Assembly (NCBI GenBank): GCA_016223205.1
Contig: JACRPM010000010.1
Location: 26,441 to 90,440 of the forward strand
From: Candidatus Saganbacteria bacterium
GTDB taxonomy: Bacteria > Margulisbacteria > WOR-1 > XYC2-FULL-46-14 > WPAF01
DNA length: 64,000 nt
Direction: 5' to 3'
Part shown: piece after piece, positions 1 to 64,000 of the stretch
Layout of the letters: every line of letters begins with the position of its first letter
How positions within the stretch are numbered: the stretch's first letter is position 1
Notes under the pieces: model-generated
Told to the model about the DNA's origin: nothing
The model's database searches: none
What the model saw: only the letters and a program-made list of their open reading frames with translations
Made by a program: the position numbers and the translations under genes

Positions 1-607
1 AGAGATCTTCGGTCGTTGCCAAAAGACCGCTCAATTTGTTATCGGTTGAATACAATTCAGCCGCAGGCGAGAAGCTCAAACCGCCGTCGGTCGAGGTCAG
101 TCGATATATTTTTGATCCCGAGATAAAATCGATCTCCAACTTATCGGGGATCACCAGCAGGGCGGGGCGGGTTACGATGGGCAAGGTGTCGTTGAGGACC
201 TTTGCCGGGGAAAAGCCGGCGCCCCGGTCGGCGGAGCGCAAGTAAAGCAGCTTCTCTTCTTTGACGGCCAAGATCTGTAATATTCCTTTTTGCGCCTGGA
301 TATCGATAATCTGCGGAGCGTCCTTGAGGGCGGCGATCTTTTCAAAGGTCAATCCGGCATTCCGGGAAAAAGTGATCTTCAGGTCGCCTTTTTCCATCCA
401 CCAGAGGTATAACAGTTTGTCTTGGGGATCTTCCAGGATGGTCGGAGAGGCGGAAGCAGGAAGAGGGGTGGAAAAGCGCTCCCAATTCTGCCCCAGGTCG
501 GTCGATCGCATCAGCCGACCCTGCTCGAAGGAATAAAGAATTCGGGCTTGCGCGGTTAACGGCAGGAACATGAAAAGGAGCAAAATCCAGATTGTTTGCC
601 GCCGCAT
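1..607 (-). CDS. Secreted BNR/Asp-box repeat protein (Ycf48-like beta-propeller family); partial, C-terminus off the left edge
   Basis: Minus-strand ORF open to the window edge, start ATG at 605-607. N-terminal signal peptide MRRQTIWILLLFMFLPLTAQA. Asp-box motifs STDLGQNW and STDGGLSF (S-x-D-x-G-x-x-W). Not in the ORF track because it runs off the edge. It supersedes the + strand ORFs 36..245 and 261..536. Confidence 0.5.
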   Translation of the reverse strand, partial: MRRQTIWILLLFMFLPLTAQARILYSFEQGRLMRSTDLGQNWERFSTPLPASASPTILEDPQDKLLYLWWMEKGDLKITFSRNAGLTFEKIAALKDAPQIIDIQAQKGILQILAVKEEKLLYLRSADRGAGFSPAKVLNDTLPIVTRPALLVIPDKLEIDFISGSKIYRLTSTDGGLSFSPAAELYSTDNKLSGLLATTEDL

Positions 608-631
608 TTGGCCCAATTCTATAACATTATA

Positions 632-670
632 TTGAAAATGCAAGCTACGGCGGGTATAATCGGTAAAATG
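632..670 (+). promoter_or_regulatory. Sigma70-type promoter TTGAAA(632-637)-N17-TATAAT(655-660), apparently giving a leaderless mRNA that starts at the ATG at 668
   Basis: Near-consensus -35 and -10 hexamers with 17-nt spacing. The ATG at 668-670 lies 7 nt downstream of the -10 element and has no Shine-Dalgarno sequence. Confidence 0.4.
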
Positions 671-1414
671 CGCATGCTACCCGAGGTCCGCCTGGCACTG
701 GGGCTAATTGAGAAACGCAAAGCCCGCGAGGACGAAGGGAAATTCGTGGTGGAAGGGGAGCATTTGATCGTGGAAGCGGGGGAGAGGGTGGAATTTATCA
801 TCCACACCCGTACCCTTCCACCCCAGCTGGCCGCGGGGAAAAAAACGATCAAGGTCTCGCAAAAAGAGTTCGCCCACCTGACTTCGGTCGAGACCCCGGC
901 CGGACTTTTGGCGGTGGTCAGAAAGCCGGAGCAAACCCTGGCGGATATCATGCCGGGGCTGGTAGTTTTTTGCGTCGAGATCCAGGACCCGGGCAATCTC
1001 GGCACTATCATCCGCGGGGCGGATGCGGCCGGAGCGAAGGGCGTGATCCTTTCCCGGGGAACGGTCGATCTTTTTAACCCAAAGGTCATCCGCTCCACCC
1101 AGGGATCGCTTTTTCACCTGCCGATCGTCCAGGTAAAGGACACGATAGAGACCATCGGGCAGTTGAAAAAACGGGGGTTTAAGGTCGTGGCGACCGCGGG
1201 CCAGGGAACCCGGCCGCATTTTAAGGCCGATCTTTCGGGCTCGGCCGTAATATTGATCGGCAACGAGGGAGCGGGACTGCCGGACAATATAAAAAAGCTG
1301 GCAGATGAAACAGTGTCCATTCCTATGCCGGGGAAAGCAGAATCGTTGAACGCCGCGATGGCGGCCACGGTTATTTTATATGAGGCGGTAAGACAAAGAT
1401 GGTCGAAAGAATAA
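668..1414 (+). CDS. SpoU/TrmH-family RNA 2'-O-ribose methyltransferase (RlmB-like, with N-terminal substrate-binding domain)
   Basis: Track ORF 596..1414. Motifs GNLGTIIRGADAAGA, IGNEGAGLP and ESLNAAMAATVILYE are SPOUT hallmarks. The start was chosen at MRMLPEV (668) because the ATGs at 596 and 638 overlap the divergent gene start and the promoter. Confidence 0.8.
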   Translation: MRMLPEVRLALGLIEKRKAREDEGKFVVEGEHLIVEAGERVEFIIHTRTLPPQLAAGKKTIKVSQKEFAHLTSVETPAGLLAVVRKPEQTLADIMPGLVVFCVEIQDPGNLGTIIRGADAAGAKGVILSRGTVDLFNPKVIRSTQGSLFHLPIVQVKDTIETIGQLKKRGFKVVATAGQGTRPHFKADLSGSAVILIGNEGAGLPDNIKKLADETVSIPMPGKAESLNAAMAATVILYEAVRQRWSKE

Positions 1415-2415
1415 AGGCGATAGAACAGGAAGCGCTCGGGGCGCTGGGATCGGTCAACGATCTGACGTCTTTGGACCAGGTGCGCGTGCGCTACCTGGGC
1501 AAAAAGGGTTTGCTGACGGAGCTTACCAGATTTTTGGGGAGCTTGCCGGAGCAGGAGCGGCCCCGCTTCGGCGCCGTCCTAAACGAGGTCAAGACCAAAC
1601 TGGAAGGGATCATCAAAGATAAAAAAGCCGCGCTCGAGAATACTGCGCTTGGCCAAAAGCTCAAAGGCGACGCGCTGGATATCACGCTTCCCGGGGCGGG
1701 GGTTAAAAGGGGCAAACTCCATCCCATCACCCAGGTGATGGATGAGCTGATCGATATTTTTCAACGGCTGGGATTTTCGATCGCGGAAGGTCCCGAGATC
1801 GAGTCCGATTATTACAATTTTGAGGCCCTGAACATCCCTCCCCACCATCCCAGCCGCGACATGTGGTCCACGCTCTGGATCGATGCGGATAAATTATTGA
1901 GGACCCACACCTCCCCGGTCCAGATCCGCGTCATGGAAAAGCAAAAGCCGCCGCTCGCGGTGATCATGCCCGGCCGGGTCTATCGTCGGGATGCCGACAT
2001 CACCCATTCGCCGGTCTTCCACCAACTCGAAGGTTTGCTGGTTGACCAAAATGTGACCTTCGGCGATCTTAAAGGCACGCTCACCGCCTTTCTCCATTCG
2101 GTCTTCGGCAAGGACAAAAAGGTCCGCTTCCGGCCAAGCTACTTCCCCTTTACCGAGCCCTCGGCGGAGGTGGATGTGGAATGCGTGATGTGCGAGGGTC
2201 GCGGCTGCCGCACCTGTTCGAACACCGGCTGGCTCGAGATATTGGGCTCGGGCATGGTGGATCCCAATGTTTTTAAATACGTAAAATGCGATCCGGAAAA
2301 ATACACGGGGTTCGCTTTCGGCATGGGAGTGGAGCGCATTGCCATGCTCAAGTTCGGCATCGACGACATTCGCCTGTTCTATGAGAACGATATGCGCTTT
2401 TTGAGGCAATTCTGA
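1399..2415 (+). CDS. pheS: Phenylalanine--tRNA ligase alpha subunit
   Basis: 338 aa. C-terminal FGMGVERIAMLKFGIDDIRLFYENDMRFLRQF and class II aaRS motifs. A 16-nt overlap with the preceding gene. Confidence 0.95.
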   Translation: MVERIKAIEQEALGALGSVNDLTSLDQVRVRYLGKKGLLTELTRFLGSLPEQERPRFGAVLNEVKTKLEGIIKDKKAALENTALGQKLKGDALDITLPGAGVKRGKLHPITQVMDELIDIFQRLGFSIAEGPEIESDYYNFEALNIPPHHPSRDMWSTLWIDADKLLRTHTSPVQIRVMEKQKPPLAVIMPGRVYRRDADITHSPVFHQLEGLLVDQNVTFGDLKGTLTAFLHSVFGKDKKVRFRPSYFPFTEPSAEVDVECVMCEGRGCRTCSNTGWLEILGSGMVDPNVFKYVKCDPEKYTGFAFGMGVERIAMLKFGIDDIRLFYENDMRFLRQF

Positions 2416-2416
2416 C

Positions 2417-4444
2417 ATGAAAATACCGTTAGAGTGGCTGAAAGATCTGGTGGAAGTGAAGATGAGGCCCCAGGAGCTGCAAGCGCGGCTCACCATGGCG
2501 GGACTGGAAGTGGGAGCGCTGGAAGGCGAGGTGCTGGATATTGATGTTCTGCCTAATAGGGGGGATTGTTTAAGCATTTTGGGAGTAGCTAGGGAAGTGA
2601 GCGCGGTTACAAATACGAAACTCAAGAAACCAGCGAATAAATTCGCGGTTAAATCTAAGCGAGACGGCTCGACCGAGCTCGCCGAGGTCTTCAGTCTCGG
2701 CTTACACAAGATGTCAATCGAAGTAAAAGACAAAGAACTTTGTCCGAGATATATGGCGAGAATGATAGAGAAGGTCTCGGTCGGGGAATCGCCGGAATGG
2801 CTGAAGAAGAGATTAGTGCTTGCCGGACTGCGGCCGATCAATAACATCGTGGATGCCACCAATTACGTCCTGATGGAACTCGGCCAACCCCTGCATGCCT
2901 TTGATGCGGGAAAGATTGGCGGCCAAAAGATCGTGGTGCGACGCGCCAAACCCGGCGAGAAGATCATCACTTTGGACGGGATGGAGCATAAACTTGGAAA
3001 AGATACGCTGGCCATCGCCGATGACCAAAGACCGATCGCCCTAGCGGGGGTGATGGGCGGGGCCAACACGGAAGTTTCTGCTTCTACCACTTCGGTATTG
3101 CTGGAATCCGCTTATTTCGATCCCACTTCCATCAACAAAACCTCCAAAGCGGCCAAACTGCGCACCGAGGCTTCCATCCGTTTTGAAAAAGGCGTGGATT
3201 GGGAAAGGGTGGAGCAGGCCCTTGACCGCGCGGCGGCCCTTATCGCCGAGCTTTCGGGAGGGAAGGTCACCGGTTATAAAGTTGATATTAAGTCCAGGGA
3301 CCGGAAACCGAAAATCCTGGAATTAAGGCAAGAACGGCTGAATAGGGTATTGGGGACCACGGTGCCGCTAAGTGAGGCCGCGAAGATATTAGTAAGGCTG
3401 GGATTTACCCGCCTTCGCCAAGGCTCCGGCGGGCAGGGGAAATTGAAAGTAGGGGTTCCGTTGTGGAGAGCGGGAGACATCGAACGGGAAATTGACTTAA
3501 TAGAAGAGGTGGCGCGCCTGCGAGGGTACGATCGCATACCTACAACCCTGCCCCGGCCCGCGGGCGAAGTTAGAGAAGACCGGAAATATGCCTTCCTCAA
3601 GAAAATAAAAGAAATATTGGTCGGCTGCGGATTGTACGAAGCGCAAACCTTTACCCTGGTAGATCCCCAGATGGCCGGAGAAGAAGCGGTTAAGCTGGCC
3701 AACCCCATGGCGCCCGAAGAATCGGTCCTGCGGACCGAAATGCTGCCCAGCCTACTTAGGGCGGTCTCTTATAATTTAAGGCGGCAGGTGGAAGACGTGA
3801 AGCTTTTTGAGATCGGGAAGGTGTTTTTGGAACCGCGGCGTTCAGCCGCAGGTTCCATTCCCGCGGGTAAACCCCGCGGTTCTCTTACCGAGGAAAGGCT
3901 AATTCTCGCCGGAGCATCGACCAACCTTGATTTTCTTGGTCTCAAAGGCATTGTGGAAAATCTATTGAATGAACTTACCTCCGATTGGAAGCTGGAATCC
4001 ACCGCCAAACGGGAGTATCATCCCGGACAATCCGCCGCCGTGATCGGAAAAAGCGGAAAACTGCTGGGTACTTTCGGCCGCCTGCACCCCGAACTAAAAC
4101 CGGAAGGGGTCTTGGTGTTCGAGTTTGATATCGACGCGCTGTTGGGTGAAGCGCAGATCGGCAAGCGTTATAAACCCCTTCCCAAATATCCCAAGGTGGA
4201 GCGGGATCTGGCCATGTTCGTGCCGCCGGGGGTTACCTCCGGGCAGATCATTTTGATCATCCGCCAGGCCGGCGGCAACATTGTGGAAGAAGTTCGACTT
4301 TTTGATATATTCAAGAACAGCCAGGCCTATCGCATTTCTTTCCGCGACCCGGAGCGGACCCTCACCGATGAGGTCGTGAACCGCGCTTTTCTTACCATCC
4401 AGGATGAACTAACCGGCAAACTCAAAGTCCAGATACGCAAATGA
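2417..4444 (+). CDS. pheT: Phenylalanine--tRNA ligase beta subunit (short form lacking the B2 OB-fold tRNA-binding domain)
   Basis: 675 aa. N-terminal MKIPLEWLKDLVEV B1 domain runs directly into the ...PNRGDCLSILGVAREV B3 region. B5 and FDX-ACB-like C-terminus present. Starts 2 nt after the pheS stop. Confidence 0.9.
   Translation: MKIPLEWLKDLVEVKMRPQELQARLTMAGLEVGALEGEVLDIDVLPNRGDCLSILGVAREVSAVTNTKLKKPANKFAVKSKRDGSTELAEVFSLGLHKMSIEVKDKELCPRYMARMIEKVSVGESPEWLKKRLVLAGLRPINNIVDATNYVLMELGQPLHAFDAGKIGGQKIVVRRAKPGEKIITLDGMEHKLGKDTLAIADDQRPIALAGVMGGANTEVSASTTSVLLESAYFDPTSINKTSKAAKLRTEASIRFEKGVDWERVEQALDRAAALIAELSGGKVTGYKVDIKSRDRKPKILELRQERLNRVLGTTVPLSEAAKILVRLGFTRLRQGSGGQGKLKVGVPLWRAGDIEREIDLIEEVARLRGYDRIPTTLPRPAGEVREDRKYAFLKKIKEILVGCGLYEAQTFTLVDPQMAGEEAVKLANPMAPEESVLRTEMLPSLLRAVSYNLRRQVEDVKLFEIGKVFLEPRRSAAGSIPAGKPRGSLTEERLILAGASTNLDFLGLKGIVENLLNELTSDWKLESTAKREYHPGQSAAVIGKSGKLLGTFGRLHPELKPEGVLVFEFDIDALLGEAQIGKRYKPLPKYPKVERDLAMFVPPGVTSGQIILIIRQAGGNIVEEVRLFDIFKNSQAYRISFRDPERTLTDEVVNRAFLTIQDELTGKLKVQIRK
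2633..2683. repeat. Family-3 palindromic mini-repeat (GCGAATAAATTCGCGGTTAAATYTARGCGAGA...), in-frame inside pheT
   Basis: About 34 nt are near-identical to copies at 55087-55131 and 61311-61344. It encodes KKPANKFAVKSKRDGSTELAE within a linker that is about 14 aa longer than in E. coli PheT. Confidence 0.55.
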
Positions 4445-4498
4445 CCTCACCCCGCCCTCGGCAAGCTCGGGCACCCCTCTCCATAAAATGGAGAGGGG
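4445..4498. repeat. Family-1 composite palindromic element (CCTCACCC + GC hairpin + CCCCTCTCCA-N5-TGGAGAGGGG)
   Basis: Perfect 10-bp stem hairpin cccctctccaTAAAAtggagagggg followed by TTATTAC. Fills the pheT-mutS spacer and may also act as a terminator. Confidence 0.6.
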
Positions 4499-4575
4499 TT
4501 ATTACAAACAGATTAACTATTGGCTATTTCAGGGATAACCTATGAAAAATCCCGAAGGTGATAAATCAGTAAGAT

Positions 4576-4632
4576 TCCCTCTCCACAAAGTGGAGAGGGA
4601 TGTCCCCCGGCTTGCCGGGGGACAGGGTGAGG
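4576..4632. repeat. Family-1 composite palindromic element (tccctctccaCAAAGtggagaggga + cccccggcTTGccggggg + GGGTGAGG), inverted orientation
   Basis: Lies just upstream of the likely mutS start, inside the N-terminal extension of track ORF 4542. Confidence 0.6.
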
Positions 4633-4640
4633 TGACCCCC

Positions 4641-6866
4641 ATGGTGGCCCAGTACCGCGAGATAAAAGCCCGCCACCAGGATGCTATCCTCTTTTACCGC
4701 TTGGGGGATTTTTACGAAATGTTCAACGAGGACGCCGAGCTCGCCAGCCGGGAGTTGGACCTGACTTTGACCGGCCGCGGCAAGGATGAGAACCGCATGC
4801 CCATGTGCGGCATTCCTTATCATGCGGCGCAGGGCTACATTGCCCGGCTGATCGAGAAGGGCTACAAGGTAGCTATCTGCGAACAGACCGAAGATCCCAA
4901 CCTGGCCAAGGGATTGGTCAAAAGGGAGGTCGTTCGCATCGTGACCCCGGGGACGGTGCTCGAATCCGATCTATTGTCCGAAAAAAGCAGCAACTATCTG
5001 GCGGCGATCTCTTTGGAGAAGGGGAAATACGGGCTGGCTTATGTCGAGGCCTCGACCGGCGAGTTCAAGACGACCGATTTTACGGATGAAACACAGCTTA
5101 AAGCCGAGATCGACCGCATCGCTCCCGCCGAGACCATCGCCGCAAAAAACGGCTCCGCGGTTGACGCCATACTAGAATATCTCAAGCAAAACCGCAAGAC
5201 CCGCTTAGGGCATATTGGAGAGGCGGTAAGATATTCGGTCGGCGAGTTCATGCTGATCGATCCGCAAACCCGGCGGAATTTGGAGCTTATCCAGACCATC
5301 CGCGACCGGGCTTTTAAAGGAAGCTTGCTTTGGGTTTTAGACCAGTGCCGGACCAGCATGGGCAGCCGCCTGCTTAAAAATTGGCTGCTGGCGCCGCTGC
5401 TCAACCGGGAGGAGATCGAGCGGCGGCTGGAGGCGGTGGCGGAATTACATGGAAACGCCATCCTGCGCGCCGAATTGTCCAGAGAACTCGATCAGGTCTT
5501 TGATATCGAGAGATTGACCGGAAGGGCGGCCTCCGGCGCCGCCAACGCGCGCGACCTTATCTCTTTGGCCGAATCCTTAACGCATTTGCCCCGTATCGCC
5601 GATATTCTGAAAAATTCCAAAACCTTGAAAGTTCCAAATCCCTTGCCCGAAGTAACGGACCTTATCCATAGGGCGATCGTAAATGACCCGCCGTTTGTCT
5701 TGACCGCAGGCGGGATCATCAAGGATGGATATAATGCCGAGCTCGATGAGCTCAAGCAGGCGGCTCGCGGCGGTAAAAGCTGGATCACGGAGCTGGAGAA
5801 TAAAGAACGCCTGCGCACCGGCATCAAATCCCTCAAAGTCGGTTTTACCAAGGTGTTCGGCTACTATATCGAAGTGAGCAACGCCAATCAATCAGCGGTT
5901 CCCGCCGATTATATCCGCAAGCAAACCCTGGTGAACTGCGAGCGCTTTATCACCCCGGAGCTCAAGGATAAAGAATCTTTCATCTTGAACGCCGAAGAAC
6001 GGCTGAAGGACATGGAATATAAGATATTCTGCGAAGTCCGCGAACAGGTCGCGGAGCACACCAAAGAGCTTCAATCCATCGCCCGCCAACTGGCCCGGAT
6101 AGATGTTCTGCTTTCTTTGGCCGAAGTCGCGGTCGCCAACAATTTCTGCCGCCCCCGGATCACCGGATCAGCGGATATCCGGATAACCGAATCGCGTCAC
6201 CCGGTTGTCGAAAAAACTCTCGGAGAACAAAAATTCACCCCAAACAACATTGTGATGGATGCTGAATCGCGATTTCTCATGATTACGGGGCCAAACATGG
6301 CGGGGAAAAGCACGTATATGCGGCAAGTTGCCCTCATCTGCCTTATGGCCCAGATCGGCTCCTTTGTCCCGGCCGCATCCGCCGAGCTTGCGATCATCGA
6401 CCGCATCTTTACCCGCATCGGGGCCATGGACGACATTTTCTCCGGCCAGTCCACCTTTATGCTGGAGATGACCGAGACCGCCAATATCTTAAAGAACGCA
6501 ACCGAGAACAGCTTGATAATTCTCGATGAAATAGGGCGGGGGACGGCGACTTTTGACGGCATGTCGATCGCGGCGGCGGTGGCGGAATATATCCACGAAA
6601 AGATCAAAGCGAAAACCTTATTCGCCACGCATTATCACGAAATAACCCAGCTGGCGGAAAAACACCCCGGCATGAAAAATTTCAATGTTCTGGTCAAAGA
6701 AGTTGGGGAGGAAATCACCTTTTTGCATAAGATCGCGGAGGGCCCGGCGGACAAATCTTACGGCATCGCGGTAGCCAAGCTGGCGGGCTTGCCCGCTGAA
6801 GTGGTTAAGCGCGCGCGCGAGGTCTATAATACGCTCGAAATGGCGGAAACCGACTTACTTGGCTAA
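4641..6866 (+). CDS. mutS: DNA mismatch repair protein MutS (lacks the C-terminal tetramerisation tail)
   Basis: Canonical N-terminus TPMVAQYREIKARHQDAILFYRLGDFYEMFNEDA. Walker A ITGPNMAGKSTYMRQ. Track ORF starts at 4542, but that region is a palindromic repeat. Start placed at ATG 4641 (MVAQY). Confidence 0.85.
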   Translation: MVAQYREIKARHQDAILFYRLGDFYEMFNEDAELASRELDLTLTGRGKDENRMPMCGIPYHAAQGYIARLIEKGYKVAICEQTEDPNLAKGLVKREVVRIVTPGTVLESDLLSEKSSNYLAAISLEKGKYGLAYVEASTGEFKTTDFTDETQLKAEIDRIAPAETIAAKNGSAVDAILEYLKQNRKTRLGHIGEAVRYSVGEFMLIDPQTRRNLELIQTIRDRAFKGSLLWVLDQCRTSMGSRLLKNWLLAPLLNREEIERRLEAVAELHGNAILRAELSRELDQVFDIERLTGRAASGAANARDLISLAESLTHLPRIADILKNSKTLKVPNPLPEVTDLIHRAIVNDPPFVLTAGGIIKDGYNAELDELKQAARGGKSWITELENKERLRTGIKSLKVGFTKVFGYYIEVSNANQSAVPADYIRKQTLVNCERFITPELKDKESFILNAEERLKDMEYKIFCEVREQVAEHTKELQSIARQLARIDVLLSLAEVAVANNFCRPRITGSADIRITESRHPVVEKTLGEQKFTPNNIVMDAESRFLMITGPNMAGKSTYMRQVALICLMAQIGSFVPAASAELAIIDRIFTRIGAMDDIFSGQSTFMLEMTETANILKNATENSLIILDEIGRGTATFDGMSIAAAVAEYIHEKIKAKTLFATHYHEITQLAEKHPGMKNFNVLVKEVGEEITFLHKIAEGPADKSYGIAVAKLAGLPAEVVKRAREVYNTLEMAETDLLG

Positions 6867-9800
6867 AAAAATCGGTTTGATAATATTGTGCCTGATCCTC
6901 CTGGGCACGGTCGCCCAGGCCGCCGACATCTATGTTGACGCGGTGAACGGCGACAACACCCGCACCACCGCCGAAGCCCAGAACCCCGCCACTCCCTGGA
7001 AGTGCATTACTGTGGCGGCCACCGGAGCGGCGGTGGGAGACACGGTGCATGTGGCGCCGGGTTATTATCTAACGGCCACCGGCGAAGCCTTCCCCATAAC
7101 CATCACCGGACGATATTTTATTTCGACCACCACCGGCTTGGCCACGATCGATTCGGGCACCAAGATTGCTGATGCCATCCATCTGGGAGCCGGGGCTACC
7201 CTGGATGGCTTTACCGTTTTAAATGCCGCACCCTCAAATTATTATTACGACATATACGTTCCCGCTGCCAATGCTCATATCCGGAATTGCACTTTAAAGC
7301 AGAACAGTACTGCCGCACAAAACAGGGTGATCTGGGTGGATGCCGGAGGAGACCGGGTAAGTATTGAAGGGAATTCCCTCACTACGAATACCTCCAATAC
7401 TTCTGCTGTGGTTACCTTTACCAGCGGAGCGGATAATCCTATCATCCGCAATAATATCATCTATGGGCCGGGAAGCCAGACCACCGGCATTGATTTTGGC
7501 ACCACCGTCGCGCCTACGGTCGAAGGCAATACCATAACGGTGGGATATTCCGGCATCGTTCAAACCGGGACCAGTACCAACCAAAATATTCTAAATAACA
7601 AGGTCATTGCGGTCGGGACCAACAATAATTATGGATTCTATGTCGGCGGAACTGCGGCGACCTCCATTACCGGCACGATCTCCGGCAATGAATTTAGGAA
7701 CTGGAACAATTCGGCCGGATCTTCCGGTATCAGGATCGAAAATACCAACGCTAATTATACTATCTCTAAAAATACCCTAGTCAAGAATACGAATGGGGTG
7801 AGAGTCGGCGCCGGCACCGCGACCGTCCGTGACAACATCATCTCCGCTGGTCCGCGAGACGGCACTTATCTTTCGGGCAGCACTGGGATCTACCAATCGG
7901 GGGGAACAATAACTTCCACTTACAACAATCTTTTCAACAACATTACGACTTATTACGGAACAGTTGGCAGTCAATCCAATGACAATACTTCCAACCCCAG
8001 GTTCGTAAATCCGGACGGCAATGATTATCGACTATTCTCCGATTCTCCCTGCAAAAATACGGCGAGCGACGGCGGCAATCGGGGGGCATATGCCGCGACC
8101 GATACCACCTCCGGCATCACCACCGAATCTTATGTGGATGATGGCGGAAGCGACGTAACGGGGGATGGCACATTGGGCAATCCCTGGAGAACGATCACCA
8201 AGGGATTGGGCTCGACCGAGGGCACGGTCTATGTGCGGGCAGGGACCTATACTGCCGCCAAGGGCGAAACCTTTCCTTTGGCGATCGGCAGCGGCCAGAA
8301 ACTCATCAATTATTTAACGGAGGCGGCCACCATCGATTCCTCAACCACCGCCATCAATACTGTTAATCTGGCCAATAACGCCACCCTCGAAGGGATGACG
8401 GTGAACAATTCCTCCAATCAATCCGCCGTATATTTGGTCGGCCCCGACTCACAGTTGATAAACAGCACAATTTATCAGGCCGGATCGGGCGGTTCGGGCG
8501 CCGCGGTATATTACGCGTCCGATGCCGATCGCTGCCTGCTGGAGGGGAATACCATTACCGGCGGTTCCAATTCCGTCGCCGCCCTATATTTGTTGACCGG
8601 GGTGGACAATCCGATCGTCCGCAATAACACTATTGTCGAGCAAAAAACCTCCAGCGCCTATGCGATCTATTTTGGCGGGACCAGCAGTTATCCCACCATC
8701 GAAGGCAATACCATTACAACCGGATATAACGGTATCATCCAAGTCGGGATCTGCACGAATCAAAATATATTAAACAATAAGATCATCGGGACGGGAAGCA
8801 ATATTAATGCCGGGATATATTTTCAGACCAATTCCACCGGAACGGTGGCCAGCAATGAAGTTAGGGGCTGGAGTGGGACGAGCGGCGCCGGGATCTATGT
8901 GAGCGGCTCCACCGCCAATTTAACCCTTAACAAGAACACCCTGGTCAAGAACACCTATGGGGTGCAGGTCACCAATGGGACGGTGAACATCCAAAACTGC
9001 ATTATTTCCGCGGCGCCGAGGGGCGGCACATATCTTTCGGCCAGTATCGGGATATATCGGACGGGAGGAACGGTAACCTCCACTTATAATGATCTTTTCA
9101 ATAACGTTGTTAATTATTCCGGGACAGTAGGAAGCCAATCGAACGACATCACCACCAATCCAAGGTTTGTAAATCCGGACGGCAATGATTATCAGCTATT
9201 TTCCGATTCCCCCTGTAAAAATACCGCGAGCGACGGCGGCAACCGGGGGGCCTATGCCGCGACCGGCGTTACCTCCGGCATTACGACCGAATCTTATGTG
9301 GATGACGGGGGCAGTGATGTTACCGGGGATGGGACATTGGGCAACCCCTGGAAAACGGTCACCAAGGGCTTGGGCTCGACGGAAGGCACGGTCTATGTAA
9401 GGGCCGGGACCTACAATACGGCCAACGGCAACACCCTGCCCGTTTCCCTGGCGGCGGGGCAGACCTTAAAAGGATATGCTTCGGAGATAGCCACCGTCGA
9501 AGGGAACGGCAGCAACCATGTGGTCCTGATCGGCTCCAATGCGACGATCGATAATATTTACCTCAAATTGACCGGGAATTATTACGGCGTATATGCCGGC
9601 GCCTCAAATGTAAATATCACCCGCAGCAAGATCATCGGCAACAGCCAGGGAAGCGGGATCTATTTTGACGGTGCTTTGACCGGCGTAACGCCGGGGGGCA
9701 ATATCACCACCTGTGAGGTCGGCGCAGTCGATTACGGCATTAATCTCTACGGCGCCACCTCCTGCGGAAATATTACCATCGAGGGGAACACCATCCGCGA

Positions 9801-12800
9801 TTATGACATTTGGGGAATTTATATTTACTGGGGACAAAGCGGCGCGAGTAATTTGGTCGATATCAAGAGGAATATCCTCAACAACTGCAACAACGCCTCG
9901 GGGACTTCTTACGGCGGCATCTACGCCTGGCTCCATTACACCGGGACCGTCAATATCATAAACAATACCATTGTTAAAAATTCTTTGGGAATCTATGCCT
10001 ATCGCTATTCATCCACCTTAAACATGAACATAAGGAATAACATCATCAGCGACACGCCGCGGCCGGACGGCGGGCCCCGTAACGGCAGTTATGGCCTGTA
10101 TAAAGATCAAGCGCTCTCTTTCATCTCTTCTTACAATAATGTTTGGAATCAGAGAACCAACTTCTATGGGGTGAGTGCGGGCACGGGCGATATTTCCGCC
10201 TATCCGCGATTTGTGGATCCCTGGAACAATAATTTCGACCTATATTCGGATTCGCCTTGCATCGGGACGGGATCGGGAGGTGCAAATATCGGGGCTTATG
10301 AAGGGGCGGGGGCGGCTAACTCGCCTTACCGGACCACCTCTTATGTCAACAACACCACCGGAGTCGACGCGGTGACCTCCGGAGAATCGGTCTCCAATCC
10401 CTATAAGACCGTTACCTTTGCCAATAAATATACGCTTGGCACGATAAATGTGGCGGCCAGCTCCAACAAGTACAATTCCACCAACAGCGAAACTTTTCCC
10501 ATAGATCTGGGCGCGGGCGGAGGAAAGCGGCTTTCCGGCGCCGACAGCGGCTCGGTCACCCTCGAGGGCTACGGCACGGATACTCATTTAGTTCCGGGGT
10601 CTTCCCTGGTTTATGGTTTAGGGGCCTTTACCAGCACGACCATTGAGGGTATCACTCTGCAGGGTATGGGGAACAATACGGGAGTTTATTTTTACGGGTC
10701 TAATCCAATTATCCAAAATTCGATCATCAAGGGGCCGCTCGCGGGAACCGGTTCTTCCGGCAAAGGCGTATATTTTGACGGCACTAATGGGGCATCAACC
10801 GGAGGCACGGTATCCACCTGCGAAATTACCAGTCTGGACTACGGGATTTATTTCACTGGAAGCACAACCTGCGGCAATATCACGATCGAAGGGAATGATA
10901 TCCACGACAATTATCAATGGGGCATCTATCATTATTTTTGGGCGCCGACCTCCAACGCCAATAATTTTATCGATATAAAACGGAACTTGATACGGAACTG
11001 CCTTAATACTTCCACCTCTTACGGCGGCATCTACGCCTGGACCTATTTTGTGACCTTGAACGTCAACCGCAACACGATCGTAAAAAATCCTATCGGGATC
11101 TATGCTTACCGATACGACAGCTATCTTACTCTGATCGCCAAGAACAATATTGTCGCATCGGAGATCGGCGGCTTTTCGGTAACGGGATCCAAAGGGATCT
11201 TGCGGGAGGGGGGGACCCTGACCAATACTTATAACGACGTATATTCGAACGACACCAATTGGTCGGGAGTGGCTTCCGGGGAAGGGAGCATTTCTGCCGA
11301 CGCCCTTTTCGTCAATGCCACCAACAACGATTTCCATCTCCAGCAGGGCTCCCCAGCCATCGATTCCGGCACACCGGCCGGCACCGACATGGGGGCGTAT
11401 GATTATAGTTCAACTACTCCCACCGTTACCCTGGGAAGCCCCAACGGCGGGGAGACCTGGGGTGCGGGCGCCTGGCACAACATTACCTGGGAGACCACCA
11501 ATACCCCTGACTCCATCAATCTCTATTATATTACCAGCGAGGCCACCGGATATCAGACCATTGCGACCGGTATTTCGGATAACGGCTCTTATCCTTGGCT
11601 GGTGCCGAACCGCGCGACCTCCACTGCCAAGGTAAGCGTCGAGGCGGTCAAAGCGGCAGAGACCGCTCGGGATGAATCGGCCGCGTACTTCACCATCACC
11701 GCGGCGACCAATTATTATGTGGATGCGACGAACGGGAATAATGCTTACAGCGGTATCACTTCCGAGGTCTCGGGAACCAACGGACCCTGGAAAACCCTAA
11801 CTTATGCTTCCACCCAAGCCGCGGCCTCGTCCACCACCCATGTAGCGGCGGGGACCTATAATGCGGCTCTGGGGGAAAGCTTCCCCATCGCCATTGCCAA
11901 CCTTAATTTTATCTCCTCGGCTTCGCCCACTACTTTAGCGACCATCGATGCCGGATCCAGCAACTGTATCACCCTGGGAGCGGCCGGTTATTTGGCGGGT
12001 TTCGATCTTAAATCGACTACTACCGATAAGGTGATCTATGTGACCGGAGCTAGCGCTTATATCGTCAGCAATAGGATGGCAACTTCGTATTCTATAACCA
12101 GCAATTACGATATTGATGTGGCCGATGCCGGCGATAATATCTTGATCCAGGGCAATACCATAGATTCGAAAAGAACCAACAATATCCGTTTGGAGACCGG
12201 CGCCGATAATCCGATCGTCAAGGACAACACTTTGACCACCGCCCAAAGTTACCAAACCGGCATCTATGTGAACTGGGTTACCACCCGGGTCACCGTAGAG
12301 GGGAATACCATTGTCGCGGACCAGGGCATATATCTGGGCAACTCTTGCAGCAATATTGATATTCGCACCAATGTGATCTCACCTTACAGCGCCGATTCCA
12401 GCGCTTATAAGGGAATGTTTTTGAGGGGGACCGGTACGGTGGCCAGTAATGAGGTGCGCGGGTATAAAAATTACGACACCTCCAATACCGCCGCCATATA
12501 TATCTATGACGGCACCATCACGGTCAGAAATAACACCCTGGTAAACAATGTAGTGGGGGTGGGCAACAGCTACGGCACTGCTACCATCAAAAACAATATT
12601 ATTTCCGCCGCTCCCAAGTTAAATTCCATTTATACCGATTACGGGGGCGGATTAGTAAACAGTGTGGGGATATGGGGGAGGGCCGGATACACCACCAACG
12701 CCAGTTATAATAACGTTTTCAATAATTACGCCAATTATTCGGGAAGCAGTATCACCCGATCGAACGAGCTCAATACTTGTCCGAGATTCGTCAATCCCGA

Positions 12801-15800
12801 CACGAATGATTTTCGGCTCTACTATGATTCTCCCAGCCGGGCAACGGCCGACGACGGCGGCAACCGGGGCAGGTATAGCGCTATCGGGACCAGCTCCGGA
12901 ATAACGGCCGAGTCCTATGTTTCGACCGCCGGCAATGATTCAACGGGTGACGGCAGTTTGTCTAATCCCTGGAAGACGGTGACCAAGGCGGTTTCTTCGA
13001 CCGAGGGAACGGTTTATGTGCGGGCCGGTAATTTCACCGCCAACGAGACCTTCCCCCTGGTCCTGACCGGCGGCCAAAAGGCGACCCGTTATCTTACCGA
13101 GTCGGCTTCGATCGATGCAACCGGGGCGGGCGCCAAGCATACTTTTATAACCGGATCGGCCGCCACCATAGAGTCGCTCACCCTGACCGCGAACAACACC
13201 AATGCCAGTTATTTCTCGATCTATTCCCTGGGCAATACCCACATCAAGAACAATACGCTTAACGCGGCGGTGAGCGGCGTATATCTCCGCGCAAATTACT
13301 GCACGGTCGAAGGCAACGCCATAACCATGAGCGGCTCCAGCGGTTATGGGGTAACCGTTCATGACAGCGGCGATTATTCGCTTATCCAAAACAACAGCAT
13401 AACCGCGAATGCCAGCGACGGCCGGGGGATCAGATTGGAAAATTATGCGGATAACATTACCGTAAGCGGGAATACCGTTGAAGCCCGGGCCTTTGGGATG
13501 GAGGTGGCCTCTTACAATAATAATTATAATATTACCAACAATATCTTGAGGGGGGCCGGGGTGGCGAGCTCTTACGGAATATATGCCAGTTACGTTTATA
13601 CCGGAAGCATTTCCTCGAATGAAGTGTCGAATTTTTACTACGGGATCCAGGCCGACTGTAATTCCGGCACCAGCACGATCTGGAACAATACCATCGTTAA
13701 TTTCACCACCGGCATTTACTCCTCGAACGGCGCCGCCAAGGTCATTAAAAACAATATCGTGAGCTCGTTGCCTACCTTCCCCTCGCTCCCGACCAGCGGG
13801 ACCAAAGGGATAGATCACATCGGGGGGACTACCACCCTAAAGAATAATGACATCTGGAACAATGAAACCAACTACAGCAACACCTCCGCCGGGACGGGCG
13901 ATATATCTCAAAATCCCAGATTTGTAAGCGCGGCGAGCAGCGATTTTCGCCTTTACAGCGATTCTCCCTGCGCCGCCGGCGGCGAAGGCGGGACCTATAT
14001 CGGGCGTTTCCCGGCGCTGGGAACTACTTCCGGCATAACCACGGAATCTTATGTGAGCGTGAGCGGAAATGATACGACCGGGAGCGGGACCCTAACCAGT
14101 CCCTGGAGGACCGTCACTAAAGGCTTGGGTTCAACGGAGGGGACGGTTTATGTAAGAGCGGGAACTTACACCGCGGGCGAGACCTTCCCCTTGGTCTTAC
14201 CTGCCGGAGAGCAGCTTAAAGGATATTTAACCGAAGCGGCGACCATCGATTGCACCGGGATTTCCGGAAAGAACACGGTGAACCTGGGAAGCAATACCAC
14301 CCTCGAAGGCCTGACGATCATCAACGCAGAAGGATCCGGCGCTTACCACACGATATATGCAGCTTCCTCCGGATCCCATATCAAGAACAATAAGATATAT
14401 CAAAATGGAGCGGCTTCGGGATCCTACGCCCTGTATCTAACGGCCGCCGCCGATCAATGCAGTATCGAAGGGAATACCATTCAGACCGGGAGCTCCAACG
14501 ATATAACGGTCTATCTGAGCAGTGGAGCGAATGATCCCATCATTAGGAACAACAACCTCACCGGAACAAAGTCCTCAAATTATGTCCTTTATTTCGCCGG
14601 CACCAGCAGCTCGCCGATCATTCAGAGCAACACCATAACCGGAACCTATTTCGGCATTTATCAGGGAGGAGCCCTAACCAATCAAGATCTAAGCAGCAAC
14701 AAGATCATCGCGACCGGATCCAATCATGTTTACGGAATATATATGGGATCGAATTCAACCGGCATCGTTTCCACCAATGAAGTGCGGGGCTGGAACGCCT
14801 ATTCTTATTCCTACGGCATCTGGGTGGGCGGCTTTAGCTCCAACCTGACCTTTAACAAGAATACGATCGTCAAATGCCAGACCGCTCTGGCTACCGGCGG
14901 CACCGCGAATATAACCAACAATATCATAGCGGGGGAGATCGGCGGTTTTTCTGGCTCCAATGTCAAGGGGATCGATAATGACAGCAGCGGCACGGTAACC
15001 TCGACTTACAACGACATTTATGCCAACGATATCACTTACGAAGGAACGGTGAGCAATAAAACCGGAGACCTGCAACAAAATCCTTTATTCGTCGACGCTG
15101 CCAATAACGATTACCATCTAACTTCGACTTCCCCCGCCATCGACGCCGGCGACCCGGCATCGCCGCACGATCCCGATGGTACGCGGGCGGACATGGGAGA
15201 ATACTATTTTAACCAGACCAATGACGCGCCCTCGGTTACCCTGCTCACTCCCAGCGGCGGCCAGAGCTTGACCGGCGGGGCCAGCTACAATATTACCTGG
15301 GCCGCCACCCAGCCGGCTTCGGGAGTGGATCATGTCGACATTTATTACTCCACCAACAGCGGATCGACCTATCCCAACCTGATCGTAGCCGGGACCTCCA
15401 ATGACGGCACTCATCCCTGGACCGTTCCCACCATCAATTCCACCACCGATAGGGTAAAAGTAATAGCGGTCTCGGGGGTAGGAGTTCTTGGCACCGGTGA
15501 AAGCAGTTCGGATTTTTCGATCACCACCGATTCCCAGGGTCCCACAGTCGAGGTTACTTCTCCGATCGGTGGGGAGTTGTGGAAGGGAGGGTCAACCCAC
15601 AATATCACCTTTACCGCGACCGATGAAGCCGGCCTTAAGGCCAATTCCCTTTATGCCTGGTATTCGACCAACGGAGGATCCACTTACCCTAATATCATAA
15701 CTAGTGAAGCCATCATTACTTCACCCTTCGTGTGGAATATCCCAGCCACGATCAATTCCCAGACGGTGCGGGTGCGTTTGAATATTTGGGATGCCTACAA

Positions 15801-18800
15801 CAATATCGGCACCGGGGAGAGTTCGGCAAGTTTTACTATCGATTCCACCCCTCCCACCGTTACCGTCCTGTCCCCGACGGGAGGGGATAAGTGGCAGGGT
15901 GGGACCAGCCACGACCTTACCTGGACCGCCACCGACAATTTTACACTGGAAGCTAATCCCATAACTCTCCAGTACTCGATTGATGCCGGAAGCAGCCGCA
16001 CCGACATTGCCACCGGGGAGGCAAATGACGGGAGCTATTCCTGGACAACGCTTTCCACCAACACCGATGAAGCGCGGATCAAGGTTTTGGCGCAGGATGT
16101 GTGCGGCAATATCGGCTCCGCCGAAAGCGCCAATTTCGTCATCGATTCCACGGCTCCAACGGCTCCGACCCTTTTAGCCCCGGCCAACGGATCAGCCACC
16201 GCCGAATCGCGGCCTCAATTAAGCTGGAATGCGGCAGTGGATTCCATCTCGGGGATCTCGAGTTACGAAGTGACCATCGATACCAACGTAGTAACCATCG
16301 ATGCCACCACCAGCTACACCACGCCGGACGCGCTTTCAGCCGCGGCGCACAGCTGGAAGGTGAAGGCCAAGAATGGCGTCGGTCTTTGGGGAGATTATTC
16401 GGAAACCTGGACCTTTACTACGGGTGTCGGCCCCAGTGCGGCGGGCATTGCGCTCAAAGATCGGGTCTATGGCAGTACCCAGTACTCCAACAGCTTGACC
16501 ATCTCGCTCGAAGTCCACGATGCGACCGGCTCGCCGACCCAAAGGCGAACTGCGCAGGATTCGGCATTTAGTGTCAATGACACCGGCTGGCTGACCTATG
16601 CCACCACCTCCGAATATACCTTTACCGCGGGGGAAGGCAGTCGCACGGCTTATTTTAAGATGCGCGACGCGTTCCAGAATGAAAGCGGCGCCTACAACGC
16701 CTCGATCGTAATCGATACCGTGCCGCCTTCACAGGTAACCCTGCTCACCCCGGCCAACAACAGTTATACCAACGACACCACACCGACATTCACTTGGAAT
16801 GCGGCCACGGACGCGACGAGCGGCGTGGCCAGCTATGAGGTGGTGATCGACACCACCCAGATCGCAACGGTCGGCGCGGTCACCACTTACACCACGCCCG
16901 ACGCCGAATCACAAGGACTGCACAACTGGAAGGCGCGCGCCAAGGACAACGCTCAAAATTGGGGGGAATATTCAACCACCTGGAATTTGACCGTTGAAAC
17001 CACCAATCCAACGGTAACTTTGGGCAAACCCAACGGCGGGGAAACCCTGGCTTCGGGCGCAAGCTACAGCATCACCTGGGAAGCGGCGGACAATTTCGGG
17101 TTAAAGACCGATCCCGTCACGCTCAACCTTTCAACCAACGGCGGAAGTTCTTGGTCCACCATCCAGGCCGGGATCTCCTACGTCACCGGCGAGGGGACCT
17201 ATTCCTGGACGGTGCCGTCGGTATCTTCCACCACCTGTCTGGTAAGCATCGAGGTGGAGGATAACGCCGGAAACAAGGGATACGACATCAGCAATTCAAC
17301 CTTTACCATCTCCAATACGCAGCCGACCGCTACGGTCACTTATCCCAACGGCGGGGAATACTTAAAAGGCGCGACCGCTTATAATATTACCTGGATCGCC
17401 ACAGGCGAGCCGGCTCCGGTCGCCATTAATCTGCGTTATTCGACCAACAGCGGATCGAGCTGGACGCTGATCGCCAGCAACGAAAGCAATGACGGAACTT
17501 ATGCCTGGACCACGCCTGCTATCGATTCTATAACCGATCGGGTCAGCGTCGAGGCGGTGGATGGTTTGGGGAGGGTGGGGACCGGGCAAAGCGCCGCGAA
17601 TTTTGCGATCGACAGTACTACTCCGGAAGTTGCGGTGGTCGCTCCAAGTGGCGGAGAACGGCTGGCGGGAGGGTCTTCCTATAATATCCAGTGGACCGCC
17701 ACAGACACAGTGGGCCTGCCGGCTAATCCCATCACGTTGAGATATTCAACCGATAGTGGAAGCAGTTGGACGCCCATCGCCGCTGCCCAACCCAACACGT
17801 CCCCCTATGCCTGGACGGTGCCGACGGTCAACTCCACCACCGTACGGGTAAGCGTCGAAGCGACCGATCGGGTCGGCTTTACCGGAACTGCCCAGAGCGC
17901 GTCGGATTTTATAATCGACAGCACCACTCCTACAGTACTGACGGTATCGCCCACCGACGGGGCGACCTCGGTTTCGATCAGCGCCACAGTGATCATCGTC
18001 TTCAGCAAGGAAATGAGCCGGGAAGCCACTCAAAACGCATTCTCGCTTTCCGCTTCGCCTGCGGTCTCGGGCGGTTTCTCCTGGAGCGGCGATGGTAAAA
18101 CCCTAACCTTCACTCCAGCTGCAGCTCTTGAATATAATACTCTTTATACGGTCGCGGTGGCCGCCGCGGCAACGGACCTGGCGGGCAACCATCTTACGGC
18201 TTTCTCCTCGAGCTTCACCACTGCGCCAAGAGGGGATTCCGAAGCGCCCCATATCATAATCCAAAGAGTAGATGCCCAAGGTGTGGCCAATACCCTGAAG
18301 GACGGGGATTATATTCCTAAACAGCCCAGGTTCAAAGGGGTCATAACCGATAATCTGGGAGTGAGCCGCGCCACCATCAAGTTCTACCTGGACGATGTGG
18401 AAACGGCGGCAACGATAACCGAGGTCTCTGTCACCAGATATGAAGTGGCTTACACGGTAACCTCCAATCTCGAAGGGGAGACAGTGAGGACTCATAGCGT
18501 TAAACTGGTCGCCAGCGATACTGCCGGTAATTCTACGACCCAGGAGATCACGGGACTTAAAGTTTCCTACGAATCAGGGAAAGTGATCGGCCCCGTGCTT
18601 ACTTATCCCACCACCTATAATCCGTTGACCGGCCAGCCGGCCCGCCTGGCTTACAATCTCACCGCCGACCAAGATGTGATGCTTTATATGCTGGATATCT
18701 CCGGACAAGTTGTCTGGACGGGCAAATATCCTTCGGGCGCCGAGGGCGGCAAGGCCGGCTATAACGAAATTCTCTTCTACGGCCGCTCCGAGATCTCCGG

Positions 18801-18885
18801 AACATTCCTCGGCAACGGCATCTATATCTACAAACTGGTGGCAGGCAATCGGGTCATCGGGACGGGAAGGTTGGCGATATTCTAA
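6859..18885 (+). CDS. Giant secreted surface protein (4008 aa): signal peptide, at least 5 right-handed parallel beta-helix modules, about 14 Ig/Fn3-like domains, T9SS-type (Por_Secre_tail / FlgD-Ig-like) C-terminal sorting domain
   Basis: Signal peptide MAKKIGLIILCLILLGTVAQA. Apparent TTG start overlapping the mutS stop. Repeated module ...NPRFVNPDGNDY(R/Q)LFSDSPCKNTASDGGNRGAYAAT..SGITTESYV..GDGTLGNPWKT(V/I)TKGLGSTEGTVYVRAGTY. PbH1-like NN(I/T)I repeats. Repeated PNGGE.W..G....ITW Ig-like domains. C-terminal ...YPTTYNPLTG...MLYMLDISGQVVWTGKY...GIYIYKLVAGNRVIGTGRLAIF. Confidence 0.85.
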   Translation: MAKKIGLIILCLILLGTVAQAADIYVDAVNGDNTRTTAEAQNPATPWKCITVAATGAAVGDTVHVAPGYYLTATGEAFPITITGRYFISTTTGLATIDSGTKIADAIHLGAGATLDGFTVLNAAPSNYYYDIYVPAANAHIRNCTLKQNSTAAQNRVIWVDAGGDRVSIEGNSLTTNTSNTSAVVTFTSGADNPIIRNNIIYGPGSQTTGIDFGTTVAPTVEGNTITVGYSGIVQTGTSTNQNILNNKVIAVGTNNNYGFYVGGTAATSITGTISGNEFRNWNNSAGSSGIRIENTNANYTISKNTLVKNTNGVRVGAGTATVRDNIISAGPRDGTYLSGSTGIYQSGGTITSTYNNLFNNITTYYGTVGSQSNDNTSNPRFVNPDGNDYRLFSDSPCKNTASDGGNRGAYAATDTTSGITTESYVDDGGSDVTGDGTLGNPWRTITKGLGSTEGTVYVRAGTYTAAKGETFPLAIGSGQKLINYLTEAATIDSSTTAINTVNLANNATLEGMTVNNSSNQSAVYLVGPDSQLINSTIYQAGSGGSGAAVYYASDADRCLLEGNTITGGSNSVAALYLLTGVDNPIVRNNTIVEQKTSSAYAIYFGGTSSYPTIEGNTITTGYNGIIQVGICTNQNILNNKIIGTGSNINAGIYFQTNSTGTVASNEVRGWSGTSGAGIYVSGSTANLTLNKNTLVKNTYGVQVTNGTVNIQNCIISAAPRGGTYLSASIGIYRTGGTVTSTYNDLFNNVVNYSGTVGSQSNDITTNPRFVNPDGNDYQLFSDSPCKNTASDGGNRGAYAATGVTSGITTESYVDDGGSDVTGDGTLGNPWKTVTKGLGSTEGTVYVRAGTYNTANGNTLPVSLAAGQTLKGYASEIATVEGNGSNHVVLIGSNATIDNIYLKLTGNYYGVYAGASNVNITRSKIIGNSQGSGIYFDGALTGVTPGGNITTCEVGAVDYGINLYGATSCGNITIEGNTIRDYDIWGIYIYWGQSGASNLVDIKRNILNNCNNASGTSYGGIYAWLHYTGTVNIINNTIVKNSLGIYAYRYSSTLNMNIRNNIISDTPRPDGGPRNGSYGLYKDQALSFISSYNNVWNQRTNFYGVSAGTGDISAYPRFVDPWNNNFDLYSDSPCIGTGSGGANIGAYEGAGAANSPYRTTSYVNNTTGVDAVTSGESVSNPYKTVTFANKYTLGTINVAASSNKYNSTNSETFPIDLGAGGGKRLSGADSGSVTLEGYGTDTHLVPGSSLVYGLGAFTSTTIEGITLQGMGNNTGVYFYGSNPIIQNSIIKGPLAGTGSSGKGVYFDGTNGASTGGTVSTCEITSLDYGIYFTGSTTCGNITIEGNDIHDNYQWGIYHYFWAPTSNANNFIDIKRNLIRNCLNTSTSYGGIYAWTYFVTLNVNRNTIVKNPIGIYAYRYDSYLTLIAKNNIVASEIGGFSVTGSKGILREGGTLTNTYNDVYSNDTNWSGVASGEGSISADALFVNATNNDFHLQQGSPAIDSGTPAGTDMGAYDYSSTTPTVTLGSPNGGETWGAGAWHNITWETTNTPDSINLYYITSEATGYQTIATGISDNGSYPWLVPNRATSTAKVSVEAVKAAETARDESAAYFTITAATNYYVDATNGNNAYSGITSEVSGTNGPWKTLTYASTQAAASSTTHVAAGTYNAALGESFPIAIANLNFISSASPTTLATIDAGSSNCITLGAAGYLAGFDLKSTTTDKVIYVTGASAYIVSNRMATSYSITSNYDIDVADAGDNILIQGNTIDSKRTNNIRLETGADNPIVKDNTLTTAQSYQTGIYVNWVTTRVTVEGNTIVADQGIYLGNSCSNIDIRTNVISPYSADSSAYKGMFLRGTGTVASNEVRGYKNYDTSNTAAIYIYDGTITVRNNTLVNNVVGVGNSYGTATIKNNIISAAPKLNSIYTDYGGGLVNSVGIWGRAGYTTNASYNNVFNNYANYSGSSITRSNELNTCPRFVNPDTNDFRLYYDSPSRATADDGGNRGRYSAIGTSSGITAESYVSTAGNDSTGDGSLSNPWKTVTKAVSSTEGTVYVRAGNFTANETFPLVLTGGQKATRYLTESASIDATGAGAKHTFITGSAATIESLTLTANNTNASYFSIYSLGNTHIKNNTLNAAVSGVYLRANYCTVEGNAITMSGSSGYGVTVHDSGDYSLIQNNSITANASDGRGIRLENYADNITVSGNTVEARAFGMEVASYNNNYNITNNILRGAGVASSYGIYASYVYTGSISSNEVSNFYYGIQADCNSGTSTIWNNTIVNFTTGIYSSNGAAKVIKNNIVSSLPTFPSLPTSGTKGIDHIGGTTTLKNNDIWNNETNYSNTSAGTGDISQNPRFVSAASSDFRLYSDSPCAAGGEGGTYIGRFPALGTTSGITTESYVSVSGNDTTGSGTLTSPWRTVTKGLGSTEGTVYVRAGTYTAGETFPLVLPAGEQLKGYLTEAATIDCTGISGKNTVNLGSNTTLEGLTIINAEGSGAYHTIYAASSGSHIKNNKIYQNGAASGSYALYLTAAADQCSIEGNTIQTGSSNDITVYLSSGANDPIIRNNNLTGTKSSNYVLYFAGTSSSPIIQSNTITGTYFGIYQGGALTNQDLSSNKIIATGSNHVYGIYMGSNSTGIVSTNEVRGWNAYSYSYGIWVGGFSSNLTFNKNTIVKCQTALATGGTANITNNIIAGEIGGFSGSNVKGIDNDSSGTVTSTYNDIYANDITYEGTVSNKTGDLQQNPLFVDAANNDYHLTSTSPAIDAGDPASPHDPDGTRADMGEYYFNQTNDAPSVTLLTPSGGQSLTGGASYNITWAATQPASGVDHVDIYYSTNSGSTYPNLIVAGTSNDGTHPWTVPTINSTTDRVKVIAVSGVGVLGTGESSSDFSITTDSQGPTVEVTSPIGGELWKGGSTHNITFTATDEAGLKANSLYAWYSTNGGSTYPNIITSEAIITSPFVWNIPATINSQTVRVRLNIWDAYNNIGTGESSASFTIDSTPPTVTVLSPTGGDKWQGGTSHDLTWTATDNFTLEANPITLQYSIDAGSSRTDIATGEANDGSYSWTTLSTNTDEARIKVLAQDVCGNIGSAESANFVIDSTAPTAPTLLAPANGSATAESRPQLSWNAAVDSISGISSYEVTIDTNVVTIDATTSYTTPDALSAAAHSWKVKAKNGVGLWGDYSETWTFTTGVGPSAAGIALKDRVYGSTQYSNSLTISLEVHDATGSPTQRRTAQDSAFSVNDTGWLTYATTSEYTFTAGEGSRTAYFKMRDAFQNESGAYNASIVIDTVPPSQVTLLTPANNSYTNDTTPTFTWNAATDATSGVASYEVVIDTTQIATVGAVTTYTTPDAESQGLHNWKARAKDNAQNWGEYSTTWNLTVETTNPTVTLGKPNGGETLASGASYSITWEAADNFGLKTDPVTLNLSTNGGSSWSTIQAGISYVTGEGTYSWTVPSVSSTTCLVSIEVEDNAGNKGYDISNSTFTISNTQPTATVTYPNGGEYLKGATAYNITWIATGEPAPVAINLRYSTNSGSSWTLIASNESNDGTYAWTTPAIDSITDRVSVEAVDGLGRVGTGQSAANFAIDSTTPEVAVVAPSGGERLAGGSSYNIQWTATDTVGLPANPITLRYSTDSGSSWTPIAAAQPNTSPYAWTVPTVNSTTVRVSVEATDRVGFTGTAQSASDFIIDSTTPTVLTVSPTDGATSVSISATVIIVFSKEMSREATQNAFSLSASPAVSGGFSWSGDGKTLTFTPAAALEYNTLYTVAVAAAATDLAGNHLTAFSSSFTTAPRGDSEAPHIIIQRVDAQGVANTLKDGDYIPKQPRFKGVITDNLGVSRATIKFYLDDVETAATITEVSVTRYEVAYTVTSNLEGETVRTHSVKLVASDTAGNSTTQEITGLKVSYESGKVIGPVLTYPTTYNPLTGQPARLAYNLTADQDVMLYMLDISGQVVWTGKYPSGAEGGKAGYNEILFYGRSEISGTFLGNGIYIYKLVAGNRVIGTGRLAIF

Positions 18886-19013
18886 TTAGGAATTTAATAA
18901 TTGGGATTTCCCTCGTCATTGCGGTTTCATCATTCGGATTTTCCGCGCAAGCGGACACGGTCAAAGTTGCCACAGACCCGACACGTATTTCTGTAGGCGC
19001 CAGGATCCTAGGG

Positions 19014-20654
19014 ATGGGCAAGGCCTATTTGGGCCGGGCGGACGATATCGGCTCGCTGTTCATTAATCCCGCGGGGTTAGCGAACATCAAGGAGTGGCAA
19101 GCTACCTCCATGTCCGGCAAATTCATCAACGAGTTCAATTATCTTAATCTGGGATTTGCTTATCCCACCCGTTTCGGCACTTTCGGGTTTGGGTTCACTG
19201 GTTCCGACATCTCTTTTTCCGGTCCGGCGGCGGTCTTGGAATCGATCGATGGGGTAAGGGTGGTGCCTTCCACCACCGAGACCGTTTCTTATGGGTACAA
19301 CAACAGCGTGATGCTTTTGGGATACGGCGGGAAGGCGCGCGAAGATCTAGCGGTCGGCTTGACCTTAAAGCTTTTCTCTCCCATCCTTACCGGCCCGCAG
19401 ATCACGGGGGGTACGGCGCGGGGATTCGACGCCGACCTGGGTTTTTTATATGAGCCGCGTCCGGCAGTGCGGATGGGCGTTACGGTGCAGAACTTCGTCC
19501 CTTATTCTTTGGGCGGCAAGATACGCTGGGGGAACGGACAGGAAGAATCCTTTCCCTCGACCCTAAAGACCGGATTAAGCTTGATCTTAATGGGAGAAAA
19601 AGGGATCAGGAAGTTCGGTCAACAAGAACTCAAATTTAACTTTGACGGGGATTTTACCCCTCTGCGCCCCACTATCCCCAGCTTGTACCATCTGGGCCTG
19701 GAGTGGTCGCCGGTTTTGATCCTTGATCTGCGATTGGGGATCGACCAGGATATTATCGGGAAGGGCGGGGGACTGCTCGATGTCTCGAACAACTTTACCA
19801 CCGGAGTGGGAATTTACCTTGATGGCTTCCGTTTCGATTATGCCTTCCACCAGTATTATGGGGCGGTAGAGAACGATACCCATTATTTCTCCGTAAGCTA
19901 TGGGATCTTCAGGGAGCCCCCTCCTAAAGTCATAAAAGAACACCTGCATGTGATCGCGCCCGCCGATCGCGCCGTCTTTTACACCGATAAGGTCCCGGTC
20001 CTGGCGCAGGCGCTCGATCCGGAGATCAAACGGATCACCGTTGCCGGCCGAACCTGGAACGCGACCGCTGAAGAGATCGGGCTGGGGGTCGGAAAAAATC
20101 TTATATCGGTCGAGGGCTGGTCCGCTGCCGGTCGAAAAGTTGAGACCATCTACCTGCGGGAGCTGCGCCTGCTTTCTTTCAAAGATGTGGATGAGATCTA
20201 TTGGGCGCGACCCCCCATAGAACGGCTGGCGACATTGGGAATTTTGCGCGGTTATCCGGACGGCGACTTTAAGCCGCAGGAAAGGGTGCGGCGGCAGGAT
20301 CTTGCCGCTCTTTTGGCCCGGCTGATAAGCCCGGAAGCCCAAACCGAAGTTGCCGATCCCAAAAGATATGTCACCCGGGCCGAAGCGGTGACCATGATCT
20401 ATAATTTCGGCGGGGTCGCTCCCGTGCCGGTGCTCGAAAGTCCTTTTCCCGATATTCCCGGAAGATATTGGGCCGCAGGGGCAATATATGCGGCCAAATC
20501 GGCGGGGATCTTGAAATATCTGGAGGGTGGGAACTTTCTTCCGGGTAAGGAGCTCACCCGCGCCGAGATGGCCGAGCTGCTTTCCCGCGTCCCGTCGATA
20601 AAAGCGAGGATCGACTACCTTCTGGACTTTGAGCGGGGTTTTGCGGTAAAATAG
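19014..20654 (+). CDS. FadL/OmpP1-family (PorV-like) outer-membrane beta-barrel fused to two C-terminal SLH domains
   Basis: N-terminal motif VGARILGMGKAYLGRADDIGSLFINPAGLA is the FadL/TodX signature (G.G.A...DDA....NPA). C-terminal SLH repeats FKDVDEIYWARPPIERLATLGILRGYPDGDFKPQERVRRQDLAALLARL and FPDIPGRYWAAGAIYAAKSAGILKYLEGGNFLPGKELTRAEMAELLSRV. The reading frame is open upstream to about 18885 and encodes a signal peptide (IIGISLVIAVSSFGFSAQA) with no canonical start codon, so the true 5' end is uncertain. Confidence 0.6.
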   Translation: MGKAYLGRADDIGSLFINPAGLANIKEWQATSMSGKFINEFNYLNLGFAYPTRFGTFGFGFTGSDISFSGPAAVLESIDGVRVVPSTTETVSYGYNNSVMLLGYGGKAREDLAVGLTLKLFSPILTGPQITGGTARGFDADLGFLYEPRPAVRMGVTVQNFVPYSLGGKIRWGNGQEESFPSTLKTGLSLILMGEKGIRKFGQQELKFNFDGDFTPLRPTIPSLYHLGLEWSPVLILDLRLGIDQDIIGKGGGLLDVSNNFTTGVGIYLDGFRFDYAFHQYYGAVENDTHYFSVSYGIFREPPPKVIKEHLHVIAPADRAVFYTDKVPVLAQALDPEIKRITVAGRTWNATAEEIGLGVGKNLISVEGWSAAGRKVETIYLRELRLLSFKDVDEIYWARPPIERLATLGILRGYPDGDFKPQERVRRQDLAALLARLISPEAQTEVADPKRYVTRAEAVTMIYNFGGVAPVPVLESPFPDIPGRYWAAGAIYAAKSAGILKYLEGGNFLPGKELTRAEMAELLSRVPSIKARIDYLLDFERGFAVK

Positions 20655-20661
20655 AGGCCTC

Positions 20662-21999
20662 ATGTCCGAAGAACGCATCCCACCGCAAAACCTGGCAGCC
20701 GAGCAATCCGTCATCGGCTCACTGCTTATCGACAAGAACGCCATTGTCAAAGCCATAGAGATACTGCGCCCCGACAGCTTTTACCGCGACGCCCACCGTT
20801 TTATCTTTGAAGCGATCTTGGAGCTTTTTGACCGCGGCGAGCCGGTGGACCTGGTGACCGTGACCGAGGTTTTGCGCAAGGGCGGCAAATTGGACGCGGT
20901 GGGCGGATCGGTATATGTGGCGGACCTTATTAATTCCGTTCCCACCGCCGCCAACCTCGAGCATTACGCCAAGATCGTCGAAGAAAAAGCCACTCTCCGC
21001 CGCCTCATCGATGCCGGCACCCGGATAGTGGGCAGCAGCTTTGAAGCCGTCGAAAATGTGGACCAGATACTGGACCGCGCGGAAAAAAGCATCTTTGAGA
21101 TCGCGCTCAAGCGTTCCCGCGAGGGTTTCCACCGCTTAGACGAAGTGCTGAAATCGGTCCTAGACAAGATCGACCGGCTCTACGGCAAAAAAGAAAATAT
21201 CACCGGCATCCCCACGGGATTCGCCGACCTCGACAATCTGACCGCCGGTTTCCAGAACTCGGACCTCATTATCCTGGCGGCCCGCCCGTCGGTCGGCAAA
21301 ACCGCCCTGGCGCTCAACATCGCGCAAAACGCCGCCCTGCGCCACAAGATCCCGGTAGCTATCTTTTCGCTCGAGATGAGCAAGGACCAGCTGGCCCAAC
21401 GGATGCTGTGCTCCGAAGCCGAGATCGACGCCCTGCGGCTTAAGACCGCGAGCTTGCCCGATGCCGGCTGGAAGCGGCTCACCCGGGCGCTTTCCAAGCT
21501 TTCGGAAGCCCCCATCTTTGTCGACGATACCGCGGCCATCACCGTGACCGAGATCCGCGCCAAGTGCCGCCGGCTTAAGCTCGAGAAAGGGCTGGGGCTG
21601 GTGGTGATCGATTATCTCCAGCTCATGCAGGGGAGGGGCCGGATCGAGAACCGCGTGCAGGAGATCTCGGAGATCACCCGGTCGCTCAAGACCTTGGCCC
21701 GGGAGCTCGATATCCCGGTGGTCTCGCTCTCCCAGCTGTCGCGCGCGGTGATGCAAAGGCAGGACCGCACCCCCATGCTCTCGGACCTGCGTGAATCGGG
21801 CGAGATCGAGCAGACCGCGGATGTGGTGATCTTTATCCACCGCGACGATTATTACAATCCGCAATCCGAGAAGGGCAACCTCGCGGAGATCATCATCTCC
21901 AAACAGCGCAACGGCCCCATCGGCACGGTGGAGCTGGTCTTCCGCAAGGATATCGCCAAGTTCGTCAACAAGGAAAGCAGATATGAGGAGGTTGGCTAG
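20662..21999 (+). CDS. dnaB: Replicative DNA helicase DnaB
   Basis: 445 aa. N-terminal PPQNLAAEQSVIGSLLID. Walker A ARPSVGKTALALN. RecA-like C-terminal domain. Confidence 0.95.
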   Translation: MSEERIPPQNLAAEQSVIGSLLIDKNAIVKAIEILRPDSFYRDAHRFIFEAILELFDRGEPVDLVTVTEVLRKGGKLDAVGGSVYVADLINSVPTAANLEHYAKIVEEKATLRRLIDAGTRIVGSSFEAVENVDQILDRAEKSIFEIALKRSREGFHRLDEVLKSVLDKIDRLYGKKENITGIPTGFADLDNLTAGFQNSDLIILAARPSVGKTALALNIAQNAALRHKIPVAIFSLEMSKDQLAQRMLCSEAEIDALRLKTASLPDAGWKRLTRALSKLSEAPIFVDDTAAITVTEIRAKCRRLKLEKGLGLVVIDYLQLMQGRGRIENRVQEISEITRSLKTLARELDIPVVSLSQLSRAVMQRQDRTPMLSDLRESGEIEQTADVVIFIHRDDYYNPQSEKGNLAEIIISKQRNGPIGTVELVFRKDIAKFVNKESRYEEVG

Positions 22000-23479
22000 C
22001 TGTCTTCTGGCTGCGGCGCTGGTGCTCCTGGCGGGCGCCGCCTGGTCGGTTGAAAAAGACCTCAAGATCAATGCCCATTCTGTCGATTATGACAATGTTC
22101 ACAATCTCATCGAAGCCACCGGATCGGTGGAGGCCCTCTATAAGGATTTTTCCGCCTCCGGCGAACATCTGATCTACCACACCGATACCCGGGTCCTGAC
22201 GATGGACCGGGGTTTTAAATTCAAGTACGAGGAGGTCGATCTTAAGGGTGGGCAATTGACCTACGAGGTCCAATCCCGCCGGGGCGAGGCCCAAAAGGTC
22301 AGCGCACTCTACGACCGGCTGACCCTTACCGGCCAAAAGGTGAACTTCGATCCCGAAAAACTCGAACTGCATGATGCCGGTTTCAATAGCTGCGGCCTCG
22401 CGGGCCCGCATTACAATTTTACCGCCTCCGACATCCAGCTTTATCCCAAATCCGGTTGGTTGGTCGCCTATTGGGGATTGTTCTACCTGCAGGGCATTCC
22501 CACTATCCCGGTGCCGGTCTATATCTACGATGTGGAGGCGCAAAGAAGGGGGGAGGGCAATGTCCTGCCTTATCCGGTCTTGGGCAGTAACGCCGAGGAC
22601 GGCAATTTTATATCCGAAAGCTTCGCCTGGACGCGGAGCCGCGAACTTTTCGGCTCGGTGACGCTCGGCTATCTCGAAAAGAAGGGATTGAGCCTGGGAG
22701 TGGCGGCCAACTATCTCAATGACCAAAACAACTCCGGCAAGGTCCGGCTGGCGGGCAATCCCAAAGACGGCATTTGGGGCGGCTGGACCCATCAATATGC
22801 TTTCGGCGACCTGATCATCCCCGGGGAAAAATTCGCCTTTCGCCTGTTTAACCTGCCCTCTTTCCATCGTTACGACCTGGTATCCGACCTTACTTATCGG
22901 GAACGCATCAATTACGAGCGGGTGAGCCAGCTGCCCAACCTCAAGCTCACCGTCCGCCGGATCGACTGGGGAGAAATAAAAGGGGTGGGGGAAGCGCAGG
23001 CGGGCTATATTACCGAAGAATCGACTGGCGTATCCTTGGCCCGATATTCTCTTGCCGCGGACCTGGTGCGGCCGTATCCTTTGGGGGGGTGGGGATATTT
23101 GACCCCGGGAGTGAACCTCAACGGGACCTATTACGGCAACCACACCAATTGGAGAAAGATCCAGGGAAGGTTGGTCTGGGATTCGACCCTGGGGGAAAAC
23201 TTTACCACCAGTTTGGGTTATTACCATTATTTCCTTAACCAGGGGACCAGCCCCTTCAGGTACGAGCTGTACCGATTCACCTCGTCCGACCAGGTGACCG
23301 CCGGTTTCATCTATTCGTGGCAGTTGAGCAAACTGGGAGTGAGCGCGGCCTATAACCTCCCTTCCGGCGCCCCGCAAGATATCGATTATCTCTTTAAAGT
23401 CGGCTTCCATTGTTATAGTATAGGAGCGACCTATCGCGCCATGCGCAACGAGTTCTATATGATATTCAACCTAATATAA
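21983..23479 (+). CDS. OstA/LptD-like outer-membrane protein (short LPS-assembly LptD homologue, tentative)
   Basis: Signal peptide MRRLASCLLAAALVLLAGAAWS. N-terminal beta-jellyroll-like region with LptA/OstA-style alternating pattern. C-terminal beta-rich region of about 350 aa. A 17-nt overlap with dnaB. Confidence 0.4.
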   Translation: MRRLASCLLAAALVLLAGAAWSVEKDLKINAHSVDYDNVHNLIEATGSVEALYKDFSASGEHLIYHTDTRVLTMDRGFKFKYEEVDLKGGQLTYEVQSRRGEAQKVSALYDRLTLTGQKVNFDPEKLELHDAGFNSCGLAGPHYNFTASDIQLYPKSGWLVAYWGLFYLQGIPTIPVPVYIYDVEAQRRGEGNVLPYPVLGSNAEDGNFISESFAWTRSRELFGSVTLGYLEKKGLSLGVAANYLNDQNNSGKVRLAGNPKDGIWGGWTHQYAFGDLIIPGEKFAFRLFNLPSFHRYDLVSDLTYRERINYERVSQLPNLKLTVRRIDWGEIKGVGEAQAGYITEESTGVSLARYSLAADLVRPYPLGGWGYLTPGVNLNGTYYGNHTNWRKIQGRLVWDSTLGENFTTSLGYYHYFLNQGTSPFRYELYRFTSSDQVTAGFIYSWQLSKLGVSAAYNLPSGAPQDIDYLFKVGFHCYSIGATYRAMRNEFYMIFNLI

Positions 23480-23480
23480 T

Positions 23481-24059
23481 ATGTTCATAACTTTTGAGGG
23501 CGGTGAAGGTTCCGGTAAATCCACCCACGCGCGGCTCCTGTCCGAGCGCCTGTCGGCAGTTTTAACCCACGAGCCGGGAGGGACGGCGGTCGGCAAGCTC
23601 ATCCGCGAGGCCCTGCTCAACCGCGAGTCGGAGCTCGAAGCCATGTCGGAAATATTCCTTTTTGCGGCCGATCGGGTGGAACATATGGAAAAGGTCATCC
23701 TGCCCGCGCTCCACGCCAAAAAGATCGTGATCTCCGACCGTTTCCTCGATTCGACCATTGCCTACCAGCTGGCGGGGAGGGGCCTGCCCGAGGACCTGGT
23801 GAGATACGTTAATTGGGTATCCTGCCGGGGTACTATCCCCGACCTGACTTTTTACCTCGATGTTCCGGTCAAGGAAGGGCTGCTGCGCGCACAAAAGCGC
23901 GGCGCGGCCGACCGCTTTGAGGCGGAGATCTTGGCCTTCCACGAAAGGGTACGCGACAAGTATCTCGAGATCGCGCGGGATAATCCGGAACGCGTTAAAG
24001 TAATTGAGAGCGTGGGTTCGATAGACGAGGTCCAGGCGCGGATCAGAAAGCTGATATGA
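23481..24059 (+). CDS. tmk: Thymidylate kinase
   Basis: MFITFEGGEGSGKSTHARLL P-loop. DRF lid motif. 192 aa. Confidence 0.9.
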   Translation: MFITFEGGEGSGKSTHARLLSERLSAVLTHEPGGTAVGKLIREALLNRESELEAMSEIFLFAADRVEHMEKVILPALHAKKIVISDRFLDSTIAYQLAGRGLPEDLVRYVNWVSCRGTIPDLTFYLDVPVKEGLLRAQKRGAADRFEAEILAFHERVRDKYLEIARDNPERVKVIESVGSIDEVQARIRKLI

Positions 24060-26662
24060 AAAGCGACGAAATTCGAAAGACGTTCTTGAAATATTTTGAG
24101 AGCAAGGGGCATAAGATATTGCCTTCCTCTTCGCTTATCCCCAAAGATCCCACGGTCTTGCTGACCCTGGCGGGGATGCTGCAGTTCAAACCCATCTTTT
24201 TGGGGATCGAGGAGCCGCAGCACAAAAAGGTAGCCACCGTGCAGAAGTGCATCCGCATGAACGACCTGGAAAACGTAGGAAAGACCTCCCGCCATCACAC
24301 TTTTTTTGAGATGCTGGGTAATTTTTCTTTCGGCGATTATTTTAAGACCGAGGCCATCGAGATGGCCTGGGAGCTTTTGACCAAGGTATATGGGCTGCCG
24401 GCGGACCGGCTGGTGGCGGCGGTCTATGAGAAAGATGACGAGGCGGCCGAGATCTGGGCTAAAAAGATCAAACTTCCCATCGACCGCATCTACCGATTAG
24501 ACGAGGAGAATAATTTTTGGTCGGCGGGGCCCACCGGTCCCTGCGGGCCGTGCTCCGAGATCTATTATGATTACGGCACACCTTGCGGCCGGCCCAACTG
24601 CAATCCCGCCTGCGATTGCGAGCGTTTCCTGGAGGTATGGAACCTGGTCTTTATCGAGTTCGACCGCCAGGAATCCGGGCATCTGGTCCCGCTCCCCAAA
24701 AAGAACATCGATACGGGAATGGGGCTCGAGCGGATCGCCCGTCTGCTCCAGAACGTTGAGACCAATTTCGACACCGACCTGTTCGCCCCCATCCTTAAAG
24801 AGCTTCCCGATCCGCAGAACCTTCCGGCCCGGGTGGTGGCCGACCATGTCCGCGCGGCCACTTATCTTTTGGCCGATGGGTTGCGGCCCGGCAACGAGGG
24901 GAGGGGCTATGTCCTGCGCCGTATCATCCGCCGGGCCGTGCTGTTCTTAAAGAAGTTGAAATTGACCGAGGCCTATTTATCCAAATTGGCGGAGATAGTC
25001 ATTTTGATCAACCAGGCCGCCTATCCCGAGCTGGGACGGGAGAGAAAGAACATATTGAGCATCCTCAACTACGAGGAAAAAGCGTTCAGCGCCACGCTGG
25101 AGTCCGGGCTCAAATTGCTCGATAAATATCGGGGCGCAAAGATACTGCCGGGAGAGGAGGCCTTTAAACTCCACGACACCTATGGATTTCCCATCGAGTT
25201 GACCCGGGAGCTTATGGCGGTGGATGAGGCGGGGTTTGCCAAATGCATGGAAGAACAGCGGGGGCGGGCCCGCCAGGCAGGCAGTTTCCGCGAAAAGTTC
25301 GATGCCGCCCAGCTTAAGAACCTGGGCCGGACCAATTTTATCGGCTACGACAAATTCGAAGCCGAAGCCAAGATCACCGGCATGGTTCCCGAAGAGAATA
25401 TTGTGGTGCTCGACAAATCGCCTTTCTATCCTGAAGGCGGCGGGCAGGTGGGAGATACCGGCATTTTGGGGGAGAACCTGGTGCAGGATACTTACGGCGA
25501 GATCGGCGGCCTCATCGGGCACAAACTCGACCACGCCGACAATTTAAAAGTCGGCCAAAAGGTCAAGGTCAAGATCGACCTAAGCAAACGGGCCGCAACT
25601 TCCGCGCACCATACCTCGACCCATCTTTTGCAAGCGGCTTTGCGCCGGGTGCTGGGGCCGGAGGTTAAACAATCCGGATCGCTGGTGGCCCCCGACCGCC
25701 TGCGTTTTGACTACACTTCTACCCGAGCCCTGACCCCGGCAGAGATCGGGCAGGTGGAGAAGATCGTAAATGATTCCATAAAAGCGGCCCTGCCGGTAGA
25801 AATATTCGAGACCACAATGGAGGAAGCGCGGAAACTCGGGGTTTTGGCCTTCTTCGAAGAAAAATATGGGGAAAAGGTGAGGGTCGTGAAGATCGACGAG
25901 GTGAGCCGCGAGCTGTGCGGCGGCTGTCATGTTAAAAATACCAAAGAGATCGCTTTCTTTAAGATAGTTAAAGAAGACGCCCTGCAGGCCGGGGTGAGAC
26001 GCATCGAAGCGACGGCCGGATCCGCCGCTAAAGTATCGACCGTTTTCCGCGGCAAGAACTTAAAGCTGACCATCGACGGACTTATGCAAAAGCACCGCCT
26101 GCTGCAGGCCCAGGCCGGGAAACAGCTGGAAGCGGATATCTTTGAGATCGATGTGGAAGAGATCGAACGCCTGAAAAGGGCGGTGGACGCGCAGGATATC
26201 GAGAACGTCAACAAGTTCCTGGAGCATTTAGAAGGGCGTCGCGAATGGCTGCGCGACCGTAATTTGACATTGGAAAAGGAGATCGGAAAGCTCAAAGAGA
26301 AGCAGGCGCTGGAGAGAGCAGATGACATCGCCAAGGATATCAAGGAGATCAAGGGAGTGCGGGTCTTGGCCGTGGAGCTGGCCGGATTCAATATCGACAA
26401 CCTGCGGTCTTTGTCTGATTCATTGCGGCAAAAGATAGGATCGGGGATATTGCTTCTGGCCGGCACGGCGGAGGGGAAGGTATCGTTTTTGGTCTCGGTT
26501 CCAGACGAGCTAACTTCCAAATATCATGCCGGAAAGCTGGCTAAAATATTGGCGGAAACGTGCGGTGGGGGCGGGGGCGGCAAGGCCAACAAAGCCGAGG
26601 CCGGCGGTAAAGACCCCTCAAAAGTTGGAGAAGCTTTCAACCAGGCGATCGGGTCGCTATGA
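24056..26662 (+). CDS. alaS: Alanine--tRNA ligase
   Basis: 868 aa. N-terminal MKSDEIRKTFLKYFESKGH. HxxxH/CxxxH editing motifs (HHTSTHLL, CGGCH). Gly-rich C-terminus. A 4-nt overlap with tmk. Confidence 0.95.
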   Translation: MKSDEIRKTFLKYFESKGHKILPSSSLIPKDPTVLLTLAGMLQFKPIFLGIEEPQHKKVATVQKCIRMNDLENVGKTSRHHTFFEMLGNFSFGDYFKTEAIEMAWELLTKVYGLPADRLVAAVYEKDDEAAEIWAKKIKLPIDRIYRLDEENNFWSAGPTGPCGPCSEIYYDYGTPCGRPNCNPACDCERFLEVWNLVFIEFDRQESGHLVPLPKKNIDTGMGLERIARLLQNVETNFDTDLFAPILKELPDPQNLPARVVADHVRAATYLLADGLRPGNEGRGYVLRRIIRRAVLFLKKLKLTEAYLSKLAEIVILINQAAYPELGRERKNILSILNYEEKAFSATLESGLKLLDKYRGAKILPGEEAFKLHDTYGFPIELTRELMAVDEAGFAKCMEEQRGRARQAGSFREKFDAAQLKNLGRTNFIGYDKFEAEAKITGMVPEENIVVLDKSPFYPEGGGQVGDTGILGENLVQDTYGEIGGLIGHKLDHADNLKVGQKVKVKIDLSKRAATSAHHTSTHLLQAALRRVLGPEVKQSGSLVAPDRLRFDYTSTRALTPAEIGQVEKIVNDSIKAALPVEIFETTMEEARKLGVLAFFEEKYGEKVRVVKIDEVSRELCGGCHVKNTKEIAFFKIVKEDALQAGVRRIEATAGSAAKVSTVFRGKNLKLTIDGLMQKHRLLQAQAGKQLEADIFEIDVEEIERLKRAVDAQDIENVNKFLEHLEGRREWLRDRNLTLEKEIGKLKEKQALERADDIAKDIKEIKGVRVLAVELAGFNIDNLRSLSDSLRQKIGSGILLLAGTAEGKVSFLVSVPDELTSKYHAGKLAKILAETCGGGGGGKANKAEAGGKDPSKVGEAFNQAIGSL

Positions 26663-26798
26663 CCTCACCCCTTCGCTTCGCTCTTCCCCTCTCCATCAAA
26701 GATGGAGAGGGGCTATCAATAAAAGGAAATCAGTTGACAATCAGAATAACCCCCTCTCTACGAAGTGGAGAGGGGGTGCCCGAAGGGCGGGGGTGAGG
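26663..26798. repeat. Family-1 composite palindromic element (CCTCACCCC ... two CCCCTCTCCA/TGGAGAGGGG-type hairpins ... GGGGTGAGG) filling the alaS-ruvX spacer
   Basis: Outer 9-nt inverted repeat CCTCACCCC/GGGGTGAGG. Hairpins cccctctccaTCAAAGAtggagagggg and ccccctctctaCGAAgtggagaggggg. GC hairpin gcccGAAgggc. An internal TTGACA may serve as the -35 for ruvX. Confidence 0.6.
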
Positions 26799-26799
26799 T

Positions 26800-27222
26800 A
26801 TGAGGATCTTAGGCATTGATTACGGGGACCAGCGCATCGGTATCGCGATGTCGGACCCTCTGGGTTTTACCGCGCAGGCGGTGGCGGTGGTGGGCAAAGG
26901 CCCGACCTTTGAGGAAGACATAAAGGAACTTAAAAAAATAATTAAGAAGTTCGAAGGCATCGACGAGATCGTGGTGGGACTGCCCAAAACCATGTCCGGG
27001 GAGGTCAAGGAGCAGGCCGAAAAGGTGCTGGCCTTTGTCGAAGCCCTGAAAAAGTCATTCAAGATACCCATCCTTACCTGGGATGAGCGTTTGACCACGG
27101 TCTTGGCGGAGCGCGCCCTGCGCGAGGCCGGGGTGCCGGCCAAAAAACGGCGCGGGATCGTGGATAAGACCGCGGCCGGCTATATCCTGCAAAGTTATCT
27201 GGACAACCAAAGCAAGAGATGA
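26800..27222 (+). CDS. ruvX: Putative pre-16S rRNA nuclease / Holliday-junction resolvase-like YqgF
   Basis: MRILGIDYGDQRIGIAMSD catalytic Asp motif. 140 aa. Confidence 0.85.
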   Translation: MRILGIDYGDQRIGIAMSDPLGFTAQAVAVVGKGPTFEEDIKELKKIIKKFEGIDEIVVGLPKTMSGEVKEQAEKVLAFVEALKKSFKIPILTWDERLTTVLAERALREAGVPAKKRRGIVDKTAAGYILQSYLDNQSKR

Positions 27223-28181
27223 AGAACCTAAAGTTGATCGTGATCGTTACCGCCGCGGTGGTTTTAATATTCGGCGCCTATTCGGTATTGTCACTTTTAT
27301 TGAGCATCGGCTCTAACGGCAAATCGGTGAAAGTAGAGATCAAGCCCGGCGCTTCCGCCTCGTCTATAGCTTATGACCTGGCCCAACAAAAAGTCATTAA
27401 AAGCGCCCGGGATTTTAAACTGGTCGCCTTTATTTTGGGGTCGTCAAACAAGTTCCAGGCGGGCCTTTATAAATTCAAGCCCCGTACGCCGCTCTATGAG
27501 GTGATCCTCAAGCTAAAGATGGGATCGATCATGGCGCCCGAGCCGCTCACGGTCACCTTCCCCGAAGGCGCCTCGATCTACAAGATGGGAAGCATTTTGG
27601 AGAAGGCCGGCATGCTGGATTTTAAGGATTTCCGCAAGCTTACCCGGGAAGAGGGCTATTTGTATCCGGATACTTATATTTTCGACAAGGAGATCACCGC
27701 GGAGGCCCTGGCCAATCTAATGCGGAAGAGGTTCAATGAAGTGGTCCTGCCTTACTGGGAGCAGAATAAAAAAGCGACCAAATACGATCTGCGCCAGATC
27801 CTGATCTTGGCTTCGATCATTGAGAAGGAGGCCGCGCAGGAGAAAGAACGCCCGATCATCTCTTCGGTATTTCATAATCGGTTAGACATCAAAATGGCGC
27901 TCGATTCCTGTTCAACCGTAAAGTATGCGCTGGAAAAACCTACCAAAGTCGTCTATTTCGATCAACTGAAATACCCTTCGCCTTACAATACTTATCTGCA
28001 TCGCGGCCTGCCTCCGGGGCCCATCTGTAATCCCGGTTTGGCTTCCATCAAAGCGGCCATCTATCCGGCTAAGACCAATTATTTATATTTTGTGGCCAAC
28101 CAGGACGGCTCGCATACTTTCTCCGCCACCTGGGCCGAGCATCAGAAAGCGAGGTTAAAAGTCCCTACTCCCACTCGATAG
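27219..28181 (+). CDS. mltG: Endolytic murein transglycosylase MltG (YceG family)
   Basis: N-terminal TM helix. YceG motifs YLYPDTYIF and YNTYLHRGLPPGPICNPG. A 4-nt overlap with ruvX. Confidence 0.8.
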   Translation: MKNLKLIVIVTAAVVLIFGAYSVLSLLLSIGSNGKSVKVEIKPGASASSIAYDLAQQKVIKSARDFKLVAFILGSSNKFQAGLYKFKPRTPLYEVILKLKMGSIMAPEPLTVTFPEGASIYKMGSILEKAGMLDFKDFRKLTREEGYLYPDTYIFDKEITAEALANLMRKRFNEVVLPYWEQNKKATKYDLRQILILASIIEKEAAQEKERPIISSVFHNRLDIKMALDSCSTVKYALEKPTKVVYFDQLKYPSPYNTYLHRGLPPGPICNPGLASIKAAIYPAKTNYLYFVANQDGSHTFSATWAEHQKARLKVPTPTR

Positions 28182-29718
28182 TGGAGGGCGGCTTGCTGCT
28201 GATATCGTAGACCACGCGGTTGACGGTGGGCGTTTCATTAACAATTCGATTAGCGATCGTATCCAATAGGTCATAAGGCAATCTGGCCCAATCGGCGGTC
28301 ATGGCGTCGGTTGAGGTCACCGCTCGGATGGCCACCGTATTCAAATAAGTTCTCTTGTCACCCATCACTCCTACGGTCCTGATAGGAAGAAGAACTCCGA
28401 ATGACTGCCAGACCTTCTTGTAAAAGCCGGCTTTCTTGACCTCGGAAACCACGATATCATCCACTTCTTGTAGGATCTTTACACGTTCCGGCGTTACTTC
28501 CCCGATAATGCGGATGGCGAGCCCCGGACCGGGGAACGGCTGGCGGCTGATGATATCTTCCGGAACCCCTAATTCCCTGCCCAACGCTCTAACCTCGTCC
28601 TTGAAAAGTTTTTTAAGCGGCTCCACCAGTTTGAATTTAATATCTTTAGGTAATCCGCCCACATTATGGTGGGTCTTGATGCGCACCGCGGTGGTGGAGG
28701 TGAGGCCCGGCACCGCAGATTCGATCACATCCGGGTAAAGTGTTCCCTGCGCCAGATATGGCATCTTGCCGAGCTTTTTAGCTTCTTCCTCAAAGACCCG
28801 GATGAACTCGTTGCCGATGCGGTGGCGTTTTTCTTCGGGATCGGTAACCCCGCTAAGCTTGTTATAGAACCTTTGGCTGGCGTCGATATGGACGAACTTT
28901 ATCTTGAACCTGGTGGTGAAGATGTCGTTTATCTTTTTGGCCTCGTTCTTGCGCATAAAACCCTGGTCGATGAACATGCAGGTGAGCTGTTTGCCCACGG
29001 CCTTGCTTACCAGAGCGGAGACAGTGGTCGAATCCACCCCGCCCGAAAGCGCGCAGAGGATCTTTTCCTTGCCTACGGTTGCCTTGATCTCTTTGATCGA
29101 TTCCTCAACGAAATTCTTGGTGGTCCAGGTGGGCTTACAGCCGCAGACCACATAAACGAAGTTCTTGATGATCTCAACCCCCGATTCGGTATGCGCCACT
29201 TCGGGATGGAATTGGACGCCGTATAGCTTTTCTTTGGGGTTGCCGATGGCGGCCAGGGGAGTATTTTTGGTGTGGGCCAAGACCTTAAAACCCTTAGGGA
29301 GCTTTACCACGGAATCCCCATGGCTCATCCAGCAGGTCAGATGGTTGGGGAGCCCCGCAAAAAGATTGGTCTCATCATCCACCAAAAGTTCGGTTCGTCC
29401 GTATTCCTTCTTTTTTTCGGGTTTAACCACACCCCCGAGGGCTTTGGCGATCAATTGAGTGCCGTAGCAGATCCCCAAAATGGGTATTCCGGATCTTAAT
29501 AGATTAGGATCGGGGTAGGGGGCGCCTTTGTCGTAAACGGAGGCGGGTCCGCCTGAAATTATGATCCCTTTGACTTTGCGTCGTTTCAGTTCACTTACTG
29601 TGACATTATGAGGCAGGATCTCGCAGTAAACATTGCACTCCCTAACCCGCCGGGCGATGAGCATGGCATACTGCGCCCCAAAATCAAGAACGGCGACCAG
29701 GTCGTGCTTAATGGCCAT
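28165..29718 (-). CDS. guaA: GMP synthase (glutamine-hydrolysing)
   Basis: 517 aa. Class I glutamine amidotransferase domain plus ATP-PPase SGGVDS motif. C-terminal ...PPSTIEWE. Confidence 0.95.
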   Translation of the reverse strand: MAIKHDLVAVLDFGAQYAMLIARRVRECNVYCEILPHNVTVSELKRRKVKGIIISGGPASVYDKGAPYPDPNLLRSGIPILGICYGTQLIAKALGGVVKPEKKKEYGRTELLVDDETNLFAGLPNHLTCWMSHGDSVVKLPKGFKVLAHTKNTPLAAIGNPKEKLYGVQFHPEVAHTESGVEIIKNFVYVVCGCKPTWTTKNFVEESIKEIKATVGKEKILCALSGGVDSTTVSALVSKAVGKQLTCMFIDQGFMRKNEAKKINDIFTTRFKIKFVHIDASQRFYNKLSGVTDPEEKRHRIGNEFIRVFEEEAKKLGKMPYLAQGTLYPDVIESAVPGLTSTTAVRIKTHHNVGGLPKDIKFKLVEPLKKLFKDEVRALGRELGVPEDIISRQPFPGPGLAIRIIGEVTPERVKILQEVDDIVVSEVKKAGFYKKVWQSFGVLLPIRTVGVMGDKRTYLNTVAIRAVTSTDAMTADWARLPYDLLDTIANRIVNETPTVNRVVYDISSKPPSTIEWE

Positions 29719-29724
29719 ATCAAA

Positions 29725-30540
29725 TTATATCATAATAGCGAAATATTTATCGATCGCGCCGACAAAGTAATCTTTCTTGAAATATTCCGCCTCTTCTTTT
29801 TTTTCAAGAAAGAATTGAACGTCGCTCAAGAGACGGGGGAAATTGATCCGGTCGATCCTGCCAAGAAGAAGTTCTTTGGTTTGGGGGCCGTCCAGGTCAA
29901 AATTCTTTCCTTCCGTCTGCGCCGCCGCGTTCGACAATAGCTTGTAATTGATGGGGGTCTTGCGGGTCAAAAACCAGAGCAGATCGTAATAATCCCGGCC
30001 TTTATCATATTTTCTAAACAAGACGGCGTGCAATTTGGAGGCGAACAGGGAATCCGGCTTATAGCAGTTCACTTTGAACAGGAAATTCTTGTTTACCAGC
30101 ACGACTTCGGTTTGATAGCCCCGCGGAGGATTCGAATCTATCTCCAGTTTAATGAACAGTTTTTCGCTCTTTAGTTGAGATAGGCCAAGCTCGTATAACA
30201 GCCCCTTGAAGCGAATGAATTCGCTTAAAACGGTTTTATCCTTGGCTTTCGCCTCCTCCACGGAATAACCGGTTAATTCCAGCTCTTTTTTAGCCGTTTT
30301 GAGAAGCGCGCTAAAATCAAATCCTTTTTTATTAATCAGTGAGAAATCAAGGTCCTCTGAAAATCGCGGCATATCATAAAGAATTCTTAGGGCAGTTCCC
30401 CCGACAAAAGCGAAGTTCTTGAAATAGCCCTTCCTATCCAGGATCTGAAGGATCAGTTCCTGCAGATATTCCCTGGTGAAATTATATTTTTCTTCGTTCG
30501 ATCCCAGGCCTTCAAGTTTTTTCAGCAATATTTCTTTCAT
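29725..30540 (-). CDS. abiEii: AbiEii/AbiGii-family nucleotidyltransferase toxin (type IV toxin-antitoxin / abortive infection)
   Basis: DUF1814 hallmark FVGGTALRILYDMPRFSEDLDFSL. 271 aa. A 4-nt overlap with the upstream AbiEi gene. Confidence 0.75.
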   Translation of the reverse strand: MKEILLKKLEGLGSNEEKYNFTREYLQELILQILDRKGYFKNFAFVGGTALRILYDMPRFSEDLDFSLINKKGFDFSALLKTAKKELELTGYSVEEAKAKDKTVLSEFIRFKGLLYELGLSQLKSEKLFIKLEIDSNPPRGYQTEVVLVNKNFLFKVNCYKPDSLFASKLHAVLFRKYDKGRDYYDLLWFLTRKTPINYKLLSNAAAQTEGKNFDLDGPQTKELLLGRIDRINFPRLLSDVQFFLEKKEEAEYFKKDYFVGAIDKYFAIMI

Positions 30541-31151
30541 TTAAACTGCCCAAGGACTCGATCTAATTTTTTTATATTGAAGCGCCGGGCATATGAAAAA
30601 AGCTTCTTTTTATTCAGGATGGATATATTTTGAAGGCGGAGCGACTGATTGAAATATCCCTTTTTTTTCGGATCGATCTTTCCTAAATTAAGATAGAGAT
30701 AATCAAGCAGGGCTTTTTCCGGCTCGGCAATAAAATAGGGATAGCCCGACTCGTCCTTTTTAGCCATAAAGCCGAAATAGAGCGGGGTTTTTATATGGCG
30801 GTAAACAAAACCGCCTTCCTGGTTGGTGAAGGTCCGGGTCTTGCGGGTCGAAACCGAAGTCACCCTGGTCACTTTTTCCGGGATCATCTTGTAACTGCTT
30901 AAGGCGGATTCGAGGCTGATATAAGAGGGCTGGTAGATGCTGGCGGCCGCCACTTCTTTGGAAAGAGGCGTTTGCATCTCGCTTTTTCCAAGCGTATAAA
31001 GGCCCCTTTTCAATTCCAACAGAAGCCCCTGCTTTTTCCAGCGGGAAAGCTGGTTCCTCATCGTCTTCGGAGAGAGGGAGAAGATCTCCGCAACGTCGCT
31101 TCCGAAGAAGGGCAGCTTTTTGACTTTTTCTTTAAATTCCCTGAAATTCAT
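30537..31151 (-). CDS. abiEi: AbiEi-family antitoxin / transcriptional autoregulator
   Basis: N-terminal winged-HTH region with a conserved RGLY motif (LKRGLYTL). 204 aa. Immediately upstream of the AbiEii gene. Confidence 0.7.
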   Translation of the reverse strand: MNFREFKEKVKKLPFFGSDVAEIFSLSPKTMRNQLSRWKKQGLLLELKRGLYTLGKSEMQTPLSKEVAAASIYQPSYISLESALSSYKMIPEKVTRVTSVSTRKTRTFTNQEGGFVYRHIKTPLYFGFMAKKDESGYPYFIAEPEKALLDYLYLNLGKIDPKKKGYFNQSLRLQNISILNKKKLFSYARRFNIKKLDRVLGQFK

Positions 31152-31164
31152 GTCGTTTCCTTAA

Positions 31165-31225
31165 ATAATCATAAATGATTATATGTGGAAATAATAGCAG
31201 GTAGAGATCGGTTGTCAAGGCCCAA
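31165..31225 (-). promoter_or_regulatory. Promoter (TTGACA-N16-TATTAT on the minus strand) plus perfect palindromic operator ATAATCAT-TT-ATGATTAT (31165-31182) upstream of abiEi
   Basis: -35 and -10 hexamers read on the minus strand. The 8-bp-arm palindrome sits between the -10 element and the AAGGAAA ribosome-binding site. AbiEi proteins are known to autoregulate via inverted repeats. Confidence 0.4.
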
Positions 31226-31237
31226 GGGGGGGATTTA

Positions 31238-32398
31238 TTACTTATACATCCCCAACTGCTGGGCTTTCTGATAAACCTTGCCTTCGGTAAGGAGCGAAGG
31301 GGCGATGACCACTTCCACCTGCTGCATTTCCTTGAGATTAGCAGCGCCCAGGGTGCCCATCGAGGTCCTTAGCGCTCCTGCCAGGTTCATGGAGCCGTCA
31401 TCATATTTAGCCGGGCCTAAAAGTATTTCCTTAAGCGTCCCGATCGTTCCAACTTTGATCCTGGAGCCGCGGGGCAGCAGTGGGGAAGGGGTGGCCATCC
31501 CCCAGTGGAAGCCCTTGCCGGGAGCTTCTTCCGCCTTGGCGATGGGGGAGCCCATCATTACCAGGTCGGCTCCGCAGGCGATGCATTTGCAGACATCTCC
31601 GCCGGTGACCAGCCCCCCATCGGCGATGATGGGGACATATTTACCGTTTTCCTTATAATAAGAATCGCGGGCGGCAGCGCAATCAGAGATAGCGGTTGCC
31701 ATAGGAACGCCGACGCCCAATACTCCGCGAGAAGTACAGGCGGCGCCGGGGCCAATGCCCACCAGCACCCCGGCTACCCCGGTCCCCATCAAGGTCAAAG
31801 CCACTTCATAGGTGACACAGTTGCCCACCAAAACCGGGATCCCCATCATTTGGCAGAATTCAGCCAGGTGCAGGGGCTCGCTGCTCTTGGATTTATGCTT
31901 GGTGGAGATGACGGTGGATTGCAGGACGAACATGTCCACCCCGGCTTTTTTGGTTATCGGGCCCAGCCAGGCGGCATCCTGGGGGATAGAGGAGACCGCG
32001 CATTTGGCTTTGGCGGCTTTGATTTCCTTGATGCGTTTGGTCACCAGCTCTTCCTTAATAGGTTCAAGATAAAGTTTTTGCATCAGCGGCACATATTCGT
32101 CCTTGCTTACTTTAGATATCTGTTCGAGCTGGGCTTCGGCGTTTTCGTACCTGGTCCAAAGGCCCTGCAGGTTCAAGACCCCCAAACCGCCATATTGGCT
32201 CATTAAAATGGCGGTCTGGGGGCTAACCACCCCGTCCATGGCGGAGGCGATGATCGGGATCGCCAGCTTGTAATTGCCCAAATTGGCGCTGATATCGGTA
32301 TCGTCCGGATTGATGGTGATAATGCTGGGACAAAGCGCGATCTCATCCAGTCCGTAAGTCCGGCGGGTCTTTTTACCTTTTCCCAGTTCAATTTCCAT
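31238..32398 (-). CDS. guaB: IMP dehydrogenase family protein (CBS-domain-less form)
   Basis: 386 aa TIM-barrel. Catalytic loop GIGPGAACTSRGVLGVG. No CBS pair. Lies upstream of guaA, with the AbiE pair inserted between them. Confidence 0.7.
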   Translation of the reverse strand: MEIELGKGKKTRRTYGLDEIALCPSIITINPDDTDISANLGNYKLAIPIIASAMDGVVSPQTAILMSQYGGLGVLNLQGLWTRYENAEAQLEQISKVSKDEYVPLMQKLYLEPIKEELVTKRIKEIKAAKAKCAVSSIPQDAAWLGPITKKAGVDMFVLQSTVISTKHKSKSSEPLHLAEFCQMMGIPVLVGNCVTYEVALTLMGTGVAGVLVGIGPGAACTSRGVLGVGVPMATAISDCAAARDSYYKENGKYVPIIADGGLVTGGDVCKCIACGADLVMMGSPIAKAEEAPGKGFHWGMATPSPLLPRGSRIKVGTIGTLKEILLGPAKYDDGSMNLAGALRTSMGTLGAANLKEMQQVEVVIAPSLLTEGKVYQKAQQLGMYK

Positions 32399-32401
32399 TT
32401 T

Positions 32402-33460
32402 TTACTCCTGTGGCCTTTCCCCGATCTTGCCGCCCAGATTCAAGTTTTTCCCATCGCGGTATATCATAAAAGTTATCCGGTCGCCGGGCTTCTTGCCGGC
32501 GACGAGCTTTTGGATATCTTCACTGGCCTTGATCTTTTGGCCGTCGACTTCTTTGACCAGGTCATACTGCTTGATGCCGATCTTTTCAGCCGGGCCGTCT
32601 TTTATGACCTCGGTAATGACCACGCCTTCGGCCAGCGGCAGGTCCAGATAGGCCTTGATCTTTTCGTCCACATTGCGCATATAGATCCCCAGCCAGGGGC
32701 GGATCACTTTACCTTTGTTTATCAGGTCTTCTTTTATCTCGCGGGCTTCATCGATGGGGATGGCAAACCCGATGCCCTGGGCCTGGGCCACGATGGCCAC
32801 ATTGATGCCGATGACCTTCCCGTCCAGGTCGATCAGGGGACCGCCGGAATTGCCGGGATTGATGGCGGCATCGGTCTGGATAAGGTCTTTTTTCCCTAAT
32901 TCTCCCAGTGTCCGGCCGATGGCGCTGACGATGCCGGCCGTCACCGTGTTGCTGAACCCATAAGGATTGCCGATGGCGATCACCCATTCTCCTACTCTTA
33001 TCCGGCTTGAATCCCCCATGGTTAGAACCGGCAGGTTGTGAGCATCGACTTTAACTACCGCAACATCTAAAGTAGAGTCGGAGCCGACCACCTTGCCGTC
33101 AAATGAGCGGCCGTCCTTTAGGGTGACCTTGATCTTATCCGCGCCCTTGACCACATGGGCGTTAGTGAAGATATAGCCCTCTTTATCTATAATGAAACCG
33201 GAGCCCGCTCCCTTAAGCGGGACCATGCGGTCCTCAAAGTAGCGTTTGAACTCCGGGTCCATCTCAAAGCCGAAGCCGAAATCGAAATCCTTGAAAGGAT
33301 TAAAGATGCGCTGGCGCTCCATCTTGACCACATCGATATTGACCACCGCGGGGCCTACCTGCTCCACGATATCGGCTATCATAATCGGCAGCTGGGCGAG
33401 CGAGGGGCAGGCGCACAGAAAATAAAAAAGGGCTCCTAAGATCGCAATTCTTTTTGCCAT
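32402..33460 (-). CDS. htrA: HtrA/DegP-family periplasmic serine protease with one PDZ domain
   Basis: Signal peptide. Catalytic triad context TNAHVV ... D ... GNSGGPLIDLDGKVIGIN. C-terminal PDZ domain. Confidence 0.85.
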   Translation of the reverse strand: MAKRIAILGALFYFLCACPSLAQLPIMIADIVEQVGPAVVNIDVVKMERQRIFNPFKDFDFGFGFEMDPEFKRYFEDRMVPLKGAGSGFIIDKEGYIFTNAHVVKGADKIKVTLKDGRSFDGKVVGSDSTLDVAVVKVDAHNLPVLTMGDSSRIRVGEWVIAIGNPYGFSNTVTAGIVSAIGRTLGELGKKDLIQTDAAINPGNSGGPLIDLDGKVIGINVAIVAQAQGIGFAIPIDEAREIKEDLINKGKVIRPWLGIYMRNVDEKIKAYLDLPLAEGVVITEVIKDGPAEKIGIKQYDLVKEVDGQKIKASEDIQKLVAGKKPGDRITFMIYRDGKNLNLGGKIGERPQE

Positions 33461-33480
33461 AAAATTAGTTGGTCATTCTA

Positions 33481-33729
33481 TCATTTTTTGGGGCGCTTCG
33501 CAAGACGGGACTTGTGGCGCTTGGCGGTCTCCATCATCTTCTCGAATTCTTTTAAGATCGGCTCGGGGACCCAGATCTCGCCGCACTGCTCGCAGACCAT
33601 GGCCGGCACGTTCTCCATGAGATAGAGTTTGCCGCCCTCGAGCTCTTCCAGGTTCACCTTTTCGGGCTTAAGCTCGCCCCCGCAGGCCTCGCACGTCCCC
33701 TCCGCTTCTTCAAATAATTCTTCGCTCAA
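33481..33729 (-). CDS. YgiT-type zinc-ribbon protein (CxxC...CxxC), 82 aa, TTG start
   Basis: CEACGGELKP...(27 aa)...CEQCGEIW. Basic C-terminal tail RHKSRLAKRPKK. Confidence 0.4.
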   Translation of the reverse strand: MSEELFEEAEGTCEACGGELKPEKVNLEELEGGKLYLMENVPAMVCEQCGEIWVPEPILKEFEKMMETAKRHKSRLAKRPKK

Positions 33730-33738
33730 GTTATCTTG

Positions 33739-33788
33739 ATTATACAGGTCGAAATTTGGCTTGACAAGCCTTACCTATATGTTATAGT
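33739..33788. promoter_or_regulatory. Back-to-back divergent promoters sharing the near-palindromic -35 GGCTTGACAAGCC (33758-33770)
   Basis: + strand: TTGACA-N16-TATAGT, then GGGAGG ribosome-binding site, then ATG 33819. Minus strand: TTGTCA-N17-TATAAT, then TTG start 33729. Confidence 0.35.
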
Positions 33789-33818
33789 TCGGCGTTGAAA
33801 GACCCAATAGGGAGGTAA

Positions 33819-34460
33819 TTGATGAAAAAATTCGTGGGCCTCATGATCCTTTCCTGTTTCGTCGTTTCCCTCGCAGTCGCCTCATTTGCCCAGAGCCAGG
33901 AGCGCATCAGCAAACTCGAACGCGAGATCAGCAAGCTGGAATCCACTTTAGCTAAGACCAAGAACCGCACCCAACGCCTGCGTCTGCAAAAAACCATCAA
34001 CGATTATAAGAAGGAGGTCGCCGAGCTGAAGAAGGAAATGTCGCCGGCAGCGGCTTCTTCTATGGCCGCAGGCCCAAGCGGGCCGGCCGCTCCCAAGACC
34101 CTGATGGTAAAAGGCGGTCTGGCGGGAGGAGCGGGACTGATCGCGGGCGAATTCTTTATGCCGATGGGCCCGATGAACGTGGGCGGGGAGCTGGGATATG
34201 CCATCGGCAGCAACTTCGGCATCATCGATGCCGGGGTCAAGGCGACTTACTCGCTGGGCATGCCCTTTGTTGGGTTGGAAATCAGCTACGCGGGCTATTC
34301 TAAGGATGTTACCAATGTCCCAGGACTGTCCGGCACGATCAAGAGCGGGATAGGGTTGGGCTTAGTAGGGGGCACCAACATAGGTCCGGTGCTGGCTCAA
34401 GTGGGTTATAACACCATTTTCGGCCTCCGCGCGGATGCCGGATACCGGATCAAGATATAA
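33819..34460 (+). CDS. Secreted coiled-coil / Gly-rich beta-rich protein (possible small OM protein)
   Basis: Signal peptide MMKKFVGLMILSCFVVSLAVASFA. Heptad-like KLEREISKLESTLAK. Gly-rich C-terminal half ending ...YRIKI. Confidence 0.35.
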   Translation: MMKKFVGLMILSCFVVSLAVASFAQSQERISKLEREISKLESTLAKTKNRTQRLRLQKTINDYKKEVAELKKEMSPAAASSMAAGPSGPAAPKTLMVKGGLAGGAGLIAGEFFMPMGPMNVGGELGYAIGSNFGIIDAGVKATYSLGMPFVGLEISYAGYSKDVTNVPGLSGTIKSGIGLGLVGGTNIGPVLAQVGYNTIFGLRADAGYRIKI

Positions 34461-34475
34461 TAAGGGAGGGAAAAC

Positions 34476-35735
34476 ATGAAAAAAGCGTTAGTATTTAGTT
34501 TGGTCTTATTCGTTGGGGTTACTATATTATTATTTGGTTGCGCTAAAGTGGTGGACACCACTTCTAGTTCCAGACTACCTGCAGGAGTGGCAGTAGGAAG
34601 CCCTATTTCCTCGCCCGAAGCCACAATTACCGGAGCAGTGGCAACTTCAGGTGGGGCAGTAAGACTAAATCTGGGCGGCATTATTCCGACCGGAGCTTCG
34701 AGTTCGGTTTCGATCGACCTTAGTCGTATGTCGGTTTATGCGGCTGCCGGGTCTCATGCTTCCGGGCTTTCGGCTTCAGATACCGCATCCTGGACGGCTC
34801 TTTCAACCGGATTTTATAGTGGTTCGGCCTCACCCATAGATGTTGTTTTTGTTCTGGATAACACCGGCAGTATGGGGGAAGAAATTACCGCGGTCAAAAA
34901 CAGCATTGTGGCTTTTGCCACCACGCTGGAAGCGGCAGGAGTGGATGCCAAATTTGCCCTGGTAACCTATGGCGACAGCGCCCTGCACCCCACACCCGCG
35001 GGCTTCATCACCAGCGAAAGTTTTACTGATGCATCCTTTATCAGACCGATCCTCGATCTAAGCACTGCCGCTAGATTGCAGGCCACGCTGGAAAGCGTAA
35101 CTGCGGACGGTGGAAGCGATACTCCGGAAAATCCGTTTGATTGCACAAAATGGGCTCTTCACACTAATGATACCACTGGAGCGCTTGATAACCTTACCTG
35201 GAGAGCCGGAGCTCAAAAGATATTTGTTATTATTACAGATGCCAGCGCCCATCAAAATATAGCCGCGGATACCAGCTCCGATAACAAATGCACTACTACT
35301 GCCACGCTTGAAGTTGCGCGTATGAGGAACTTCAATGCCAAGGTCTACGCCGTAAGCCCCAATTACACTTCGTCCCTGTCTCCCTACGCGGATGTTCGCA
35401 TGCTGGCGGACGGATTTGGAGAGGGAAGGACCACGGCGGAGGCGGTGACTTATACCAGCGGCGGACAATGGATCAGATTGCCCTCCGATGGCAATGTTGA
35501 CCTGACCGAACTGGGAATTTCAGACACTTTAACCGCCGGGCGTACAATTAACCTGTCAGGATATACCTTTGCCAATGGAACGGTTTATACCTTAATCGTT
35601 TATTACGACGTGACCGGTGACGGCATATTGGATAGCTACGCATATTTTGTGTTCACCTATTCATCTACCGCCGGCGCTTTGGGCATTCAGGGTAAACTGG
35701 TACCGATCGACGATCATCGACCCAGCTACAACTAG
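34476..35735 (+). CDS. Lipoprotein with von Willebrand factor A domain
   Basis: Signal peptide with lipobox-like LLFGC. vWA MIDAS context IDVVFVLDNTGSMGEEI...ALVTYGD. Confidence 0.6.
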   Translation: MKKALVFSLVLFVGVTILLFGCAKVVDTTSSSRLPAGVAVGSPISSPEATITGAVATSGGAVRLNLGGIIPTGASSSVSIDLSRMSVYAAAGSHASGLSASDTASWTALSTGFYSGSASPIDVVFVLDNTGSMGEEITAVKNSIVAFATTLEAAGVDAKFALVTYGDSALHPTPAGFITSESFTDASFIRPILDLSTAARLQATLESVTADGGSDTPENPFDCTKWALHTNDTTGALDNLTWRAGAQKIFVIITDASAHQNIAADTSSDNKCTTTATLEVARMRNFNAKVYAVSPNYTSSLSPYADVRMLADGFGEGRTTAEAVTYTSGGQWIRLPSDGNVDLTELGISDTLTAGRTINLSGYTFANGTVYTLIVYYDVTGDGILDSYAYFVFTYSSTAGALGIQGKLVPIDDHRPSYN

Positions 35736-35749
35736 CCCGCGGATCAAGA

Positions 35750-35785
35750 ACGGCCCCGGCTTGCAAGCCGGGGCCGTTTCATTTA
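35750..35785 (+). terminator. Rho-independent terminator: perfect 14+14 palindrome ACGGCCCCGGCTTG/CAAGCCGGGGCCGT followed by TTTCATTT
   Basis: GC-rich 28-nt perfect palindrome followed by a T-rich tract, 15 nt after the stop of the vWA gene. Confidence 0.6.
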
Positions 35786-35789
35786 ATAT

Positions 35790-35858
35790 ATGACCATGCC
35801 AAAGACCATCGTCATCATGCCCGCCTATAACGCCGAGAAGATATTAAAAAATGAATAA
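35790..35858 (+). pseudogene. Orphan 5' fragment of the GT2 glycosyltransferase gene (MTMPKTIVIMPAYNAEKILKNE*), displaced by insertion of the DUF1016 gene
   Basis: 33 nt TCGTCATCATGCCCGCCTATAACGCCGAGAAGA are identical at 35808-35840 and 36887-36919. The fragment carries the ATG start and first 17 codons of the gene that continues at 36872. Confidence 0.55.
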
Positions 35859-36879
35859 AAAAATCAGCAAAGAGAGCAAGTATCATAAACTGATAGATTC
35901 GATTGGGGCGCTTCTGCAACAGGCGCGACAAAAAGCGTTTCAGCAGATTAATAATTTAATCGTGAAAACCTATTGGGAAATCGGCAGGTATATAGTAGTT
36001 TATGAGCAGGAAAACAAGGTTAAAGCGGAATATGGCTCGAAATTGCTGGACAAAATCGCTTATGATCTGAAAGGGAGATACGGGAAGGGTTTTAGCCGAA
36101 GCAATGTCGTATACATGAGATTGCTGTATCTTAAATACCCCAAAAGTCAGACACTGTCTGACCAATTGAGCTGGAGTCATTACGTTGAGCTGTTGGGGGT
36201 TTCAGATGATCTGGCTCGCTCTTTTTATGAAAAAGAATGTCTTGTTAACCGCTGGAGCGTAAGAGAGCTGGAAAGACAAATTAATTCTATGCTTTTTGAG
36301 CGTCTGGCACTAAGCAAAGACAAGCAAGGCGTGCTGGCGCTGGCTGCCAAGGGCCACAAAATAGAGAAAGCCGAGGACGTAGTCAAAAACCCATATATTC
36401 TGGAATTTCTGGGTATACCGGAAGATTATCGCTATTCCGAAAAAGAGCTCGAACAAAAAGTCATCGATAATATGCAAAACTTCTTGCTTGAGCTGGGTAA
36501 AGGATTTACTTTCGTGGCGCGCCAGTATCGCCTCACATTAAACAATAAGCATTTCCATGTTGACCTGGTTTTTTATCATCGGATTTTGAAATGCTTTGTT
36601 TTGATCGATCTAAAACTGGGAGCGATTACCCATTATGATATAGGGCAAATGAATATGTATCTAAATTATTTCAAGAAAGAAGAAATGGCCGAAGATGATA
36701 ATGAGCCGATAGGTATTGTTTTAGGCGCCGAGAAGAAGCATATTTTGGTTGAATATGCTTTAGGCGGAATTTCCAACAAACTTTTCGCTTCAAAATACCA
36801 GCTATCACTGCCCAACAAATATCTTTTGCAGAAAGCGGTCGAAAATATTATAACTCGCGAGAAAAAACACCGTGCTTAA
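35851..36879 (+). CDS. PDDEXK-nuclease-fold protein, DUF1016 / YhcG family
   Basis: 342 aa. Core FHVDLVFYHRILKCFVLIDLKLG (D...D/ExK-like) typical of YhcG. Lies inside a roughly 1.05 kb insertion bounded by the 33-bp direct repeats. Confidence 0.7.
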   Translation: MNKKISKESKYHKLIDSIGALLQQARQKAFQQINNLIVKTYWEIGRYIVVYEQENKVKAEYGSKLLDKIAYDLKGRYGKGFSRSNVVYMRLLYLKYPKSQTLSDQLSWSHYVELLGVSDDLARSFYEKECLVNRWSVRELERQINSMLFERLALSKDKQGVLALAAKGHKIEKAEDVVKNPYILEFLGIPEDYRYSEKELEQKVIDNMQNFLLELGKGFTFVARQYRLTLNNKHFHVDLVFYHRILKCFVLIDLKLGAITHYDIGQMNMYLNYFKKEEMAEDDNEPIGIVLGAEKKHILVEYALGGISNKLFASKYQLSLPNKYLLQKAVENIITREKKHRA

Positions 36880-37573
36880 AACAGTCGTCATCATGCCCGC
36901 CTATAACGCCGAGAAGACACTGGAAAAGACCTACCGGGATATCCCCAAGGACCAGGTCTCCGAGATCATTTTGGGGGATGATTGTTCACAGGACAAAACA
37001 ATTGAAATCGCCGAAAAGTTGGGCATTCGCGTCCTTAAAACCCCGCACAACCTGGGTTACGGCGGCAACCAGAAAATGCTGTATCGGGAAGCCCTCAAGA
37101 GGGGAGCGGATGTGATCGTGATGGTGCATCCCGACTGGCAGTACGATGCCACTAAAATTCCGGAGATGGTCGCGCCCATTGCGGCCGGAGAAAAAGACGT
37201 TATGATGGGCTCGAGGGTGCTGGGCGGGGGGACGCTGGCGGGGGGCATGCCCATCTGGAAATACATCAGCAACCGCTTCCTCACCTGGTGTGAGAATATG
37301 ACTTTTCGTCTTGATCTTTCCGAATACCACACCGGCTTCCGCGCTTTTTCCCGCAAGGTATTGGAAACCATCCCTTTTGAGAAGAATTCCAACGATTTTG
37401 TCTTTGACACCGAGGTTCTGGCGGAGGCGGCCCGGAAAAAATTCAGGGCCGGGGAGATCGCAGTACCCTGCCGCTATTTTTCCGAGGCCTCGGAGATCAA
37501 TTTTGTCCGCAGTTCGGTCTACGGTCTGCAGACCTTATGGGTATGTCTTAAGTATTGGTTGAATCTCATATGA
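36872..37573 (+). CDS. Family 2 glycosyltransferase (polyprenyl-phosphate sugar transferase-like)
   Basis: VVIMPAYNAEKTL...GDDCSQDKT GT-A DxD context. 233 aa. The current GTG start lies inside the inserted DUF1016 element. Confidence 0.8.
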   Translation: MLKTVVIMPAYNAEKTLEKTYRDIPKDQVSEIILGDDCSQDKTIEIAEKLGIRVLKTPHNLGYGGNQKMLYREALKRGADVIVMVHPDWQYDATKIPEMVAPIAAGEKDVMMGSRVLGGGTLAGGMPIWKYISNRFLTWCENMTFRLDLSEYHTGFRAFSRKVLETIPFEKNSNDFVFDTEVLAEAARKKFRAGEIAVPCRYFSEASEINFVRSSVYGLQTLWVCLKYWLNLI

Positions 37574-38076
37574 AAAACCGCCGCGGATTCACCCTTATCG
37601 AAGCCGCTTCCGTGATCGTCATTCTTATGATACTGGCCGTGGGAAGCTTCGTCTACATCGGTTTTACCAACGGCATCAAGCTTGATGCCGCCGCAAACAA
37701 GCTGGCCGCCGACATCCGCTACGCCCAATCCCGCGCCATGAGCTATACCGTCTGGCACGGCGTGATCTTTAACGTTAATCCGACCAACACCTATTCGGTA
37801 TATTCGACCGACGGATCGACCGATACCGTGGTCGAAGATCCCGCCAAGCTCGCCTCCAACCTCACGGTGAATTTAAATACCGCTTATGGGGCCACCATCA
37901 ACAGCGTCAGCATCCAGGAAGGCGGGAATAAGATAGAATTTTCCCCGTTGGGCGCGCCCTGGACGGACAAGAACGGCATGCTATTAAGCTCCGAGGCCGG
38001 CGTGGTGATCGGCCTGGCCGGGCAGACCAAGACGATTACCATAACCCAGAACACCGGCAAGGTGAACGTGGAATGA
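37555..38076 (+). CDS. Type IV pilin / pseudopilin (prepilin N-terminal cleavage-methylation domain)
   Basis: RRGFTLIEAASVIVILMILAVGSF class III signal. Likely true start MKNRRG at about 37570. Confidence 0.75.
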   Translation: MVESHMKNRRGFTLIEAASVIVILMILAVGSFVYIGFTNGIKLDAAANKLAADIRYAQSRAMSYTVWHGVIFNVNPTNTYSVYSTDGSTDTVVEDPAKLASNLTVNLNTAYGATINSVSIQEGGNKIEFSPLGAPWTDKNGMLLSSEAGVVIGLAGQTKTITITQNTGKVNVE

Positions 38077-38462
38077 GAAAGACGGGATTTTCCCTGGTCG
38101 AACTGATCATTGCCGTAGTGGTGATCGGCATCGCTTTTTATGCTTTGATCTCGGTCTTTATCACGGTGGCGCCGCGCAACGTGAACGTGGAGGATATAAC
38201 CAAGGCCACCCACCTGGCCTTTGAAAAGATGGAAGAGACCACGGTCAAGCCCTTTACCAGCGTGGCCTCCGTTTCGGCCACCAGCTTCACCGGAGATTTT
38301 TCCAATTTCCAGTATCAGGTGATCATGAATTATGTGACCTCCTCCGAGCCGGATGTTTTAGCGCCCGGCGCGACCTCCTATAAAAGGGTTAAAGTCAGGA
38401 CCTGGGGCGGGCTTTCGGGAACGGTGGAGCTAGTGACTTTGGTAACAACTTATGAATTCTAG
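38073..38462 (+). CDS. Minor pilin / pseudopilin
   Basis: MRKTGFSLVELIIAVVVIGIAF prepilin leader plus hydrophobic helix. A 4-nt overlap with the preceding gene. Confidence 0.75.
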   Translation: MRKTGFSLVELIIAVVVIGIAFYALISVFITVAPRNVNVEDITKATHLAFEKMEETTVKPFTSVASVSATSFTGDFSNFQYQVIMNYVTSSEPDVLAPGATSYKRVKVRTWGGLSGTVELVTLVTTYEF

Positions 38463-38934
38463 GGGATACACACTAATAGAGCTGGTTATCGTCATCACCT
38501 TGTTGGGTTTGCTTTCTTTTATTTTCGGGGCCTTTATCACCGAGTCCATGGACGCCTGGGTGTTCGTAAAAGCCCGGGAAAACGCCTTGGGCACCTCACG
38601 GTACGCAATAGAGAGGATGGTGACCGAAATGCGGAGGATACAGAAAGCCAACATGATCATTACCTCCACCACCTCGGAGGTAAGCTTTGTGGATATTGGG
38701 GGAGGGACGGTGACCTTTAGCCAGGAGGCCACCAACTTATGGCGGAATTCTAATATTCTGGCGACCGGGTTGGTAAGCGGGAGCGGCAACGGCTTAAGGT
38801 TCTCTTACCTGGATGCCAACGGCAACCCCACCGCGACCAAACAGAATATCCGCAGTATCCGCGTGTGGCTGAAGCTCAATAAATTCGGCCAGACCATGAT
38901 ATTGGAATCGGCGGCGAGGTTGAGGAACTTATGA
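38452..38934 (+). CDS. Minor pilin / pseudopilin (PulJ/GspJ-like)
   Basis: MNSRGYTLIELVIVITLLGLLSF prepilin-type N-terminus. Confidence 0.7.
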   Translation: MNSRGYTLIELVIVITLLGLLSFIFGAFITESMDAWVFVKARENALGTSRYAIERMVTEMRRIQKANMIITSTTSEVSFVDIGGGTVTFSQEATNLWRNSNILATGLVSGSGNGLRFSYLDANGNPTATKQNIRSIRVWLKLNKFGQTMILESAARLRNL

Positions 38935-40166
38935 AGAAAAACCGGGGTTTTGCGCTGATTGTGGCGATCTTTGTGGTGGTGGTCTTTGCCGTGCTGGGGG
39001 TGGTGGCGGTCTCTTTGCTTTCGGGCGAGAGCATTATGGCCATGCGGGACCTGCACGGCATCCAGGCGCTGGAGCTGGCCGAGGCCGGGCTCAAGCACGC
39101 CCTGGCATATCAATTGTCCGGCGATGACGATTGGTCGGACAACACCGGATATTCCAAGAACCTTTCGCCGGGTTCTTTTACGATCTCCTACACTTATAAT
39201 ACTAAGAACCGGGTGACCTTGCAGGTTACCGGGGTGGTGTCGGGGGTTTCGCGCACCATCCAATCCACGGTCAAAAGGGGAGGCCTGCCGGCGGCGTTCG
39301 GTTACGGCATGTATTCCGCCAACCAAGGCGGCGACCCGCTGGTAATAGAAAATTCCGCCACCATCTTCGGGGATTTCTATTTCAAGGGCGATGTTACCAT
39401 GAAAAACAGCTCACGCTTGCTGAACGGTACCATGTACAGCGATTCCTTGACTTTGTTGAACTCGGCGACCTGCGCCTCCTGGGAGCCCGCCCCCGACGTG
39501 CCTCTGCCGACTCTCGAAACCGGCTATTACGACACCCTGCTGGCGGAGACCACCAGGTCCGCTTCTTCCTCATTAAGAATGAGCAGCGGCACCCTGGCTT
39601 TGGCGGGAACGACCCGGTATTACACCAGCATCAATCTTTCCGGCTCCGCTATCGTGACCGGGCCGGGAATGCTGGTGGCCACTACCGGCAACTTCACTTT
39701 ACAGAACAGCGCGCGATTAGGCGATAACATTATTGTGGTTGCCAAACAACAGGCCTCTTTTCAAAATTCCGCCCAGGTGGGCAACGATGTTAAGATAGTA
39801 GCCAATGATGACATCAATATAAATAATGGACAAAATTTTCTTCCCGAAGCGCTGATCTTTTCTTATGGGAATATTGATTTTGATAACACCTCATATTACT
39901 ACGGCAGTTTCATTTGTCCTAACGGCCAGGTGTCGTCGCTCAACTCCACGAAGTTTAGAGGGTTGATCTACGCGGGGACCATCGATATGCTCAATTCAAC
40001 CAACCTAATTGGGAGTATCGTGCTCCGGGAGGGCATCAGCCATTTCCGCAATAGCTCCACCGTAACTTATGATCCATCTTACTTGCCCACCGAATGGCCG
40101 CCGGGGCTCGAAGGCGGGGTTGGGGCTTCTGAAGAGGGGACTTCCGATTGGCTGGAGGTCTATTAG
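38931..40166 (+). CDS. Large minor pilin (PilX-like) with prepilin-type N-terminus and beta-helix-like repetitive C-terminal region
   Basis: MKKNRGFALIVAIFVVVVFAVLGVVAV. Repetitive NSA/NS-rich segments. Confidence 0.65.
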   Translation: MKKNRGFALIVAIFVVVVFAVLGVVAVSLLSGESIMAMRDLHGIQALELAEAGLKHALAYQLSGDDDWSDNTGYSKNLSPGSFTISYTYNTKNRVTLQVTGVVSGVSRTIQSTVKRGGLPAAFGYGMYSANQGGDPLVIENSATIFGDFYFKGDVTMKNSSRLLNGTMYSDSLTLLNSATCASWEPAPDVPLPTLETGYYDTLLAETTRSASSSLRMSSGTLALAGTTRYYTSINLSGSAIVTGPGMLVATTGNFTLQNSARLGDNIIVVAKQQASFQNSAQVGNDVKIVANDDININNGQNFLPEALIFSYGNIDFDNTSYYYGSFICPNGQVSSLNSTKFRGLIYAGTIDMLNSTNLIGSIVLREGISHFRNSSTVTYDPSYLPTEWPPGLEGGVGASEEGTSDWLEVY

Positions 40167-40378
40167 ATCGGATTCCCTTTTATGATGGGAATTATATATT
40201 CCCTTATATTAGAGGTCAACTTTTCGGCCGCGGCTTGGATCTTAAGCAGCCGGTCTTTTTGAACGTGGCTCAATTCCCCGGAAAGGCCTTCGAGCAGGAT
40301 GCTCACCTGGCCGAGAATGATGGTGGTCGGCTCCAGCAGTTTGTGCTGTAACACCCTCTCATCTATTGGCTGATCCAC
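40163..40378 (-). CDS. Small ORF, possible HisKA-like dimerisation fragment (remnant histidine kinase?)
   Basis: ILGQVSILLEGLSGELSHVQKDRLLKIQAAAEKL resembles a His-phosphotransfer helix. 71 aa. Overlaps the response-regulator gene by 16 nt. No catalytic domain follows. Confidence 0.2.
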   Translation of the reverse strand: MDQPIDERVLQHKLLEPTTIILGQVSILLEGLSGELSHVQKDRLLKIQAAAEKLTSNIREYIIPIIKGNPI

Positions 40379-40725
40379 TTCTTGATCCTTTGCATAAGAT
40401 CCGCGGGATCGAAGGGCTTGGCCACGTAATCGTTCATGCCCACCCCTTCACTGCGTTTGTGATTGGCCTCATCCTTAAGGACGGTCACCGCGATCACCGG
40501 GATATTGTTCCCGTCTTTCCTGATCTTCCGGCAAAATTCAAATCCATCCATACCGGGCAGCATCAAGTCCAGCAGGATCAGATCGGGCTTCTCGTGGGTG
40601 AGTTTGGTTAAGCCCTGCTCCGCGTCCGGGGCGGATATGGCCTGGTAACCATGCGCTTCGACCAGATCTTCGAGCAAGGTTACTATCTCCGGAGCATCAT
40701 CAATGATCAGGACTTTCTTTTTCAT
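40363..40725 (-). CDS. Single-domain response regulator (CheY-like receiver)
   Basis: KVLIIDDAPE...DLILLDLMLPGMDGFEF...K. 120 aa. Confidence 0.85.
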   Translation of the reverse strand: MKKKVLIIDDAPEIVTLLEDLVEAHGYQAISAPDAEQGLTKLTHEKPDLILLDLMLPGMDGFEFCRKIRKDGNNIPVIAVTVLKDEANHKRSEGVGMNDYVAKPFDPADLMQRIKKWISQ

Positions 40726-42191
40726 GTTTTCTTTTCCCCCTCAACTACATTATACCCTTCACCGGCGGTCTCGCCGATCACGTTCAGGTCGTGGCGGATG
40801 GCGTCGGTGATCACCCAATCGCAGACCTTAAGTATCATGCGCGGCACACCCTGGCTCATCTTATAAATATTCTCGACCGATTCCGGGGTGAACGGCTTAA
40901 GGCCGGTTCCTCCCGAGTTCTCGATCCTCTTTTGCATCATCTCTTCGGTCTCCTTAACGGAGAGATGCTCCAAGGTCACTTCCAAAATAATGCGGTCGTA
41001 AAATGGAGCGCTCACGCACTTGATCTTGTCCGAGGTCTCCAGTAATCCTGCCAGCACAAAATTTACCCCATTTAGGTCGCCCAGGGTGCGGAGCGGCCGC
41101 TCGAATTCGGCCGAGAACTCATGGGCTTCGTCGAGAAACAATAGGATGTTCTTCTGGGTGGTGCTGGCCAGGGATTCCAGATCGTAGATGGTGAACCGGC
41201 GGTCCTTGGGCTTTTTCAATTTGAGCGATGCGGCCAAGAATTCCAGCAAGTCGTCGAAATTATCGGTGGGGCGGGGGATATAGATAGTATGATAATCGTC
41301 TTTGAGCTTGTCGGCCAGCCACTTGAGCAGGGTGGTCTTGCCTACGCCCTTATTGCCGCAAACCAGGACATGTCCGCTTTTAAGGCAGATCTTCTCAAGG
41401 ATATTCTGCACCTGGGTCTGGTAACCGGTAAAAAGATTGGGTAGGATATCCAGGGTAAAGGGATTGCGCTTCCAGCCGAACTTGGCGTACCACTTGCGCT
41501 GGGCCGCGGTGACCCCGGTCCAGGGCTTGAGCCGCGCGCCGCACTTGGCGCAAAATTCGGCCGCTCCGGGATTGGACCACTTGCATTCGGTGCAGATCTG
41601 CAGTTTTTTCTTTTCCAGATAATCCCGGATATTGGTGTAAGTTATGCGGATAAGCAGAAGAAGGGTCAGGACCGATACCACTCCCATCCACAAGGATATT
41701 TGCTGGATCAGATTTGCGGTAACGGCGGTTGCGGCGGGTGGTTTCTGCGGCCTAAAAAGCGGCGCCCTGGGCTCCTCTTTTTGGGGTTCTTCCTTTTTGG
41801 GCTTGGGCAGGGTAGGAGGCAGAACCTGTCTTAAGCTGGGGAAGGCGGGTTTTTCCTGTACTTTGGGTGGAGGCGGGGGAGGAGCGGCCGGTCCCATCTC
41901 CTTTTTGATCTCATTTTGCAGTTCCATGGCCCGGGTGTGGTTGGGATCGAGCTTCAGCGCCTCGCCCAGGTCCTTAAGGGCGCCTTCGTTATCGCCCAGG
42001 AAGTATTTATTTACCGCGCGGTCGTAGTGGTCGTCTGCGCTTTGGGCGTATCCGGGAGCTTGAAAGCTAATCATCAAAAAACAAACAACAAAAAACAAAC
42101 AAATACCAATATCCATTATCCAATATTTAAATTGAGATTTGGAATTTTGAAATTGTTTGTTATTTGTCATTTGTAATTTATTATTTTTCAT
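40722..42191 (-). CDS. Membrane-anchored TPR / Pro-rich linker / TM / zinc-ribbon / AAA+ ATPase (ExeA/GspA-like)
   Basis: N-terminal TM helix plus TPR (ALKDLGEALKLDPNHTRAMEL). PPPPPPP linker. Second TM helix. CTECK...CAKCG zinc ribbon. Walker A CGNKGVGKTTLLKW and Walker B LLFLDEAHE. Confidence 0.6.
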   Translation of the reverse strand: MKNNKLQMTNNKQFQNSKSQFKYWIMDIGICLFFVVCFLMISFQAPGYAQSADDHYDRAVNKYFLGDNEGALKDLGEALKLDPNHTRAMELQNEIKKEMGPAAPPPPPPKVQEKPAFPSLRQVLPPTLPKPKKEEPQKEEPRAPLFRPQKPPAATAVTANLIQQISLWMGVVSVLTLLLLIRITYTNIRDYLEKKKLQICTECKWSNPGAAEFCAKCGARLKPWTGVTAAQRKWYAKFGWKRNPFTLDILPNLFTGYQTQVQNILEKICLKSGHVLVCGNKGVGKTTLLKWLADKLKDDYHTIYIPRPTDNFDDLLEFLAASLKLKKPKDRRFTIYDLESLASTTQKNILLFLDEAHEFSAEFERPLRTLGDLNGVNFVLAGLLETSDKIKCVSAPFYDRIILEVTLEHLSVKETEEMMQKRIENSGGTGLKPFTPESVENIYKMSQGVPRMILKVCDWVITDAIRHDLNVIGETAGEGYNVVEGEKKT

Positions 42192-43645
42192 TACTTCTTC
42201 TCCAATTTCATGATCAATTGCAGTTTTTTCTGCAGGGCCTGGGCCTGTTTGTTTTTGGGATCCTTGGAGAGCGAGGCATCCACCTGCTCCAGGGCTTCCT
42301 TGTACTTGCCGGTCACCACCAGCTTCAGGGCTTCGCCCAAAAAGCTGCGGGCCTGCTCCTGGCTCTGCTCGATAAGCTGGCTCTCCATTTTGGTCTGGGC
42401 CTCGCTTTGGAGCCGCAGGGCCTCACGGTTGGTGGGCTCGATCCTCAAGGCCTTGCTGAATTCCGCCAGGGCCTCCAAATACTTGCCCTGGGATAAAAAT
42501 CCCTTGCCGGAAGACATTATATCATTGATATCGCGTTTGATCTCAACCGCCAGTTCTGCGAAGACCTTCTCAAAGGCCTCTCTTTCGAGCTCGGCCTGGG
42601 CTTTTTTCAGGAGTATCAGGCCTTCTTCGTTCTTGGGGTCGAGGGTGTTAACCTTTTCAAATCTTATAACCGCATCGGAATATTTTTTCTTATCAAGATA
42701 GGCCTTGCCCAGCGCCAGGTTATCCAAGATGAGCTTCTTGGACTTATCTTCGGCGCCGAAAAGCAGGCTGATGCTCACCTGGTGCGCGGCTCCCAGATCG
42801 GCGTGGCCCAGGTAAGCGTAGTCGAAGGCGAAGAGATTGGCATACAGGCCCAGCCCGGCGCGCAAAGTCCCGCCCGCCGAACCCACTCTTATGGCCAAGA
42901 AATTGCGGATCAAATATTCGGCCCCCAAATTGATCCGCAGGCCTTCGGGGAAAGACACCAGATCGGAATTAAGATTGATATTTTCATCGAAAAGCCGGGT
43001 GGCGAAGGCCGCCCCCAGGCGGTAAGAAGCGGGGAGAGGCGTGTTTTCGGTGACGAATTTTAAGGGGGAGCCCAGATTAAGCGCCGAAACCCCCAGGCAA
43101 AACTGGGAATTGACGCGGTAAGCCAAGCCGCCGTCCAGGGCGAAGGTGGAAGCGGAGCTCCCTTCCAATTTTTCCGAGATCGATTTTACCCCCAAACCGA
43201 ACGAGAGGTTGGGGGTTATCCTTCTGCCCAGGGAAAGATTGATACTGCTGTGAGCGGTGTTAAAGGTGGAGGTTACCGCTCCGGTATTATCGTATCCTTG
43301 TATATCTCCTGAAGATAAGCCCGAATAGCCGATCCCCAGCACCCCGAAATTAACCGGGTACGCGGCTCCCACGATCATCTGGCTGGCGCCGACGAAGTGG
43401 CTGTTGTACAGGCTCAAGACCTCGGGGAAATTAAGCTGGGCCAGGCCCGCCGGGTTATAATACATGGCTGAAATGTCATCCGCTTGCGCTACATAGGCCT
43501 CGCCCATCCCCAAAGGTCTGGCTCCACCGCCTAAGCGGAGAAAATCAGCGCCGGAACTGGAACCAACGCCCGCCTCCGATGGAATAACCAATGAACAAGC
43601 TACAAAAGACAAACAAATAATAAATATCAATTTCCAATTTCTCAT
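42191..43645 (-). CDS. FadL/OmpP1-family (PorV-like) outer-membrane beta-barrel with C-terminal TPR repeats
   Basis: Signal peptide. Motif GGGARPLGMGEAYVAQADDISAMYYNPAGLA. C-terminal 150 aa TPR-like (YLDKKKYSDAVIRFEKVNTLDPKNEEG...). Start overlaps the stop of the upstream cargo gene by 4 nt. Confidence 0.55.
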   Translation of the reverse strand: MRNWKLIFIICLSFVACSLVIPSEAGVGSSSGADFLRLGGGARPLGMGEAYVAQADDISAMYYNPAGLAQLNFPEVLSLYNSHFVGASQMIVGAAYPVNFGVLGIGYSGLSSGDIQGYDNTGAVTSTFNTAHSSINLSLGRRITPNLSFGLGVKSISEKLEGSSASTFALDGGLAYRVNSQFCLGVSALNLGSPLKFVTENTPLPASYRLGAAFATRLFDENINLNSDLVSFPEGLRINLGAEYLIRNFLAIRVGSAGGTLRAGLGLYANLFAFDYAYLGHADLGAAHQVSISLLFGAEDKSKKLILDNLALGKAYLDKKKYSDAVIRFEKVNTLDPKNEEGLILLKKAQAELEREAFEKVFAELAVEIKRDINDIMSSGKGFLSQGKYLEALAEFSKALRIEPTNREALRLQSEAQTKMESQLIEQSQEQARSFLGEALKLVVTGKYKEALEQVDASLSKDPKNKQAQALQKKLQLIMKLEKK

Positions 43646-46600
43646 CTAATTATCACTAATTTGCCTAATTTTTGATCGGTGGCGCTCTTAATAGCATAAA
43701 AATACAAGCCACTCACCACATTTTCTCCCGCGTCGTTTTTGACGTCCCACGCGTTCTGCCCGTCGCCGTCGGATTCATTGATGGTCTTGACCGCATCTCC
43801 GCTCACGGTGAAGATCTTGATGGTGCACTGGGAAGCCAGGTTGGTGAAAGTTATGGTGGTGTGGCCCAGGCCGGAATTGGGTTTAAAAGGATTGGGATAA
43901 GCGTAAGCGATCGACAGGTCGTTGGCCGGCGTGGCCATGGCGGTGAAAGTCGAAAAGCTTTTAACCGGGGCGGATACCAGCTTGGTGGAGGTGTCTACCA
44001 CGCAGCCTGGGACTCTAACCCAGAGTTGACTGGTTTCATTTAAACGATAATTGAGCAGGGCCGAGACCCTGGCCGGCGGAGTCACGTTATCAACGTAGCC
44101 GTCGTTGTTGTCGTCGCGATAGGGGAGGTAAATGGTCGCGTCGCTTTGGAGTTGATCGGTTATGCGAGTTCCCGAAGTATTGTAAACCACGAATTCCCTC
44201 ACATCGCCGGAGATGGGATGCCGGAAAGTGTTGCCTTCTCCCGCGATCTTGGTGGTGGCCGCGGTGATATTTGCCGGGGTTACCACGATGGGATCGCTTT
44301 CCGGATTGGTGCTGATCCTTACATAAAAATCCTGGTTATAGGCGTTGGCCGGGATCACCACTTTGGTCTTGCCGTCGTCGGCGATAACCGTTAAAGAGGC
44401 GGTATGATCCAATATTGTCTCAAATGATGCGCTGAAAGTCGTAGCCAGATGGTCGCCCACCAGATCGGCGGCTTCGGTGGAAACCGTAGCCTGATAAGTA
44501 TAGTTCTTGGTCAAGTTGGAAGTGGGAGTGAAGGTAACGGTGGTTCCCGACCAGGAATACGTCCCATCGATCTGGGTATTGAGGGTATTGCCGTCTTTGT
44601 CCCGGATAGCTTTAAGCCGCAGGGCATTTTCCACCGACGACTGGTTCATAGTTTCGGAGAAGGTGACCCTAACGGTTTCCGATGTGGCCACGCCCACTGC
44701 CAGGTCGGCAGGGGAGACGCTCGTTATAGTTGGTGTTGCCTCGGCGGTTATATTAAAAGTATTGGAGGTAGCCGAAGTTAAGCCGGTAGCGGAGGCGACC
44801 AGGGTGTAGCCGTTCCCGGCATTGTTGATGCTTAGGTTGGAAAAAGAAGCAACGCCGGATGATACGGTCTTGCTGGTGGTGCCGGAAAGTGTTCCGCTCC
44901 CTGGATTGGTGCCGATGGCAAGCGAAACGCTGGTGGTGTTATCGCTGGCCAGCAAATTGCCGTATTGATCTTGCACCTCAACACTCACCGAAGGCGACAT
45001 CGTCACTCCCGCTTCGGTGGTTGAGGGCTGAACGCTGTACGCGACCTTGCTGGCGGGGGCCGAGGCCCAGGCGGCATATCTATAAGTGATGCCGTTAGCA
45101 TTGGTCGCTAATCCTGCTGCGGCGCCCGAGCCGATCTGAAAACCATCGGATTGCAGGGCCTGGATAAGGTCGGAAGCATTGGCGGTATTGGTAAAATATT
45201 GTGCGTTATCGCCCGAAAGCGAGGAGTTCCGGAAGACGGCGTTGGTATTAGCCGTTCCTTCGGGTCTTTTTATCAATAATAATCCGGGAATAAAGCCCAC
45301 GCCGGTGATGTTGCGGTTATCGGTCGCATTTCCCACATAAGTGCTTTCTTTGAATTGGTCGGTTGTGGCTTTAAATGCGAAATAGTGGTAAAGATTGGCT
45401 GCGGTATTGGCCTGCGCGTTGGTCCCGACTTGAAAGCCGGTGGTTTCGAGGGCCTGAATTACATCCGCCGTGTCAGCAGTGACGGAGAAGTAAGCGGTAT
45501 TATCGCCTGCGATCGAAGCGGTGCGGAAAACACCTAAGCTGGCGCCGTCCCTCTTTATCGCCACAATGTCTGGGGTAAAGTCCAGGGCAGGGATTGAGCG
45601 ATTGTCGCCGACCCCGACACCGGTGCTCGTGCCGGTATAAGAGCCCACCACAAAGTTAGTAGAGCCCGAATTGCCGAAAGCTGTCCAGCGGTAAGTGATA
45701 CCGACGGTATTGACCGCAGCATTAGCTCCTATATTAAAACCAGTGCCGGTCAAAGATGTTATCCCGTCCGAAAAATTAGCGGCGGCATTGGCCAGATAGG
45801 CGGTGGAATCAGGCGTCATCTTGGAGGTTGCGAATACTCCGTAGCCCGCGGCGGTATCGGATTTCACGATCACCAGGTCCGGTCGGAAGCCCACCGAGGT
45901 GATCGACATGCTGGTGCCGTTGCCCAAATAAGATCCACTGGACATAGTGAAAGTGTTGGTAGGCGCAGTAGAAGTAACACCCCGAAAAGCCGCAAAATAA
46001 TAAGTGCTGGCGGCGGCATTTACCCGGGCATTGGTCCCGACTTGGAATCCGGCGGCCTCCAAAGTTTGGATGTGATCGACGGCGTTAGCGGTGGCAGTGA
46101 AGATCTGGCTCTCGTCACCGTAATTCTGGTTGCTGCGCAAAACCGCGGCACTGGCGGCGGCGGATTGCTTGACGAACACGAAATCCGGCTTAAAGGCGGT
46201 CTTGCTGATGGAGCGGTTATCCGTCCCGTCGCCCGTATAGCTTTCAACCGACATGCTTTCGGACGTCTTGAAGGCGACATAATAGTAAGTTGCACCGGTA
46301 GAATTTACTTCTGCATTGGCGCCTACCTGGAATCCATCCGCCTGCAAGGCCTGGATGCGGTCTGCGGCAGGAGCAGTAGCTGAAAAATAATGGCTGTTAT
46401 CCGCTCCCATGGAAGAGGTGTACCAGACCCCCAGGTAAGCCCCGTCCCGCTTGGTCCAAACCAAGTTGGGCTGGAAGCCGACCCCAGTAATATTGCGGTC
46501 ATCACTGCCATTGCCGGTATAAGAACCGATTTTTAGATTAACCCCCGTGCTGCTGCGGAACGCGATCCAGACATAGCGCGTATTGCTGACCGAATTGACA

Positions 46601-46899
46601 TCCGCTCCGGTGCCCAGGGAAAAGCCGTCAGAATCAAGCGAAGTTACCAGTCCCGAAGCATTGGCGGCGGCATTCTCAAAATAAGCGGTGGAATCGCCCG
46701 TCATGGAGGAAGAGCGCCACACCGCGCGCCCGGTAGCAGTGTCGGCCTTGATGATCACCAGGTCGGGCTGGAATCCCACCCCCGTGATCGAGCGCGAAAC
46801 GCCCGAACCCACATAATATCCGGTTTGCATTTGGAAGGCGAGGGCACAACTGCCTAATAGTAAGAGAAAAATCGCGGCCCAAAAAGCTGTCTTCTTCAT
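43642..46899 (-). CDS. Secreted 1085-aa protein with 7 tandem ~95-aa repeats, Big-like Ig domains and T9SS-type C-terminal sorting domain
   Basis: Signal peptide MKKTAFWAAIFLLLLGSCALA. Repeat consensus GSYTGNG..NR.I.GVGFQPDLV.IK....G.V.R.S.M.GD...F...A...D.I..L...GFQVG.NA.VN....Y...AF. C-terminal AYAYPNPFKPNSG..TITF..L...CTIKIFTVSGD.V.T.......G.N.W.W......G..V.SGLYFYAIKSA.DQ..GKLVIIR, which matches the Por_Secre_tail pattern. Confidence 0.75.
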   Translation of the reverse strand: MKKTAFWAAIFLLLLGSCALAFQMQTGYYVGSGVSRSITGVGFQPDLVIIKADTATGRAVWRSSSMTGDSTAYFENAAANASGLVTSLDSDGFSLGTGADVNSVSNTRYVWIAFRSSTGVNLKIGSYTGNGSDDRNITGVGFQPNLVWTKRDGAYLGVWYTSSMGADNSHYFSATAPAADRIQALQADGFQVGANAEVNSTGATYYYVAFKTSESMSVESYTGDGTDNRSISKTAFKPDFVFVKQSAAASAAVLRSNQNYGDESQIFTATANAVDHIQTLEAAGFQVGTNARVNAAASTYYFAAFRGVTSTAPTNTFTMSSGSYLGNGTSMSITSVGFRPDLVIVKSDTAAGYGVFATSKMTPDSTAYLANAAANFSDGITSLTGTGFNIGANAAVNTVGITYRWTAFGNSGSTNFVVGSYTGTSTGVGVGDNRSIPALDFTPDIVAIKRDGASLGVFRTASIAGDNTAYFSVTADTADVIQALETTGFQVGTNAQANTAANLYHYFAFKATTDQFKESTYVGNATDNRNITGVGFIPGLLLIKRPEGTANTNAVFRNSSLSGDNAQYFTNTANASDLIQALQSDGFQIGSGAAAGLATNANGITYRYAAWASAPASKVAYSVQPSTTEAGVTMSPSVSVEVQDQYGNLLASDNTTSVSLAIGTNPGSGTLSGTTSKTVSSGVASFSNLSINNAGNGYTLVASATGLTSATSNTFNITAEATPTITSVSPADLAVGVATSETVRVTFSETMNQSSVENALRLKAIRDKDGNTLNTQIDGTYSWSGTTVTFTPTSNLTKNYTYQATVSTEAADLVGDHLATTFSASFETILDHTASLTVIADDGKTKVVIPANAYNQDFYVRISTNPESDPIVVTPANITAATTKIAGEGNTFRHPISGDVREFVVYNTSGTRITDQLQSDATIYLPYRDDNNDGYVDNVTPPARVSALLNYRLNETSQLWVRVPGCVVDTSTKLVSAPVKSFSTFTAMATPANDLSIAYAYPNPFKPNSGLGHTTITFTNLASQCTIKIFTVSGDAVKTINESDGDGQNAWDVKNDAGENVVSGLYFYAIKSATDQKLGKLVIIR

Positions 46900-46908
46900 T
46901 CAAGGGGT

Positions 46909-46938
46909 ATTATATAGAATAGATATAATGTAAGTCAA
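46909..46938 (-). promoter_or_regulatory. Consensus sigma70 promoter TTGACT-N18-TATAAT (minus strand) giving a near-leaderless transcript for the CTD-cargo operon
   Basis: + strand AGTCAA at 46933-38 and ATTATA at 46909-14. The ATG at 46899-97 lies about 10 nt downstream of the -10 element. Confidence 0.45.
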
Positions 46939-46955
46939 CAACCAACAGGTTCCTC

Positions 46956-47137
46956 AGCAAACAGTGTGCTAAGACGGAACCTGCGACTAAACGTCGCGGT
47001 TCCTTAAATCTATTGATTTTAATCAGGAAACCGCGAAGTTCATTCGCGGGTTTCCTGATTTCTCATGTCATTTTTTCTGTTAACCACTGCAAGGAAAAAT
47101 AATTAATTATCGTTTACTATTTGGCACACTGTTTGCT
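46956..47137. repeat. Structured intergenic element: 14-nt long-range inverted repeat AGCAAACAGTGTGC/GCACACTGTTTGCT enclosing two GC-clamped hairpins (46976-47003 and 47024-47057)
   Basis: Hairpins GGAACCTGCGAC-TAAAC-GTCGCGGTTCC and CAGGAAACCGCGAA-GTTCA-TTCGCGGGTTTCCTG. Lies downstream of the OmpM-like gene and upstream of the cargo-operon promoter. Probably a terminator/insulator or a MITE-like element. Confidence 0.4.
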
Positions 47138-47182
47138 ATAGAGCCCAACCAACATGTATCGGCCAATCGGCTTTCCTCTTAG

Positions 47183-48538
47183 TTAGAAAACTATTCCGAT
47201 TTTAGCGCCGAAAAGTCCGGAAGATTTCGGCACACTAATGGCTAGGGCTGAATCTTTGGAACTCACTCCCGAGGGAACCTGGTAATTGCGATAGAAACCG
47301 TAGCCGCTGATATTATCGGTTAGGTCGTAGGATAACCCGAATTCGGAGGTCAAAGTGGTGCCGGGATATGCTTCGCCAAAGGTCAGGTCGCCATTGGCTA
47401 CCACGTCGGATCTGATCTGCGTGCGAATGCGGGGGAACAATAGCTGGGTCAAGATAAAACCGGCGTCGACCGTGCCGTCCAAAACATATTTATCGAACTG
47501 ATTCAACTCCAACAGCTTAAAGCGGGCGTAAGCGGGGCGATAAGCGCTCCCCACTTTATGGATGGTTATGGCCAGATCGGTGTCCGGCAGGTCTATTTTA
47601 AATTTACCTCGAACATACTGGCTGTGATAGCTGGATAAATTACCGACACCAAAGAGGAGCTCGGCCGAGACCTCTTTTGAATGATCATAACCGGCCGCGA
47701 TCTCGCCCCGGGCGTCATGCTCGTTGATAAACCCCAGCAAGCTGGGACGAGCAGAAAACCTAAACTTACCCAAGCGATAAGAGACCGAAAGGGAAGTTTC
47801 GGATAGGGTGGCTTCTCCGGATAAAGTATTGGCCAACACCGTGTAAGCCAGATCAAGGTCCAGGTTGTTCCATCTGGTCGAGGTCGAAAGGCGCGGGTAT
47901 TTCATACGGAAAACGGTCCCGTCATCGGAATATGAGATCGGATCGCGGTGCAGGATATCTCCCGCGCCAAACGAGACCGACAATCCTCGCGTCCGCCCCT
48001 CAAAATCGATCTGCGCCGGGTCGGTGTACAGGGTGTCCAGGTTGATCTTTAAAGTATCGGTGTAATTGAATTCCTTAAGCAGAGAAACCTTCAGCCGATG
48101 GTCGATGAGCGGGCCGTGAAATGCCCGGTCTTCATACTGCGCTCTGATGCGGTCGGTGTAATTTCCCGATAATTTGAACCCCTCCGGATGGTCCAGCTGA
48201 TATTTTGCCGTGTTCAGCTCGGTCTTAAGCTCCGCCAGGATTTTTTCCGTCCGTGCTTTTTCCGTGGATTTTTCAGACAATTTGGAGAGCAGGGCGGCAG
48301 TCTCATAGCGGGTAAGATTTTTGTCGCCCCGGAAGGTGCCGTCGGGGTAGCCGGAAGTCACTCCCTGTTTTACCAGATCGTAAACCGCCGGAGCGGCCCA
48401 ATGGTCGGCCGGAACGTCCCCAAACTTTATGTCCGCATTGGCGGCGCTACAGATACTTGATAATATCAGCAGCGATATCAAAAGCCGCATGCGGTTTTCT
48501 GGCCCTTTCAATGTTCTTCTGGATCTTTTTATATTCAT
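47183..48538 (-). CDS. OmpM/Slp-like outer-membrane protein: N-terminal SLH domain, coiled-coil, C-terminal beta-barrel
   Basis: SLH FGDVPADHWAAPAVYDLVKQGVTSGYPDGTFRGDKNLTRYETAALLSKL. Heptad region. C-terminal barrel ending ...FGAKIGIVF. Likely true start MRLLISLLILSSICSAANA at about 48490. Confidence 0.65.
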   Translation of the reverse strand: MNIKRSRRTLKGPENRMRLLISLLILSSICSAANADIKFGDVPADHWAAPAVYDLVKQGVTSGYPDGTFRGDKNLTRYETAALLSKLSEKSTEKARTEKILAELKTELNTAKYQLDHPEGFKLSGNYTDRIRAQYEDRAFHGPLIDHRLKVSLLKEFNYTDTLKINLDTLYTDPAQIDFEGRTRGLSVSFGAGDILHRDPISYSDDGTVFRMKYPRLSTSTRWNNLDLDLAYTVLANTLSGEATLSETSLSVSYRLGKFRFSARPSLLGFINEHDARGEIAAGYDHSKEVSAELLFGVGNLSSYHSQYVRGKFKIDLPDTDLAITIHKVGSAYRPAYARFKLLELNQFDKYVLDGTVDAGFILTQLLFPRIRTQIRSDVVANGDLTFGEAYPGTTLTSEFGLSYDLTDNISGYGFYRNYQVPSGVSSKDSALAISVPKSSGLFGAKIGIVF

Positions 48539-49544
48539 TGGGATCTTGCAGGTCCCGGATTATCTCCACCACTTTTTCGGGGTCCTGGGTGACCTGGCCG
48601 ACCTTTGCCGCCTCCACAAAACGCACATTGCCCTCCTCCTGGCCGGGCAGCCAGGAGGTGATGATGATGGGCAGGTTCATGGCCAGGGCTTCGGCGATCG
48701 ATCCCGGCCCGGCCTTGGTGATGATGAGATCCGATTGGGACATGATCTGCGGCACCTGGTCGGTAAAACCGTAGACCTTGAGGGGGAAGCCGAAATTCGG
48801 GGCTTCGGCCTTTAGCTTTTCTTCCAGTTTTTGGTTTCTTCCGCAGATCACGATCAGCTGGACTTTTAGTTTGGCCAGGTCGATGGCCTGGATTATCTCA
48901 TACATGCCGCCCGCGCCTTCGCCTCCGCCCATCAAGAGCACCGTGAACTTATGCGGGGTCTTCTTTTTTTGCGGGCCTTTGGCAAAGCGGGGGTCGATCG
49001 GCATGCCTTCCACTTTTATCTTTTTTACCGGCATACCGTACTTAACAGCCAGCTTTTTGGCTTCTTCCGTAGCTACCAGGCAAAGGTCGACCTTGGGGGT
49101 GATCCAGGCCCGGTGCAGGGTCACCGGGTCCATCACCACCACGATAAAGGGGATCTTAAGGCCGCTGTCGGCAATAGCCTGCGCGGTCAAATGGTTCACC
49201 AGGGGATGGACCGAAACGATCGCATCGGGCTTGGTCTTTTTTATTAACTTGGTCAGGTCTTTGAGGATAAAGGGTCGGGAGATCGCCTCCAGCTGTTCTA
49301 ATTTCTTTTCGTCATCCAGAAAGTAATAAAGCATTCCCCACATCCGGGGAGAGAATTTTATCACCGGCGCGTAAAGCCGGGCGAAGATGTTCAAGAACCC
49401 GCTGCACTCGGCAAAGACATCCACCATTTCCTGCTCGAATTTACCGGGCTTGAGACCTTCGACCGCATTCATCAGGGCCTTGGCCCCGGAGCGGTGCCCC
49501 CCGCCGGTATCCGAGAACAGGTAGAGGATCTTCTTTTTCATCAA
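48447..49544 (-). CDS. GT28-family diacylglycerol glycosyltransferase (MGDG synthase / UgtP-like)
   Basis: N-terminal LYLFSDTGGGHRSGAKAL, characteristic of MGDG/processive DAG glucosyltransferases. 365 aa. Confidence 0.7.
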   Translation of the reverse strand: MMKKKILYLFSDTGGGHRSGAKALMNAVEGLKPGKFEQEMVDVFAECSGFLNIFARLYAPVIKFSPRMWGMLYYFLDDEKKLEQLEAISRPFILKDLTKLIKKTKPDAIVSVHPLVNHLTAQAIADSGLKIPFIVVVMDPVTLHRAWITPKVDLCLVATEEAKKLAVKYGMPVKKIKVEGMPIDPRFAKGPQKKKTPHKFTVLLMGGGEGAGGMYEIIQAIDLAKLKVQLIVICGRNQKLEEKLKAEAPNFGFPLKVYGFTDQVPQIMSQSDLIITKAGPGSIAEALAMNLPIIITSWLPGQEEGNVRFVEAAKVGQVTQDPEKVVEIIRDLQDPNEYKKIQKNIERARKPHAAFDIAADIIKYL

Positions 49545-50455
49545 GTGGTGGCCTTAACGGTGAGCTCGAGGCCCCGGGCCATGTCGACGGTCGGCTGCCA
49601 GCCGAGTTCCTTCTTGATCTTTTCGGCGTTCAGGACACTGCGGAAGAGTTCCCCGGCGCGGGGTGGGGCATAGACCACGGACCCCTTGAATTTCATGATC
49701 TTTTTTAAGTGGTCGAACAATTCGTTGACCGAAGTGCCGATGCCGGTGCCTACATTATATATGCCGTTGTCACCCTTGGTTAAAGCGGTTAGGTTGGCCT
49801 GGCATACGTCCTTAACATAAACATAATCGCGCAATTGCTTGCCATCGCCGAAGATGGTGGGATTTTCTCCCTTGGCTAGCTTTCCAATAAAAATAGCGAT
49901 CACTCCGGCCTCGCCCAGGGGATCCTGCCGCGGGCCGTAGACGTTGCCGTAGCGCAGGACGGTGAACTTTATCCCGTAGGTGACATGATAGAAATACAGG
50001 TACATCTCGGTTGCTTTCTTGGTGACGGCATAGGGGGAAATGGGCTCGAGTTTATGGTCCTCATCGGCGCCTTCCTTTTCGGGGATCTCGCCGTAAAGCG
50101 CGCCGCCGGTCGAAGAAAATACTATCTTTTTAACTTTAGCTTTTACCGCGGCGTCCAAGAGATTTATCGCGCCCAAAACGTTCACCTCTTCGGTAAAAGC
50201 CGGGTCCGCCACGGATTTCCTTACATCTATCTGGGCGGCCAGGTGATTTATGATCTCGGGCTTAAAATCCAACAGGATATCGGCGACCTTTTTATCCCGG
50301 ATATCGATCTGATAGAACTTCGCTATGGGGTTGAGATTTTCTTTTTTCCCGGTTATAAGATTGTCGAGGATGGCGACCTCATGTCCCGCCTCGATATAAG
50401 CATCCACGATGTTACTGCCGATGAATCCCGCGCCGCCGGTCACTAGAATTTTCAA
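49541..50455 (-). CDS. NAD-dependent sugar epimerase/dehydratase (GalE/WcaG-like SDR)
   Basis: MKILVTGGAGFIGSN Rossmann motif. YxxxK catalytic context (YAVTKKATE). 304 aa. A 4-nt overlap with the MGDG synthase gene. Confidence 0.85.
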   Translation of the reverse strand: MKILVTGGAGFIGSNIVDAYIEAGHEVAILDNLITGKKENLNPIAKFYQIDIRDKKVADILLDFKPEIINHLAAQIDVRKSVADPAFTEEVNVLGAINLLDAAVKAKVKKIVFSSTGGALYGEIPEKEGADEDHKLEPISPYAVTKKATEMYLYFYHVTYGIKFTVLRYGNVYGPRQDPLGEAGVIAIFIGKLAKGENPTIFGDGKQLRDYVYVKDVCQANLTALTKGDNGIYNVGTGIGTSVNELFDHLKKIMKFKGSVVYAPPRAGELFRSVLNAEKIKKELGWQPTVDMARGLELTVKATT

Positions 50456-50485
50456 GGTTTACTCCTATTGGGGGGATTATAGCAT

Positions 50486-50639
50486 GGTAAATAGGGGAGA
50501 GGGAATGGGGAAGGGGAGAGCACGGAACTTAGAACATAGGGTAAGATCCCTGTGCTCTGTGTTCAGTGCCTGCCTGCCGGCAGGCAGGTTCCGTGCTCCG
50601 TGTTCATTTTTCCCTCACTCTTCACGATTTACTATTTCC
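50486..50639. repeat. Element A: ~150-nt imperfect palindromic repeat with GAACTTAGAACA submotifs and an internal perfect 20-nt palindrome CCTGCCTGCCGGCAGGCAGG (50569-50588)
   Basis: Left end GGTAAATAGGGGAGAGGGAATGGGGAAGG. Right end TTCCGTGCTCCGTGTTCA...CACGATTTACTATTTCC. 11-nt inverted repeat GAGCACGGAAC/GTTCCGTGCTC. Homologous to element C (52341-52499) and partially to element B (51081-51144). Confidence 0.6.
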
Positions 50640-50729
50640 AGTTTTTCTTATTATTGAGCCAAATACTAATTTTGCAGAAGATTGGCATACTAATTGCTAG
50701 GGTGGTGGTTAGGAAGGGAGGTGAAAGAA

Positions 50730-51080
50730 ATGTTCATATTTGAGAATTTGGAGGCCTACAAAAAGGCGGTTGCCCTTGCCAAGAAAATATTCTCCGCAAA
50801 TCGAAGGATTAAGGACCGAACCATCAAGGATCAACTTTGCCGCGCAGTCCTTTCTGTCCCGCTAAACATTGCGGAGGGGCAAGGGCGATACCACCAAAAA
50901 GAAAAGCGGCAATTTTACTGCACGGCAAAGGGTTCACTATACGAAAGTCTGCCGCTGGTGCAACTGTGTTTCGAGCTACAGTATTTCGATATGGCACAAT
51001 ACGAAGAAATATATGGTCTGATGAATGAGATAGGGCGAGTTTTGTCGGGGCTTATAAGATCAGTGAAGGGGGAGGAGTGA
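50730..51080 (+). CDS. Four-helix-bundle protein (23S rRNA intervening-sequence protein family, TIGR02436; Avd-like)
   Basis: MFIFENLEAYKKAVALAKKIF...LCRAVLSVPLNIAEGQGRYHQKEKRQFYCTAKGSLYESLPLVQLCFELQYF matches the 4HB / IVS-protein pattern. GGAGGTG ribosome-binding site 7 nt upstream. Track ORF starts at 50694. Confidence 0.75.
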   Translation: MFIFENLEAYKKAVALAKKIFSANRRIKDRTIKDQLCRAVLSVPLNIAEGQGRYHQKEKRQFYCTAKGSLYESLPLVQLCFELQYFDMAQYEEIYGLMNEIGRVLSGLIRSVKGEE

Positions 51081-51144
51081 ATAGCGAAGGTTAGAACACA
51101 GAACTTAGAACACGGAACTTGGAGCATAGGGCGGAATCGCTATT
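51081..51144. repeat. Element B: short hairpin repeat with tandem AGAACAC(A/G)GAACTT units, between the convergent 4HB and FHA genes
   Basis: AATAGCGAAGG...GAATCGCTATT stem enclosing TTAGAACACAGAACTTAGAACACGGAACTTGGAGCATAGGG. Probable bidirectional terminator. Shares submotifs with elements A and C. Confidence 0.5.
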
Positions 51145-52248
51145 TTAATCTTCTTTAGGTGTGGCCTCGGGCAAAGCCGGCGCGCTCATGGCCTCAATTA
51201 ATTGATTTCTGACCGCCTGTGCTTTTAAACTATCAGCCTTCTCCAAAAGCCCCAGAAAACGATCTCTTTCCGCGGGATTTCTGACTGCTAATAATCTGGC
51301 AATTTCTCGCACATCAAATTGAAATAATATATGGCAAATACTATCATCTAATTTTCTGTGAGCCGCTTTGTTTGAAGATCGGTAGCTTGCCAATGAGCCA
51401 GCGGCACCGCCAATAAAACCACCAATACAAACTAAAGTCGAAATGGGAAAAAGTAAGCCCATTATTCCCCAGCCTACTCCAGAACCTAATAGAGTTTGAA
51501 TAAACGTATTTCTCCAGTCGCGCCGGATTTTATCTTTTCTTTCTAGATAAATAGTGAGAAGTTCATCTGTCGTTCTTGCTTCCGCAAAATCAGTCCCTTC
51601 GATCAGAGATGGATCGATTCGCTTGGTAACTGTCAACCCTTGTTCGGCAATAAAGGTTTGAACTATCGCCAATTGTTCCTGTCGAGCTTGAGCTACTTCC
51701 GGCGTGACCTCTTCAATGGGCGGACGGGTGGCTAAAAGCAGACGGACATCTTCACCGATTTCTTTGGCGGTTTCTAATTGTATCTCCAGATATCTGCCGT
51801 TTTTACCAGGAATAGCACCGCTTAAGTGCAGAACCAACCGTGCGCCCTCGGGTATTAAGCTGCCTTCGAGATTCTTGTCGGTTGGAACAGTTATGGGCCG
51901 GCCGTTCGGCTTAAGGAGGGTAATCGGCTTGTCGGAATAATTTAGGATGCGGAAACTTTTACCCTGCTGATGAATGATCTGCGCATGGTTTAAGTCAATC
52001 TGCGGATCATTGATCCGGATTTCACAGCTTCGATCGCGACCTATGGAGATCGAACCGCCTACGGGAAGATAAATCTTCTGGCCGCCGATATGCAGGGTGG
52101 CTGCGATATTCGCGTTCATCTGGGGATTTAAAAACTGGTTCCGAACCCTTACCCGCACCTCCCCGCCGCCCCTGGCCTCCGCGTTGAATCCAATGTACCT
52201 TTCTCTGACCGCTGTTCTGACCGCTCTAACCGCTCTAACTATTCCCAT
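51145..52248 (-). CDS. FHA-domain protein with C-terminal glycine-zipper transmembrane region
   Basis: FHA core SISIGRDRSCEIRINDPQIDLNHAQIIHQQGKSFRILNYSD...NGRPI. C-terminal LLGSGVGWGIMGLLFPISTLVCIGGFIGGAAGSLASY. Real start is probably MNANIAATL (52119). The 5' extension is a 9-mer tandem repeat (GTTAGAGCG)x2. Confidence 0.55.
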   Translation of the reverse strand: MGIVRAVRAVRTAVRERYIGFNAEARGGGEVRVRVRNQFLNPQMNANIAATLHIGGQKIYLPVGGSISIGRDRSCEIRINDPQIDLNHAQIIHQQGKSFRILNYSDKPITLLKPNGRPITVPTDKNLEGSLIPEGARLVLHLSGAIPGKNGRYLEIQLETAKEIGEDVRLLLATRPPIEEVTPEVAQARQEQLAIVQTFIAEQGLTVTKRIDPSLIEGTDFAEARTTDELLTIYLERKDKIRRDWRNTFIQTLLGSGVGWGIMGLLFPISTLVCIGGFIGGAAGSLASYRSSNKAAHRKLDDSICHILFQFDVREIARLLAVRNPAERDRFLGLLEKADSLKAQAVRNQLIEAMSAPALPEATPKED

Positions 52249-52340
52249 TGATGTCCCTCCTAGAGGATCTGCTTTCCTATGTATATATCGTTAAAAACGA
52301 GGCCGGATTTCACTTATTAAGGGATATTTTTAGAATTGAT

Positions 52341-52499
52341 TAAATAGGGAGGAGTAAATTGGGAAGGTTAGAACACAGAACTTAGAGCACCGAACTTAGA
52401 ACACAGGGCGGAATCCCTCCCTGTGCTCCGTGCTCCGTGTTCTGTGTTCCGTGCTCCATGTTCTTTCCGTCCCTCTCCACTATTCCCTATTTACTATCC
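52341..52499. repeat. Element C: ~160-nt imperfect palindromic repeat (long hairpin) with tandem GAACTTAGAACAC units
   Basis: Left arm GGAAGGTTAGAACACAGAACTTAGAGCACCGAACTTAGAACACAGGG. Right arm CCCTGTGCTCCGTGCTCCGTGTTCTGTGTTCCGTGCTCCATGTTCTTTCC. Termini TAAATAGGGAGGAG / CCCTCTCCACTATTCCCTATTTACTATCC are homologous to the element A termini. Confidence 0.6.
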
Positions 52500-53954
52500 G
52501 TTAAAACGATATTTTAATATCTCAGTATCGCTCTCATCGACCTCGATCAGGTGATAAGGAAAGAAAACGTGGGTGTCGGATTCGCGGATGGCCAGTTCCT
52601 GGAGCTTGACCTCCAGGTTGATGTCCGCGGGGATCACCTTTAGCAGGTTTTTGGATCCACCGCTGTTCATGGGCTGGGCCCAGTTCTCGATTATCCGGCC
52701 GATGGTCTCGCGCTTTCCCGCCAGCTCCTCGCCGAATTCGGTCAAGATCGCGAGCAGCGGCTTGCCCAGGCGGGCCTCTTTTAAAAGATTGATCGAGCCC
52801 AGCATGCCCAGGTGCTGATTCAATAATTTTCCTTCTTCCTTTTCCACCGAGCCGATATTTAAAAGCAGGACCTGGCACTCGGAATATTCCCGGCCCAATC
52901 CTTCCACAAAGCGCGAATCCCCCGTGATGCCGATGTGGAGCCGTTCACCGTTCTTCAAGACCAGGTTGGTATCGAGCACCAAGCCCACGGAAGATTCCTG
53001 ATTGGTCCAGCGCTCGGTGTGGTAGGCGGGCTTCACATGGATATGAAAGCCGTATTTTTCCATCAGGGACTGGTTCTCGATCTCCGCCACCCGGTTGCCG
53101 GGCACCAGCAGTTTGAAATTTATCTCCTTGTTGCCGAACAGGTCGGTGGCGGAAAGCAGGCCGTGGAATTTCAAAAGCACTCCGGACGAGCCGAAAATAT
53201 CCAGGACTTTGCTCTTTTTTTCCTGGTTGTGATCGTTGTATTTGGCCAAAAGCGAAAGTATCCCCTCCACCGATTCGGTGTGGTCGTCGTGGTCGTGGGT
53301 GATGATGATGGCGTCGATATCGGCGATGCCCAGCCCCAGCCCGCGAAAGATATCGAAAAAATCATAGCCGGGATCGATGGCGATGCCCTTTACTTCCCCT
53401 CTCCCGTTCCGCAAGGTTAAAAAGTACCCTCCGCCCTGGGAGAGCCCGTGGGAGAATAGGGGAGAGGCGGAGTTCCACTTGTGGATGGTGCGCAGGACGT
53501 TGGCTCCCATCTTGTATTCCACCTGGCGGGGAGCGTTCAGCTCCCTGATCAGTTGGGCCTGGTTCTTTTTTATGATTTCCCGCGTGGGGAAAATGGTCTC
53601 GTCCATGTAGTTAATAGCACGGGTGGCGGAGGAGCCGAGGTTCTTCATATGCAGGTCGTACTGGCGCGCCAGCCGGAAATCCTCGTAAGCCTCGCGGAAG
53701 CGCCCCTGCAGAAAGCGACTGATGCCGCGATTGTAGGCCGGCAGCCCCACATTGCCATGCTTTTTCTGCATCAGGCGGAAAAGCGCGTCGAATACCGCCT
53801 CGGCTTCTTTATAAAGATTTCGGTCTATTAAAGCGTGGCCGAGCTGTTCCCACTTCGCCGGATCGTTCTCATTGAGGGATTTGAGAAGTTCTGGAAAGCT
53901 CTTAAAGCCGCCAAGTAAGTCCTGCAATTTGTGTCCTATTAAAATTTCCGCCAA
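52494..53954 (-). CDS. MBL-fold metallo-hydrolase with N-terminal TPR-like region
   Basis: Metal-binding IIITHDHDDHTESVEG (HxHxDH variant). 486 aa. Confidence 0.7.
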   Translation of the reverse strand: MAEILIGHKLQDLLGGFKSFPELLKSLNENDPAKWEQLGHALIDRNLYKEAEAVFDALFRLMQKKHGNVGLPAYNRGISRFLQGRFREAYEDFRLARQYDLHMKNLGSSATRAINYMDETIFPTREIIKKNQAQLIRELNAPRQVEYKMGANVLRTIHKWNSASPLFSHGLSQGGGYFLTLRNGRGEVKGIAIDPGYDFFDIFRGLGLGIADIDAIIITHDHDDHTESVEGILSLLAKYNDHNQEKKSKVLDIFGSSGVLLKFHGLLSATDLFGNKEINFKLLVPGNRVAEIENQSLMEKYGFHIHVKPAYHTERWTNQESSVGLVLDTNLVLKNGERLHIGITGDSRFVEGLGREYSECQVLLLNIGSVEKEEGKLLNQHLGMLGSINLLKEARLGKPLLAILTEFGEELAGKRETIGRIIENWAQPMNSGGSKNLLKVIPADINLEVKLQELAIRESDTHVFFPYHLIEVDESDTEILKYRFNG

Positions 53955-55182
53955 GGTAGGCGTAGTCCAAGATTACCTGGTTGATCATGATCGAGGCGCC
54001 GGCGGTCTTACTGCCGTCGTTTAATCCGGCCCGCAAGGCCAGGCCGGGAAAGGGACGGAATTCAGCGCCATAATGGTTGGTTTGCGGTTTGCCCGACTGG
54101 CGAAAAATATTCTGGATATCCGCGGCCACGGTGAGCTCATCGATAGGGGTGACAGCCAGGCCGCAGTTGATCGACATGCGATAGGTGAGGTTGGTCCCGT
54201 TCTCAAAGTGAATATCGGTGGTCAGTATCTCCTTGGCCACCGCCCCAAAGGCCAGCTGGTCCACCGGCCGCAAAAGCAAGCCCAGGTCGATCCCCGCCCC
54301 ATAACCTTTCAGGTTCACGCTGGGGATCTTGATGTCGTAGAAATTGAGGTTGCTGCCCAGCGCCACCCGCTCCTCATAGCCGGTGGCCAGCGTGAGGGTG
54401 TAATAATTGGTTTTCTGGTCCTGCACGGAATTATTGTCCGTCAACCAGGATAATCCTCCCGCGAACTGTGCCTTGCCCTGGGGGGAATATTCTTCCTCCG
54501 CCGGGCGTTCATCCCAATAGGTAGGGCGGTGATAATCGCGGTAGTAATAGGGATACGCCCAAGGACCCCAGTAGACGTTTACCGAGGTATGGCGGGCCAC
54601 TTCCTTAGCGGTCGAGGCGGTCGAAGAAAGCGCTTGTTCGGTGACCTGCGCGGCCTTTTCTTTTATCTTTTGACCCACCGCCACGGTCTTTTCGGTGCCG
54701 CCTTCCTTTACCTTTTCCGCCGGCGACTCCGTTTGGTCCACCTTTTCAGTGGATCTTCCCCAGTTTTTCTTGAGCACTCCCTGGTCCGAAAGATATTTAG
54801 CGCCTTCGAGCGCCACCAGGGAAACGACGCCGATGCCGGCGACCCAAAGAAAAGGATTAAGCTCGGTCTCGAAGTTCATCTTGAGCGCTAAAAGGTTGTC
54901 GCCGAGGCAGGCGTTGCGGTTTGAAATTACAGTGGTTCCGGTGATATCCACGCCGGGATTGCGCGCTAATCCCGCCGGGTTCCACCAGGCGGCGTTGGCA
55001 TCGTCGGAGATGGCCACAAAAGCCCCGCCCATGCCCAGCGGTCGCGCCCCGAAATTTGCGAATGATTGAGAGGCAAGAGTAAGCACCAACAAGCCGGCGA
55101 ATAAATTCGCGGTTAAATTTAGGCGAGAATTTATTCTCGGCTTCACAAGTGTTATTCTAGCAAAGCCGCCTTGCAGAAGCAA
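53902..55182 (-). CDS. FadL/OmpP1-family (PorV-like) outer-membrane beta-barrel, third paralogue
   Basis: Signal peptide, then FGARPLGMGGAFVAISDDANAAWWNPAGLA. 426 aa. C-terminal ...LTWRL. The 5' end (signal n-region) is encoded by a family-3 palindromic repeat. Confidence 0.55.
   Translation of the reverse strand: MLLQGGFARITLVKPRINSRLNLTANLFAGLLVLTLASQSFANFGARPLGMGGAFVAISDDANAAWWNPAGLARNPGVDITGTTVISNRNACLGDNLLALKMNFETELNPFLWVAGIGVVSLVALEGAKYLSDQGVLKKNWGRSTEKVDQTESPAEKVKEGGTEKTVAVGQKIKEKAAQVTEQALSSTASTAKEVARHTSVNVYWGPWAYPYYYRDYHRPTYWDERPAEEEYSPQGKAQFAGGLSWLTDNNSVQDQKTNYYTLTLATGYEERVALGSNLNFYDIKIPSVNLKGYGAGIDLGLLLRPVDQLAFGAVAKEILTTDIHFENGTNLTYRMSINCGLAVTPIDELTVAADIQNIFRQSGKPQTNHYGAEFRPFPGLALRAGLNDGSKTAGASIMINQVILDYAYLGGNFNRTQIAGLTWRL
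55081..55134. repeat. Family-3 palindromic mini-repeat (AAGCCG-GCGAATAAATTCGC-GGTTAAATTTAG-GCGAGAATTTATTCTCGGC-TT)
   Basis: Near-identical to 2633-2666 and 61311-61344. Forms two adjacent hairpins bounded by AAGCCG/CGGCTT. Confidence 0.55.
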
Positions 55183-55800
55183 GAAAGAGCTGGTAAAATG
55201 GCCGGCATGTGGATTTTTGATCGGGCGCGCGAAATATTATTGTTCCCCAAAGAGGCCTGGGAGAAGATAAAACTCGAGGAGATCAAGGACTGGAAGACGA
55301 TCATCATATATCCGGTGGTGCTGGCCCTATTCTCCGCGGCCGCTTTTTTTATTGGCTACTTCATTGTAGGAGTAAGGATTGGGGTGGTTGGTTATTACCG
55401 GATGTCAGCTATTGATGCTTTCTTTTCAGCGGTAGTTTTTTTCTTTTTAGCTCTGCTGGGTGTGGTGGTCACTGGCTTCATTATTTTATTCCTGGCTAGT
55501 TATTTTTTGGCGGAGGGGGATTTTTTTGCAGCCCTAAAGCTTTCCGTTTATTCGGCGACCGCACCGATTTTAGCGTCAGCTTTTAATATTATTCCCGGGT
55601 TAAAAATTCTTGAGATACTGGGATTGTATGGTGCTTACTTATTGTATGCGGGTATTCCTTTGCTTATGAAGGCCCCGCACGATAAAGAACAACAATTTAT
55701 TTTCACTTCCATAATTTTTGCTGTGGTAATGGTATTACTAATCCATGCTTTAGTAGGTTCTTATGTGTCCCCTATCTTTAGGGAGATGATAGTTTATTAG
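55171..55800 (+). CDS. Yip1-family polytopic membrane protein (tentative)
   Basis: 209 aa. 4-5 predicted TM helices after a soluble N-terminal segment (WIFDRAREILLFPKEAWEKI), resembling Yip1/DUF1282 topology. Confidence 0.35.
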   Translation: MQKQERAGKMAGMWIFDRAREILLFPKEAWEKIKLEEIKDWKTIIIYPVVLALFSAAAFFIGYFIVGVRIGVVGYYRMSAIDAFFSAVVFFFLALLGVVVTGFIILFLASYFLAEGDFFAALKLSVYSATAPILASAFNIIPGLKILEILGLYGAYLLYAGIPLLMKAPHDKEQQFIFTSIIFAVVMVLLIHALVGSYVSPIFREMIVY

Positions 55801-55815
55801 CTCCTTTACCCCGCA

Positions 55816-57252
55816 ATGAAAATCGAACGACATAAAATACCCGAGAGACCGGTTAACGAGCGCATCAAGGACTTTGAGGAAGTGGCGCTCGGCTACACCA
55901 TTGAGACCGCCATCGAAGAGGCCCAGCGCTGCATCCAATGCCAAAATCCCAAGTGTGTGGGAGGCTGTCCGGTGGAGATCGACATTCCCGCCTTTCTAAA
56001 GCTCATCGCCGCCGGCGATATGGAAGGGGCCATTCGTAAGATCAAAGAAAAGAATTCCCTGCCTGCCGTTTGTGGAAGGGTCTGTCCGCAAGAGGACCAG
56101 TGCGAAAAGGTGTGCATACTGGGAATTAAAGGGAAACCGGTGGCGGTAGGAGCATTGGAGAGGTTTGTGGCGGACCAGGCCTCACCCCTTTCTTCTCCTT
56201 CGCCTACGGCTTCGGAGAATTCATTCCCCTCTCCATCGAAGATGGAGAGGGGTGTCCCGATGAATCGGGACGGGGTGAGGATTGCCGTCGTCGGCTCCGG
56301 TCCCGCGGGGCTTACTTGTGCGGGAGATTTAGCCAAACTGGGTTATCAGGTCACGCTGTTTGAGTCGCTTTCGACCCCCGGCGGGGTGTTGGTCTACGGC
56401 ATTCCTGAATTCCGCCTGCCCAAGAAGATCGTGGAGATCGAGATCGATTATGTCAGATCGTTGGGGGTAGAACTGATCACCGATGTTTTGATCGGCAAGA
56501 CCATAACTATCGAGGAGCTGTTCGCCCAAGGGTTCAAGGCCGTCTTTATCGGTTCGGGCGCCGGTCTGCCGCAATTTTTGGGGGTCCCGGGAGAAAATCT
56601 TCTGGGAGTTTATTCCGCCAATGAGTTCTTATCACGGGTAAATTTAATGAAGGCCTATAAATTCCCCGAATATTTAACGCCGGTCAAGGTGGGAAAGAAG
56701 GTGGCGGTGCTGGGGGCGGGGAACGTGGCCATGGACGCGGCGCGGGTCTCGCTTCGCCTGGGAGCAAAAGAAGTTACCATCGTCTATCGCCGCAGCCGTA
56801 AGGAAATGCCTGCCCGGGCGGAGGAGATCGAGAGGGCGGAGGAGGAGGGGATCGTTTTCAAACTGCTCACCGCGCCCACCGAAATACGCGGGGATAAGAA
56901 CGGCTGGGTGCAGGAAATGGAATGCCTGGAGATGGAGCTGGGCGAGCCCGACGCATCGGGCCGCAGAAGGCCGGTCCCCAAGGAAGGATCCGAATTCGTA
57001 TTTCCGGTCGATACCATCATCTCCGCCATCGGCAACAAGCCCAATCCTTTGATCCCCCGCGAAACCTTAGAACTAAAAGTGGAAAAGTGGGGTGGGGTGA
57101 TAATCAATGAAAGCACCCGCATGACCTCTATTCCCGGGGTTTTCGCGGGAGGGGACATCGTGAGGGGAGCGGCCACGGTAATTTCCGCCATGGGGGACGG
57201 CAAAAAGGCTGCCGAGCAGATCAACGCGTATTTATCCAAGCTCGGAACCTGA
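55816..57252 (+). CDS. GltD-family NAD(P)H-dependent oxidoreductase (glutamate synthase small-subunit-like / NfnB/SudA-like)
   Basis: N-terminal Fe-S Cys clusters CIQCQNPKCVGGCP and CGRVCPQEDQCEKVC. FAD motif IAVVGSGPAGLTCAGDLAKLG. NAD(P) motif VAVLGAGNVAMDAAR. Carries an in-frame family-1 repeat in the inter-domain linker. Confidence 0.8.
   Translation: MKIERHKIPERPVNERIKDFEEVALGYTIETAIEEAQRCIQCQNPKCVGGCPVEIDIPAFLKLIAAGDMEGAIRKIKEKNSLPAVCGRVCPQEDQCEKVCILGIKGKPVAVGALERFVADQASPLSSPSPTASENSFPSPSKMERGVPMNRDGVRIAVVGSGPAGLTCAGDLAKLGYQVTLFESLSTPGGVLVYGIPEFRLPKKIVEIEIDYVRSLGVELITDVLIGKTITIEELFAQGFKAVFIGSGAGLPQFLGVPGENLLGVYSANEFLSRVNLMKAYKFPEYLTPVKVGKKVAVLGAGNVAMDAARVSLRLGAKEVTIVYRRSRKEMPARAEEIERAEEEGIVFKLLTAPTEIRGDKNGWVQEMECLEMELGEPDASGRRRPVPKEGSEFVFPVDTIISAIGNKPNPLIPRETLELKVEKWGGVIINESTRMTSIPGVFAGGDIVRGAATVISAMGDGKKAAEQINAYLSKLGT
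56180..56280. repeat. Family-1 composite palindromic element inserted in-frame in the gltD-like CDS (CCTCACCCC ... CCCCTCTCCA-TCGAAGA-TGGAGAGGGG ... GTCCCGAT-GAA-TCGGGAC ... GGGGTGAGG)
   Basis: About 101 nt bounded by the same 9-nt inverted termini as the 26663-26798 copy. It encodes the S/P-rich linker SPLSSPSPTASENSFPSPSKMERGVPMNRDGV, which is absent from typical GltD homologues. Confidence 0.6.
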
Positions 57253-57269
57253 TTGTTTAACCGCGACGT

Positions 57270-58544
57270 TCAGTCGCTGGTTACTAAGATTATCGAATTA
57301 TAGGTTATATCAACCAATTTTCTAAGTTCTGCTTCCGAAATGCTCAAAGGCGGCATAAGCACAATGACATTTCCCAGCGGTCGAAGGATCGCGCCCAATT
57401 TGCGGGCTCTCAATATCACCGGTTGCGCGGGAATATTTAGTTCGATCCCCACCATAAATCCCAATTGCCTGATCTCTTTTACCTGCTTTAATTTGGTGAA
57501 GGGCTTTAACGATTGAGACAGCAATTTTATTTTGGGCTGAAGCTTCTCGATCGTTCTTTCTTTCCTGAAGATCTCCAGATTAGCGAGGGCAGCGGCGCAG
57601 GCCAAAGGATTTCCGGTATAAGTATGGCCGTGGTAAAAGGTGTGATCAAGGAAAGCCCGGTAGATCTTTTCAGATGTTAAGGTAGCAGCCAGGGGCAAGT
57701 ATCCCCCGGTAATTCCTTTGGCGACACACATCAGGTCGGGCGTGATGCCAACGTGCTCGCAGGCGAACATTTTACCGGTTCGTCCAAAGCCGGCGGCCAC
57801 TTCATCCACGATCAAAAGCACATCATATTTTGAGCATAATCTGCGGACCGCTTTGAGATATCCCGGCGGATAAAACAGCATCCCGGCGGCGGCCTGGATA
57901 AGCGGTTCTACGATCATCGCGGCGATCTCTGGATGGCGGGTTTTCAGGATGTTTTCGAGCGCCTGGATATTTCCCGACGGCACTTTCAGCGATTTAAAAA
58001 GCAGGGGTTTATAGGTTTTATGGAAAAGGTCTATGCCCCCGACCGACACCGAGCCGATGGTATCGCCGTGATAGGCGTTGGTCAGGGTGAGGAATTTGGT
58101 TTTACCCCCTCTCTTTCTCCCCCTTAATAAGGGGGAGACGGAGGAGGGGGTGATCTGCCAATAATGGAAAGCCATCTTTAAGGCGATCTCCACCGCCTCC
58201 GAGCCCGAGTCGGAATAAAAGACACGAGTTAAACCCCGGGGAGCGAGCTTTACCAGTTTTTCCGCCAATTCTATCGAAGGGACATTGCCCAGGCCTAAAA
58301 GTGTAGAGTGGGCGATCTTTTTTAATTGGTTTTCGATGGCCCGGTCGAGCTCGGCCTTACGGTGGCCGTGGACCGTGACCCAGAGGGAAGAAACCCCGTC
58401 CAGGTATTTTCTGCCTTTGGTATCAAAGAGATAACTGCCTTTCCCCCTTTCGATGATGAGAGGTTCGCTCTTTTCCCAACCCTTCTGGTCGGTAAAAGGA
58501 TGCCAGAGGTATTGCCGGTCTTTTTTATCTAGCGCTTTTGCCAT
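57270..58544 (-). CDS. bioA: Adenosylmethionine-8-amino-7-oxononanoate aminotransferase
   Basis: 424 aa. N-terminal DRQYLWHPFTDQ. PLP-aminotransferase class III fold. Contains an in-frame family-2 repeat. Confidence 0.9.
   Translation of the reverse strand: MAKALDKKDRQYLWHPFTDQKGWEKSEPLIIERGKGSYLFDTKGRKYLDGVSSLWVTVHGHRKAELDRAIENQLKKIAHSTLLGLGNVPSIELAEKLVKLAPRGLTRVFYSDSGSEAVEIALKMAFHYWQITPSSVSPLLRGRKRGGKTKFLTLTNAYHGDTIGSVSVGGIDLFHKTYKPLLFKSLKVPSGNIQALENILKTRHPEIAAMIVEPLIQAAAGMLFYPPGYLKAVRRLCSKYDVLLIVDEVAAGFGRTGKMFACEHVGITPDLMCVAKGITGGYLPLAATLTSEKIYRAFLDHTFYHGHTYTGNPLACAAALANLEIFRKERTIEKLQPKIKLLSQSLKPFTKLKQVKEIRQLGFMVGIELNIPAQPVILRARKLGAILRPLGNVIVLMPPLSISEAELRKLVDITYNSIILVTSD
58104..58152. repeat. 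Family-2 palindromic element (ACCCCCTCTCTTTCTCCCCCTT-AATA-AGGGGGAGA...GAGGGGGTG), in-frame in bioA, preceded by GGGTGAGG
   Basis: It encodes QITPSSVSPLLRGRKRGGKTK, which is about 12 aa longer than the corresponding E. coli BioA segment YWQARGEARQRF. Near-identical copy at 60275-60343. Confidence 0.6.
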
Positions 58545-59167
58545 TTGAGCTTAGCCATGATCGGGATACCCGTTAGTTCTTCTATCACTTCTGTATTAGT
58601 CCTTTCCGAGAGATCTTTACGTTTAAACCCGTTAAGGACTATTCCCGCGATCCGTATCTTCCTTTTTCTTAAGGCCTCCACCGTAAGCAATGTATGGTTG
58701 ATGGTGCCCAGCCCCGCCCGCGCCACCACAAGGGCGGGCAGGCCCAGATCTTTTATCAGGTCCGCCACCAGATAATCGCGTTTTATGGGTACCATAACCC
58801 CGCCGATCCCCTCCACCAGCAGGCAATCGTGTTTATTTGATAATTTATGAAAAGCGGAAAATATTGGGGATAAAGAAAGCTTTTTCTTTTGCAGTTGGGA
58901 AGCGGGGTAGGGGGCGAGGGGCAAGGAAAGATGGATAGGATTTATCAAGTTGATAGGGTCTTTCAATTTGAGTTTTCTTTTTAGATAAAGAGCGTCATTC
59001 TCTTTCTGCGGGCCGCAGGAGATGGGTTTCATTACGCCAATATCCAGCCCCTCTTTTTTCAAGAGTTCCGCCAGCCAGAGCGTGACGTAGGTCTTGCCTA
59101 CGCCGGTATCAGTTCCCGTAATGAAGAAGCCAGGCAAGCTATATCCTCCTTGGTGTGCTGGGCGCAA
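58529..59167 (-). CDS. bioD: Dethiobiotin synthetase
   Basis: GFFITGTDTGVGKTYVTLWL P-loop. 212 aa. Overlaps bioF by 70 nt and bioA by 16 nt. Confidence 0.85.
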   Translation of the reverse strand: MRPAHQGGYSLPGFFITGTDTGVGKTYVTLWLAELLKKEGLDIGVMKPISCGPQKENDALYLKRKLKLKDPINLINPIHLSLPLAPYPASQLQKKKLSLSPIFSAFHKLSNKHDCLLVEGIGGVMVPIKRDYLVADLIKDLGLPALVVARAGLGTINHTLLTVEALRKRKIRIAGIVLNGFKRKDLSERTNTEVIEELTGIPIMAKLKWQKR

Positions 59168-60273
59168 ATTGTGAGCCGCAGACGGCTTTGACCCGGGGGC
59201 ACGGTCGGCGGGCGGATGGCCGAAAGCAAAATGCCGCGGGTGAAAAGTTGATTGGAGATTTCTAATGTTTTTTCGGGTGGGCCTATGATGATAGGAATGA
59301 TGGGGGATAAGGAACCTGGGGCTGAACGCCCCGGTTCCTTGGAGCCGCGACGTTCAGTCGCAGGCGAAGAATAGTAATCAATATTTTTTCTCAATTTTTC
59401 AAGAAGGGATAAATCCTTCTCGATCAACTCCAGCGCGGCCAGGGCAGCAGCGCAGGAGGCAGGCGGCAGGGCGGTGGTATAAATGAACGAACGCGATTTA
59501 TTGCGCAGGTAATCGATCAAATTCTTTGGACCTGCCACAAAGCCGCCCAGGGAGCCGATGGCCTTGGATAAAGTTCCCATCACGATGTCGGTTCGGCCTT
59601 CGCAATTAAAATGTTCTTCCAGACCTCTTCCTGTCTTCCCGAGCACTCCCGTAGAATGGGCCTCGTCTATCATCACTAAGGCCTTATGATTTTTTGCCAG
59701 CATTAATATATCGAGCAGCGGCGCCAGGTCCCCGTCCATGCTGAAGACCGAATCGGTTACGATAAGCCGCTTGCCGAAGTTTTGCGACTTGCCCAGGAGC
59801 TTTTCCAAAGCATTCATATCCCGATGGGGGAAGACCTGCAGTTTGGCGCGGGATAATTTGCAGGCATCGATTATCGAGGCATGATCCAGGCGGTCGATGA
59901 TCACGGTATCTTTTTCGTCTACCAATGCGGAAACAACGCCCAGGTTAGCCATAAAGCCGGTAGGGAAAACGATCGCCGCTTCTCTTTTTTTGAACTCGGC
60001 TATCTTCCGCTCGAGCTTTTCGTGAAGAACAAGGTTGCCGGAAATTAAACGAGACGCTCCCGCTCCAGTGCCGTACTTTTCTACTGCTTCTTTGGCGGCA
60101 GCCACGACTGCCGGATGATTCGCCAAGCCCAGATAATTGTTAGAGCAGAAATTCAGATAGAGTTTTTCGTCGATGGTTACCGTTCGGCCATCGGTCTTCT
60201 CAATGGTCTTAAGCGAGCGATAAAGGCCGGAATCTTTGATATCCGACAATTCTTTTTCGATGAAGTCCAGCAT
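59098..60273 (-). CDS. bioF: 8-amino-7-oxononanoate synthase
   Basis: 391 aa. PLP-dependent acyl-CoA transferase fold. C-terminal ...AIRPPTVPPGQSRLRLTI. Contains a low-complexity in-frame insertion encoded by two hairpin repeats. Confidence 0.9.
   Translation of the reverse strand: MLDFIEKELSDIKDSGLYRSLKTIEKTDGRTVTIDEKLYLNFCSNNYLGLANHPAVVAAAKEAVEKYGTGAGASRLISGNLVLHEKLERKIAEFKKREAAIVFPTGFMANLGVVSALVDEKDTVIIDRLDHASIIDACKLSRAKLQVFPHRDMNALEKLLGKSQNFGKRLIVTDSVFSMDGDLAPLLDILMLAKNHKALVMIDEAHSTGVLGKTGRGLEEHFNCEGRTDIVMGTLSKAIGSLGGFVAGPKNLIDYLRNKSRSFIYTTALPPASCAAALAALELIEKDLSLLEKLRKNIDYYSSPATERRGSKEPGRSAPGSLSPIIPIIIGPPEKTLEISNQLFTRGILLSAIRPPTVPPGQSRLRLTICAQHTKEDIACLASSLRELIPA
59311..59361. repeat. Two GC-clamped hairpin repeats in-frame in bioF (GGAACCTGGGGC-TGAACG-CCCCGGTTCC and GCCGCGACGTTCAGTCGC)
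   Basis: The second hairpin is 17/17 identical to 57261-57277 (gltD/bioA convergent spacer). The first resembles the GGAACC...GGTTCC hairpin at 46976-47003. They encode SSPATERRGSKEPGRSAPGSL in place of the roughly 14-aa KQRLEEAGF... segment of E. coli BioF. Confidence 0.5.
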
Positions 60274-61278
60274 TTACCCCCTCTCTTTCTCCCCCTTGGC
60301 AAGGGGGAGAGGTCCCGAGCTTTGTCGAGGGACAGAGGGGGTGTCTACTTCTAACCCCAAATCCGCTAACATCCGCAAATCTTTCTCCGGCGCCTGGCCC
60401 TTGGTCGTCAAATAATCCCCGATCAAAGTCACATTCGCTCCTGCCAAAAACATCAAGGGCTGGAGCGTGCCCAACGATAATTCCCTCCCCCCAAAGACGC
60501 CGATATCCTTGTCCTGCAATATCAGTCGATAAACCGCCACCAGACGGAGTACTTCCAAAGGTGGCATAGGCCGATAATTTTTTGCGGCGGGAGTGCCGGG
60601 GATGGGATTTAAGATATTTATCGGTACGGAATCCACCTTGAGTTCCGCCAGAGTGAAGGCCAGCTCCACTCTCTGCTCCGGTGTTTCCCCTAGGCCGAAA
60701 ATGCCGCCCGAACAAACCTCTAAACCCTCTGCTTTTGCCGCTTTGATGGTGGCCAATCTTTCCTGGTAAGTATGCGTGGTGCAAACCTGGTTGAAAAAGC
60801 TTTCCGCGGTCTCGAGATTATGGTGTAATCGCTTCAGCCCGGCGGCCTTGAGTTTTTTGATCTGCTCTTTGGAAAGCGTACCGAGCGAAACACAACGATC
60901 CAGCTTAGTTTGGCTTTTAATGGCGGAAAGGACCCCGGCAATGTCCTCAATTTCCTGGTCGGTTTTGACCGATTTTCCGGCGGTCACTATACTAAAGCAG
61001 GTGGCGTGGAAATTCTTTTCGGAATCGGTAGCGGATTTAAACATCTCATCCTTGGAGAGCAGGGGGTAGATGGGTGTTTTGGTTGAAAAATGGCCGGATT
61101 GGGCGCAGAACGAACAGTTCTCGCTGCAGCGGCCCGATTTGGCGTTAACGATCGCGCAGAGCTTTACTTTATTACCTTTGAATTTCCGGCGGGTCTCGTC
61201 GGCTTTAGCCAAAAGAGAGAAGGTCTCTTCGTCGGAAGAATTAATAAGATTTATTGCTTCTTTGAAAGATAAGGTCAT
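60274..61278 (-). CDS. bioB: Biotin synthase (radical SAM)
   Basis: CSENCSFC Fe-S/SAM motif. 334 aa. The C-terminal tail ...PLPLAKGEKERG is encoded by a family-2 palindromic element. Confidence 0.9.
   Translation of the reverse strand: MTLSFKEAINLINSSDEETFSLLAKADETRRKFKGNKVKLCAIVNAKSGRCSENCSFCAQSGHFSTKTPIYPLLSKDEMFKSATDSEKNFHATCFSIVTAGKSVKTDQEIEDIAGVLSAIKSQTKLDRCVSLGTLSKEQIKKLKAAGLKRLHHNLETAESFFNQVCTTHTYQERLATIKAAKAEGLEVCSGGIFGLGETPEQRVELAFTLAELKVDSVPINILNPIPGTPAAKNYRPMPPLEVLRLVAVYRLILQDKDIGVFGGRELSLGTLQPLMFLAGANVTLIGDYLTTKGQAPEKDLRMLADLGLEVDTPSVPRQSSGPLPLAKGEKERG
60275..60343. repeat. Family-2 palindromic element at the bioB/bioF junction (ACCCCCTCTCTTTCTCCCCCTT-GGC-AAGGGGGAGAG + GTCCC...GGGAC + CAGAGGGGGTG)
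   Basis: 24 of 26 nt identical to the bioA copy. It supplies the last 10 codons and the stop of bioB. The bioF ATG follows the TAA directly. Confidence 0.6.
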
Positions 61279-61291
61279 GATAACTCTAGAA

Positions 61292-61344
61292 ACCGGCCCC
61301 GGTAAACCGGGGCGGTTAAATTTCGGCGAGAATTCATTCTCGCC
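61292..61344. repeat. Hairpin ACCGGCCCCGG-TAAA-CCGGGGCGGT plus family-3 repeat GGTTAAATTTCGGCGAGAATTCATTCTCGCC in the GH94-bioB spacer (terminator-like on the minus strand)
   Basis: Perfect 9-bp stem GGCGAGAAT/ATTCTCGCC immediately after the GH94 stop. Shares GGTTAAATTT-GGCGAGAAT with copies at 2647-2666 and 55101-55131. Confidence 0.5.
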
Positions 61345-63716
61345 TATCCTAACACCGCTTCTACGTGATGATCTTGGTCATCTTTGAAAAGCGGCACCCG
61401 GTTGCCGGAGATCTGGTTGCCGTCCACGATCAAGTGCTTGACCCCTTTATTCACGCCTTTAGGATTTCTTACGGTTATGAAGTAAGTGCAACCCCGGAAG
61501 ACCCTTTTAACTTCAAACCCCTTCCACTTTTTGGGGATGCAGGGATCGATGACGAGACCGTGATAATCCGGACGGATCCCCAGGATATACTGGGAGATCG
61601 CGACCATCGCCCAGGAGGCAGTGCCGGTAAGCCAGCTGTTGCGGCCCAGCCCGAACTGGGGATGTTCCTTGCCTAAGATATTTTGGCAGTAGACGTAGGG
61701 CTCTACTTCGTAAACCTCGGCGATGTCGTTCTTTAAAGAAGGCAGGATCTGGCGGTAATATTGGTAAGCCAGGTCCCCTTCTCCCAGCATGGTTTGGGCG
61801 ATCATCTGCCAGGGATTGGTCTGCAAAAATATCCCACCGTTCTCTTTGGCGCCGGGAGGGTAGGTGGTGGTGCCGCCGATCTTCCAATCAAAGTGATCGT
61901 AAGCCGGCCAGATCAAGACCAGCCCGTATTTGGTGTTGAGATATTTATGAGCCGAAGCCAGCGCGGTCTTGGCCCTGTGGTTGGTCGCAAAACCCGCCAT
62001 CACCGCCCAGCTTTGCATCAAAAGATAGATCTTGGCTTTTTCGTTGAGGTGGCTGCCGACTTTCTTTCCCTCATCCGTATAGGCCCGCAGATACCACTTG
62101 CCGTCCCAGCCGGCCTTGGAGTTTACGATCTTTGAAAAATGCTTATGAAGGTCCGCGTATTTTTTGGCCAGCTCTTCTTTGTTCAGGATGCGGCAAAGGG
62201 CGATCATCTCGAGCAGGGCCACGCCCAAAAGCATGGTGCTCCACACCGACTCCGCCTGGCCCTTGCCGGTGTCCAGATTTAAGGTGTCGTCCCAATCCGC
62301 CCAGCCCGCCAGGGTTAAGCCGTGTTTGCCCACATGGGAGACGGAGAAATCGACGGCTGCTTTTAAATGTTCGAAGACCGGGAACTTGCCGTCCTCTTTG
62401 AAGGTCACCTTTTCATTAAGCAGTTCGTAATCCCCGGTCTCCTTAAGATAAGCGCAGACCGCCAGGATGATCCACAGGTGATCGTCCGAATACCATTTAG
62501 CGGCTTTTTTGGTGCCCTCCGCGGCATCTCCGGATTCCACCTCTCCGGTCAGCGGATAAAATTGATGGGCGGCGTGGCCGTCGCGGTACTGGATCTCCAG
62601 TAATTTGAACAGAGTATGGCGGGCTTCATCCGGGATGGTGTGCATCACGCCCAGGGTGTCTTGCGCGGTATCGCGGAAACCCATACCCCGGTTGACTCCC
62701 AGCTGGTAGAGGGAGACAAAACGCGACCAGTTGAAGGTGCATTTGCATTGGTACTGGTTCCAGATATTCACCATCACGTTGGTCTCGTCGTCGGGGGTTT
62801 TCGCTTCGAATTTGGAAAGGTAGCCGCCCATTTTTTTCTTAAGCTCCGCCAGGGCTACCTGGCAATTCTCGCTTTTGCGGTATTTTTTGATAAGGGGCAG
62901 GGCCCGCTCGGGCTTATCGGTCGTGCCCAAAATAAAGACGACCTCTTTTTCTTCGTGGGGTTTAAGGTCCACTTCCACGCATAATCCTCCCACGCCGTTG
63001 CCCCGCAAAGCCTCCGAGTTGGAGCATTTTCCCGTTTCCACGCAGATCGGGTTGGCCAGGGAGCGGTAGGGGCCGACAAATTTTTCGCGGTCGGTGTCGA
63101 ATCCCGCGATCTTCCCATTGGTCGCAAAATAGGTATAACCCTGGGTCTTCATAAAAGAGGTCCAGAAGATGGTCTGCTGTTTGAATACCGCCTGGTCGAT
63201 CTGCTGGCACCAGTCCACATTGGTCTGGTCCTTCACCGCTTCATAAAAACTGAATTCGGCGTAGCTGAAAAGCTTCAGCCGCCGGGGCTTGCCGTTCATA
63301 TTTTTTACCTTGACCACCCAAACTTCCAGGGCCTGCTGGTTATCCGGCACAAAGTAGGTGACGGAAGATCTGATCTTCTCGTATTCCGAAGTGATGATCG
63401 TATAGCCCAATCCATGCCGGCACTCGTAAGCTTTTAGCTGGTTGTAAGTAGGGGCCCAGGTGGGCGACCAGAACTTTCCGCTCAATTCATCCCGGATATA
63501 AACATAGCGGCCGGGCTGGTCGGTCGGGACGGAATTGTAGCGGTAGCGCAGGATGCGCTTGTTCTTGGGATCGCGGTCGAAAGAATAACCCCCTCCCGTC
63601 TGCGAGACGAATCCCCCGTAATTGCCGGCGCCGATATAGTTGATCCAGGGGGTGGGGGTGTCGGGGCGGTTGATGATATACTCTCGATTTTCGGTGTCAA
63701 ACGATCCGTAACGCAT
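61344..63716 (-). CDS. Glycoside hydrolase family 94 phosphorylase (cellobiose/chitobiose phosphorylase-like)
   Basis: N-terminal MRYGSFDTENREYIINRPDTPTPWINYIGAGNYGGFVSQTGGGYSFDRDPKNKRILRYRYNSVP is closely similar to GH94 cellobiose phosphorylase N-termini. 790 aa. Confidence 0.8.
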   Translation of the reverse strand: MRYGSFDTENREYIINRPDTPTPWINYIGAGNYGGFVSQTGGGYSFDRDPKNKRILRYRYNSVPTDQPGRYVYIRDELSGKFWSPTWAPTYNQLKAYECRHGLGYTIITSEYEKIRSSVTYFVPDNQQALEVWVVKVKNMNGKPRRLKLFSYAEFSFYEAVKDQTNVDWCQQIDQAVFKQQTIFWTSFMKTQGYTYFATNGKIAGFDTDREKFVGPYRSLANPICVETGKCSNSEALRGNGVGGLCVEVDLKPHEEKEVVFILGTTDKPERALPLIKKYRKSENCQVALAELKKKMGGYLSKFEAKTPDDETNVMVNIWNQYQCKCTFNWSRFVSLYQLGVNRGMGFRDTAQDTLGVMHTIPDEARHTLFKLLEIQYRDGHAAHQFYPLTGEVESGDAAEGTKKAAKWYSDDHLWIILAVCAYLKETGDYELLNEKVTFKEDGKFPVFEHLKAAVDFSVSHVGKHGLTLAGWADWDDTLNLDTGKGQAESVWSTMLLGVALLEMIALCRILNKEELAKKYADLHKHFSKIVNSKAGWDGKWYLRAYTDEGKKVGSHLNEKAKIYLLMQSWAVMAGFATNHRAKTALASAHKYLNTKYGLVLIWPAYDHFDWKIGGTTTYPPGAKENGGIFLQTNPWQMIAQTMLGEGDLAYQYYRQILPSLKNDIAEVYEVEPYVYCQNILGKEHPQFGLGRNSWLTGTASWAMVAISQYILGIRPDYHGLVIDPCIPKKWKGFEVKRVFRGCTYFITVRNPKGVNKGVKHLIVDGNQISGNRVPLFKDDQDHHVEAVLG

Positions 63717-64000
63717 TTATATCCTTTCCTTTCCATTTGAGCACACTTCCGAACAAGCTGAAAGTCGCGTAAACGATCTTTCCCTTGCCCAGCTTTTTTC
63801 TGATAATTGCCGGTTTCTCGCAGCCGGCCAAAACATCTTGAAATCCCCAGGCCTCGGCCTTGGTTTTAGGGAGCGGTAGGCGGTTATCCATGATCTGCGT
63901 ATAAAGATGCTTGATATTCAGCAGTTCCTCCAGCAAAGGTTTGGGGTAAAGGTGGGCATTCTCATCCTTTAACCCAAAGCGGGATTCGGTGACCAGGGTC
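63697..64000 (-). CDS. Hypothetical protein, C-terminal part (gene continues past the right edge)
   Basis: Minus-strand frame open from 64000: ...TLVTESRFGLKDENAHLYPKPLLEELLNIKHLYTQIMDNRLPLPKTKAEAWGFQDVLAGCEKPAIIRKKLGKGKIVYATFSLFGSVLKWKGKDINALRIV*. Overlaps the GH94 start by 20 nt. Confidence 0.35.
   Translation of the reverse strand, partial: TLVTESRFGLKDENAHLYPKPLLEELLNIKHLYTQIMDNRLPLPKTKAEAWGFQDVLAGCEKPAIIRKKLGKGKIVYATFSLFGSVLKWKGKDINALRIV

Follow-up and report, generated by a model that had tools for sequence, protein, structure and literature searches.

In-frame palindromic repeats have hitherto been viewed as a near-unique oddity of Rickettsia. Within a 64,000-nucleotide stretch of DNA from a Candidatus Saganbacteria MAG (Margulisiibacteriota), hereafter the window, one palindromic repeat (Family 3) was predicted from sequence to occur in pheT, at the 5' end of a second gene and in the GH94-bioB spacer, raising the question of what kind of element lies both between genes and, translated, within them. 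The original prediction called this pattern unusual outside Rickettsia RPEs and a few other lineages, and such repeats have so far been described mainly for Rickettsia.

We found that the repeat is real at all three sites, where a core, GCGGTTAAATyTnrGCGAGA, is common to the copies. The 32-mer GCGAATAAATTCGCGGTTAAATYTARGCGAGA is identical (0 mismatches) at 2633-2664 and 55097-55128, and 100 shuffles gave a chance expectation of 0 for 32-mer matches in the window. The third copy shares only the 3' two thirds, CGGTTAAATTTCGGCGAGAATTCATTCTCGCC, at 61312-61344. The extents first proposed were also too short, and the copies run as follows:

2628 to 2703, plus strand: copy 1, in frame in pheT (residues 71-96), consisting of AACC-a, hairpin 1 (2633-2646), the linker GGTTAAATCTAA (2647-2658), a split hairpin 2 (2659-2701) and then TT
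2665 to 2688, plus strand: a 24-nt (8-codon) segment nested in the hairpin 2 loop of copy 1, found in the window only
55091 to 55143, plus strand (coding read on the minus strand): copy 2, codons 2-19 (KPRINSRLNLTANLFAGL) of a PorV/PorQ-like gene at 53902-55146
61290 to 61345, plus strand: copy 3, in the GH94-bioB spacer, with hairpin 1 replaced by the palindrome GCCCCGGTAAACCGGGGC

The Family-3 unit is about 52-54 bp long and reads AACC-n-hairpin1-GGTTAAATTTAr-hairpin2-GGCTT. Its two small hairpins are mirror-arranged, with the palindromic linker GGTTAAATTTAr between them, and the stem of each is of the AACC...GGTT type and has a single bulge; the whole unit, from AACC through GGCTT, is itself palindromic and is stop-free in four of the six frames over its roughly 18 codons. 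Compensatory changes support this arrangement of two separate hairpins over a single long hairpin. The two-hairpin model was 96.6% paired, with 15 cells carrying changes on both sides, and none of 500 shuffles was as good, whereas a single long hairpin was 84.8% paired and was equaled or bettered by 322 of 500 shuffles, no advantage over chance. In addition, AU and CG variants of the two stems were found in all four combinations. Adjacent hairpins had been predicted in every copy, and we found them in copies 2 and 3, which fold far better than their shuffles (z of -5.4 and -5.3). Copy 1 departs from this, with hairpin 1 kept and hairpin 2 interrupted by the nested insert (z of -1.5). No Rfam covariance model matched at gathering thresholds anywhere in the window, and phage and plasmid searches gave no match.

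Family 3 is one of several hairpin-repeat families in this Saganbacteria genome and also occurs as single-hairpin units. Four related elements lie in the window:

3830 to 3886, plus strand: a two-hairpin element of another family, GGAACC-GCGGC-GTTCA-GCCGC-a-GGTTCC att CCGCGGG-TAAAC-CCCGCGG-TTC, which adds 57 nt (19 codons) cleanly and in frame to the catalytic-like domain of PheT
46976 to 47003, plus strand: a single-hairpin unit, GGAACC-TGCGAC-TAAAC-GTCGCG-GTTCC, like Family-3 hairpin 1 and followed by TTAAAT
47026 to 47055, plus strand: a single-hairpin unit, GGAAACC-GCGAA-GTTCA-TTCGC-GGGTTTCC
57259 to 57282, plus strand: a single-hairpin unit, AACC-GCGAC-GTTCA-GTCGC-t-GGTT, at the 3' end of an aminotransferase (bioA-like) gene

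The 57-nt element is absent from three PheT orthologues (L039, L041 and L043), and the TTG...TTA that flanks it is suggestive only as a duplication. At the site of the 57259-57282 unit, L047, the nearest relative, has a variant unit with a different loop (TTCA versus TGAAC).

The copy in pheT is in frame, as predicted, and leaves the reading frame intact. It sits between an N-terminal segment that aligns with orthologues (residues 1 to about 65) and the B3_4 domain, which begins at residue 109, and its codon position is identical in L039, L040, L032 and the window. PheT orthologues without the repeat do not share its linker length and sequence; their linkers are shorter and different. The insertion is not the clean 14-aa addition that had been proposed: the repeat accounts for 18 codons (26 in the window) but lengthens PheT by a net 4 aa only (12 aa in the window) relative to repeat-free orthologues. 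The nested 24-nt insert is absent from the pheT copies of L039 and L032 and unique within the window. When we searched for this insert, CCCCGGTAAACCGGGG and CTGCCGGCAGG in 425 kb of the window and related loci, each was found once or twice only. Disorder is predicted for both PheT segments that derive from repeats: AlphaFold gave a pLDDT below 50 for residues 74-96, with no secondary structure, and for residues 474-490, which derive from the 57-nt element. The repeat is patchily distributed on the PheT tree, and in sister lineages the linker position holds other sequences, with at least three fillers, some at least of them repeat-derived.

The gene carrying copy 2 had been read as FadL-like, but this ORF had no Pfam hit, and one source labels a homologue as PorV/PorQ family. 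Its start is conserved among orthologues as a GTG at 55146, and therefore the product begins MKPRINSRLNLTANLFAG. Codons 2-19 make up the n-region of the signal peptide, as predicted, together with the first residues of its h-region. The proposed 'RITLV' lies upstream of the conserved start. Alleles in relatives that looked empty at this site were rejected as such, as they turned out to be deletion remnants (L047 and L048), with only an internally deleted remnant in the nearest relative. At the third site, Pfam confirmed both the GH94 and the bioB assignments. Copy 3 overlaps the GH94 stop codon (61344-61346) with its right end and is a 52-nt segment absent from L047, which has a spacer of only 13 nt. 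The orthologous site in L024 has the canonical hairpin 1 in place of the swapped one in the window. The TAG...TAG that flanks copy 3 is suggestive only as a target-site duplication.

Metagenome scans yielded about 20 further independent copies, from one Omnitrophota-labelled MAG and from JGI metagenome contigs; the scan of contigs from representative genomes contributed only one true copy. Most loci were fished with an exact 20-nt pattern, and the sample is skewed towards well-preserved copies. Family 3 is probably specific to a Saganbacteria clade within Margulisiibacteriota. Its consensus of about 52 nt is the same in genomes that share only 65% identity in PheT. We found no relevant report of palindromic or other repeats in the literature on Omnitrophota, Saganbacteria or Margulisbacteria.

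About half of the independent copies lie in frame inside coding sequence. Their hosts are PheT, MiaA, LeuC, a GH5 cellulase, an Amidase_3 protein, an M23 peptidase, an OMP beta-barrel, the PorV-like gene and one further secreted protein without family assignment; of these, PheT, MiaA and LeuC are conserved housekeeping genes, in line with the in-frame tolerance first proposed for essential genes. Five in-frame copies form signal-peptide n-regions, the GH5 copy lies at the C-terminal tail, and the LeuC and MiaA copies lie in internal segments. It is likely that translated copies occupy segments that tolerate change. Both orientations and three reading frames are used, giving the mutually unrelated peptides PANKFAVKFKR, KPRINSRLNLTANSFAG and ENKFSPKFNREFIRR. 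The other half of the copies is intergenic. Seven of these overlap or adjoin a stop codon (0-8 nt) at either end of the element, and in L025 a copy exactly fills the gap between convergent genes. A role as an intrinsic terminator was not supported; most copies have no T-run after hairpin 2, and 54900-61500 has 8 terminator-like sites versus 9.5 expected. Together, the two orientations, three frames, intergenic sites and many independent assemblies support a dispersed family at the DNA level.

Close relatives differ by copy gain, loss, internal deletion, nested palindromes and swapped hairpins, and the L020 copy carries an insert inside hairpin 1. Where the window and the nearest relative are syntenic, over about 24 kb, indels of at least 12 nt are mostly hairpin palindromes, several of them in frame. 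The length gains were 4 aa in PheT, 7 aa in LeuC and 10 aa in the PorV-like gene, versus 17 or 18 aa for a whole unit, so that simple Family-3 insertion is shown only at the intergenic site, along with the related 57-nt element. A clean empty site was rejected for the pheT and LeuC copies, and their junctions cannot be read, because repeat-free relatives carry other sequence of nearly equal length. In the LeuC loop, at least five or six sequences of similar length stand in for one another, one of them a tandem heptamer sequence; as in PheT, at least some of those in sister lineages are repeat-derived. Sequence like the element's own ends (AAGCC...GGCTT) flanks both the LeuC and the PorV site. 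Profiling the flanks of 18 copies showed no fixed target-site duplication and no fixed terminal dinucleotide; TA or stop-like triplets occur at variable distance. Within genes, the repeat DNA is unusually conserved. Third positions of the PheT copy match between the window and L032 at 17 of 18 codons versus 40% gene-wide, and at 11 of 12 codons outside the 20-nt fishing core (p = 3e-4). The LeuC and GH5 copies likewise show synonymous-site conservation above that of their host genes. For each of PheT, LeuC, MiaA and the signal peptides, some relatives carry the repeat and others lack it, which provides orthologous test cases that bear on how selfish DNA enters coding sequence, on protein tolerance and on the origin of new loops and signal-peptide variants.

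RPEs are elements of about 100-150 bp in an alphaproteobacterial genus and are described as truly adding 30-50 aa (Ogata et al. 2000, summarised in PMC10969869). Family 3 resembles them as a palindromic, dispersed repeat with stop-free frames that often lies in frame in unrelated housekeeping genes and adds peptide segments, here in PheT, MiaA, LeuC, GH5 and five signal peptides, and a transposase is known for neither. By size, its unit of about 52-54 bp (about 18 codons) falls short of the roughly 100-150 bp of Rickettsia families RPE-1 to RPE-10. Unlike RPEs, Family 3 also has a two-hairpin, REP-like build, often occupies signal-peptide n-regions, and shows replacement-like lengths at hot-spot loops shared with other, partly repeat-derived sequences. 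The same outcome is now seen in a free-living uncultivated phylum, sister to Cyanobacteria, via a much smaller REP-like unit.

REPs are extragenic by definition, carry a 5' GTAG-type motif and are mobilised by RAYT transposases (PMC3116915). Like REPs and REPINs, Family 3 and its relatives are short, GC-stemmed imperfect palindromes, found both singly and as inverted doublets whose mirror-arranged hairpins are set apart by a short spacer. They also adjoin stop codons between genes, form several families per genome and are non-autonomous. On the other hand, about half of the independent Family-3 copies are translated, no GTAG-type 5' motif is present, and covariation favors two separate hairpins over the one long hairpin of a REPIN. 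Family 3 joins the REP/REPIN and RPE literatures. MITEs, including intragenic ERIC and Correia, are likewise small non-autonomous palindromes with occasional in-frame ORF fusions, but their terminal inverted repeats derive from a parent IS, their target-site duplication is a defined one, and most measure at least 100 bp (PMC10969869). Family 3 is half that size, with no consistent duplication in the flanks of 18 copies. The sister lineage of the Saganbacteria phylum offers a further parallel, as the tandem heptamer in the LeuC loop recalls cyanobacterial small dispersed and heptamer STRR repeats, which are very small and nest in each other and in hairpins. Those that Elhai and colleagues reportedly described in 2008 are 21-27 nt long and almost entirely non-coding.

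Family 3 is probably best accounted for as a non-autonomous, REP/REPIN-like dispersed hairpin repeat with RPE-like in-frame tolerance that is copied in trans by a hairpin-recognizing enzyme. The likeliest candidate would be a HUH tyrosine transposase of the RAYT/IS200 type that works on single-stranded DNA; hairpin-guided gene conversion might act with it or in its place. Such an enzyme may return repeatedly to the same hairpin-compatible sites, and this repeated targeting would account for both the replacement-like lengths and the high conservation of in-gene DNA. A crude motif scan of 425 kb (the window plus flanks of related loci) identified no transposase or RAYT (Y1/HUH) gene, which says little.

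Since at least five or six fillers are seen in the LeuC loop and at least three in the PheT linker, and signal-peptide n-regions are repeatedly occupied, we tentatively entertain a hairpin-directed copy-and-replace system in Saganbacteria, as distinct from classical transposition. Several families of short hairpin and heptamer repeats would then compete for the same sites in conserved proteins, with constant re-copying there. Insert DNA would as a result stay far more conserved than the gene around it, and exposed loops and signal-peptide n-regions would diversify.

We regard it as unlikely that the repeat is a selected cis-acting element, whether a protein-binding site or a 3'-end hairpin that works in both directions to terminate transcripts or stabilise mRNA, with an RNA or DNA role within genes too. 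This would fit hairpins maintained by compensatory changes, intergenic copies flush with stop codons, as in the filled L025 gap, and in-gene conservation above synonymous expectation. However, most copies lack a U-tract, terminator-like sites are not above chance, and no Rfam model matched. The nearest relative also does without the GH94-bioB copy and has most of its PorV copy deleted, unrelated sequences fill the same protein loops in sister lineages, and both orientations and several frames are in use.

Spread and homogenisation by replication template switching and gene conversion between palindromes, with overwritable hot-spot loops and no dedicated enzyme, likewise seems improbable to us. 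The replacement-like length changes in PheT, LeuC and the PorV-like gene, the hairpin swap between copy 3 and L024, the differing loops of orthologous single-hairpin units, the independent assortment of the two stem variants and the element-like flanks at LeuC and PorV all speak for such a process. It accounts poorly, however, for new copies without an earlier palindrome, such as the 57-nt pheT insertion and the 52-nt spacer copy, and not at all for a consensus kept across such divergent genomes.

The encoded peptides are K/R-rich, a composition often seen in the linkers and n-regions that they occupy, but a shared lysine-rich linker or n-region module under protein-level selection is very improbable, given that the same DNA yields unrelated peptides in three frames and on both strands, about half of the copies are intergenic and third-codon positions are conserved. 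Although every sequence comes from MAGs or metagenome contigs, an assembly artefact is scarcely credible, with frames intact and the pheT copy at the same codon in independent NCBI, ENA, Logan and JGI assemblies. The repeats will themselves disturb gene-start calling, orthologue alignment and MAG assembly in Saganbacteria.

We found that a 32-mer (GCGAATAAATTCGCGGTTAAATYTARGCGAGA) occurs with 0 mismatches at 2633 and 55097, with none expected in shuffles, and that a shorter core (GGTTAAATnTnnGCGAGA) is also matched at 61314. Likeness among the three aligned copies of this element, Family 3, reaches AAACC (left) and GGCTT (right). The repeat of the original prediction was read directly at all three sites, with real extents longer than the roughly 34 nt reported:

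Family 3 copies in the window
2628-2703, copy 1, in pheT
55091-55143, copy 2, in the PorV-like gene
61290-61345, copy 3, in the GH94-bioB spacer

Copy 1 holds a 24-nt segment (2665-2688) within hairpin 2, and in copy 3 the palindrome GCCCCGGTAAACCGGGGC stands where hairpin 1 should be. Hairpins had been expected in each copy; the folds of copies 2 and 3 are much stronger than those of shuffled sequence (z about -5.3), while copy 1 shows no such excess (z -1.5) because of its nested 24-nt segment. Pfam confirmed pheS, pheT, bioB, GH94 and the Yip1 gene in the window, with B3_4, B5, catalytic-like and FDX-ACB domains but no tRNA_bind in pheT, and an Rfam search of the whole window matched no family.

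The window's PheT matches without any difference an NCBI protein of a Candidatus Saganbacteria MAG, and its close homologues all belong to Saganbacteria, Margulisiibacteriota or WOR-1. When representative genomes were scanned with a 20-nt core, one true copy was found, a perfect one in a MAG labelled Candidatus Omnitrophota (loci L004/L018). Since the Omnitrophota label is shared by a PorV homologue (P0254) with 57% identity to the window's protein, the label on this MAG may be a misclassification; the two records point to either a taxonomic mislabel or cross-phylum presence of Family 3. Retrieval by the same core pattern from metagenomes gave 31 loci, of which ~22 hold true copies, the bulk of them in a single set of JGI contigs (Ga0315...), and nhmmer with the seed alignment added two full copies and ~10 single-hairpin units, including these:

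Single-hairpin units in the window, found by nhmmer
46976, single-hairpin unit
47026, single-hairpin unit
57259, single-hairpin unit

The consensus reads aAACC-n-GCGAATrAATTCGC-GGTTAAATTTAr-GCGAGAATTTATTCTCGGC-TT, and conservation stops at AACC and at GGCTT. We tested two alternative structures over 21 copies. A two-hairpin model (an outer AACC/GGTT-type stem plus one bulge each) left 96.6% of cells paired, with 15 changed on both sides, and none of 500 shuffles equalled its pairing or its covariation. On the other hand, a single long hairpin was 84.8% paired, not above shuffles, with informative pairs broken in 8 of the 21 copies. Each of the four possible combinations of AU-to-CG stem variants is seen, and the two hairpins therefore act as separate modules. 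The covariation need not mean selection, since the 21 copies are mutually related and palindromes can self-correct via template switching.

Family 3 is a dispersed two-hairpin repeat, polymorphic between relatives, that decays through internal deletion and point mutation and takes in nested palindromes. An assembly artefact is excluded by the independent assemblies. The GH94-bioB spacer is 65 nt long in the window versus 13 nt in the nearest relative, the genome of P0002 (~85% nt identity across compared blocks), and whole-block alignment places a 52-nt segment at the copy 3 site in the window only. Another relative (L024) carries the element there with a canonical hairpin 1; at this orthologous site a hairpin has therefore been swapped. 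Copy 2 forms codons 2-19 of the PorV-like gene, according to the NCBI start and the orthologues' conserved ATG/GTG-AAG-CCG. The two closest orthologues begin MKPILIAG... and VKPRKILIGAG..., and their DNA keeps the element ends, AAGCCGAGAAAAATCCTC...GCCGGTTT, with the middle deleted, and so they are decay remnants; that they are virgin sites is ruled out by the same retained ends. In the remaining ~85 homologues the signal peptide is an ordinary one, 20-24 residues long. Over ~24 kb syntenic with the nearest relative, hairpin palindromes are involved in most indels of at least 12 nt, and several of these indels are in frame (bioA, bioF and another gene).

Hairpin segments within biotin-synthesis ORFs, in the window only, versus the syntenic L047 of the nearest relative
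58117-58149, 33 nt in a bioA-like ORF, frame kept
59330-59362, 33 nt in a bioF-like ORF, frame kept
60282-60352, 71 nt at the bioB 3' end

A half element (GGAACCGGCGACTAAAGTCGCGGTTAAATTTT) lies upstream of a SpoU methylase gene in L039 (8135-8175), also from the nearest relative, and is missing from the window; changes by gain and loss therefore go both ways between the two. Separately, two blocks totalling ~2 kb (50461-52496) are present in the window only versus L047, with heptamer-type repeats (GAACTTA/GAACACA; families D9 and D14) at their borders.

Among PheT proteins, those of the window, P0002, P0007 and P0008 carry Family 3; P0003, P0004 and P0005, which are closer, lack it, as does P0006; P0010 may have a decayed copy, and element bearers are not monophyletic in an NJ tree. 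Lineages without the element have different lysine-rich sequences at the same place, where the filler of P0005 (locus L041) has AAGTTCTAAGTTC in common with the heptamer-type repeat of the window (families D9 and D14) and that of P0003 (L043) has the same AAGTTCTAAGTTC plus an extra internal segment. Counted from AREV to CPRY, the linker has ~33 aa in repeat-free orthologues; those bearing the element have 37 aa, and the window's has 45 aa. Repeat-free orthologues do differ in linker, as a PheT insertion implies, but the simple 14-aa insert first proposed is not borne out. A second element of a related family is also found in this gene:

3830-3886, 57-nt double hairpin, in frame (19 aa) in the PheT catalytic-like domain, clean and absent from three close orthologues

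In an AlphaFold2 model of the window's PheT (18-sequence alignment, mean pLDDT 78), residues 74-96 (Family 3) and 474-490 (57-nt element) have pLDDT <50 and no predicted secondary structure, and both stretches sit between well-predicted domains; the low values could partly be due to a lack of aligned homologues at those positions. The B2 tRNA-binding domain found in 81%-identical orthologues (P0003/P0004, L043) is missing from the window's PheT (2417-4444, 675 aa), and the patchy presence of B2 on the PheT tree suggests recent loss or recombination. The 182-nt pheT-mutS spacer (4447-4628) is packed with CCCCTCTCCAT...ATGGAGAGGGG-type palindromes, a family also found at 26686 and 56226, whereas pheT and mutS overlap in L039. 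L041 encodes a MutS with an intein (11923-15474; Intein_splicing and LAGLIDADG_3), which the window's MutS lacks, and has a ~485 bp gap between pheS and pheT, which abut in the window.

LeuC displays the same and a clearer pattern. An insert-free form of 419 aa, whose loop reads LK-KVKAGKGIV-Y, is common to 120 orthologues (82-91% identity), and the form with Family 3 has 426 aa. This hypervariable loop (YLK...SDP; proteins P0121-P0240, loci L023, L044, L045 and L046) is also occupied by at least five other fillers, similar to the element in length, with alternative fillers adding 7 to 24 aa. A tandem AATTCGT heptamer makes up one filler; another has a nested mini-palindrome peptide, LPAGRHG, which at the peptide level resembles an insert with CTGCCGGCAGG nested within the copy of L020. 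In MiaA the gain over solved homologues is 11 to 13 aa.

Family 3 is frequently translated. Roughly half of its independent copies fall within long ORFs, whose proteins we named from Pfam or PDB matches, and five coding copies form a signal-peptide n-region. Four of the six frames of the consensus are stop-free:

Frames of the coding copies
Frame A, same strand as core, PANKFAVKFKR..., PheT, an Amidase_3/AMIN protein and one further secreted protein
Frame B, strand opposite to core, KPRINSRLNLTANSFAG, MiaA, LeuC, an OMP beta-barrel and the window's PorV-like gene
Frame C, strand opposite to core, ENKFSPKFNREFIRR, a GH5 cellulase and an M23 peptidase

This multi-frame usage excludes a protein-level module. 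Intergenic copies overlap or abut the neighbouring gene's stop codon by 0-8 nt, at either element end, and one exactly fills the gap between convergent genes. A rival reading of Family 3 as a 3'-end hairpin or a binding site kept by selection, at these intergenic positions as well as in the copies inside ORFs, is less likely.

In-gene copies are conserved better than their host genes. Between the window and L032, pheT shares 64% of nucleotides and 40% of third positions gene-wide, and the element matches at 49/54 nt and 17/18 third positions, or 30/34 nt and 11/12 third positions outside the 20-nt retrieval core (p = 3e-4). For LeuC, L023 and L046 match at 16 of 18 third positions in the element versus 53.5% gene-wide, a pair free of DNA-pattern bias, as L046 was obtained through protein; values for GH5 are similar. 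The close pair of the window and L039 shows no excess, and the L039 copy has point mutations. Hairpin 1 differs between the window and L032 by a compensatory AT-to-CG change. Such conservation needs either selection on nucleic acid or continual re-copying from a genomic pool.

We infer that an enzyme recognising hairpins would copy Family 3 in trans, or that its copying would proceed by conversion guided by the hairpins. A ssDNA HUH (IS200/RAYT) style would fit better than cut-and-paste MITEs, because no consistent duplication was found at Family 3 flanks and because of its single-unit/doublet organisation and hairpin-in-hairpin nesting. A crude motif scan of 425 kb (window and related loci) saw no HUH/RAYT-type gene. 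Palindrome conversion without any enzyme is a less likely rival. REPINs are extragenic doublets with a long hairpin, tied to RAYTs (PMC3116915), and Family 3 is neither confined to extragenic sites nor a long hairpin. Rickettsia RPEs are set apart in a 2024 review for their unusually frequent in-frame fusions; the review notes such fusions in MITEs as a whole and goes no further than speculation on a similar process elsewhere in prokaryotes (PMC10969869). Full-text literature searches for repeats of this kind in Saganbacteria, Margulisbacteria or Omnitrophota returned no report. Therefore, we place Family 3 outside both families: it resembles an RPE in the way it works and a REP doublet in its build, yet belongs to neither. 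Elsewhere in the window, long internal direct repeats at 7400-18000 (units of ~1160 nt and ~310 nt, families D1-D7) correspond to a giant Beta_helix/DUF1565 protein annotated in the syntenic L039.

Follow-up and report, generated by a model that had tools for sequence, protein, structure and literature searches.

Repeats of the BoxC or PIT type are said to have been treated early on by Bachellier, in the 1990s, and by Hoyne and Maher (2000). The pattern TM_ECO was set out by Holder et al. (2015; PMC4666352, with their Table 1), who described inverted pairs of the motif and triplex formation in vitro for the E. coli sequence; in the E. coli relatives triplex formation was not detected in vivo, and in the published survey TM_ECO was found only in Proteobacteria and always between genes. 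For the E. coli motifs the same authors proposed a link with local instability of the genome, not with mobility, and saw no connection to mobile elements, and, in the passage of their paper that cites Hoyne and Maher, the E. coli relatives are credited with neither promoter nor terminator activity. A search of the literature on bacterial triplex repeats after Holder 2015 found no follow-up addressing mobility. Another described form that is relevant here is whalefall-1 (Rfam RF01762), rated certainly an RNA by Weinberg et al. (2010; PMC2864571) on the grounds of its covariation and stable tetraloops.

In a stretch of Saganbacteria DNA of 64 kb (64,000 nucleotides, hereafter the window) there are three composite palindromes, at 4445–4632 (A), 26663–26798 (B) and 56180–56280 (C), for which the coordinates and sequences given in a sequence-only reading of the window all proved correct on re-check (Table 1). 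One module builds the three of them: its parts are a pyrimidine/purine hairpin of 10 bp (H), a 9-nt terminus, CCTCACCCC / GGGGTGAGG, and between these a linker, in many cases itself a GC hairpin. A and B each pair two such modules, inverted relative to one another, across a short core rich in AT, the two oppositely oriented copies noticed at pheT-mutS (4445–4498 and 4576–4632) being one and the same module, inverted in the right half, and C has a single H with both mirror segments. The H hairpins of A, B and C (n = 5) have 10-bp arms and loops of 5–7 nt. The units, of 101–188 nt, are non-coding with inverted ends; the 64 kb hold these three loci and two more of a sister family, and copies of triplex-motif units are present in relatives too. 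Whole-composite alignment of the cores of A, B and a related locus (L127) gave no convincing homology.

Table 1. Features of the repeat units in the window (positions count from the first letter of the 64-kb stretch).
Feature	Position	Strand	Remark
pheT stop TGA, left copy of the short duplication flanking A	4442–4444	+	relatives read AAAATGACCGACC..., pheT stop overlapping mutS start (ATGA)
A, 5′ terminus CCTCACCCC, mirror copy of pyrimidine arm, candidate third strand	4445–4453		
A, left linker hairpin GCCC...GGGC	4454–4473		
A, left H hairpin CCCCTCTCCA-TAAAA-TGGAGAGGGG	4474–4498		
A, AT-rich core, 77 nt, contains ATG 4542, mutS start in public annotation	4499–4575		
A, right H hairpin TCCCTCTCCA-CAAAG-TGGAGAGGGA	4576–4600		
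A, right linker hairpin TGTCCCCCGG-CTTG-CCGGGGGACA	4601–4624		aligns to second stem of Rfam whalefall-1
A, 3′ terminus GGGTGAGG, mirror of purine arm	4625–4632		
Right copy of duplicated TGA (TGACC if first two element bases are counted)	4633–4635	+	comparison with L211
TATGA, left copy of B duplication, includes alaS stop	26658–26662	+	empty site in relatives reads CACTATGAGGAT
B, left half: terminus CCTCACCCC, 14-nt pyrimidine-rich linker, H hairpin 26686–26712	26663–26712		
B, AT-rich core, 38 nt	26713–26750		
B, right half: H hairpin 26751–26775, linker hairpin GTGCCCGAAGGGCG, terminus GGGGTGAGG 26790–26798	26751–26798		
TATGA, right copy of B duplication, restores ruvX ATG (26800)	26799–26803	+	
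C, GltD-like interdomain linker: terminus 56180–56188, left linker 56189–56225, H 56226–56252	56180–56280		
C, right side: linker hairpin 56253–56271, terminus 56272–56280			
Second arm family, CCCCCTCTC-TTT-CTCCCCCTT-AAT-AAGGGGGAG-ACGGAG-GAGGGGGTG	58105–58152		same architecture
Second arm family, copy with hairpin linker	60277–60342		abuts ATG of next gene

The doubt that these could be chance palindromes, which the first reading had itself raised, is dispelled by several properties taken together: the hairpin arm, with at most one mismatch, occurs 17 times in the window against 5.65 ± 2.23 expected (none of 100 shuffles reaches 17), CCTCACCC occurs 8 times against 2.59 expected (one of 100 shuffles reaches 8), arms and termini appear together in a fixed order, and the single-strand folding of the units, considering Watson-Crick pairing only, is much stronger than that of shuffles (z from −4.9 to −8.9). 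Nor is the motif limited to the five copies noted at the outset, as the exact hairpin turns up in at least 120 stretches of DNA drawn from many phyla, with the same terminus nearly always adjacent and with several matches per MAG, and the motif was also found in 29 viral contigs; near-identical 25-nt modules are common to different phyla.

The shared 9-nt inverted termini are no independent ends for a transposase but mirror copies of the neighbouring hairpin arm, with which they co-vary. A perfect mirror copy of the arm (9/9) lies in the flank in 16 of the 23 distinct non-symmetric arm types, and a perfect direct copy in 2 of 23; the score of an arm's own mirror exceeds that of direct copies (Wilcoxon p = 1.4e-4) and also the score in flanks belonging to other arm types (p = 3.3e-4). 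Examples are GGAGAAGGG, mirrored as GGGATGAGG, AAGAGAGGG as GGGTGAGTT, and GGGGGAGGG as GGGAGGGGG. In these comparisons a change of arm leaves the mirror relation intact, and termini that co-vary with the arm in this way point to the triplex-motif class (BoxC/PIT/TM) and not to a fixed transposase-binding end. The building block would be a homopyrimidine/homopurine hairpin, H, with a nearby mirror copy of its arm in which A may become T, and since a hairpin plus its mirror needs four coordinated changes, this structure is probably required for the propagation of a master copy, and not for a host function at each locus.

The likeness to BoxC, PIT and TM_ECO extends to the whole layout, that is, a C-rich arm, a short loop, a complementary G-rich arm and a further G-rich segment mirroring it, in multiple copies, often as inverted pairs, with conserved arms and free loops; GGGAGAGGG...GGGTGAGGG of TM_ECO can be set beside GGAGAGGGG...GGGGTGAGG of the window, the same A-to-T substitution being present in both. 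The hairpin of the class is defined by a loop of 3–6 nt and a perfectly complementary purine arm of about 9 nt, and here we find a homopyrimidine arm, a loop of up to 7 nt and a complementary homopurine arm. The third segment is defined by same-strand G.G-C, A.A-T or T.A-T pairing, antiparallel to the purine arm, and GGGGTGAGG reversed is GGAGTGGGG, which agrees with the arm GGAGAGGGG at 9/9 positions with A and T interchangeable. The literal TM_ECO pattern, CCCTCNCCC-N3-6-GGGNGAGGG-N3-GGGNGAGGG, is not matched by the window units because their arm register is shifted (CCCCTCTCC). They also differ from TM_ECO in the second loop, which is of 3 nt in the latter and of 14–37 nt in the window, often as a GC hairpin (4–5 nt in most other phyla), and the relative L127 has arms of the E. 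coli type, CCCTCGCCC-TCT-GGGAGAGGG...GGGTGAGGGC, but a 40-nt linker. Further differences are the host, which belongs to the Saganbacteria/Margulisiibacteriota, the documentation of insertion with an empty site, and a placement that is not strictly intergenic, as three copies are in frame, C in gltD and the second-family copies in the BioA-like and BioB-like ORFs.

The subtype with a GC-hairpin linker between H and the mirror segment would be the Rfam family whalefall-1. The right half of A (window 4575–4634) aligns to RF01762 over model positions 1–56 of 56, with 32.7 bits and E = 5e-7 in a permissive scan; the gathering score of 37 bits was not reached by any window copy, the other copies gave no match, and at gathering thresholds Rfam returned nothing in the window or in 18 related loci. 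The layouts of A and B show hairpin 1, a variable hairpin 2, a G-rich 3′ tail and divergent inverted pairs, as in whalefall-1, with which they share arms of the CUCUCC/GGAGAG type, the CUUG loop of the variable second hairpin and the conserved 3′ tail CAGGGUGAGG. The members of the whalefall-1 seed, for their part, form the same divergent inverted pairs, 35–50 nt apart, and show the same co-variation of tail and arm. Their tail mirrors the purine arm of hairpin 1, which the description of the family does not mention. In that description whalefall-1 is an sRNA, with whale-fall metagenomes as its only known source; what we see here points to a repeat at the DNA level. Through the mirror co-variation of terminus and arm, BoxC/TM_ECO and whalefall-1 are joined in one repeat class, whose range now takes in many phyla, with candidate phyla and phage contigs among them.

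Judged by the empty sites of close relatives, A and B are insertions: pheT and mutS overlap as ATGA in L211, L212 and L213, and so do alaS and ruvX in L123–126 and L129/130. In 22 kb around mutS of L211, a relative with 93% identical MutS that came from a protein search, there is no such hairpin; a metagenome scan for MutS relatives gave at best ≤57% identity, too distant for empty-site analysis. A sits between the pheT stop (4442–4444) and the real mutS ATG (4641), and B, as had been noticed, occupies the entire gap from the alaS stop (26660–26662) to the ruvX ATG (26800), a site that is also filled, in orthologous but diverged form, in L127/L128. Because A and B landed exactly at the ATGA stop/start overlap, with 3–5 bp duplicated, both flanking genes survived. 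The insertion of A is not perfectly clean, since its locus lacks 9 nt that the relatives have; L211 has 5 nt in place of window 4447–4633. Target-site duplications are present at A, as TGA or TGACC, and at B, as TATGA, unequal in length and corresponding to two events, but they are not a general feature, as C has none and neither do 38 of the 49 complete units surveyed in the window and the fetched loci, where the flanks often extend the palindrome and unit boundaries thus vary by lineage.

The 5′ extension of the mutS ORF is occupied by A, as the sequence-only reading stated, and ATG 4542 lies in the core of the element. The public annotation of a 774-aa MutS (P0241) starts at this ATG, and the extension is almost certainly not translated as MutS, given that in relatives the protein starts with MTDQTPMVAQY... 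or at a position corresponding to ATG 4641. The 3′ terminus of A is also part of a Shine-Dalgarno-like GGTGAGGTGA, which ends 5 nt before that ATG. At the RNA level, A and B would break the ancestral translational coupling of the flanking genes, so that the repair genes mutS and ruvX would be uncoupled from the upstream tRNA-synthetase genes, and they would hold the Shine-Dalgarno-like GGUGAGG in a terminal stem, probably lowering the translation of MutS and RuvX.

Palindromic repeats inserted in frame in protein-coding genes, and restricted to Rickettsia, were reportedly described by Ogata and colleagues in 2000 as Rickettsia palindromic elements (RPE). The window elements resemble them in that in-frame palindromic insertions are tolerated as extra peptide, although RPE are of unrelated sequence and without the mirror/triplex architecture. 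C, correctly recognized from the start as an in-frame copy in the gltD-like gene, is a 101-nt single-hairpin unit in the ORF 55816–57252, where it encodes ASPLSSPSPTASENSFPSPSKMERGVPMNRDGV. No clean empty site was found among the GltD relatives, the whole interdomain linker being hypervariable; several of them carry other repeat-derived linkers, and in one, L216, there is a variant with different arms to which the mirror rule also applies. In the second arm family, the unit at 58105–58152 keeps the reading frame of a minus-strand gene for a BioA-like aminotransferase, with the same insertion in L216, and the copy at 60277–60342 provides the final ~22 codons of a BioB-like ORF (…DTPSVPRQSSGPLPLAKGEKERG at its end). 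C and its second-family counterparts have thus stayed in frame, in the GltD linker, the BioA-like gene and the C-terminal tail of BioB, and for annotation this means that the BioB tail, the GltD linker and the BioA loop are repeat-derived peptides, just as the public MutS model starts inside A.

The grouping of these copies as a MITE/REP-like family holds insofar as they are dispersed, modular and palindromic inserted DNA, but not in the strict sense of REPs, since they lack the GTAG/CGTC tag, families of which are described in PMC3733652, and no RAYT gene was found nearby. As with MITEs and their parent IS, or REP/REPIN and RAYT, the short non-coding units would share inverted ends with a small coding element, and like MITEs and REPINs they are dispersed at gene junctions and break assemblies: short-read contigs break inside them, and the short Logan contigs of the source end at them. 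The candidate parent differs, being a DUF559 PD-(D/E)XK nuclease of ~120 aa and not a DDE or Y1 transposase, and so do the ends, which co-vary with the internal hairpin and show no regular target duplication.

Introns or inteins are the carriers of homing endonucleases, which copy themselves into homologous alleles, and we know of no route by which a lone PD-(D/E)XK nuclease could insert DNA at non-homologous sites. DUF559 has been grouped with Vsr and with the PD-(D/E)XK group-I-intron homing endonuclease I-Bth0305I (PMC3424549); like these, it is a small stand-alone nuclease gene that intrudes in operons or genes, and unlike homing endonucleases it is bracketed by triplex-motif inverted repeats, between unrelated genes. 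When the ORFs of ~150 element-bearing loci were clustered, no recurrent transposase appeared among the housekeeping families, phage structural genes and DUF559, the latter being the only recurrent small ORF, and at 5 of ~120 loci selected by the hairpin a PF04480 ORF is bracketed by exact window modules. Units of ~0.5 kb that encode a DUF559 (Vsr-like) nuclease alone, bracketed by the same modules, were seen in Gemmatimonadota, Deinococcus, cyanobacteria, Proteobacteria and phage contigs, with identical T+H modules in Gemmatimonadota and lineage-specific arms in many other taxa. In units of 495–525 bp, terminal inverted repeats (TIRs) of 56–63 nt enclose only the nuclease ORF, placed within unrelated operons; three clean units show no target duplication. 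The reverse test, which started from 16 DUF559 genes of plasmids or chromids, gave 2.82 hairpins per kb in the nearest ~300 nt and 0.38 per kb beyond (13/16 positive), and around 14 viral DUF559 genes, retrieved with a 4-sequence alignment query where a single-protein query had returned none, the hairpins number 1.47 per kb nearby against 0.04 per kb farther out. A DUF559 gene is absent from the 64-kb window and from the fetched loci of its relatives, and a literature search found no report linking DUF559 to repeats.

From these data, the DUF559 units could plausibly be the autonomous parent of the MITE-like repeats, with copies probably mobilized in trans by ~0.5-kb elements coding only for the DUF559 (Vsr-like PD-(D/E)XK) nuclease, whose terminal inverted repeats, of 45–63 nt, would be the same modules as the window units. 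We are thus inclined, with some reserve, to regard the window loci as copies of a MITE-like non-coding insertion element, an intrastrand triplex-motif block of the BoxC/PIT/TM_ECO class, probably mobilized by DUF559. A wider proposal, which we advance only tentatively, is that BoxC/PIT/TM_ECO, the whalefall-1 ‘RNA’ and the window elements might all be non-autonomous derivatives of a single, widespread ~0.5-kb DUF559-only mobile class, in which the long TIRs would be triplex motifs and their hairpin-plus-mirror geometry, not a fixed sequence, would be recognized by the nuclease or by the copying itself.

Of the other origins that can be imagined, the units could be structured-RNA genes or cis-elements, either the whalefall-1 sRNA or, as the first reading also considered, an attenuator or terminator between essential genes. 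The near-threshold full-length match to RF01762 and the verdict of Weinberg et al. (PMC2864571) speak for this, as do the compensatory changes between copies in a linker hairpin with CUUG-type loops and the fact that every window copy lies in a transcribed operon and folds strongly as RNA. Nonetheless we consider an RNA function unlikely, because the copies run in either orientation and form palindromic composites that give the same structure on both strands, one of them is translated in frame, the closest relatives do well without them, and the mirror rule accounts for the conserved single-stranded ‘tail’, a rule whose purine form works for DNA and not for RNA (PMC4666352). The regulatory version gains no support from the sequence: no hairpin with a T run was found in 4300–4800 or in 26500–26950, the scan for promoter-like sites was negative, and the statement on the E. 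coli relatives in the passage cited above agrees with this. Local origin would be a different matter, in which immobile DNA-structure elements (H-DNA or cruciform) are maintained by the host and DUF559 repair enzymes merely co-localize with them. This would agree with the local instability, without mobile elements, reported by Holder et al. (PMC4666352), and the two bracket topologies observed around DUF559 genes, T-H-ORF-H-T and H-T-ORF-T-H, fit co-localization as well as carriage, as they also fit DUF559 genes that preferentially insert into, or are retained next to, pre-existing motifs. It is, however, improbable that composites of 136–187 nt arose locally at what in the relatives are 0-nt junctions, with the junction bases duplicated, or that identical modules did so in distant phyla and phage contigs, and the units of 495–525 bp whose 56–63-nt inverted ends enclose the nuclease gene alone in unrelated operons also speak against this reading.

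Among mobile elements, a conventional MITE derived from a DDE-type IS, with CCTCACCCC as the transposase-binding TIR and a fixed target-site duplication, would account for small non-coding units with inverted ends in several copies, for the breaks in assemblies and for the short duplications at A (TGA/TGACC) and B (TATGA); we give it little credit, since termini that change with the internal arms in 23 variants are unexpected for a protein-recognized end, most complete units (38/49) have no flanking duplication and the ~150 loci hold no recurrent transposase family. Still harder to sustain, and in our view very improbable, is a REP/REPIN family mobilized by RAYT, a Y1 transposase of the IS200/IS605 type: inverted hairpin doublets around a short spacer, intergenic location at operon junctions and the lack of a consistent target duplication, as in single-strand transposition, are what such a family would show, but the unit ends read CCTCACCCC, without a GTAG or CGTC tag, no RAYT-like Y1-transposase ORF recurs among the ~150 loci, REPs are lineage-specific whereas the 25-nt modules are near-identical across phyla, and REPs show nothing comparable to the mirror relation.

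If the link between the triplex-motif repeats and DUF559 is true, it would provide an enzyme for the BoxC-type repeats, assign a function to a large domain family that includes YcjD of E. coli, and explain the origin of a repeat family that has been an orphan for roughly 30 years; it would also account for the in-frame and ATGA-overlap placement across ten or more phyla and among phage contigs. E. coli, with ycjD and 23 BoxC copies, would then be a ready experimental system; in this species the end of ycjD falls inside a degenerate H, and TM_ECO no. 9 lies 168 nt downstream.

A single module, made up of a terminus, a linker and a pyrimidine/purine hairpin (H), underlies the composite palindromes A, B and C alike, and the palindromic sequences that the sequence-only reading had named were found in place in the window (53% G+C; the host, Candidatus Saganbacteria, is a Margulisiibacteriota MAG). 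The H arm occurs there 17 times, against 5.65 ± 2.23 expected and with none of 100 shuffles reaching 17, and the terminus 8 times, against 2.59 expected from shuffles; both counts are above chance, and the folding of the units is much stronger than that of shuffled controls (z −4.9 to −8.9).

Parts of the repeat module and positions of its copies in the window
Feature	Position	Size	Sequence or arrangement
Module terminus		9 nt	CCTCACCC(C)
Module linker		14-37 nt	mostly GC-rich hairpin
Linker hairpin examples			GTCCCCCGG-CTTG-CCGGGGGAC; GTCCCGAT-GAA-TCGGGAC; GCCC-GAAG-GGC
Module hairpin H		10-bp arms, loop 5-7 nt	CCCCTCTCCA-loop(5-7)-TGGAGAGGGG
A	4445-4632		two inverted modules flanking a 77-nt AT-rich core
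B	26663-26798		two inverted modules flanking a 38-nt core
C	56180-56280		single H, terminus at either side
Sister arm family			arms CTCCCCCTT/AAGGGGGAG; termini CCCCCTCTC/GAGGGGGTG; architecture as family 1
Sister-family copy	58105-58152		in frame within BioA-like gene
Sister-family copy	60277-60342		C-terminal tail of BioB-like ORF, directly 5′ of next gene's ATG

Judged by the junction sequences, A and B are insertions relative to close relatives, and an ATGA overlap is the target in both events. The relatives at loci L123-126 (RuvX 89% identical) and L129/130 (75%) have an alaS/ruvX ATGA overlap (…CACTATGAGGAT…), and the window reads …CGCTATGA[136 nt]TATGAGGAT… at B; comparison with this empty overlap indicates that TATGA has been duplicated, leaving the alaS stop and the ruvX start both intact. 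Another relative with RuvX 89% identical (L127/L128) carries a diverged orthologous copy of B, so that the insertion is older than that split. At A, L211/L212 (MutS 93% identical) and L213 (79%) have an overlap of pheT stop and mutS start (…AGAAAATGACCGACCAGACCCCCATGGTGGCC…), against …GCAAATGA[element]TGACCCCCATGGTGGCC… in the window; by blastn, 5 nt in L211 stand in place of window 4447-4633. The window has two copies of TGA (or TGACC) here and has lost 9 nt (codons DQT). As the ancestral mutS ATG has been lost, the MutS start is now necessarily ATG 4641 (MVAQY…), 5 nt 3′ of the element's GGTGAGGTGA; the public 774-aa MutS model (P0241) starts at ATG 4542, within the core of A. A MutS homologue of 1183 aa (P0244, 74% identity) has intein/LAGLIDADG Pfam domains (PF14890, PF14528), which indicates an intein within mutS in a sister lineage.

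As for the terminator or attenuator role that had been suggested, scans found no terminator-like or promoter-like sites in A or B. As RNA, A is predicted to form a single extended structure (−112 kcal/mol, z −8.9), with an SD-like GGUGAGG paired to CCUCACC; and since ATGA overlaps couple these genes in the relatives, the local effect of A and B is likely to be that MutS and RuvX translation is uncoupled and damped.

Copy C encodes 33 residues (ASPLSSPSPTASENSFPSPSKMERGVPMNRDGV) between the Fe-S and FAD domains of the GltD-like protein, in an interdomain linker that is hypervariable across 14 homologues. The same element lies at the same codon position in L214 (GltD-like 75% identical), a unit with other arms occupies the linker in L216 (91%), and other homologues have ‘PLPEGEGS’-type peptides or plain AT-rich linkers; none of those compared offers a clean empty site for C, a segment that is clearly repeat-derived and tolerated. 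In PheT, extra in-frame segments (window 3830-3886, 2664-2690) appear in comparison with an 80%-identical relative, one of 19 aa from a different palindrome (GAACCGCGG…CCGCGGTTC), others of 8 aa and 3 aa; small in-frame palindromic insertions seem common in this genome.

Short-read contigs from the same organism begin or end within elements, and independent short-read assemblies of the lineage break exactly inside B or at a family-2 element (L001/L002 start, L128 start, L279 end), which is practical evidence of multi-copy repeats in the source genomes. Together with 22 kb fetched from the relative with MutS 93% identical, which contain zero hairpins of the H type, these breaks fit a multi-copy, recently active repeat.

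The MITE-like reading stands in part, and the class is a known, poorly understood one, that of BoxC/PIT/TM_ECO and whalefall-1, here as a new variant, whose novelty lies in the hairpin linkers, the in-frame copies, the documented insertions at ATGA overlaps and the candidate-phylum host. The E. coli repeat, CCCTCNCCC-N3-6-GGGNGAGGG-N3-GGGNGAGGG, forms an intrastrand purine-motif triplex, detected in vitro and not in vivo; it has 23 copies in K-12, five in inverted pairs, and 3610 in 262 proteobacterial genomes, shows neither promoter nor terminator activity, and is not known to have a function or to be mobile (Holder et al. 2015, PMC4666352). The window terminus obeys the same rule, being a mirror of the H arm (GGGGTGAGG reversed is GGAGTGGGG, against arm GGAGAGGGG). 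When every pyrimidine/purine hairpin in ~1 Mb of fetched loci was considered, a flanking mirror copy that was perfect (A/T interchangeable) turned up for 16 of the 23 distinct non-symmetric arm types, and a perfect direct copy for only 2. Arms scored higher against their own mirror than against direct copies (p=1.4e-4) or against flanks belonging to different arm types (p=3.3e-4), so that the ‘inverted termini’ change together with the hairpin. Mirror repeats are, to our knowledge, no product of ordinary replication errors and cannot form Watson-Crick pairs with each other, and thus their co-variation suggests that triplex-type geometry is under constraint.

The exact H hairpin, scanned across 185,579 species genomes, matched at least 120 stretches; among those listed, Chloroflexota are the most frequent, several often coming from one MAG, with further matches in Gemmatimonadota, Acidobacteriota, Bacteroidota, Desulfobacterota, Myxococcota, Armatimonadota, Planctomycetota, Zixibacteria, CPR phyla and others, and nearly all have CCTCACCCCC 5′ or GGGGGTGAGG 3′ of H with a 4-5 nt linker. 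L127 (2725-2850) holds an E. coli-type unit, CCCTCGCCC-TCT-GGGAGAGGG … GGGTGAGGGC, and a second in the yceG-guaA spacer, genes that overlap in the window. Some genomes, and one viral contig, also carry the units in tandem arrays (five copies spaced 57 nt in L242 4341-4608; 93-nt composites every 209-269 nt in L078 1646-2425).

The right half of A (4575-4634) aligns to the entire Rfam family RF01762, whalefall-1, at 32.7 bits (E=5e-7) under permissive thresholds, the gathering score being 37. All 16 sequences of its seed share this layout, with H, a variable CUUG-loop hairpin and a tail (AGGGUGAGGAC or AGAGGGAGGAC) that varies along with the H arm, and seed members form divergent inverted pairs on the same contigs, 35-50 nt apart. 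Published as a ‘certain’ sRNA from whale-fall metagenomes only (PMC2864571), whalefall-1 appears to be the hairpin-linker subtype of the triplex-motif repeat.

The most valuable by-product is an association with DUF559 (PF04480), a Vsr-like nuclease domain. Clustering of all ORFs from ~150 element-bearing loci gave no recurrent transposase and one recurring small ORF family, DUF559 (Pfam E 1e-29 to 1e-35), in four Gemmatimonadota loci and one Saccharibacteria locus, every ORF being bracketed by inverted modules; the four Gemmatimonadota brackets are identical to the window modules (CCTCACCCCC-N4-H … H-N4-GGGGGTGAGG), and the right H overlaps the final codons of the ORF. These units measure 495-525 bp, and their inverted ends (56-63 nt, 94-98% complementary) enclose the DUF559 ORF only. 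In the reverse test, which started from 16 plasmid or chromid DUF559 loci (cyanobacteria, alpha-, beta- and gamma-Proteobacteria, Deinococcus), perfect pyrimidine/purine hairpins with stems of 7 bp or more had a density of 2.82 per kb within ~300 nt of the ORF and of 0.38 in the rest of ±2.5 kb, and 13 of the 16 loci were positive; their arms are lineage-specific, yet the mirror rule is kept. Around 14 viral-contig DUF559 genes the figures were 1.47 and 0.04 per kb. The units are placed like intruders: one lies between pntAA and pntAB, another between paaD and paaZ, a third interrupts a DUF1156 gene, and a fourth is in frame within a 4.9-kb ORF adjoining brxC. In E. coli K-12 the end of ycjD (…RRSPSP*), its only DUF559 gene, lies within a degenerate H, followed 3′ by what is left of the 3′ end of another DUF559 gene and, beyond it, by TM_ECO no. 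9, 168 nt from the ycjD stop, with coordinates exactly as in Holder's Table 1.

The DUF559 unit is a candidate parent element of these repeats. No DUF559 gene is present in the window or the relatives' loci examined, the brackets come in two topologies, clean units show no target duplication, and we know of no mechanism by which a lone nuclease would insert DNA at new sites. DUF559 has been placed in one group with Vsr and with a homing endonuclease of a group I intron (PMC3424549); in the literature mentioning it we found no connection to repeats. Just 5′ of ycjD (L246 4762-4828) lies a perfect palindrome, ACCTCATTCTGACAA-N11-TTGTCAGAATGAGGT, whose ends resemble the window-family termini ACCTCA…TGAGGT. 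As at A and B, an ATGA marks the site of a Sphingomonas DUF559 unit, which lies directly 3′ of it, and hairpins recur 3′ of DUF559 genes in L254 (2900-4500) and L252 (3000-3700, ~281 nt spacing). On a Pseudanabaena plasmid (L247 2380-3000, beside brxC) whole composites of two arm types flank DUF559 in the order a-b-ORF-b-a; the annotation includes the domain in a single uninterrupted ORF of 4.9 kb, and the whole unit may be read through in frame.

Elsewhere in the window, guaA and the IMPDH gene, adjacent or nearly so in L123/L124/L127/L129, are separated by an ORF with an AbiEii domain and its partner of 204 aa (29725-31151), which have the appearance of a toxin-antitoxin or abortive-infection pair inserted there. 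The ORF whose start overlaps the mutS stop (6859-18885) encodes 4008 aa and has many Beta_helix/DUF1565 repeats; in its 4254-aa counterpart in L211 the internal repeats are rearranged, as multiple blastn diagonals show.

Follow-up and report, generated by a model that had tools for sequence, protein, structure and literature searches.

The barrel protein encoded immediately after a 4008-aa secreted protein in the window (the whole 64,000-nt stretch of Candidatus Saganbacteria DNA that was analysed) is, on balance of the comparative evidence, probably a wall-tethered cognate anchor that connects cargo carrying a C-terminal domain (CTD) from the outer membrane to the wall. The barrel adjoins a giant protein with a matching sorting tail and, therefore, probably pins it to both outer membrane and wall. 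Within the FadL superfamily the barrel falls on the PorV/PorQ branch. The protein is a member of a multi-copy family nearly restricted to Margulisiibacteriota, and the genes of this family are strongly linked, in a clade-specific way, to genes for secreted proteins with a terminal CTD resembling those of type IX secretion (T9SS).

Gene start and domain architecture

The ORF at 19014..20654 (forward strand, 546 aa) is present in the window and has been deposited as MBI5699913.1, which begins at ATG 19014 and has no signal peptide. Upstream of this ATG the reading frame stays open and encodes IRNLIIGISLVIAVSSFGFSAQA and then DTVKVATDPTRISVGAR, common to every homologue; there is no in-frame ATG, GTG or TTG upstream of 19014. 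Because this shared segment is encoded in the open upstream frame, the gene most likely starts at a non-canonical codon, ATT 18879 (or 18885), as judged from the sequence. In an 87% identical relative a TTG start is found at the position aligned with this ATT. A conserved Shine-Dalgarno-like GGGAAGG lies 9-10 nt 5' of the proposed start, which overlaps the final codons of the preceding giant gene, and a promoter and terminator scan of the junction between the two genes returned nothing above chance and no terminator. A tRNA scan of the window was empty. The deposited protein would thus have lost its signal peptide to a miscalled start codon, exposing a systematic annotation error. The features of the gene are as follows.

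18879..20654, forward strand: full-length gene as proposed here (591 aa and stop codon), for a PorV-like barrel preceded by a signal peptide and followed by an Ig-like domain and SLH repeats
18879..18953, forward strand: signal peptide ILIRNLIIGISLVIAVSSFGFSAQA, which requires the ATT start at 18879 (or 18885)
18954..19097, forward strand: N-terminal plug (hatch) segment, from the AF2 model and conserved columns
19011-19079, forward strand: FadL-superfamily motif GMGKAYLGRADDIGSLFINPAGL in the plug, from family alignment columns
19098..19901, forward strand: 14-stranded PorV/FadL-type outer-membrane beta-barrel
19944..20168, forward strand: Ig-like beta-sandwich spacer of about 75 aa between barrel and SLH (AF2 strands 331-405)
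20175..20306, forward strand: SLH repeat 1 (PF00395), with RRQD (20289-20300) at the TRAE position
20361..20414, forward strand: remnant of SLH repeat 2, second helix only, TRAE at 20373-20384 (family alignment, AF2 helix 475-486)
20442..20573, forward strand: SLH repeat 3 (PF00395, E=7e-12), TRAE at 20556-20567

The signal peptide is followed by TKVANDPTRISVGAR in all homologues. In the AF2 model of the protein (pLDDT 92.3) 14 long strands follow a plug at the N-terminus, and the top Foldseek matches are PorV in translocon complexes (8gl6_F and 6h3i_F). The NCBIfam PorV/PorQ model NF033709 matches the annotated ORF with E=6.6e-18 (65.4 bits) and the protein with its N-terminus restored with E=1.2e-21 (77.6 bits), both under the curated cut-off of 90. 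All aligned family members (66/66) match this model at E<=1e-5, the best at 1.3e-38, and some carry the NCBI name PorV/PorQ family. The Pfam FadL model PF03349 reaches only E=0.12 (11.3 bits, gathering threshold 29.7) over aa 2-32, and no PorP_SprF match was returned for the barrel, only PorV/PorQ models. The superfamily hatch and the NPA-type motif accompany the 14-stranded FadL-type barrel and its plug, and the final strand of the barrel (THYFSVSYGIF, 19878-19910) resembles a beta-signal in an internal position. The sequence-only reading, which had proposed a chimeric barrel-SLH protein with a FadL-like or PorV-like barrel, is borne out in its fusion, its real ORF and its strand pattern, and of the two barrel labels the HMM scores favour PorV-like.

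For SLH, PF00395 matches two stretches at E=1.3e-24 and 86.3 bits, well over the cut-off of 20.8. The two C-terminal repeats that had been proposed are both intact, but they are not the whole domain. A deletion of about 34 aa, shared with the 87% identical relative, takes out the first half of SLH2, and the family consensus has three SLH repeats with a TRAE-like motif in each; three repeats are, from the aligned sequences, ancestral in the family. A profile of the triple SLH aligns across the entire three-repeat SLH domain of Sap (E=2e-21). The putative three-repeat pseudo-trimer has all its repeats in the family consensus; in this copy SLH2 is damaged and SLH1 lacks TRAE. No CsaB was found within the 64-kb window; it has been reported for WOR-1/Saganbacteria genomes (Witwinowski et al., Supplementary Data Sheet 1), which makes the SLH ligand plausible. 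The Ig-like sandwich preceding the repeats, passed over when the sequence was first read, is found in most family members and is weakly similar to Glucodextran_B (PF09136, E=0.003, under cut-off).

Gene family and linkage to secreted CTD proteins

Public sequences yielded about 90 genes of this family, with about 80 clusters and 75 genomic loci, the commonest architecture being barrel, Ig-like domain and three SLH repeats. All loci with titles naming a phylum are Margulisiibacteriota, Saganbacteria or WOR-1, apart from one labelled Omnitrophota, and the remainder are unclassified MAGs. Up to 7 copies occur per MAG. The papers found on PorV with SLH were all irrelevant, the family is described in none of the papers searched, and those on Margulisbacteria and S-layers contained nothing on it.

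The gene upstream of the barrel gene encodes a presumed cognate cargo.

6859..18885, forward strand: 4008-aa secreted protein with signal peptide, beta-helix modules and Ig-like domains
18586..18882, forward strand: its CTD, about 100 aa with a predicted beta-sandwich fold and kinship to FlgD_ig and the type A sorting domains of T9SS

The modules of the giant protein are repeated right-handed beta-helices (DUF1565/NosD). Its CTD matches the NCBIfam models for the PorU C-terminal region (E=6.7e-7) and Por_Secre_tail (E=0.0056), both under the curated cut-offs, and Pfam returned no match to the last 161 and 125 aa. An iterated HMM of this C-terminus found 64 ORFs, in which the match is invariably at the extreme C-terminus. 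Among 61 homologous CTDs, FlgD_ig matches 33, Por_Secre_tail 10 and CHU_C 6, and the motifs YPNPFNP, GxYxY and KGKLxV were found. The AF2 model of the giant CTD (9 sequences) is a seven-strand sandwich of medium confidence (pLDDT 68.8 to about 80); with this model Foldseek returned generic Ig-like folds and no T9SS CTD near the top. A CTD profile run against a set of 5.8 billion proteins gave only 7 short matches, in a search limited by its word index.

A CTD gene lies directly upstream on the same strand in 34 of 75 family genes (45%) as against 10 of 695 other genes (1.4%), an odds ratio of 57 (p=1.6e-29). The order of giant gene, then barrel gene, recurs in loci L004, L012, L014, L015, L021 and L054. 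Barrel clades follow cargo class, that of the protein described here pairing with giant beta-helix proteins of 1023-4008 aa. Adjacency to a giant protein was considered as a universal property of the family and rejected: roughly 8-13 loci of this same clade sit between pheA and argS/mlaEFD instead. Across the family, some 40% of the genes lack a neighbouring CTD gene. The tight linkage to secreted proteins with T9SS-like CTDs, the most informative feature, had no place in the sequence-only reading.

The window holds two pairs in which cargo adjoins the gene for a 14-stranded FadL-family barrel (6859-20654 and 42191-46899). The second pair, whose genes overlap by 4 nt, is the following.

43642..46899, reverse strand: second cargo, 1085 aa, with five DUF7483 domains, Big_5 and a C-terminal Por_Secre_tail
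42191..43645, reverse strand: another barrel of the PorV/PorQ family, scoring 120 bits against a cut-off of 90, with TPR repeats at its C-terminus

Here the cargo tail is above the curated cut-offs (PF18962, 27.4 bits with GA 27; TIGR04183, 28.3 bits with cut-off 23). Pairing of cargo with a PorV-like-TPR protein was also found in another Margulisiibacteriota contig and in one Zixibacteria genome, and other candidate phyla have PorV-like barrels with fused OmpA domains. No SprA/Sov, PorU/PorZ or PorK-N was found in the 64-kb window, which leaves the cargo with no evident way out of the cell in this stretch. Among the sampled flanking genes there was likewise no T9SS core gene, in a search of window ORFs and large flanking ORFs that amount to a small part of any genome. 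Reviews confine T9SS to Bacteroidota/FCB, and no paper was found naming both type IX secretion and Margulisbacteria.

Comparison with known barrel and wall-binding systems

OmpM, Slp (SlpA) and SomA resemble this protein in combining an outer-membrane barrel with a periplasmic SLH module whose expected ligand is modified peptidoglycan or pyruvylated SCWP, and in belonging to the same phylogenetic realm, the diderm Terrabacteria. OmpM has one N-terminal SLH and a coiled-coil stalk, trimerises, and has a general porin barrel. The family described here has instead, at the C-terminus after an Ig-like spacer, three SLH repeats in tandem as in Sap/SpaA, which would form a pseudo-trimer within one chain, and its barrel is of the PorV/FadL type. 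The protein does not have the N-terminal order of SLH, stalk and porin, nor is it the main or only SLH-barrel protein of its genome, as a further gene in the window indicates.

47183..48538, reverse strand: classical OmpM-type protein, outside the module, with N-terminal SLH and stalk (aa 31-118)

The product of this gene matches PF00395 at aa 38-80 (E=3.7e-11), and its N-terminal SLH and stalk match OmpM (8bys/8bym) and SlpA (7zgx) in the PDB, which shows that the genome keeps a predicted canonical OmpM tether. The idea that the barrel-SLH protein substitutes for OmpM was rejected on account of this N-terminal-SLH gene. Also rejected was the idea that the family is the Saganbacteria OmpM counted by Witwinowski et al.; in WOR-1 RIFOXYB2_FULL_42_35 these authors give OGC24325.1 as OmpM, and the family member OGC23703.1 is another protein, placed in their SLH column only.

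In OmpA, the barrel comes first and the wall-binding domain follows. Trimeric autotransporters of Negativicutes likewise have a C-terminal periplasmic SLH after the barrel (bioRxiv 10.64898/2026.01.22.700529), so that a barrel preceding its wall-binding domain has precedents. The suggested task of the wall-binding domain in these autotransporters is to steady a large surface adhesin or keep it in position. They combine adhesin and barrel in one polypeptide, on a 12-stranded trimeric YadA anchor with a single SLH per chain, whereas in the present pair two genes encode cargo and barrel, presumably joined via the CTD.

The closest likeness in fold is to PorV (LptO; PDB 6H3I chain F, 8GL6 chain F), which is also a plugged 14-stranded FadL-type barrel with genetic association to CTD proteins of the Por_Secre_tail/FlgD_ig type. 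Identity to PorV is 15-16%, the HMM score lies below the curated family cut-off, and PorV lacks both the C-terminal Ig-like domain and the SLH repeats. PorV is one general shuttle, whereas this family is multi-copy with clade-specific neighbouring cargo, in a Terrabacteria phylum without T9SS in the papers searched.

In its genetics the family also recalls the PorP/SprF-PorE system (Gorasia et al. 2022, PMC9143113), in which the cargo gene adjoins that of its cognate FadL-family barrel and several paralogous barrel/cargo pairs occur per genome. There, cargo with a type B CTD is bound, and held at the surface, by the PorP-like barrel of the adjacent gene (14 strands, FadL family), and PorE, with TPR and an OmpA-like domain, bridges PorP to peptidoglycan (PMC9143113). 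The barrel gene of our family is usually 3' of the cargo, as sprF follows sprB, with no T9SS core in the searched ORFs. The systems differ in that here the SLH or TPR module forms part of the barrel protein and not of a separate lipoprotein, in that the barrel is PorV/PorQ-like by HMM, unlike PorP/SprF, and in that the CTDs are nearer type A/FlgD_ig than type B.

Proposed function and alternatives

We suggest that a Sec signal peptide would direct the protein to the outer membrane, where its remaining parts would be a plugged PorV/PorQ-type barrel, a periplasmic Ig-like spacer and periplasmic tandem SLH repeats of the Sap/SpaA type. The barrel would bind the CTD of the giant beta-helix protein encoded beside it, as a cognate receptor that also anchors this CTD at the surface, a role suggested by the binding of type A CTDs by PorV and the holding of type B CTD proteins by PorP/SprF-like barrels. 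The fused SLH module would bind pyruvylated secondary cell-wall polymer on peptidoglycan, and load on the 4008-aa surface protein would pass via the barrel straight to the wall. A single polypeptide would then stand in for PorP and PorE (OmpA-like) in the cargo-PorP-PorE chain of Bacteroidota, with a wall-binding domain typical of Terrabacteria. Against the anchor reading stand the family genes without a CTD neighbour, the giant protein's CTD with its scores under the curated cut-offs and its generic Ig-like fold matches, the failure to find SprA/Sov, PorU or PorK-N in the 64 kb, and the damaged SLH repeats of this copy.

It is possible, albeit unlikely, that the protein tethers the envelope in a general, structural way, as an auxiliary OmpM/OmpA-like staple whose barrel is a mere membrane anchor and whose SLH-wall link is independent of cargo, so that adjacency to CTD genes reflects co-regulation of envelope genes. 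The Sap-like triple SLH, a copy number recalling that of OmpM in Negativicutes, the subgroup without CTD neighbours beside mur/dcw and mla envelope genes, and the OmpA-fused PorV-like barrels seen elsewhere are all consistent with this. However, the window already has a canonical OmpM-type gene, the conserved plug and PorV-like features are retained in the barrel with no degeneration, and a cargo-independent staple predicts neither the 57-fold enrichment of CTD neighbours nor clades that track cargo classes.

Improbable, in our view, is a part for the barrel in export, beyond that of a static anchor, whether as a dedicated two-partner-style translocator or usher or as a shuttle docking on a translocon. 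The one-to-one pairing of cargo and barrel genes with overlapping reading frames would suit such a role, as would the shuttling of PorV from SprA in T9SS (PMC9143113) and a locus (L080) in which a PorV-TPR pair clusters with an ExeA-like ATPase, PilM/N and a secretin. But a plugged 14-stranded barrel would, going by FadL and PorV structures, be too narrow for folded cargo of about 4000 aa, a wall-fixed SLH module fits poorly with a mobile shuttle, and none of the searched ORFs was recognised as a translocon. It is highly doubtful that the protein takes up hydrophobic compounds, as a channel of the FadL type that is incidentally wall-anchored: the NPAG motif in the N-terminal hatch and the weak PF03349 match point to it, but the PorV/PorQ HMM is ahead by many orders of magnitude (E=1e-21 vs 0.12), the best structural match is PorV, up to seven paralogues in a small genome would be unusual for such a transporter, and, unlike FadL/TodX, the protein has C-terminal periplasmic domains and is linked to secreted CTD proteins, not to genes of fatty-acid or aromatic catabolism.

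Margulisiibacteriota/Saganbacteria are a sister lineage of Cyanobacteria and lie outside the FCB group. More tentatively than the anchor role itself, these organisms might have a CTD/PorV-type system of sorting and anchoring, in which each large surface protein has its own cognate PorV-like barrel, fixed to the wall by fused SLH repeats or joined to other partners by TPR. The PorV/PorP-CTD recognition of type IX secretion is thus suggested outside the FCB superphylum, with the wall link fused into the barrel. If true, CTD recognition by a FadL-type barrel would be older, wider and more modular than the Bacteroidota T9SS, and might run on a different translocon or on none so far known. The family would also add a third architecture for SLH-based coupling of outer membrane and wall in diderm Terrabacteria, beside OmpM and SLH-bearing autotransporters, and counts of "SLH plus barrel" proteins lump different things together. 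The anchor reading gives a directly testable model for how giant surface proteins are held on the cell.

A PorV-like barrel with Ig-like and SLH domains

The ORF at 19014..20654 (+) is present, and its 546-aa product is identical to NCBI MBI5699913.1, 'S-layer homology domain-containing protein [Candidatus Saganbacteria bacterium]'. In all homologues a signal peptide precedes a conserved TKVANDPTRISVGAR segment; the version starting at ATG 19014 lacks this signal peptide. Upstream of this codon the frame stays open (translation ..IRNLIIGISLVIAVSSFGFSAQA / DTVKVATDPTRISVGARILG-MGKAYLG..), with no ATG, GTG or TTG before 19014. The closest homologue (87% identity) has a TTG start that overlaps the stop codon of its own giant upstream gene. 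ATT 18879 aligns with this TTG, a second ATT lies at 18885, and an upstream GGGAAGG element is identical in the two sequences. For these reasons (no conventional in-frame start, the aligned TTG and the shared element) the start was placed at 18879. The gene most likely spans 18879-20654, with a rare ATT start (18879 or 18885) overlapping the stop of the giant gene upstream, and we take the public annotation to be N-terminally truncated (window 18879-19016), leaving a deposited protein without signal peptide.

The sequence-only reading had described a FadL-like barrel followed by two SLH domains. FadL/Toluene_X (Pfam) gave E=0.12; the first ~300 aa matched instead the PorV/PorQ model NF033709 (NCBIfam), with a score under the curated cut-off for the annotated ORF despite E=6.6e-18. 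Restoring the N-terminus raised the PorV_fam score to 77.6 bits (E=1.2e-21), still short of the 90-bit cut-off, and the model was matched by 66/66 aligned family members. AlphaFold2, given the alignment of these 66 members (A1), returned a model with pLDDT 92.3 and four parts:

Residues 1-48 of the mature protein: plug segment
Residues 49-316: barrel of 14 long beta-strands
Residues 331-405: Ig-like sandwich
Residues 419-557: helical SLH bundle

By its fold model and PorV_fam matches the barrel falls within the FadL superfamily, as a divergent member on the PorV/PorQ branch. Structures of FadL and PorV have both chain ends on the periplasmic side; by analogy, the Ig-like and SLH domains would be periplasmic.

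The C-terminal SLH match stood (PF00395, E=1.3e-24, two stretches), but the family consensus has three tandem repeats rather than two, each with a TRAE-like motif. In the window protein, and likewise in its closest relative, ~34 aa are deleted and repeat 2 lacks its first half; repeat 1 of the window protein has RRQD at the expected TRAE position; the SLH module of this copy is eroded. The family profile covers all three repeats of the SLH domain in Bacillus anthracis Sap (E=2e-21) and also aligns with SpaA. Judged by this similarity, the family SLH is the self-contained pseudo-trimeric module of Gram-positive S-layer proteins.

The family comprises ~75 full-length clusters in the protein search and 75 loci in a scan of species-representative genomes. 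Loci with a phylum in the title are all Margulisiibacteriota, Saganbacteria or WOR-1 MAGs, except one labelled Omnitrophota; the remainder are MAGs with no classification beyond 'uncultured bacterium' or 'bacterium'. Copies are multiple, with up to 7 loci per MAG and 3 in a complete 1.67-Mb WOR-1 genome. The architecture does recur in other MAGs: barrel-Ig-SLHx3 dominates (53 genes, local HMM scan), and minority forms are without Ig, without SLH repeats or with a duplicated Ig-SLH block. Longer variants (locus L015, 8774-11653; L019, L054; homologues P0056-P0062) include one 959-aa ORF with a doubled Ig-SLHx3 block, forms of ~740 aa with four SLH matches, and forms of 840-924 aa that carry extra sequence. 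Public names are only 'SLH domain-containing' or 'PorV/PorQ family'.

Linkage to secreted proteins with a T9SS-like C-terminal domain

Directly upstream lies the presumed cargo:

6859-18885 (+): giant secreted protein, 4008 aa, with beta-helix and Ig-like domains

The final ~120 aa show weak similarity to the PorU C-terminal region (E=6.7e-7) and to Por_Secre_tail (E=0.0056). This T9SS-like C-terminal domain (CTD) is below curated thresholds, and its AF2 model matched generic Ig-like folds only. An HMM built from it was iterated over every ORF in the window and in 79 loci (~1.2 Mb in total). It retrieved 64 ORFs with lengths from 64 to 4008 aa, and all 64 have the domain at the extreme C-terminus. 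Pfam assigned FlgD_ig to 33/61 CTD tails, Por_Secre_tail to 10/61 and CHU_C to 6/61. The alignment contains the motifs YPNPFNP, GxYxY and KGKLxV, typical of T9SS C-terminal domains.

CTD genes adjacent to family genes and to other genes of the same loci (Fisher test)
Immediately upstream, same strand: family 34/75, other genes 10/695; odds ratio 57, p=1.6e-29
On either side: family 44/75, other genes 37/695; p=3.3e-29

Cargo class follows barrel clade. The window's clade is paired with giant beta-helix proteins (1023-4008 aa), other clades with BNR-propeller-type proteins or a ~380-aa CTD protein. In L068 (818-9903), and also in loci L039, L042, L047 and L060, alternating ~450-aa and ~400-aa proteins without Pfam match form tandem arrays of up to 3 pairs, which stand before a CTD protein of ~380 aa and then the PorV-SLH gene.

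The giant gene has a TTG start, overlaps the end of mutS (4542-6866) and consists of several near-repeated modules, with DUF1565, beta-helix and 'PRFVNPDGNDY' segments recurring. It runs in the same direction as mutS, the PorV-SLH gene, dnaB, an LptD-like gene, tmk and alaS, in a single string whose genes overlap or are very closely spaced. The 498-aa exported protein at 21983-23479 (+) has no Pfam match and weak NCBIfam LptD similarity (E=0.0014), and its synteny is kept in locus L004; on this similarity it is a possible LptD-like protein, short and divergent.

Other barrels and wall tethers

42191-46899 (-): second cargo/barrel pair, Por_Secre_tail cargo and PorV/PorQ-TPR barrel
47183-48538 (-): OmpM-type protein, 451 aa, N-terminal SLH

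The cargo/barrel pairing has independent replicas. The second cargo (1085 aa, DUF7483/Big_5) exceeds both curated Por_Secre_tail cut-offs. Its barrel, a bona fide PorV/PorQ member (120 bits) with C-terminal TPR repeats, follows with a 4-nt overlap, and a TPR/zinc-ribbon/AAA_22 (ExeA-like) ATPase gene completes the set (40722-46899, -). The same trio occurs in L080, another Margulisiibacteriota contig, where genes for a response regulator, PilM/N and secretin come next; this may point to a connection with a type II or type IV-pilus-like apparatus. A pseudopilin-like cluster (37555-40166, +; N_methyl motif, GspH-like, PilX_N) is convergent with the PorV-TPR/ATPase operon. The pairing also recurs in a Zixibacteria genome, where a PorV-TPR gene overlaps the end of the gene for a 1257-aa FlgD_ig-tailed protein. 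A third PorV-like barrel (53902-55182, -; 426 aa, NF033709 E=5e-13, split match) has neither SLH nor TPR at its C-terminus and no CTD neighbour; downstream of it is a TPR/metallo-beta-lactamase-fold protein (52494-53954). An AbiEii toxin/AbiEi antitoxin pair (type IV; 29725-31151, -) is flanked by guaA and a gene of the IMPDH family.

Residues 31-118 of the OmpM-type protein align with Veillonella OmpM (8bys, 8bym) and Deinococcus SlpA (7zgx) over their SLH and stalk; genes for MGDG-synthase-like glycosyltransferase and sugar epimerase (48447-50455) come after it. OmpM has a single SLH and a coiled coil, whereas the PorV-SLH family has three tandem repeats of Sap/SpaA type. Replacement of OmpM by the PorV-SLH protein was rejected, given the OmpM-type gene in the same window and the separate OmpM in WOR-1 RIFOXYB2_FULL_42_35. 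For that genome, OmpM is OGC24325.1 and CsaB OGC24502.1, and the family member OGC23703.1 (P0011) appears only under 'SLH proteins' (Witwinowski et al., supplementary table, bioRxiv 10.1101/2021.05.31.446380).

The barrel-then-wall-domain order, which the sequence-only reading saw as reversed relative to OmpM, Slp and SomA, has precedents. OmpA likewise has its barrel first and its wall-binding domain after. Trimeric autotransporters of Negativicutes have a C-terminal periplasmic SLH (bioRxiv 10.64898/2026.01.22.700529).

Proposed role of the barrel/wall-link fusion

The closest functional precedent is found in Bacteroidota, where type B CTD cargo, a PorP/SprF-like barrel and PorE form a chain. 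In it, 14-stranded FadL-family barrels hold cargo encoded beside them, and PorE, with TPR repeats and a domain like that of OmpA, connects PorP with peptidoglycan (PMC9143113). In contrast to this separate linker, barrel and wall link would be combined in a single chain in Saganbacteria: the CTD of the adjoining giant surface protein would dock on the barrel, and pyruvylated SCWP would be the ligand of the SLH module. WOR-1 genomes are reported to encode CsaB (Witwinowski et al., bioRxiv 10.1101/2021.05.31.446380). Fold, architecture, family distribution and gene linkage are direct results here; CTD binding, SCWP binding and a load-bearing role are inferred.

Several results weaken the proposed role. 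About 40% of family genes are without CTD neighbour, including a subgroup of the window's own clade that sits between pheA and argS/mlaEFD; the giant protein's CTD is below threshold; the SLH module of the window copy is eroded; and no T9SS core genes were seen in the sampled DNA (window ORFs and flanking ORFs of the loci). Less probably, the protein is a cargo-independent structural staple or a wall-anchored FadL-type uptake channel, or it has a role in export itself.

Literature searches for 'PorV with SLH' and 'T9SS in Margulisbacteria' found no relevant paper. The parts and the cargo/barrel logic of the proposed cargo-holding tether are already known; the barrel/wall-link fusion, the phylum and the family-wide cargo pairing are new. 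OmpA (PF00691)-fused PorV/UPF0164-like barrels occur in other candidate phyla, e.g. FCPU426 (homologues for these and the Zixibacteria PorV-TPR: P0148, P0154 in L081, P0172; P0145 in L082). The joining of a PorV-like barrel to a C-terminal module in the periplasm seems a general theme, so far undescribed, in which the wall-binding domain appears to track the divide between SLH (Terrabacteria) and OmpA (other phyla).
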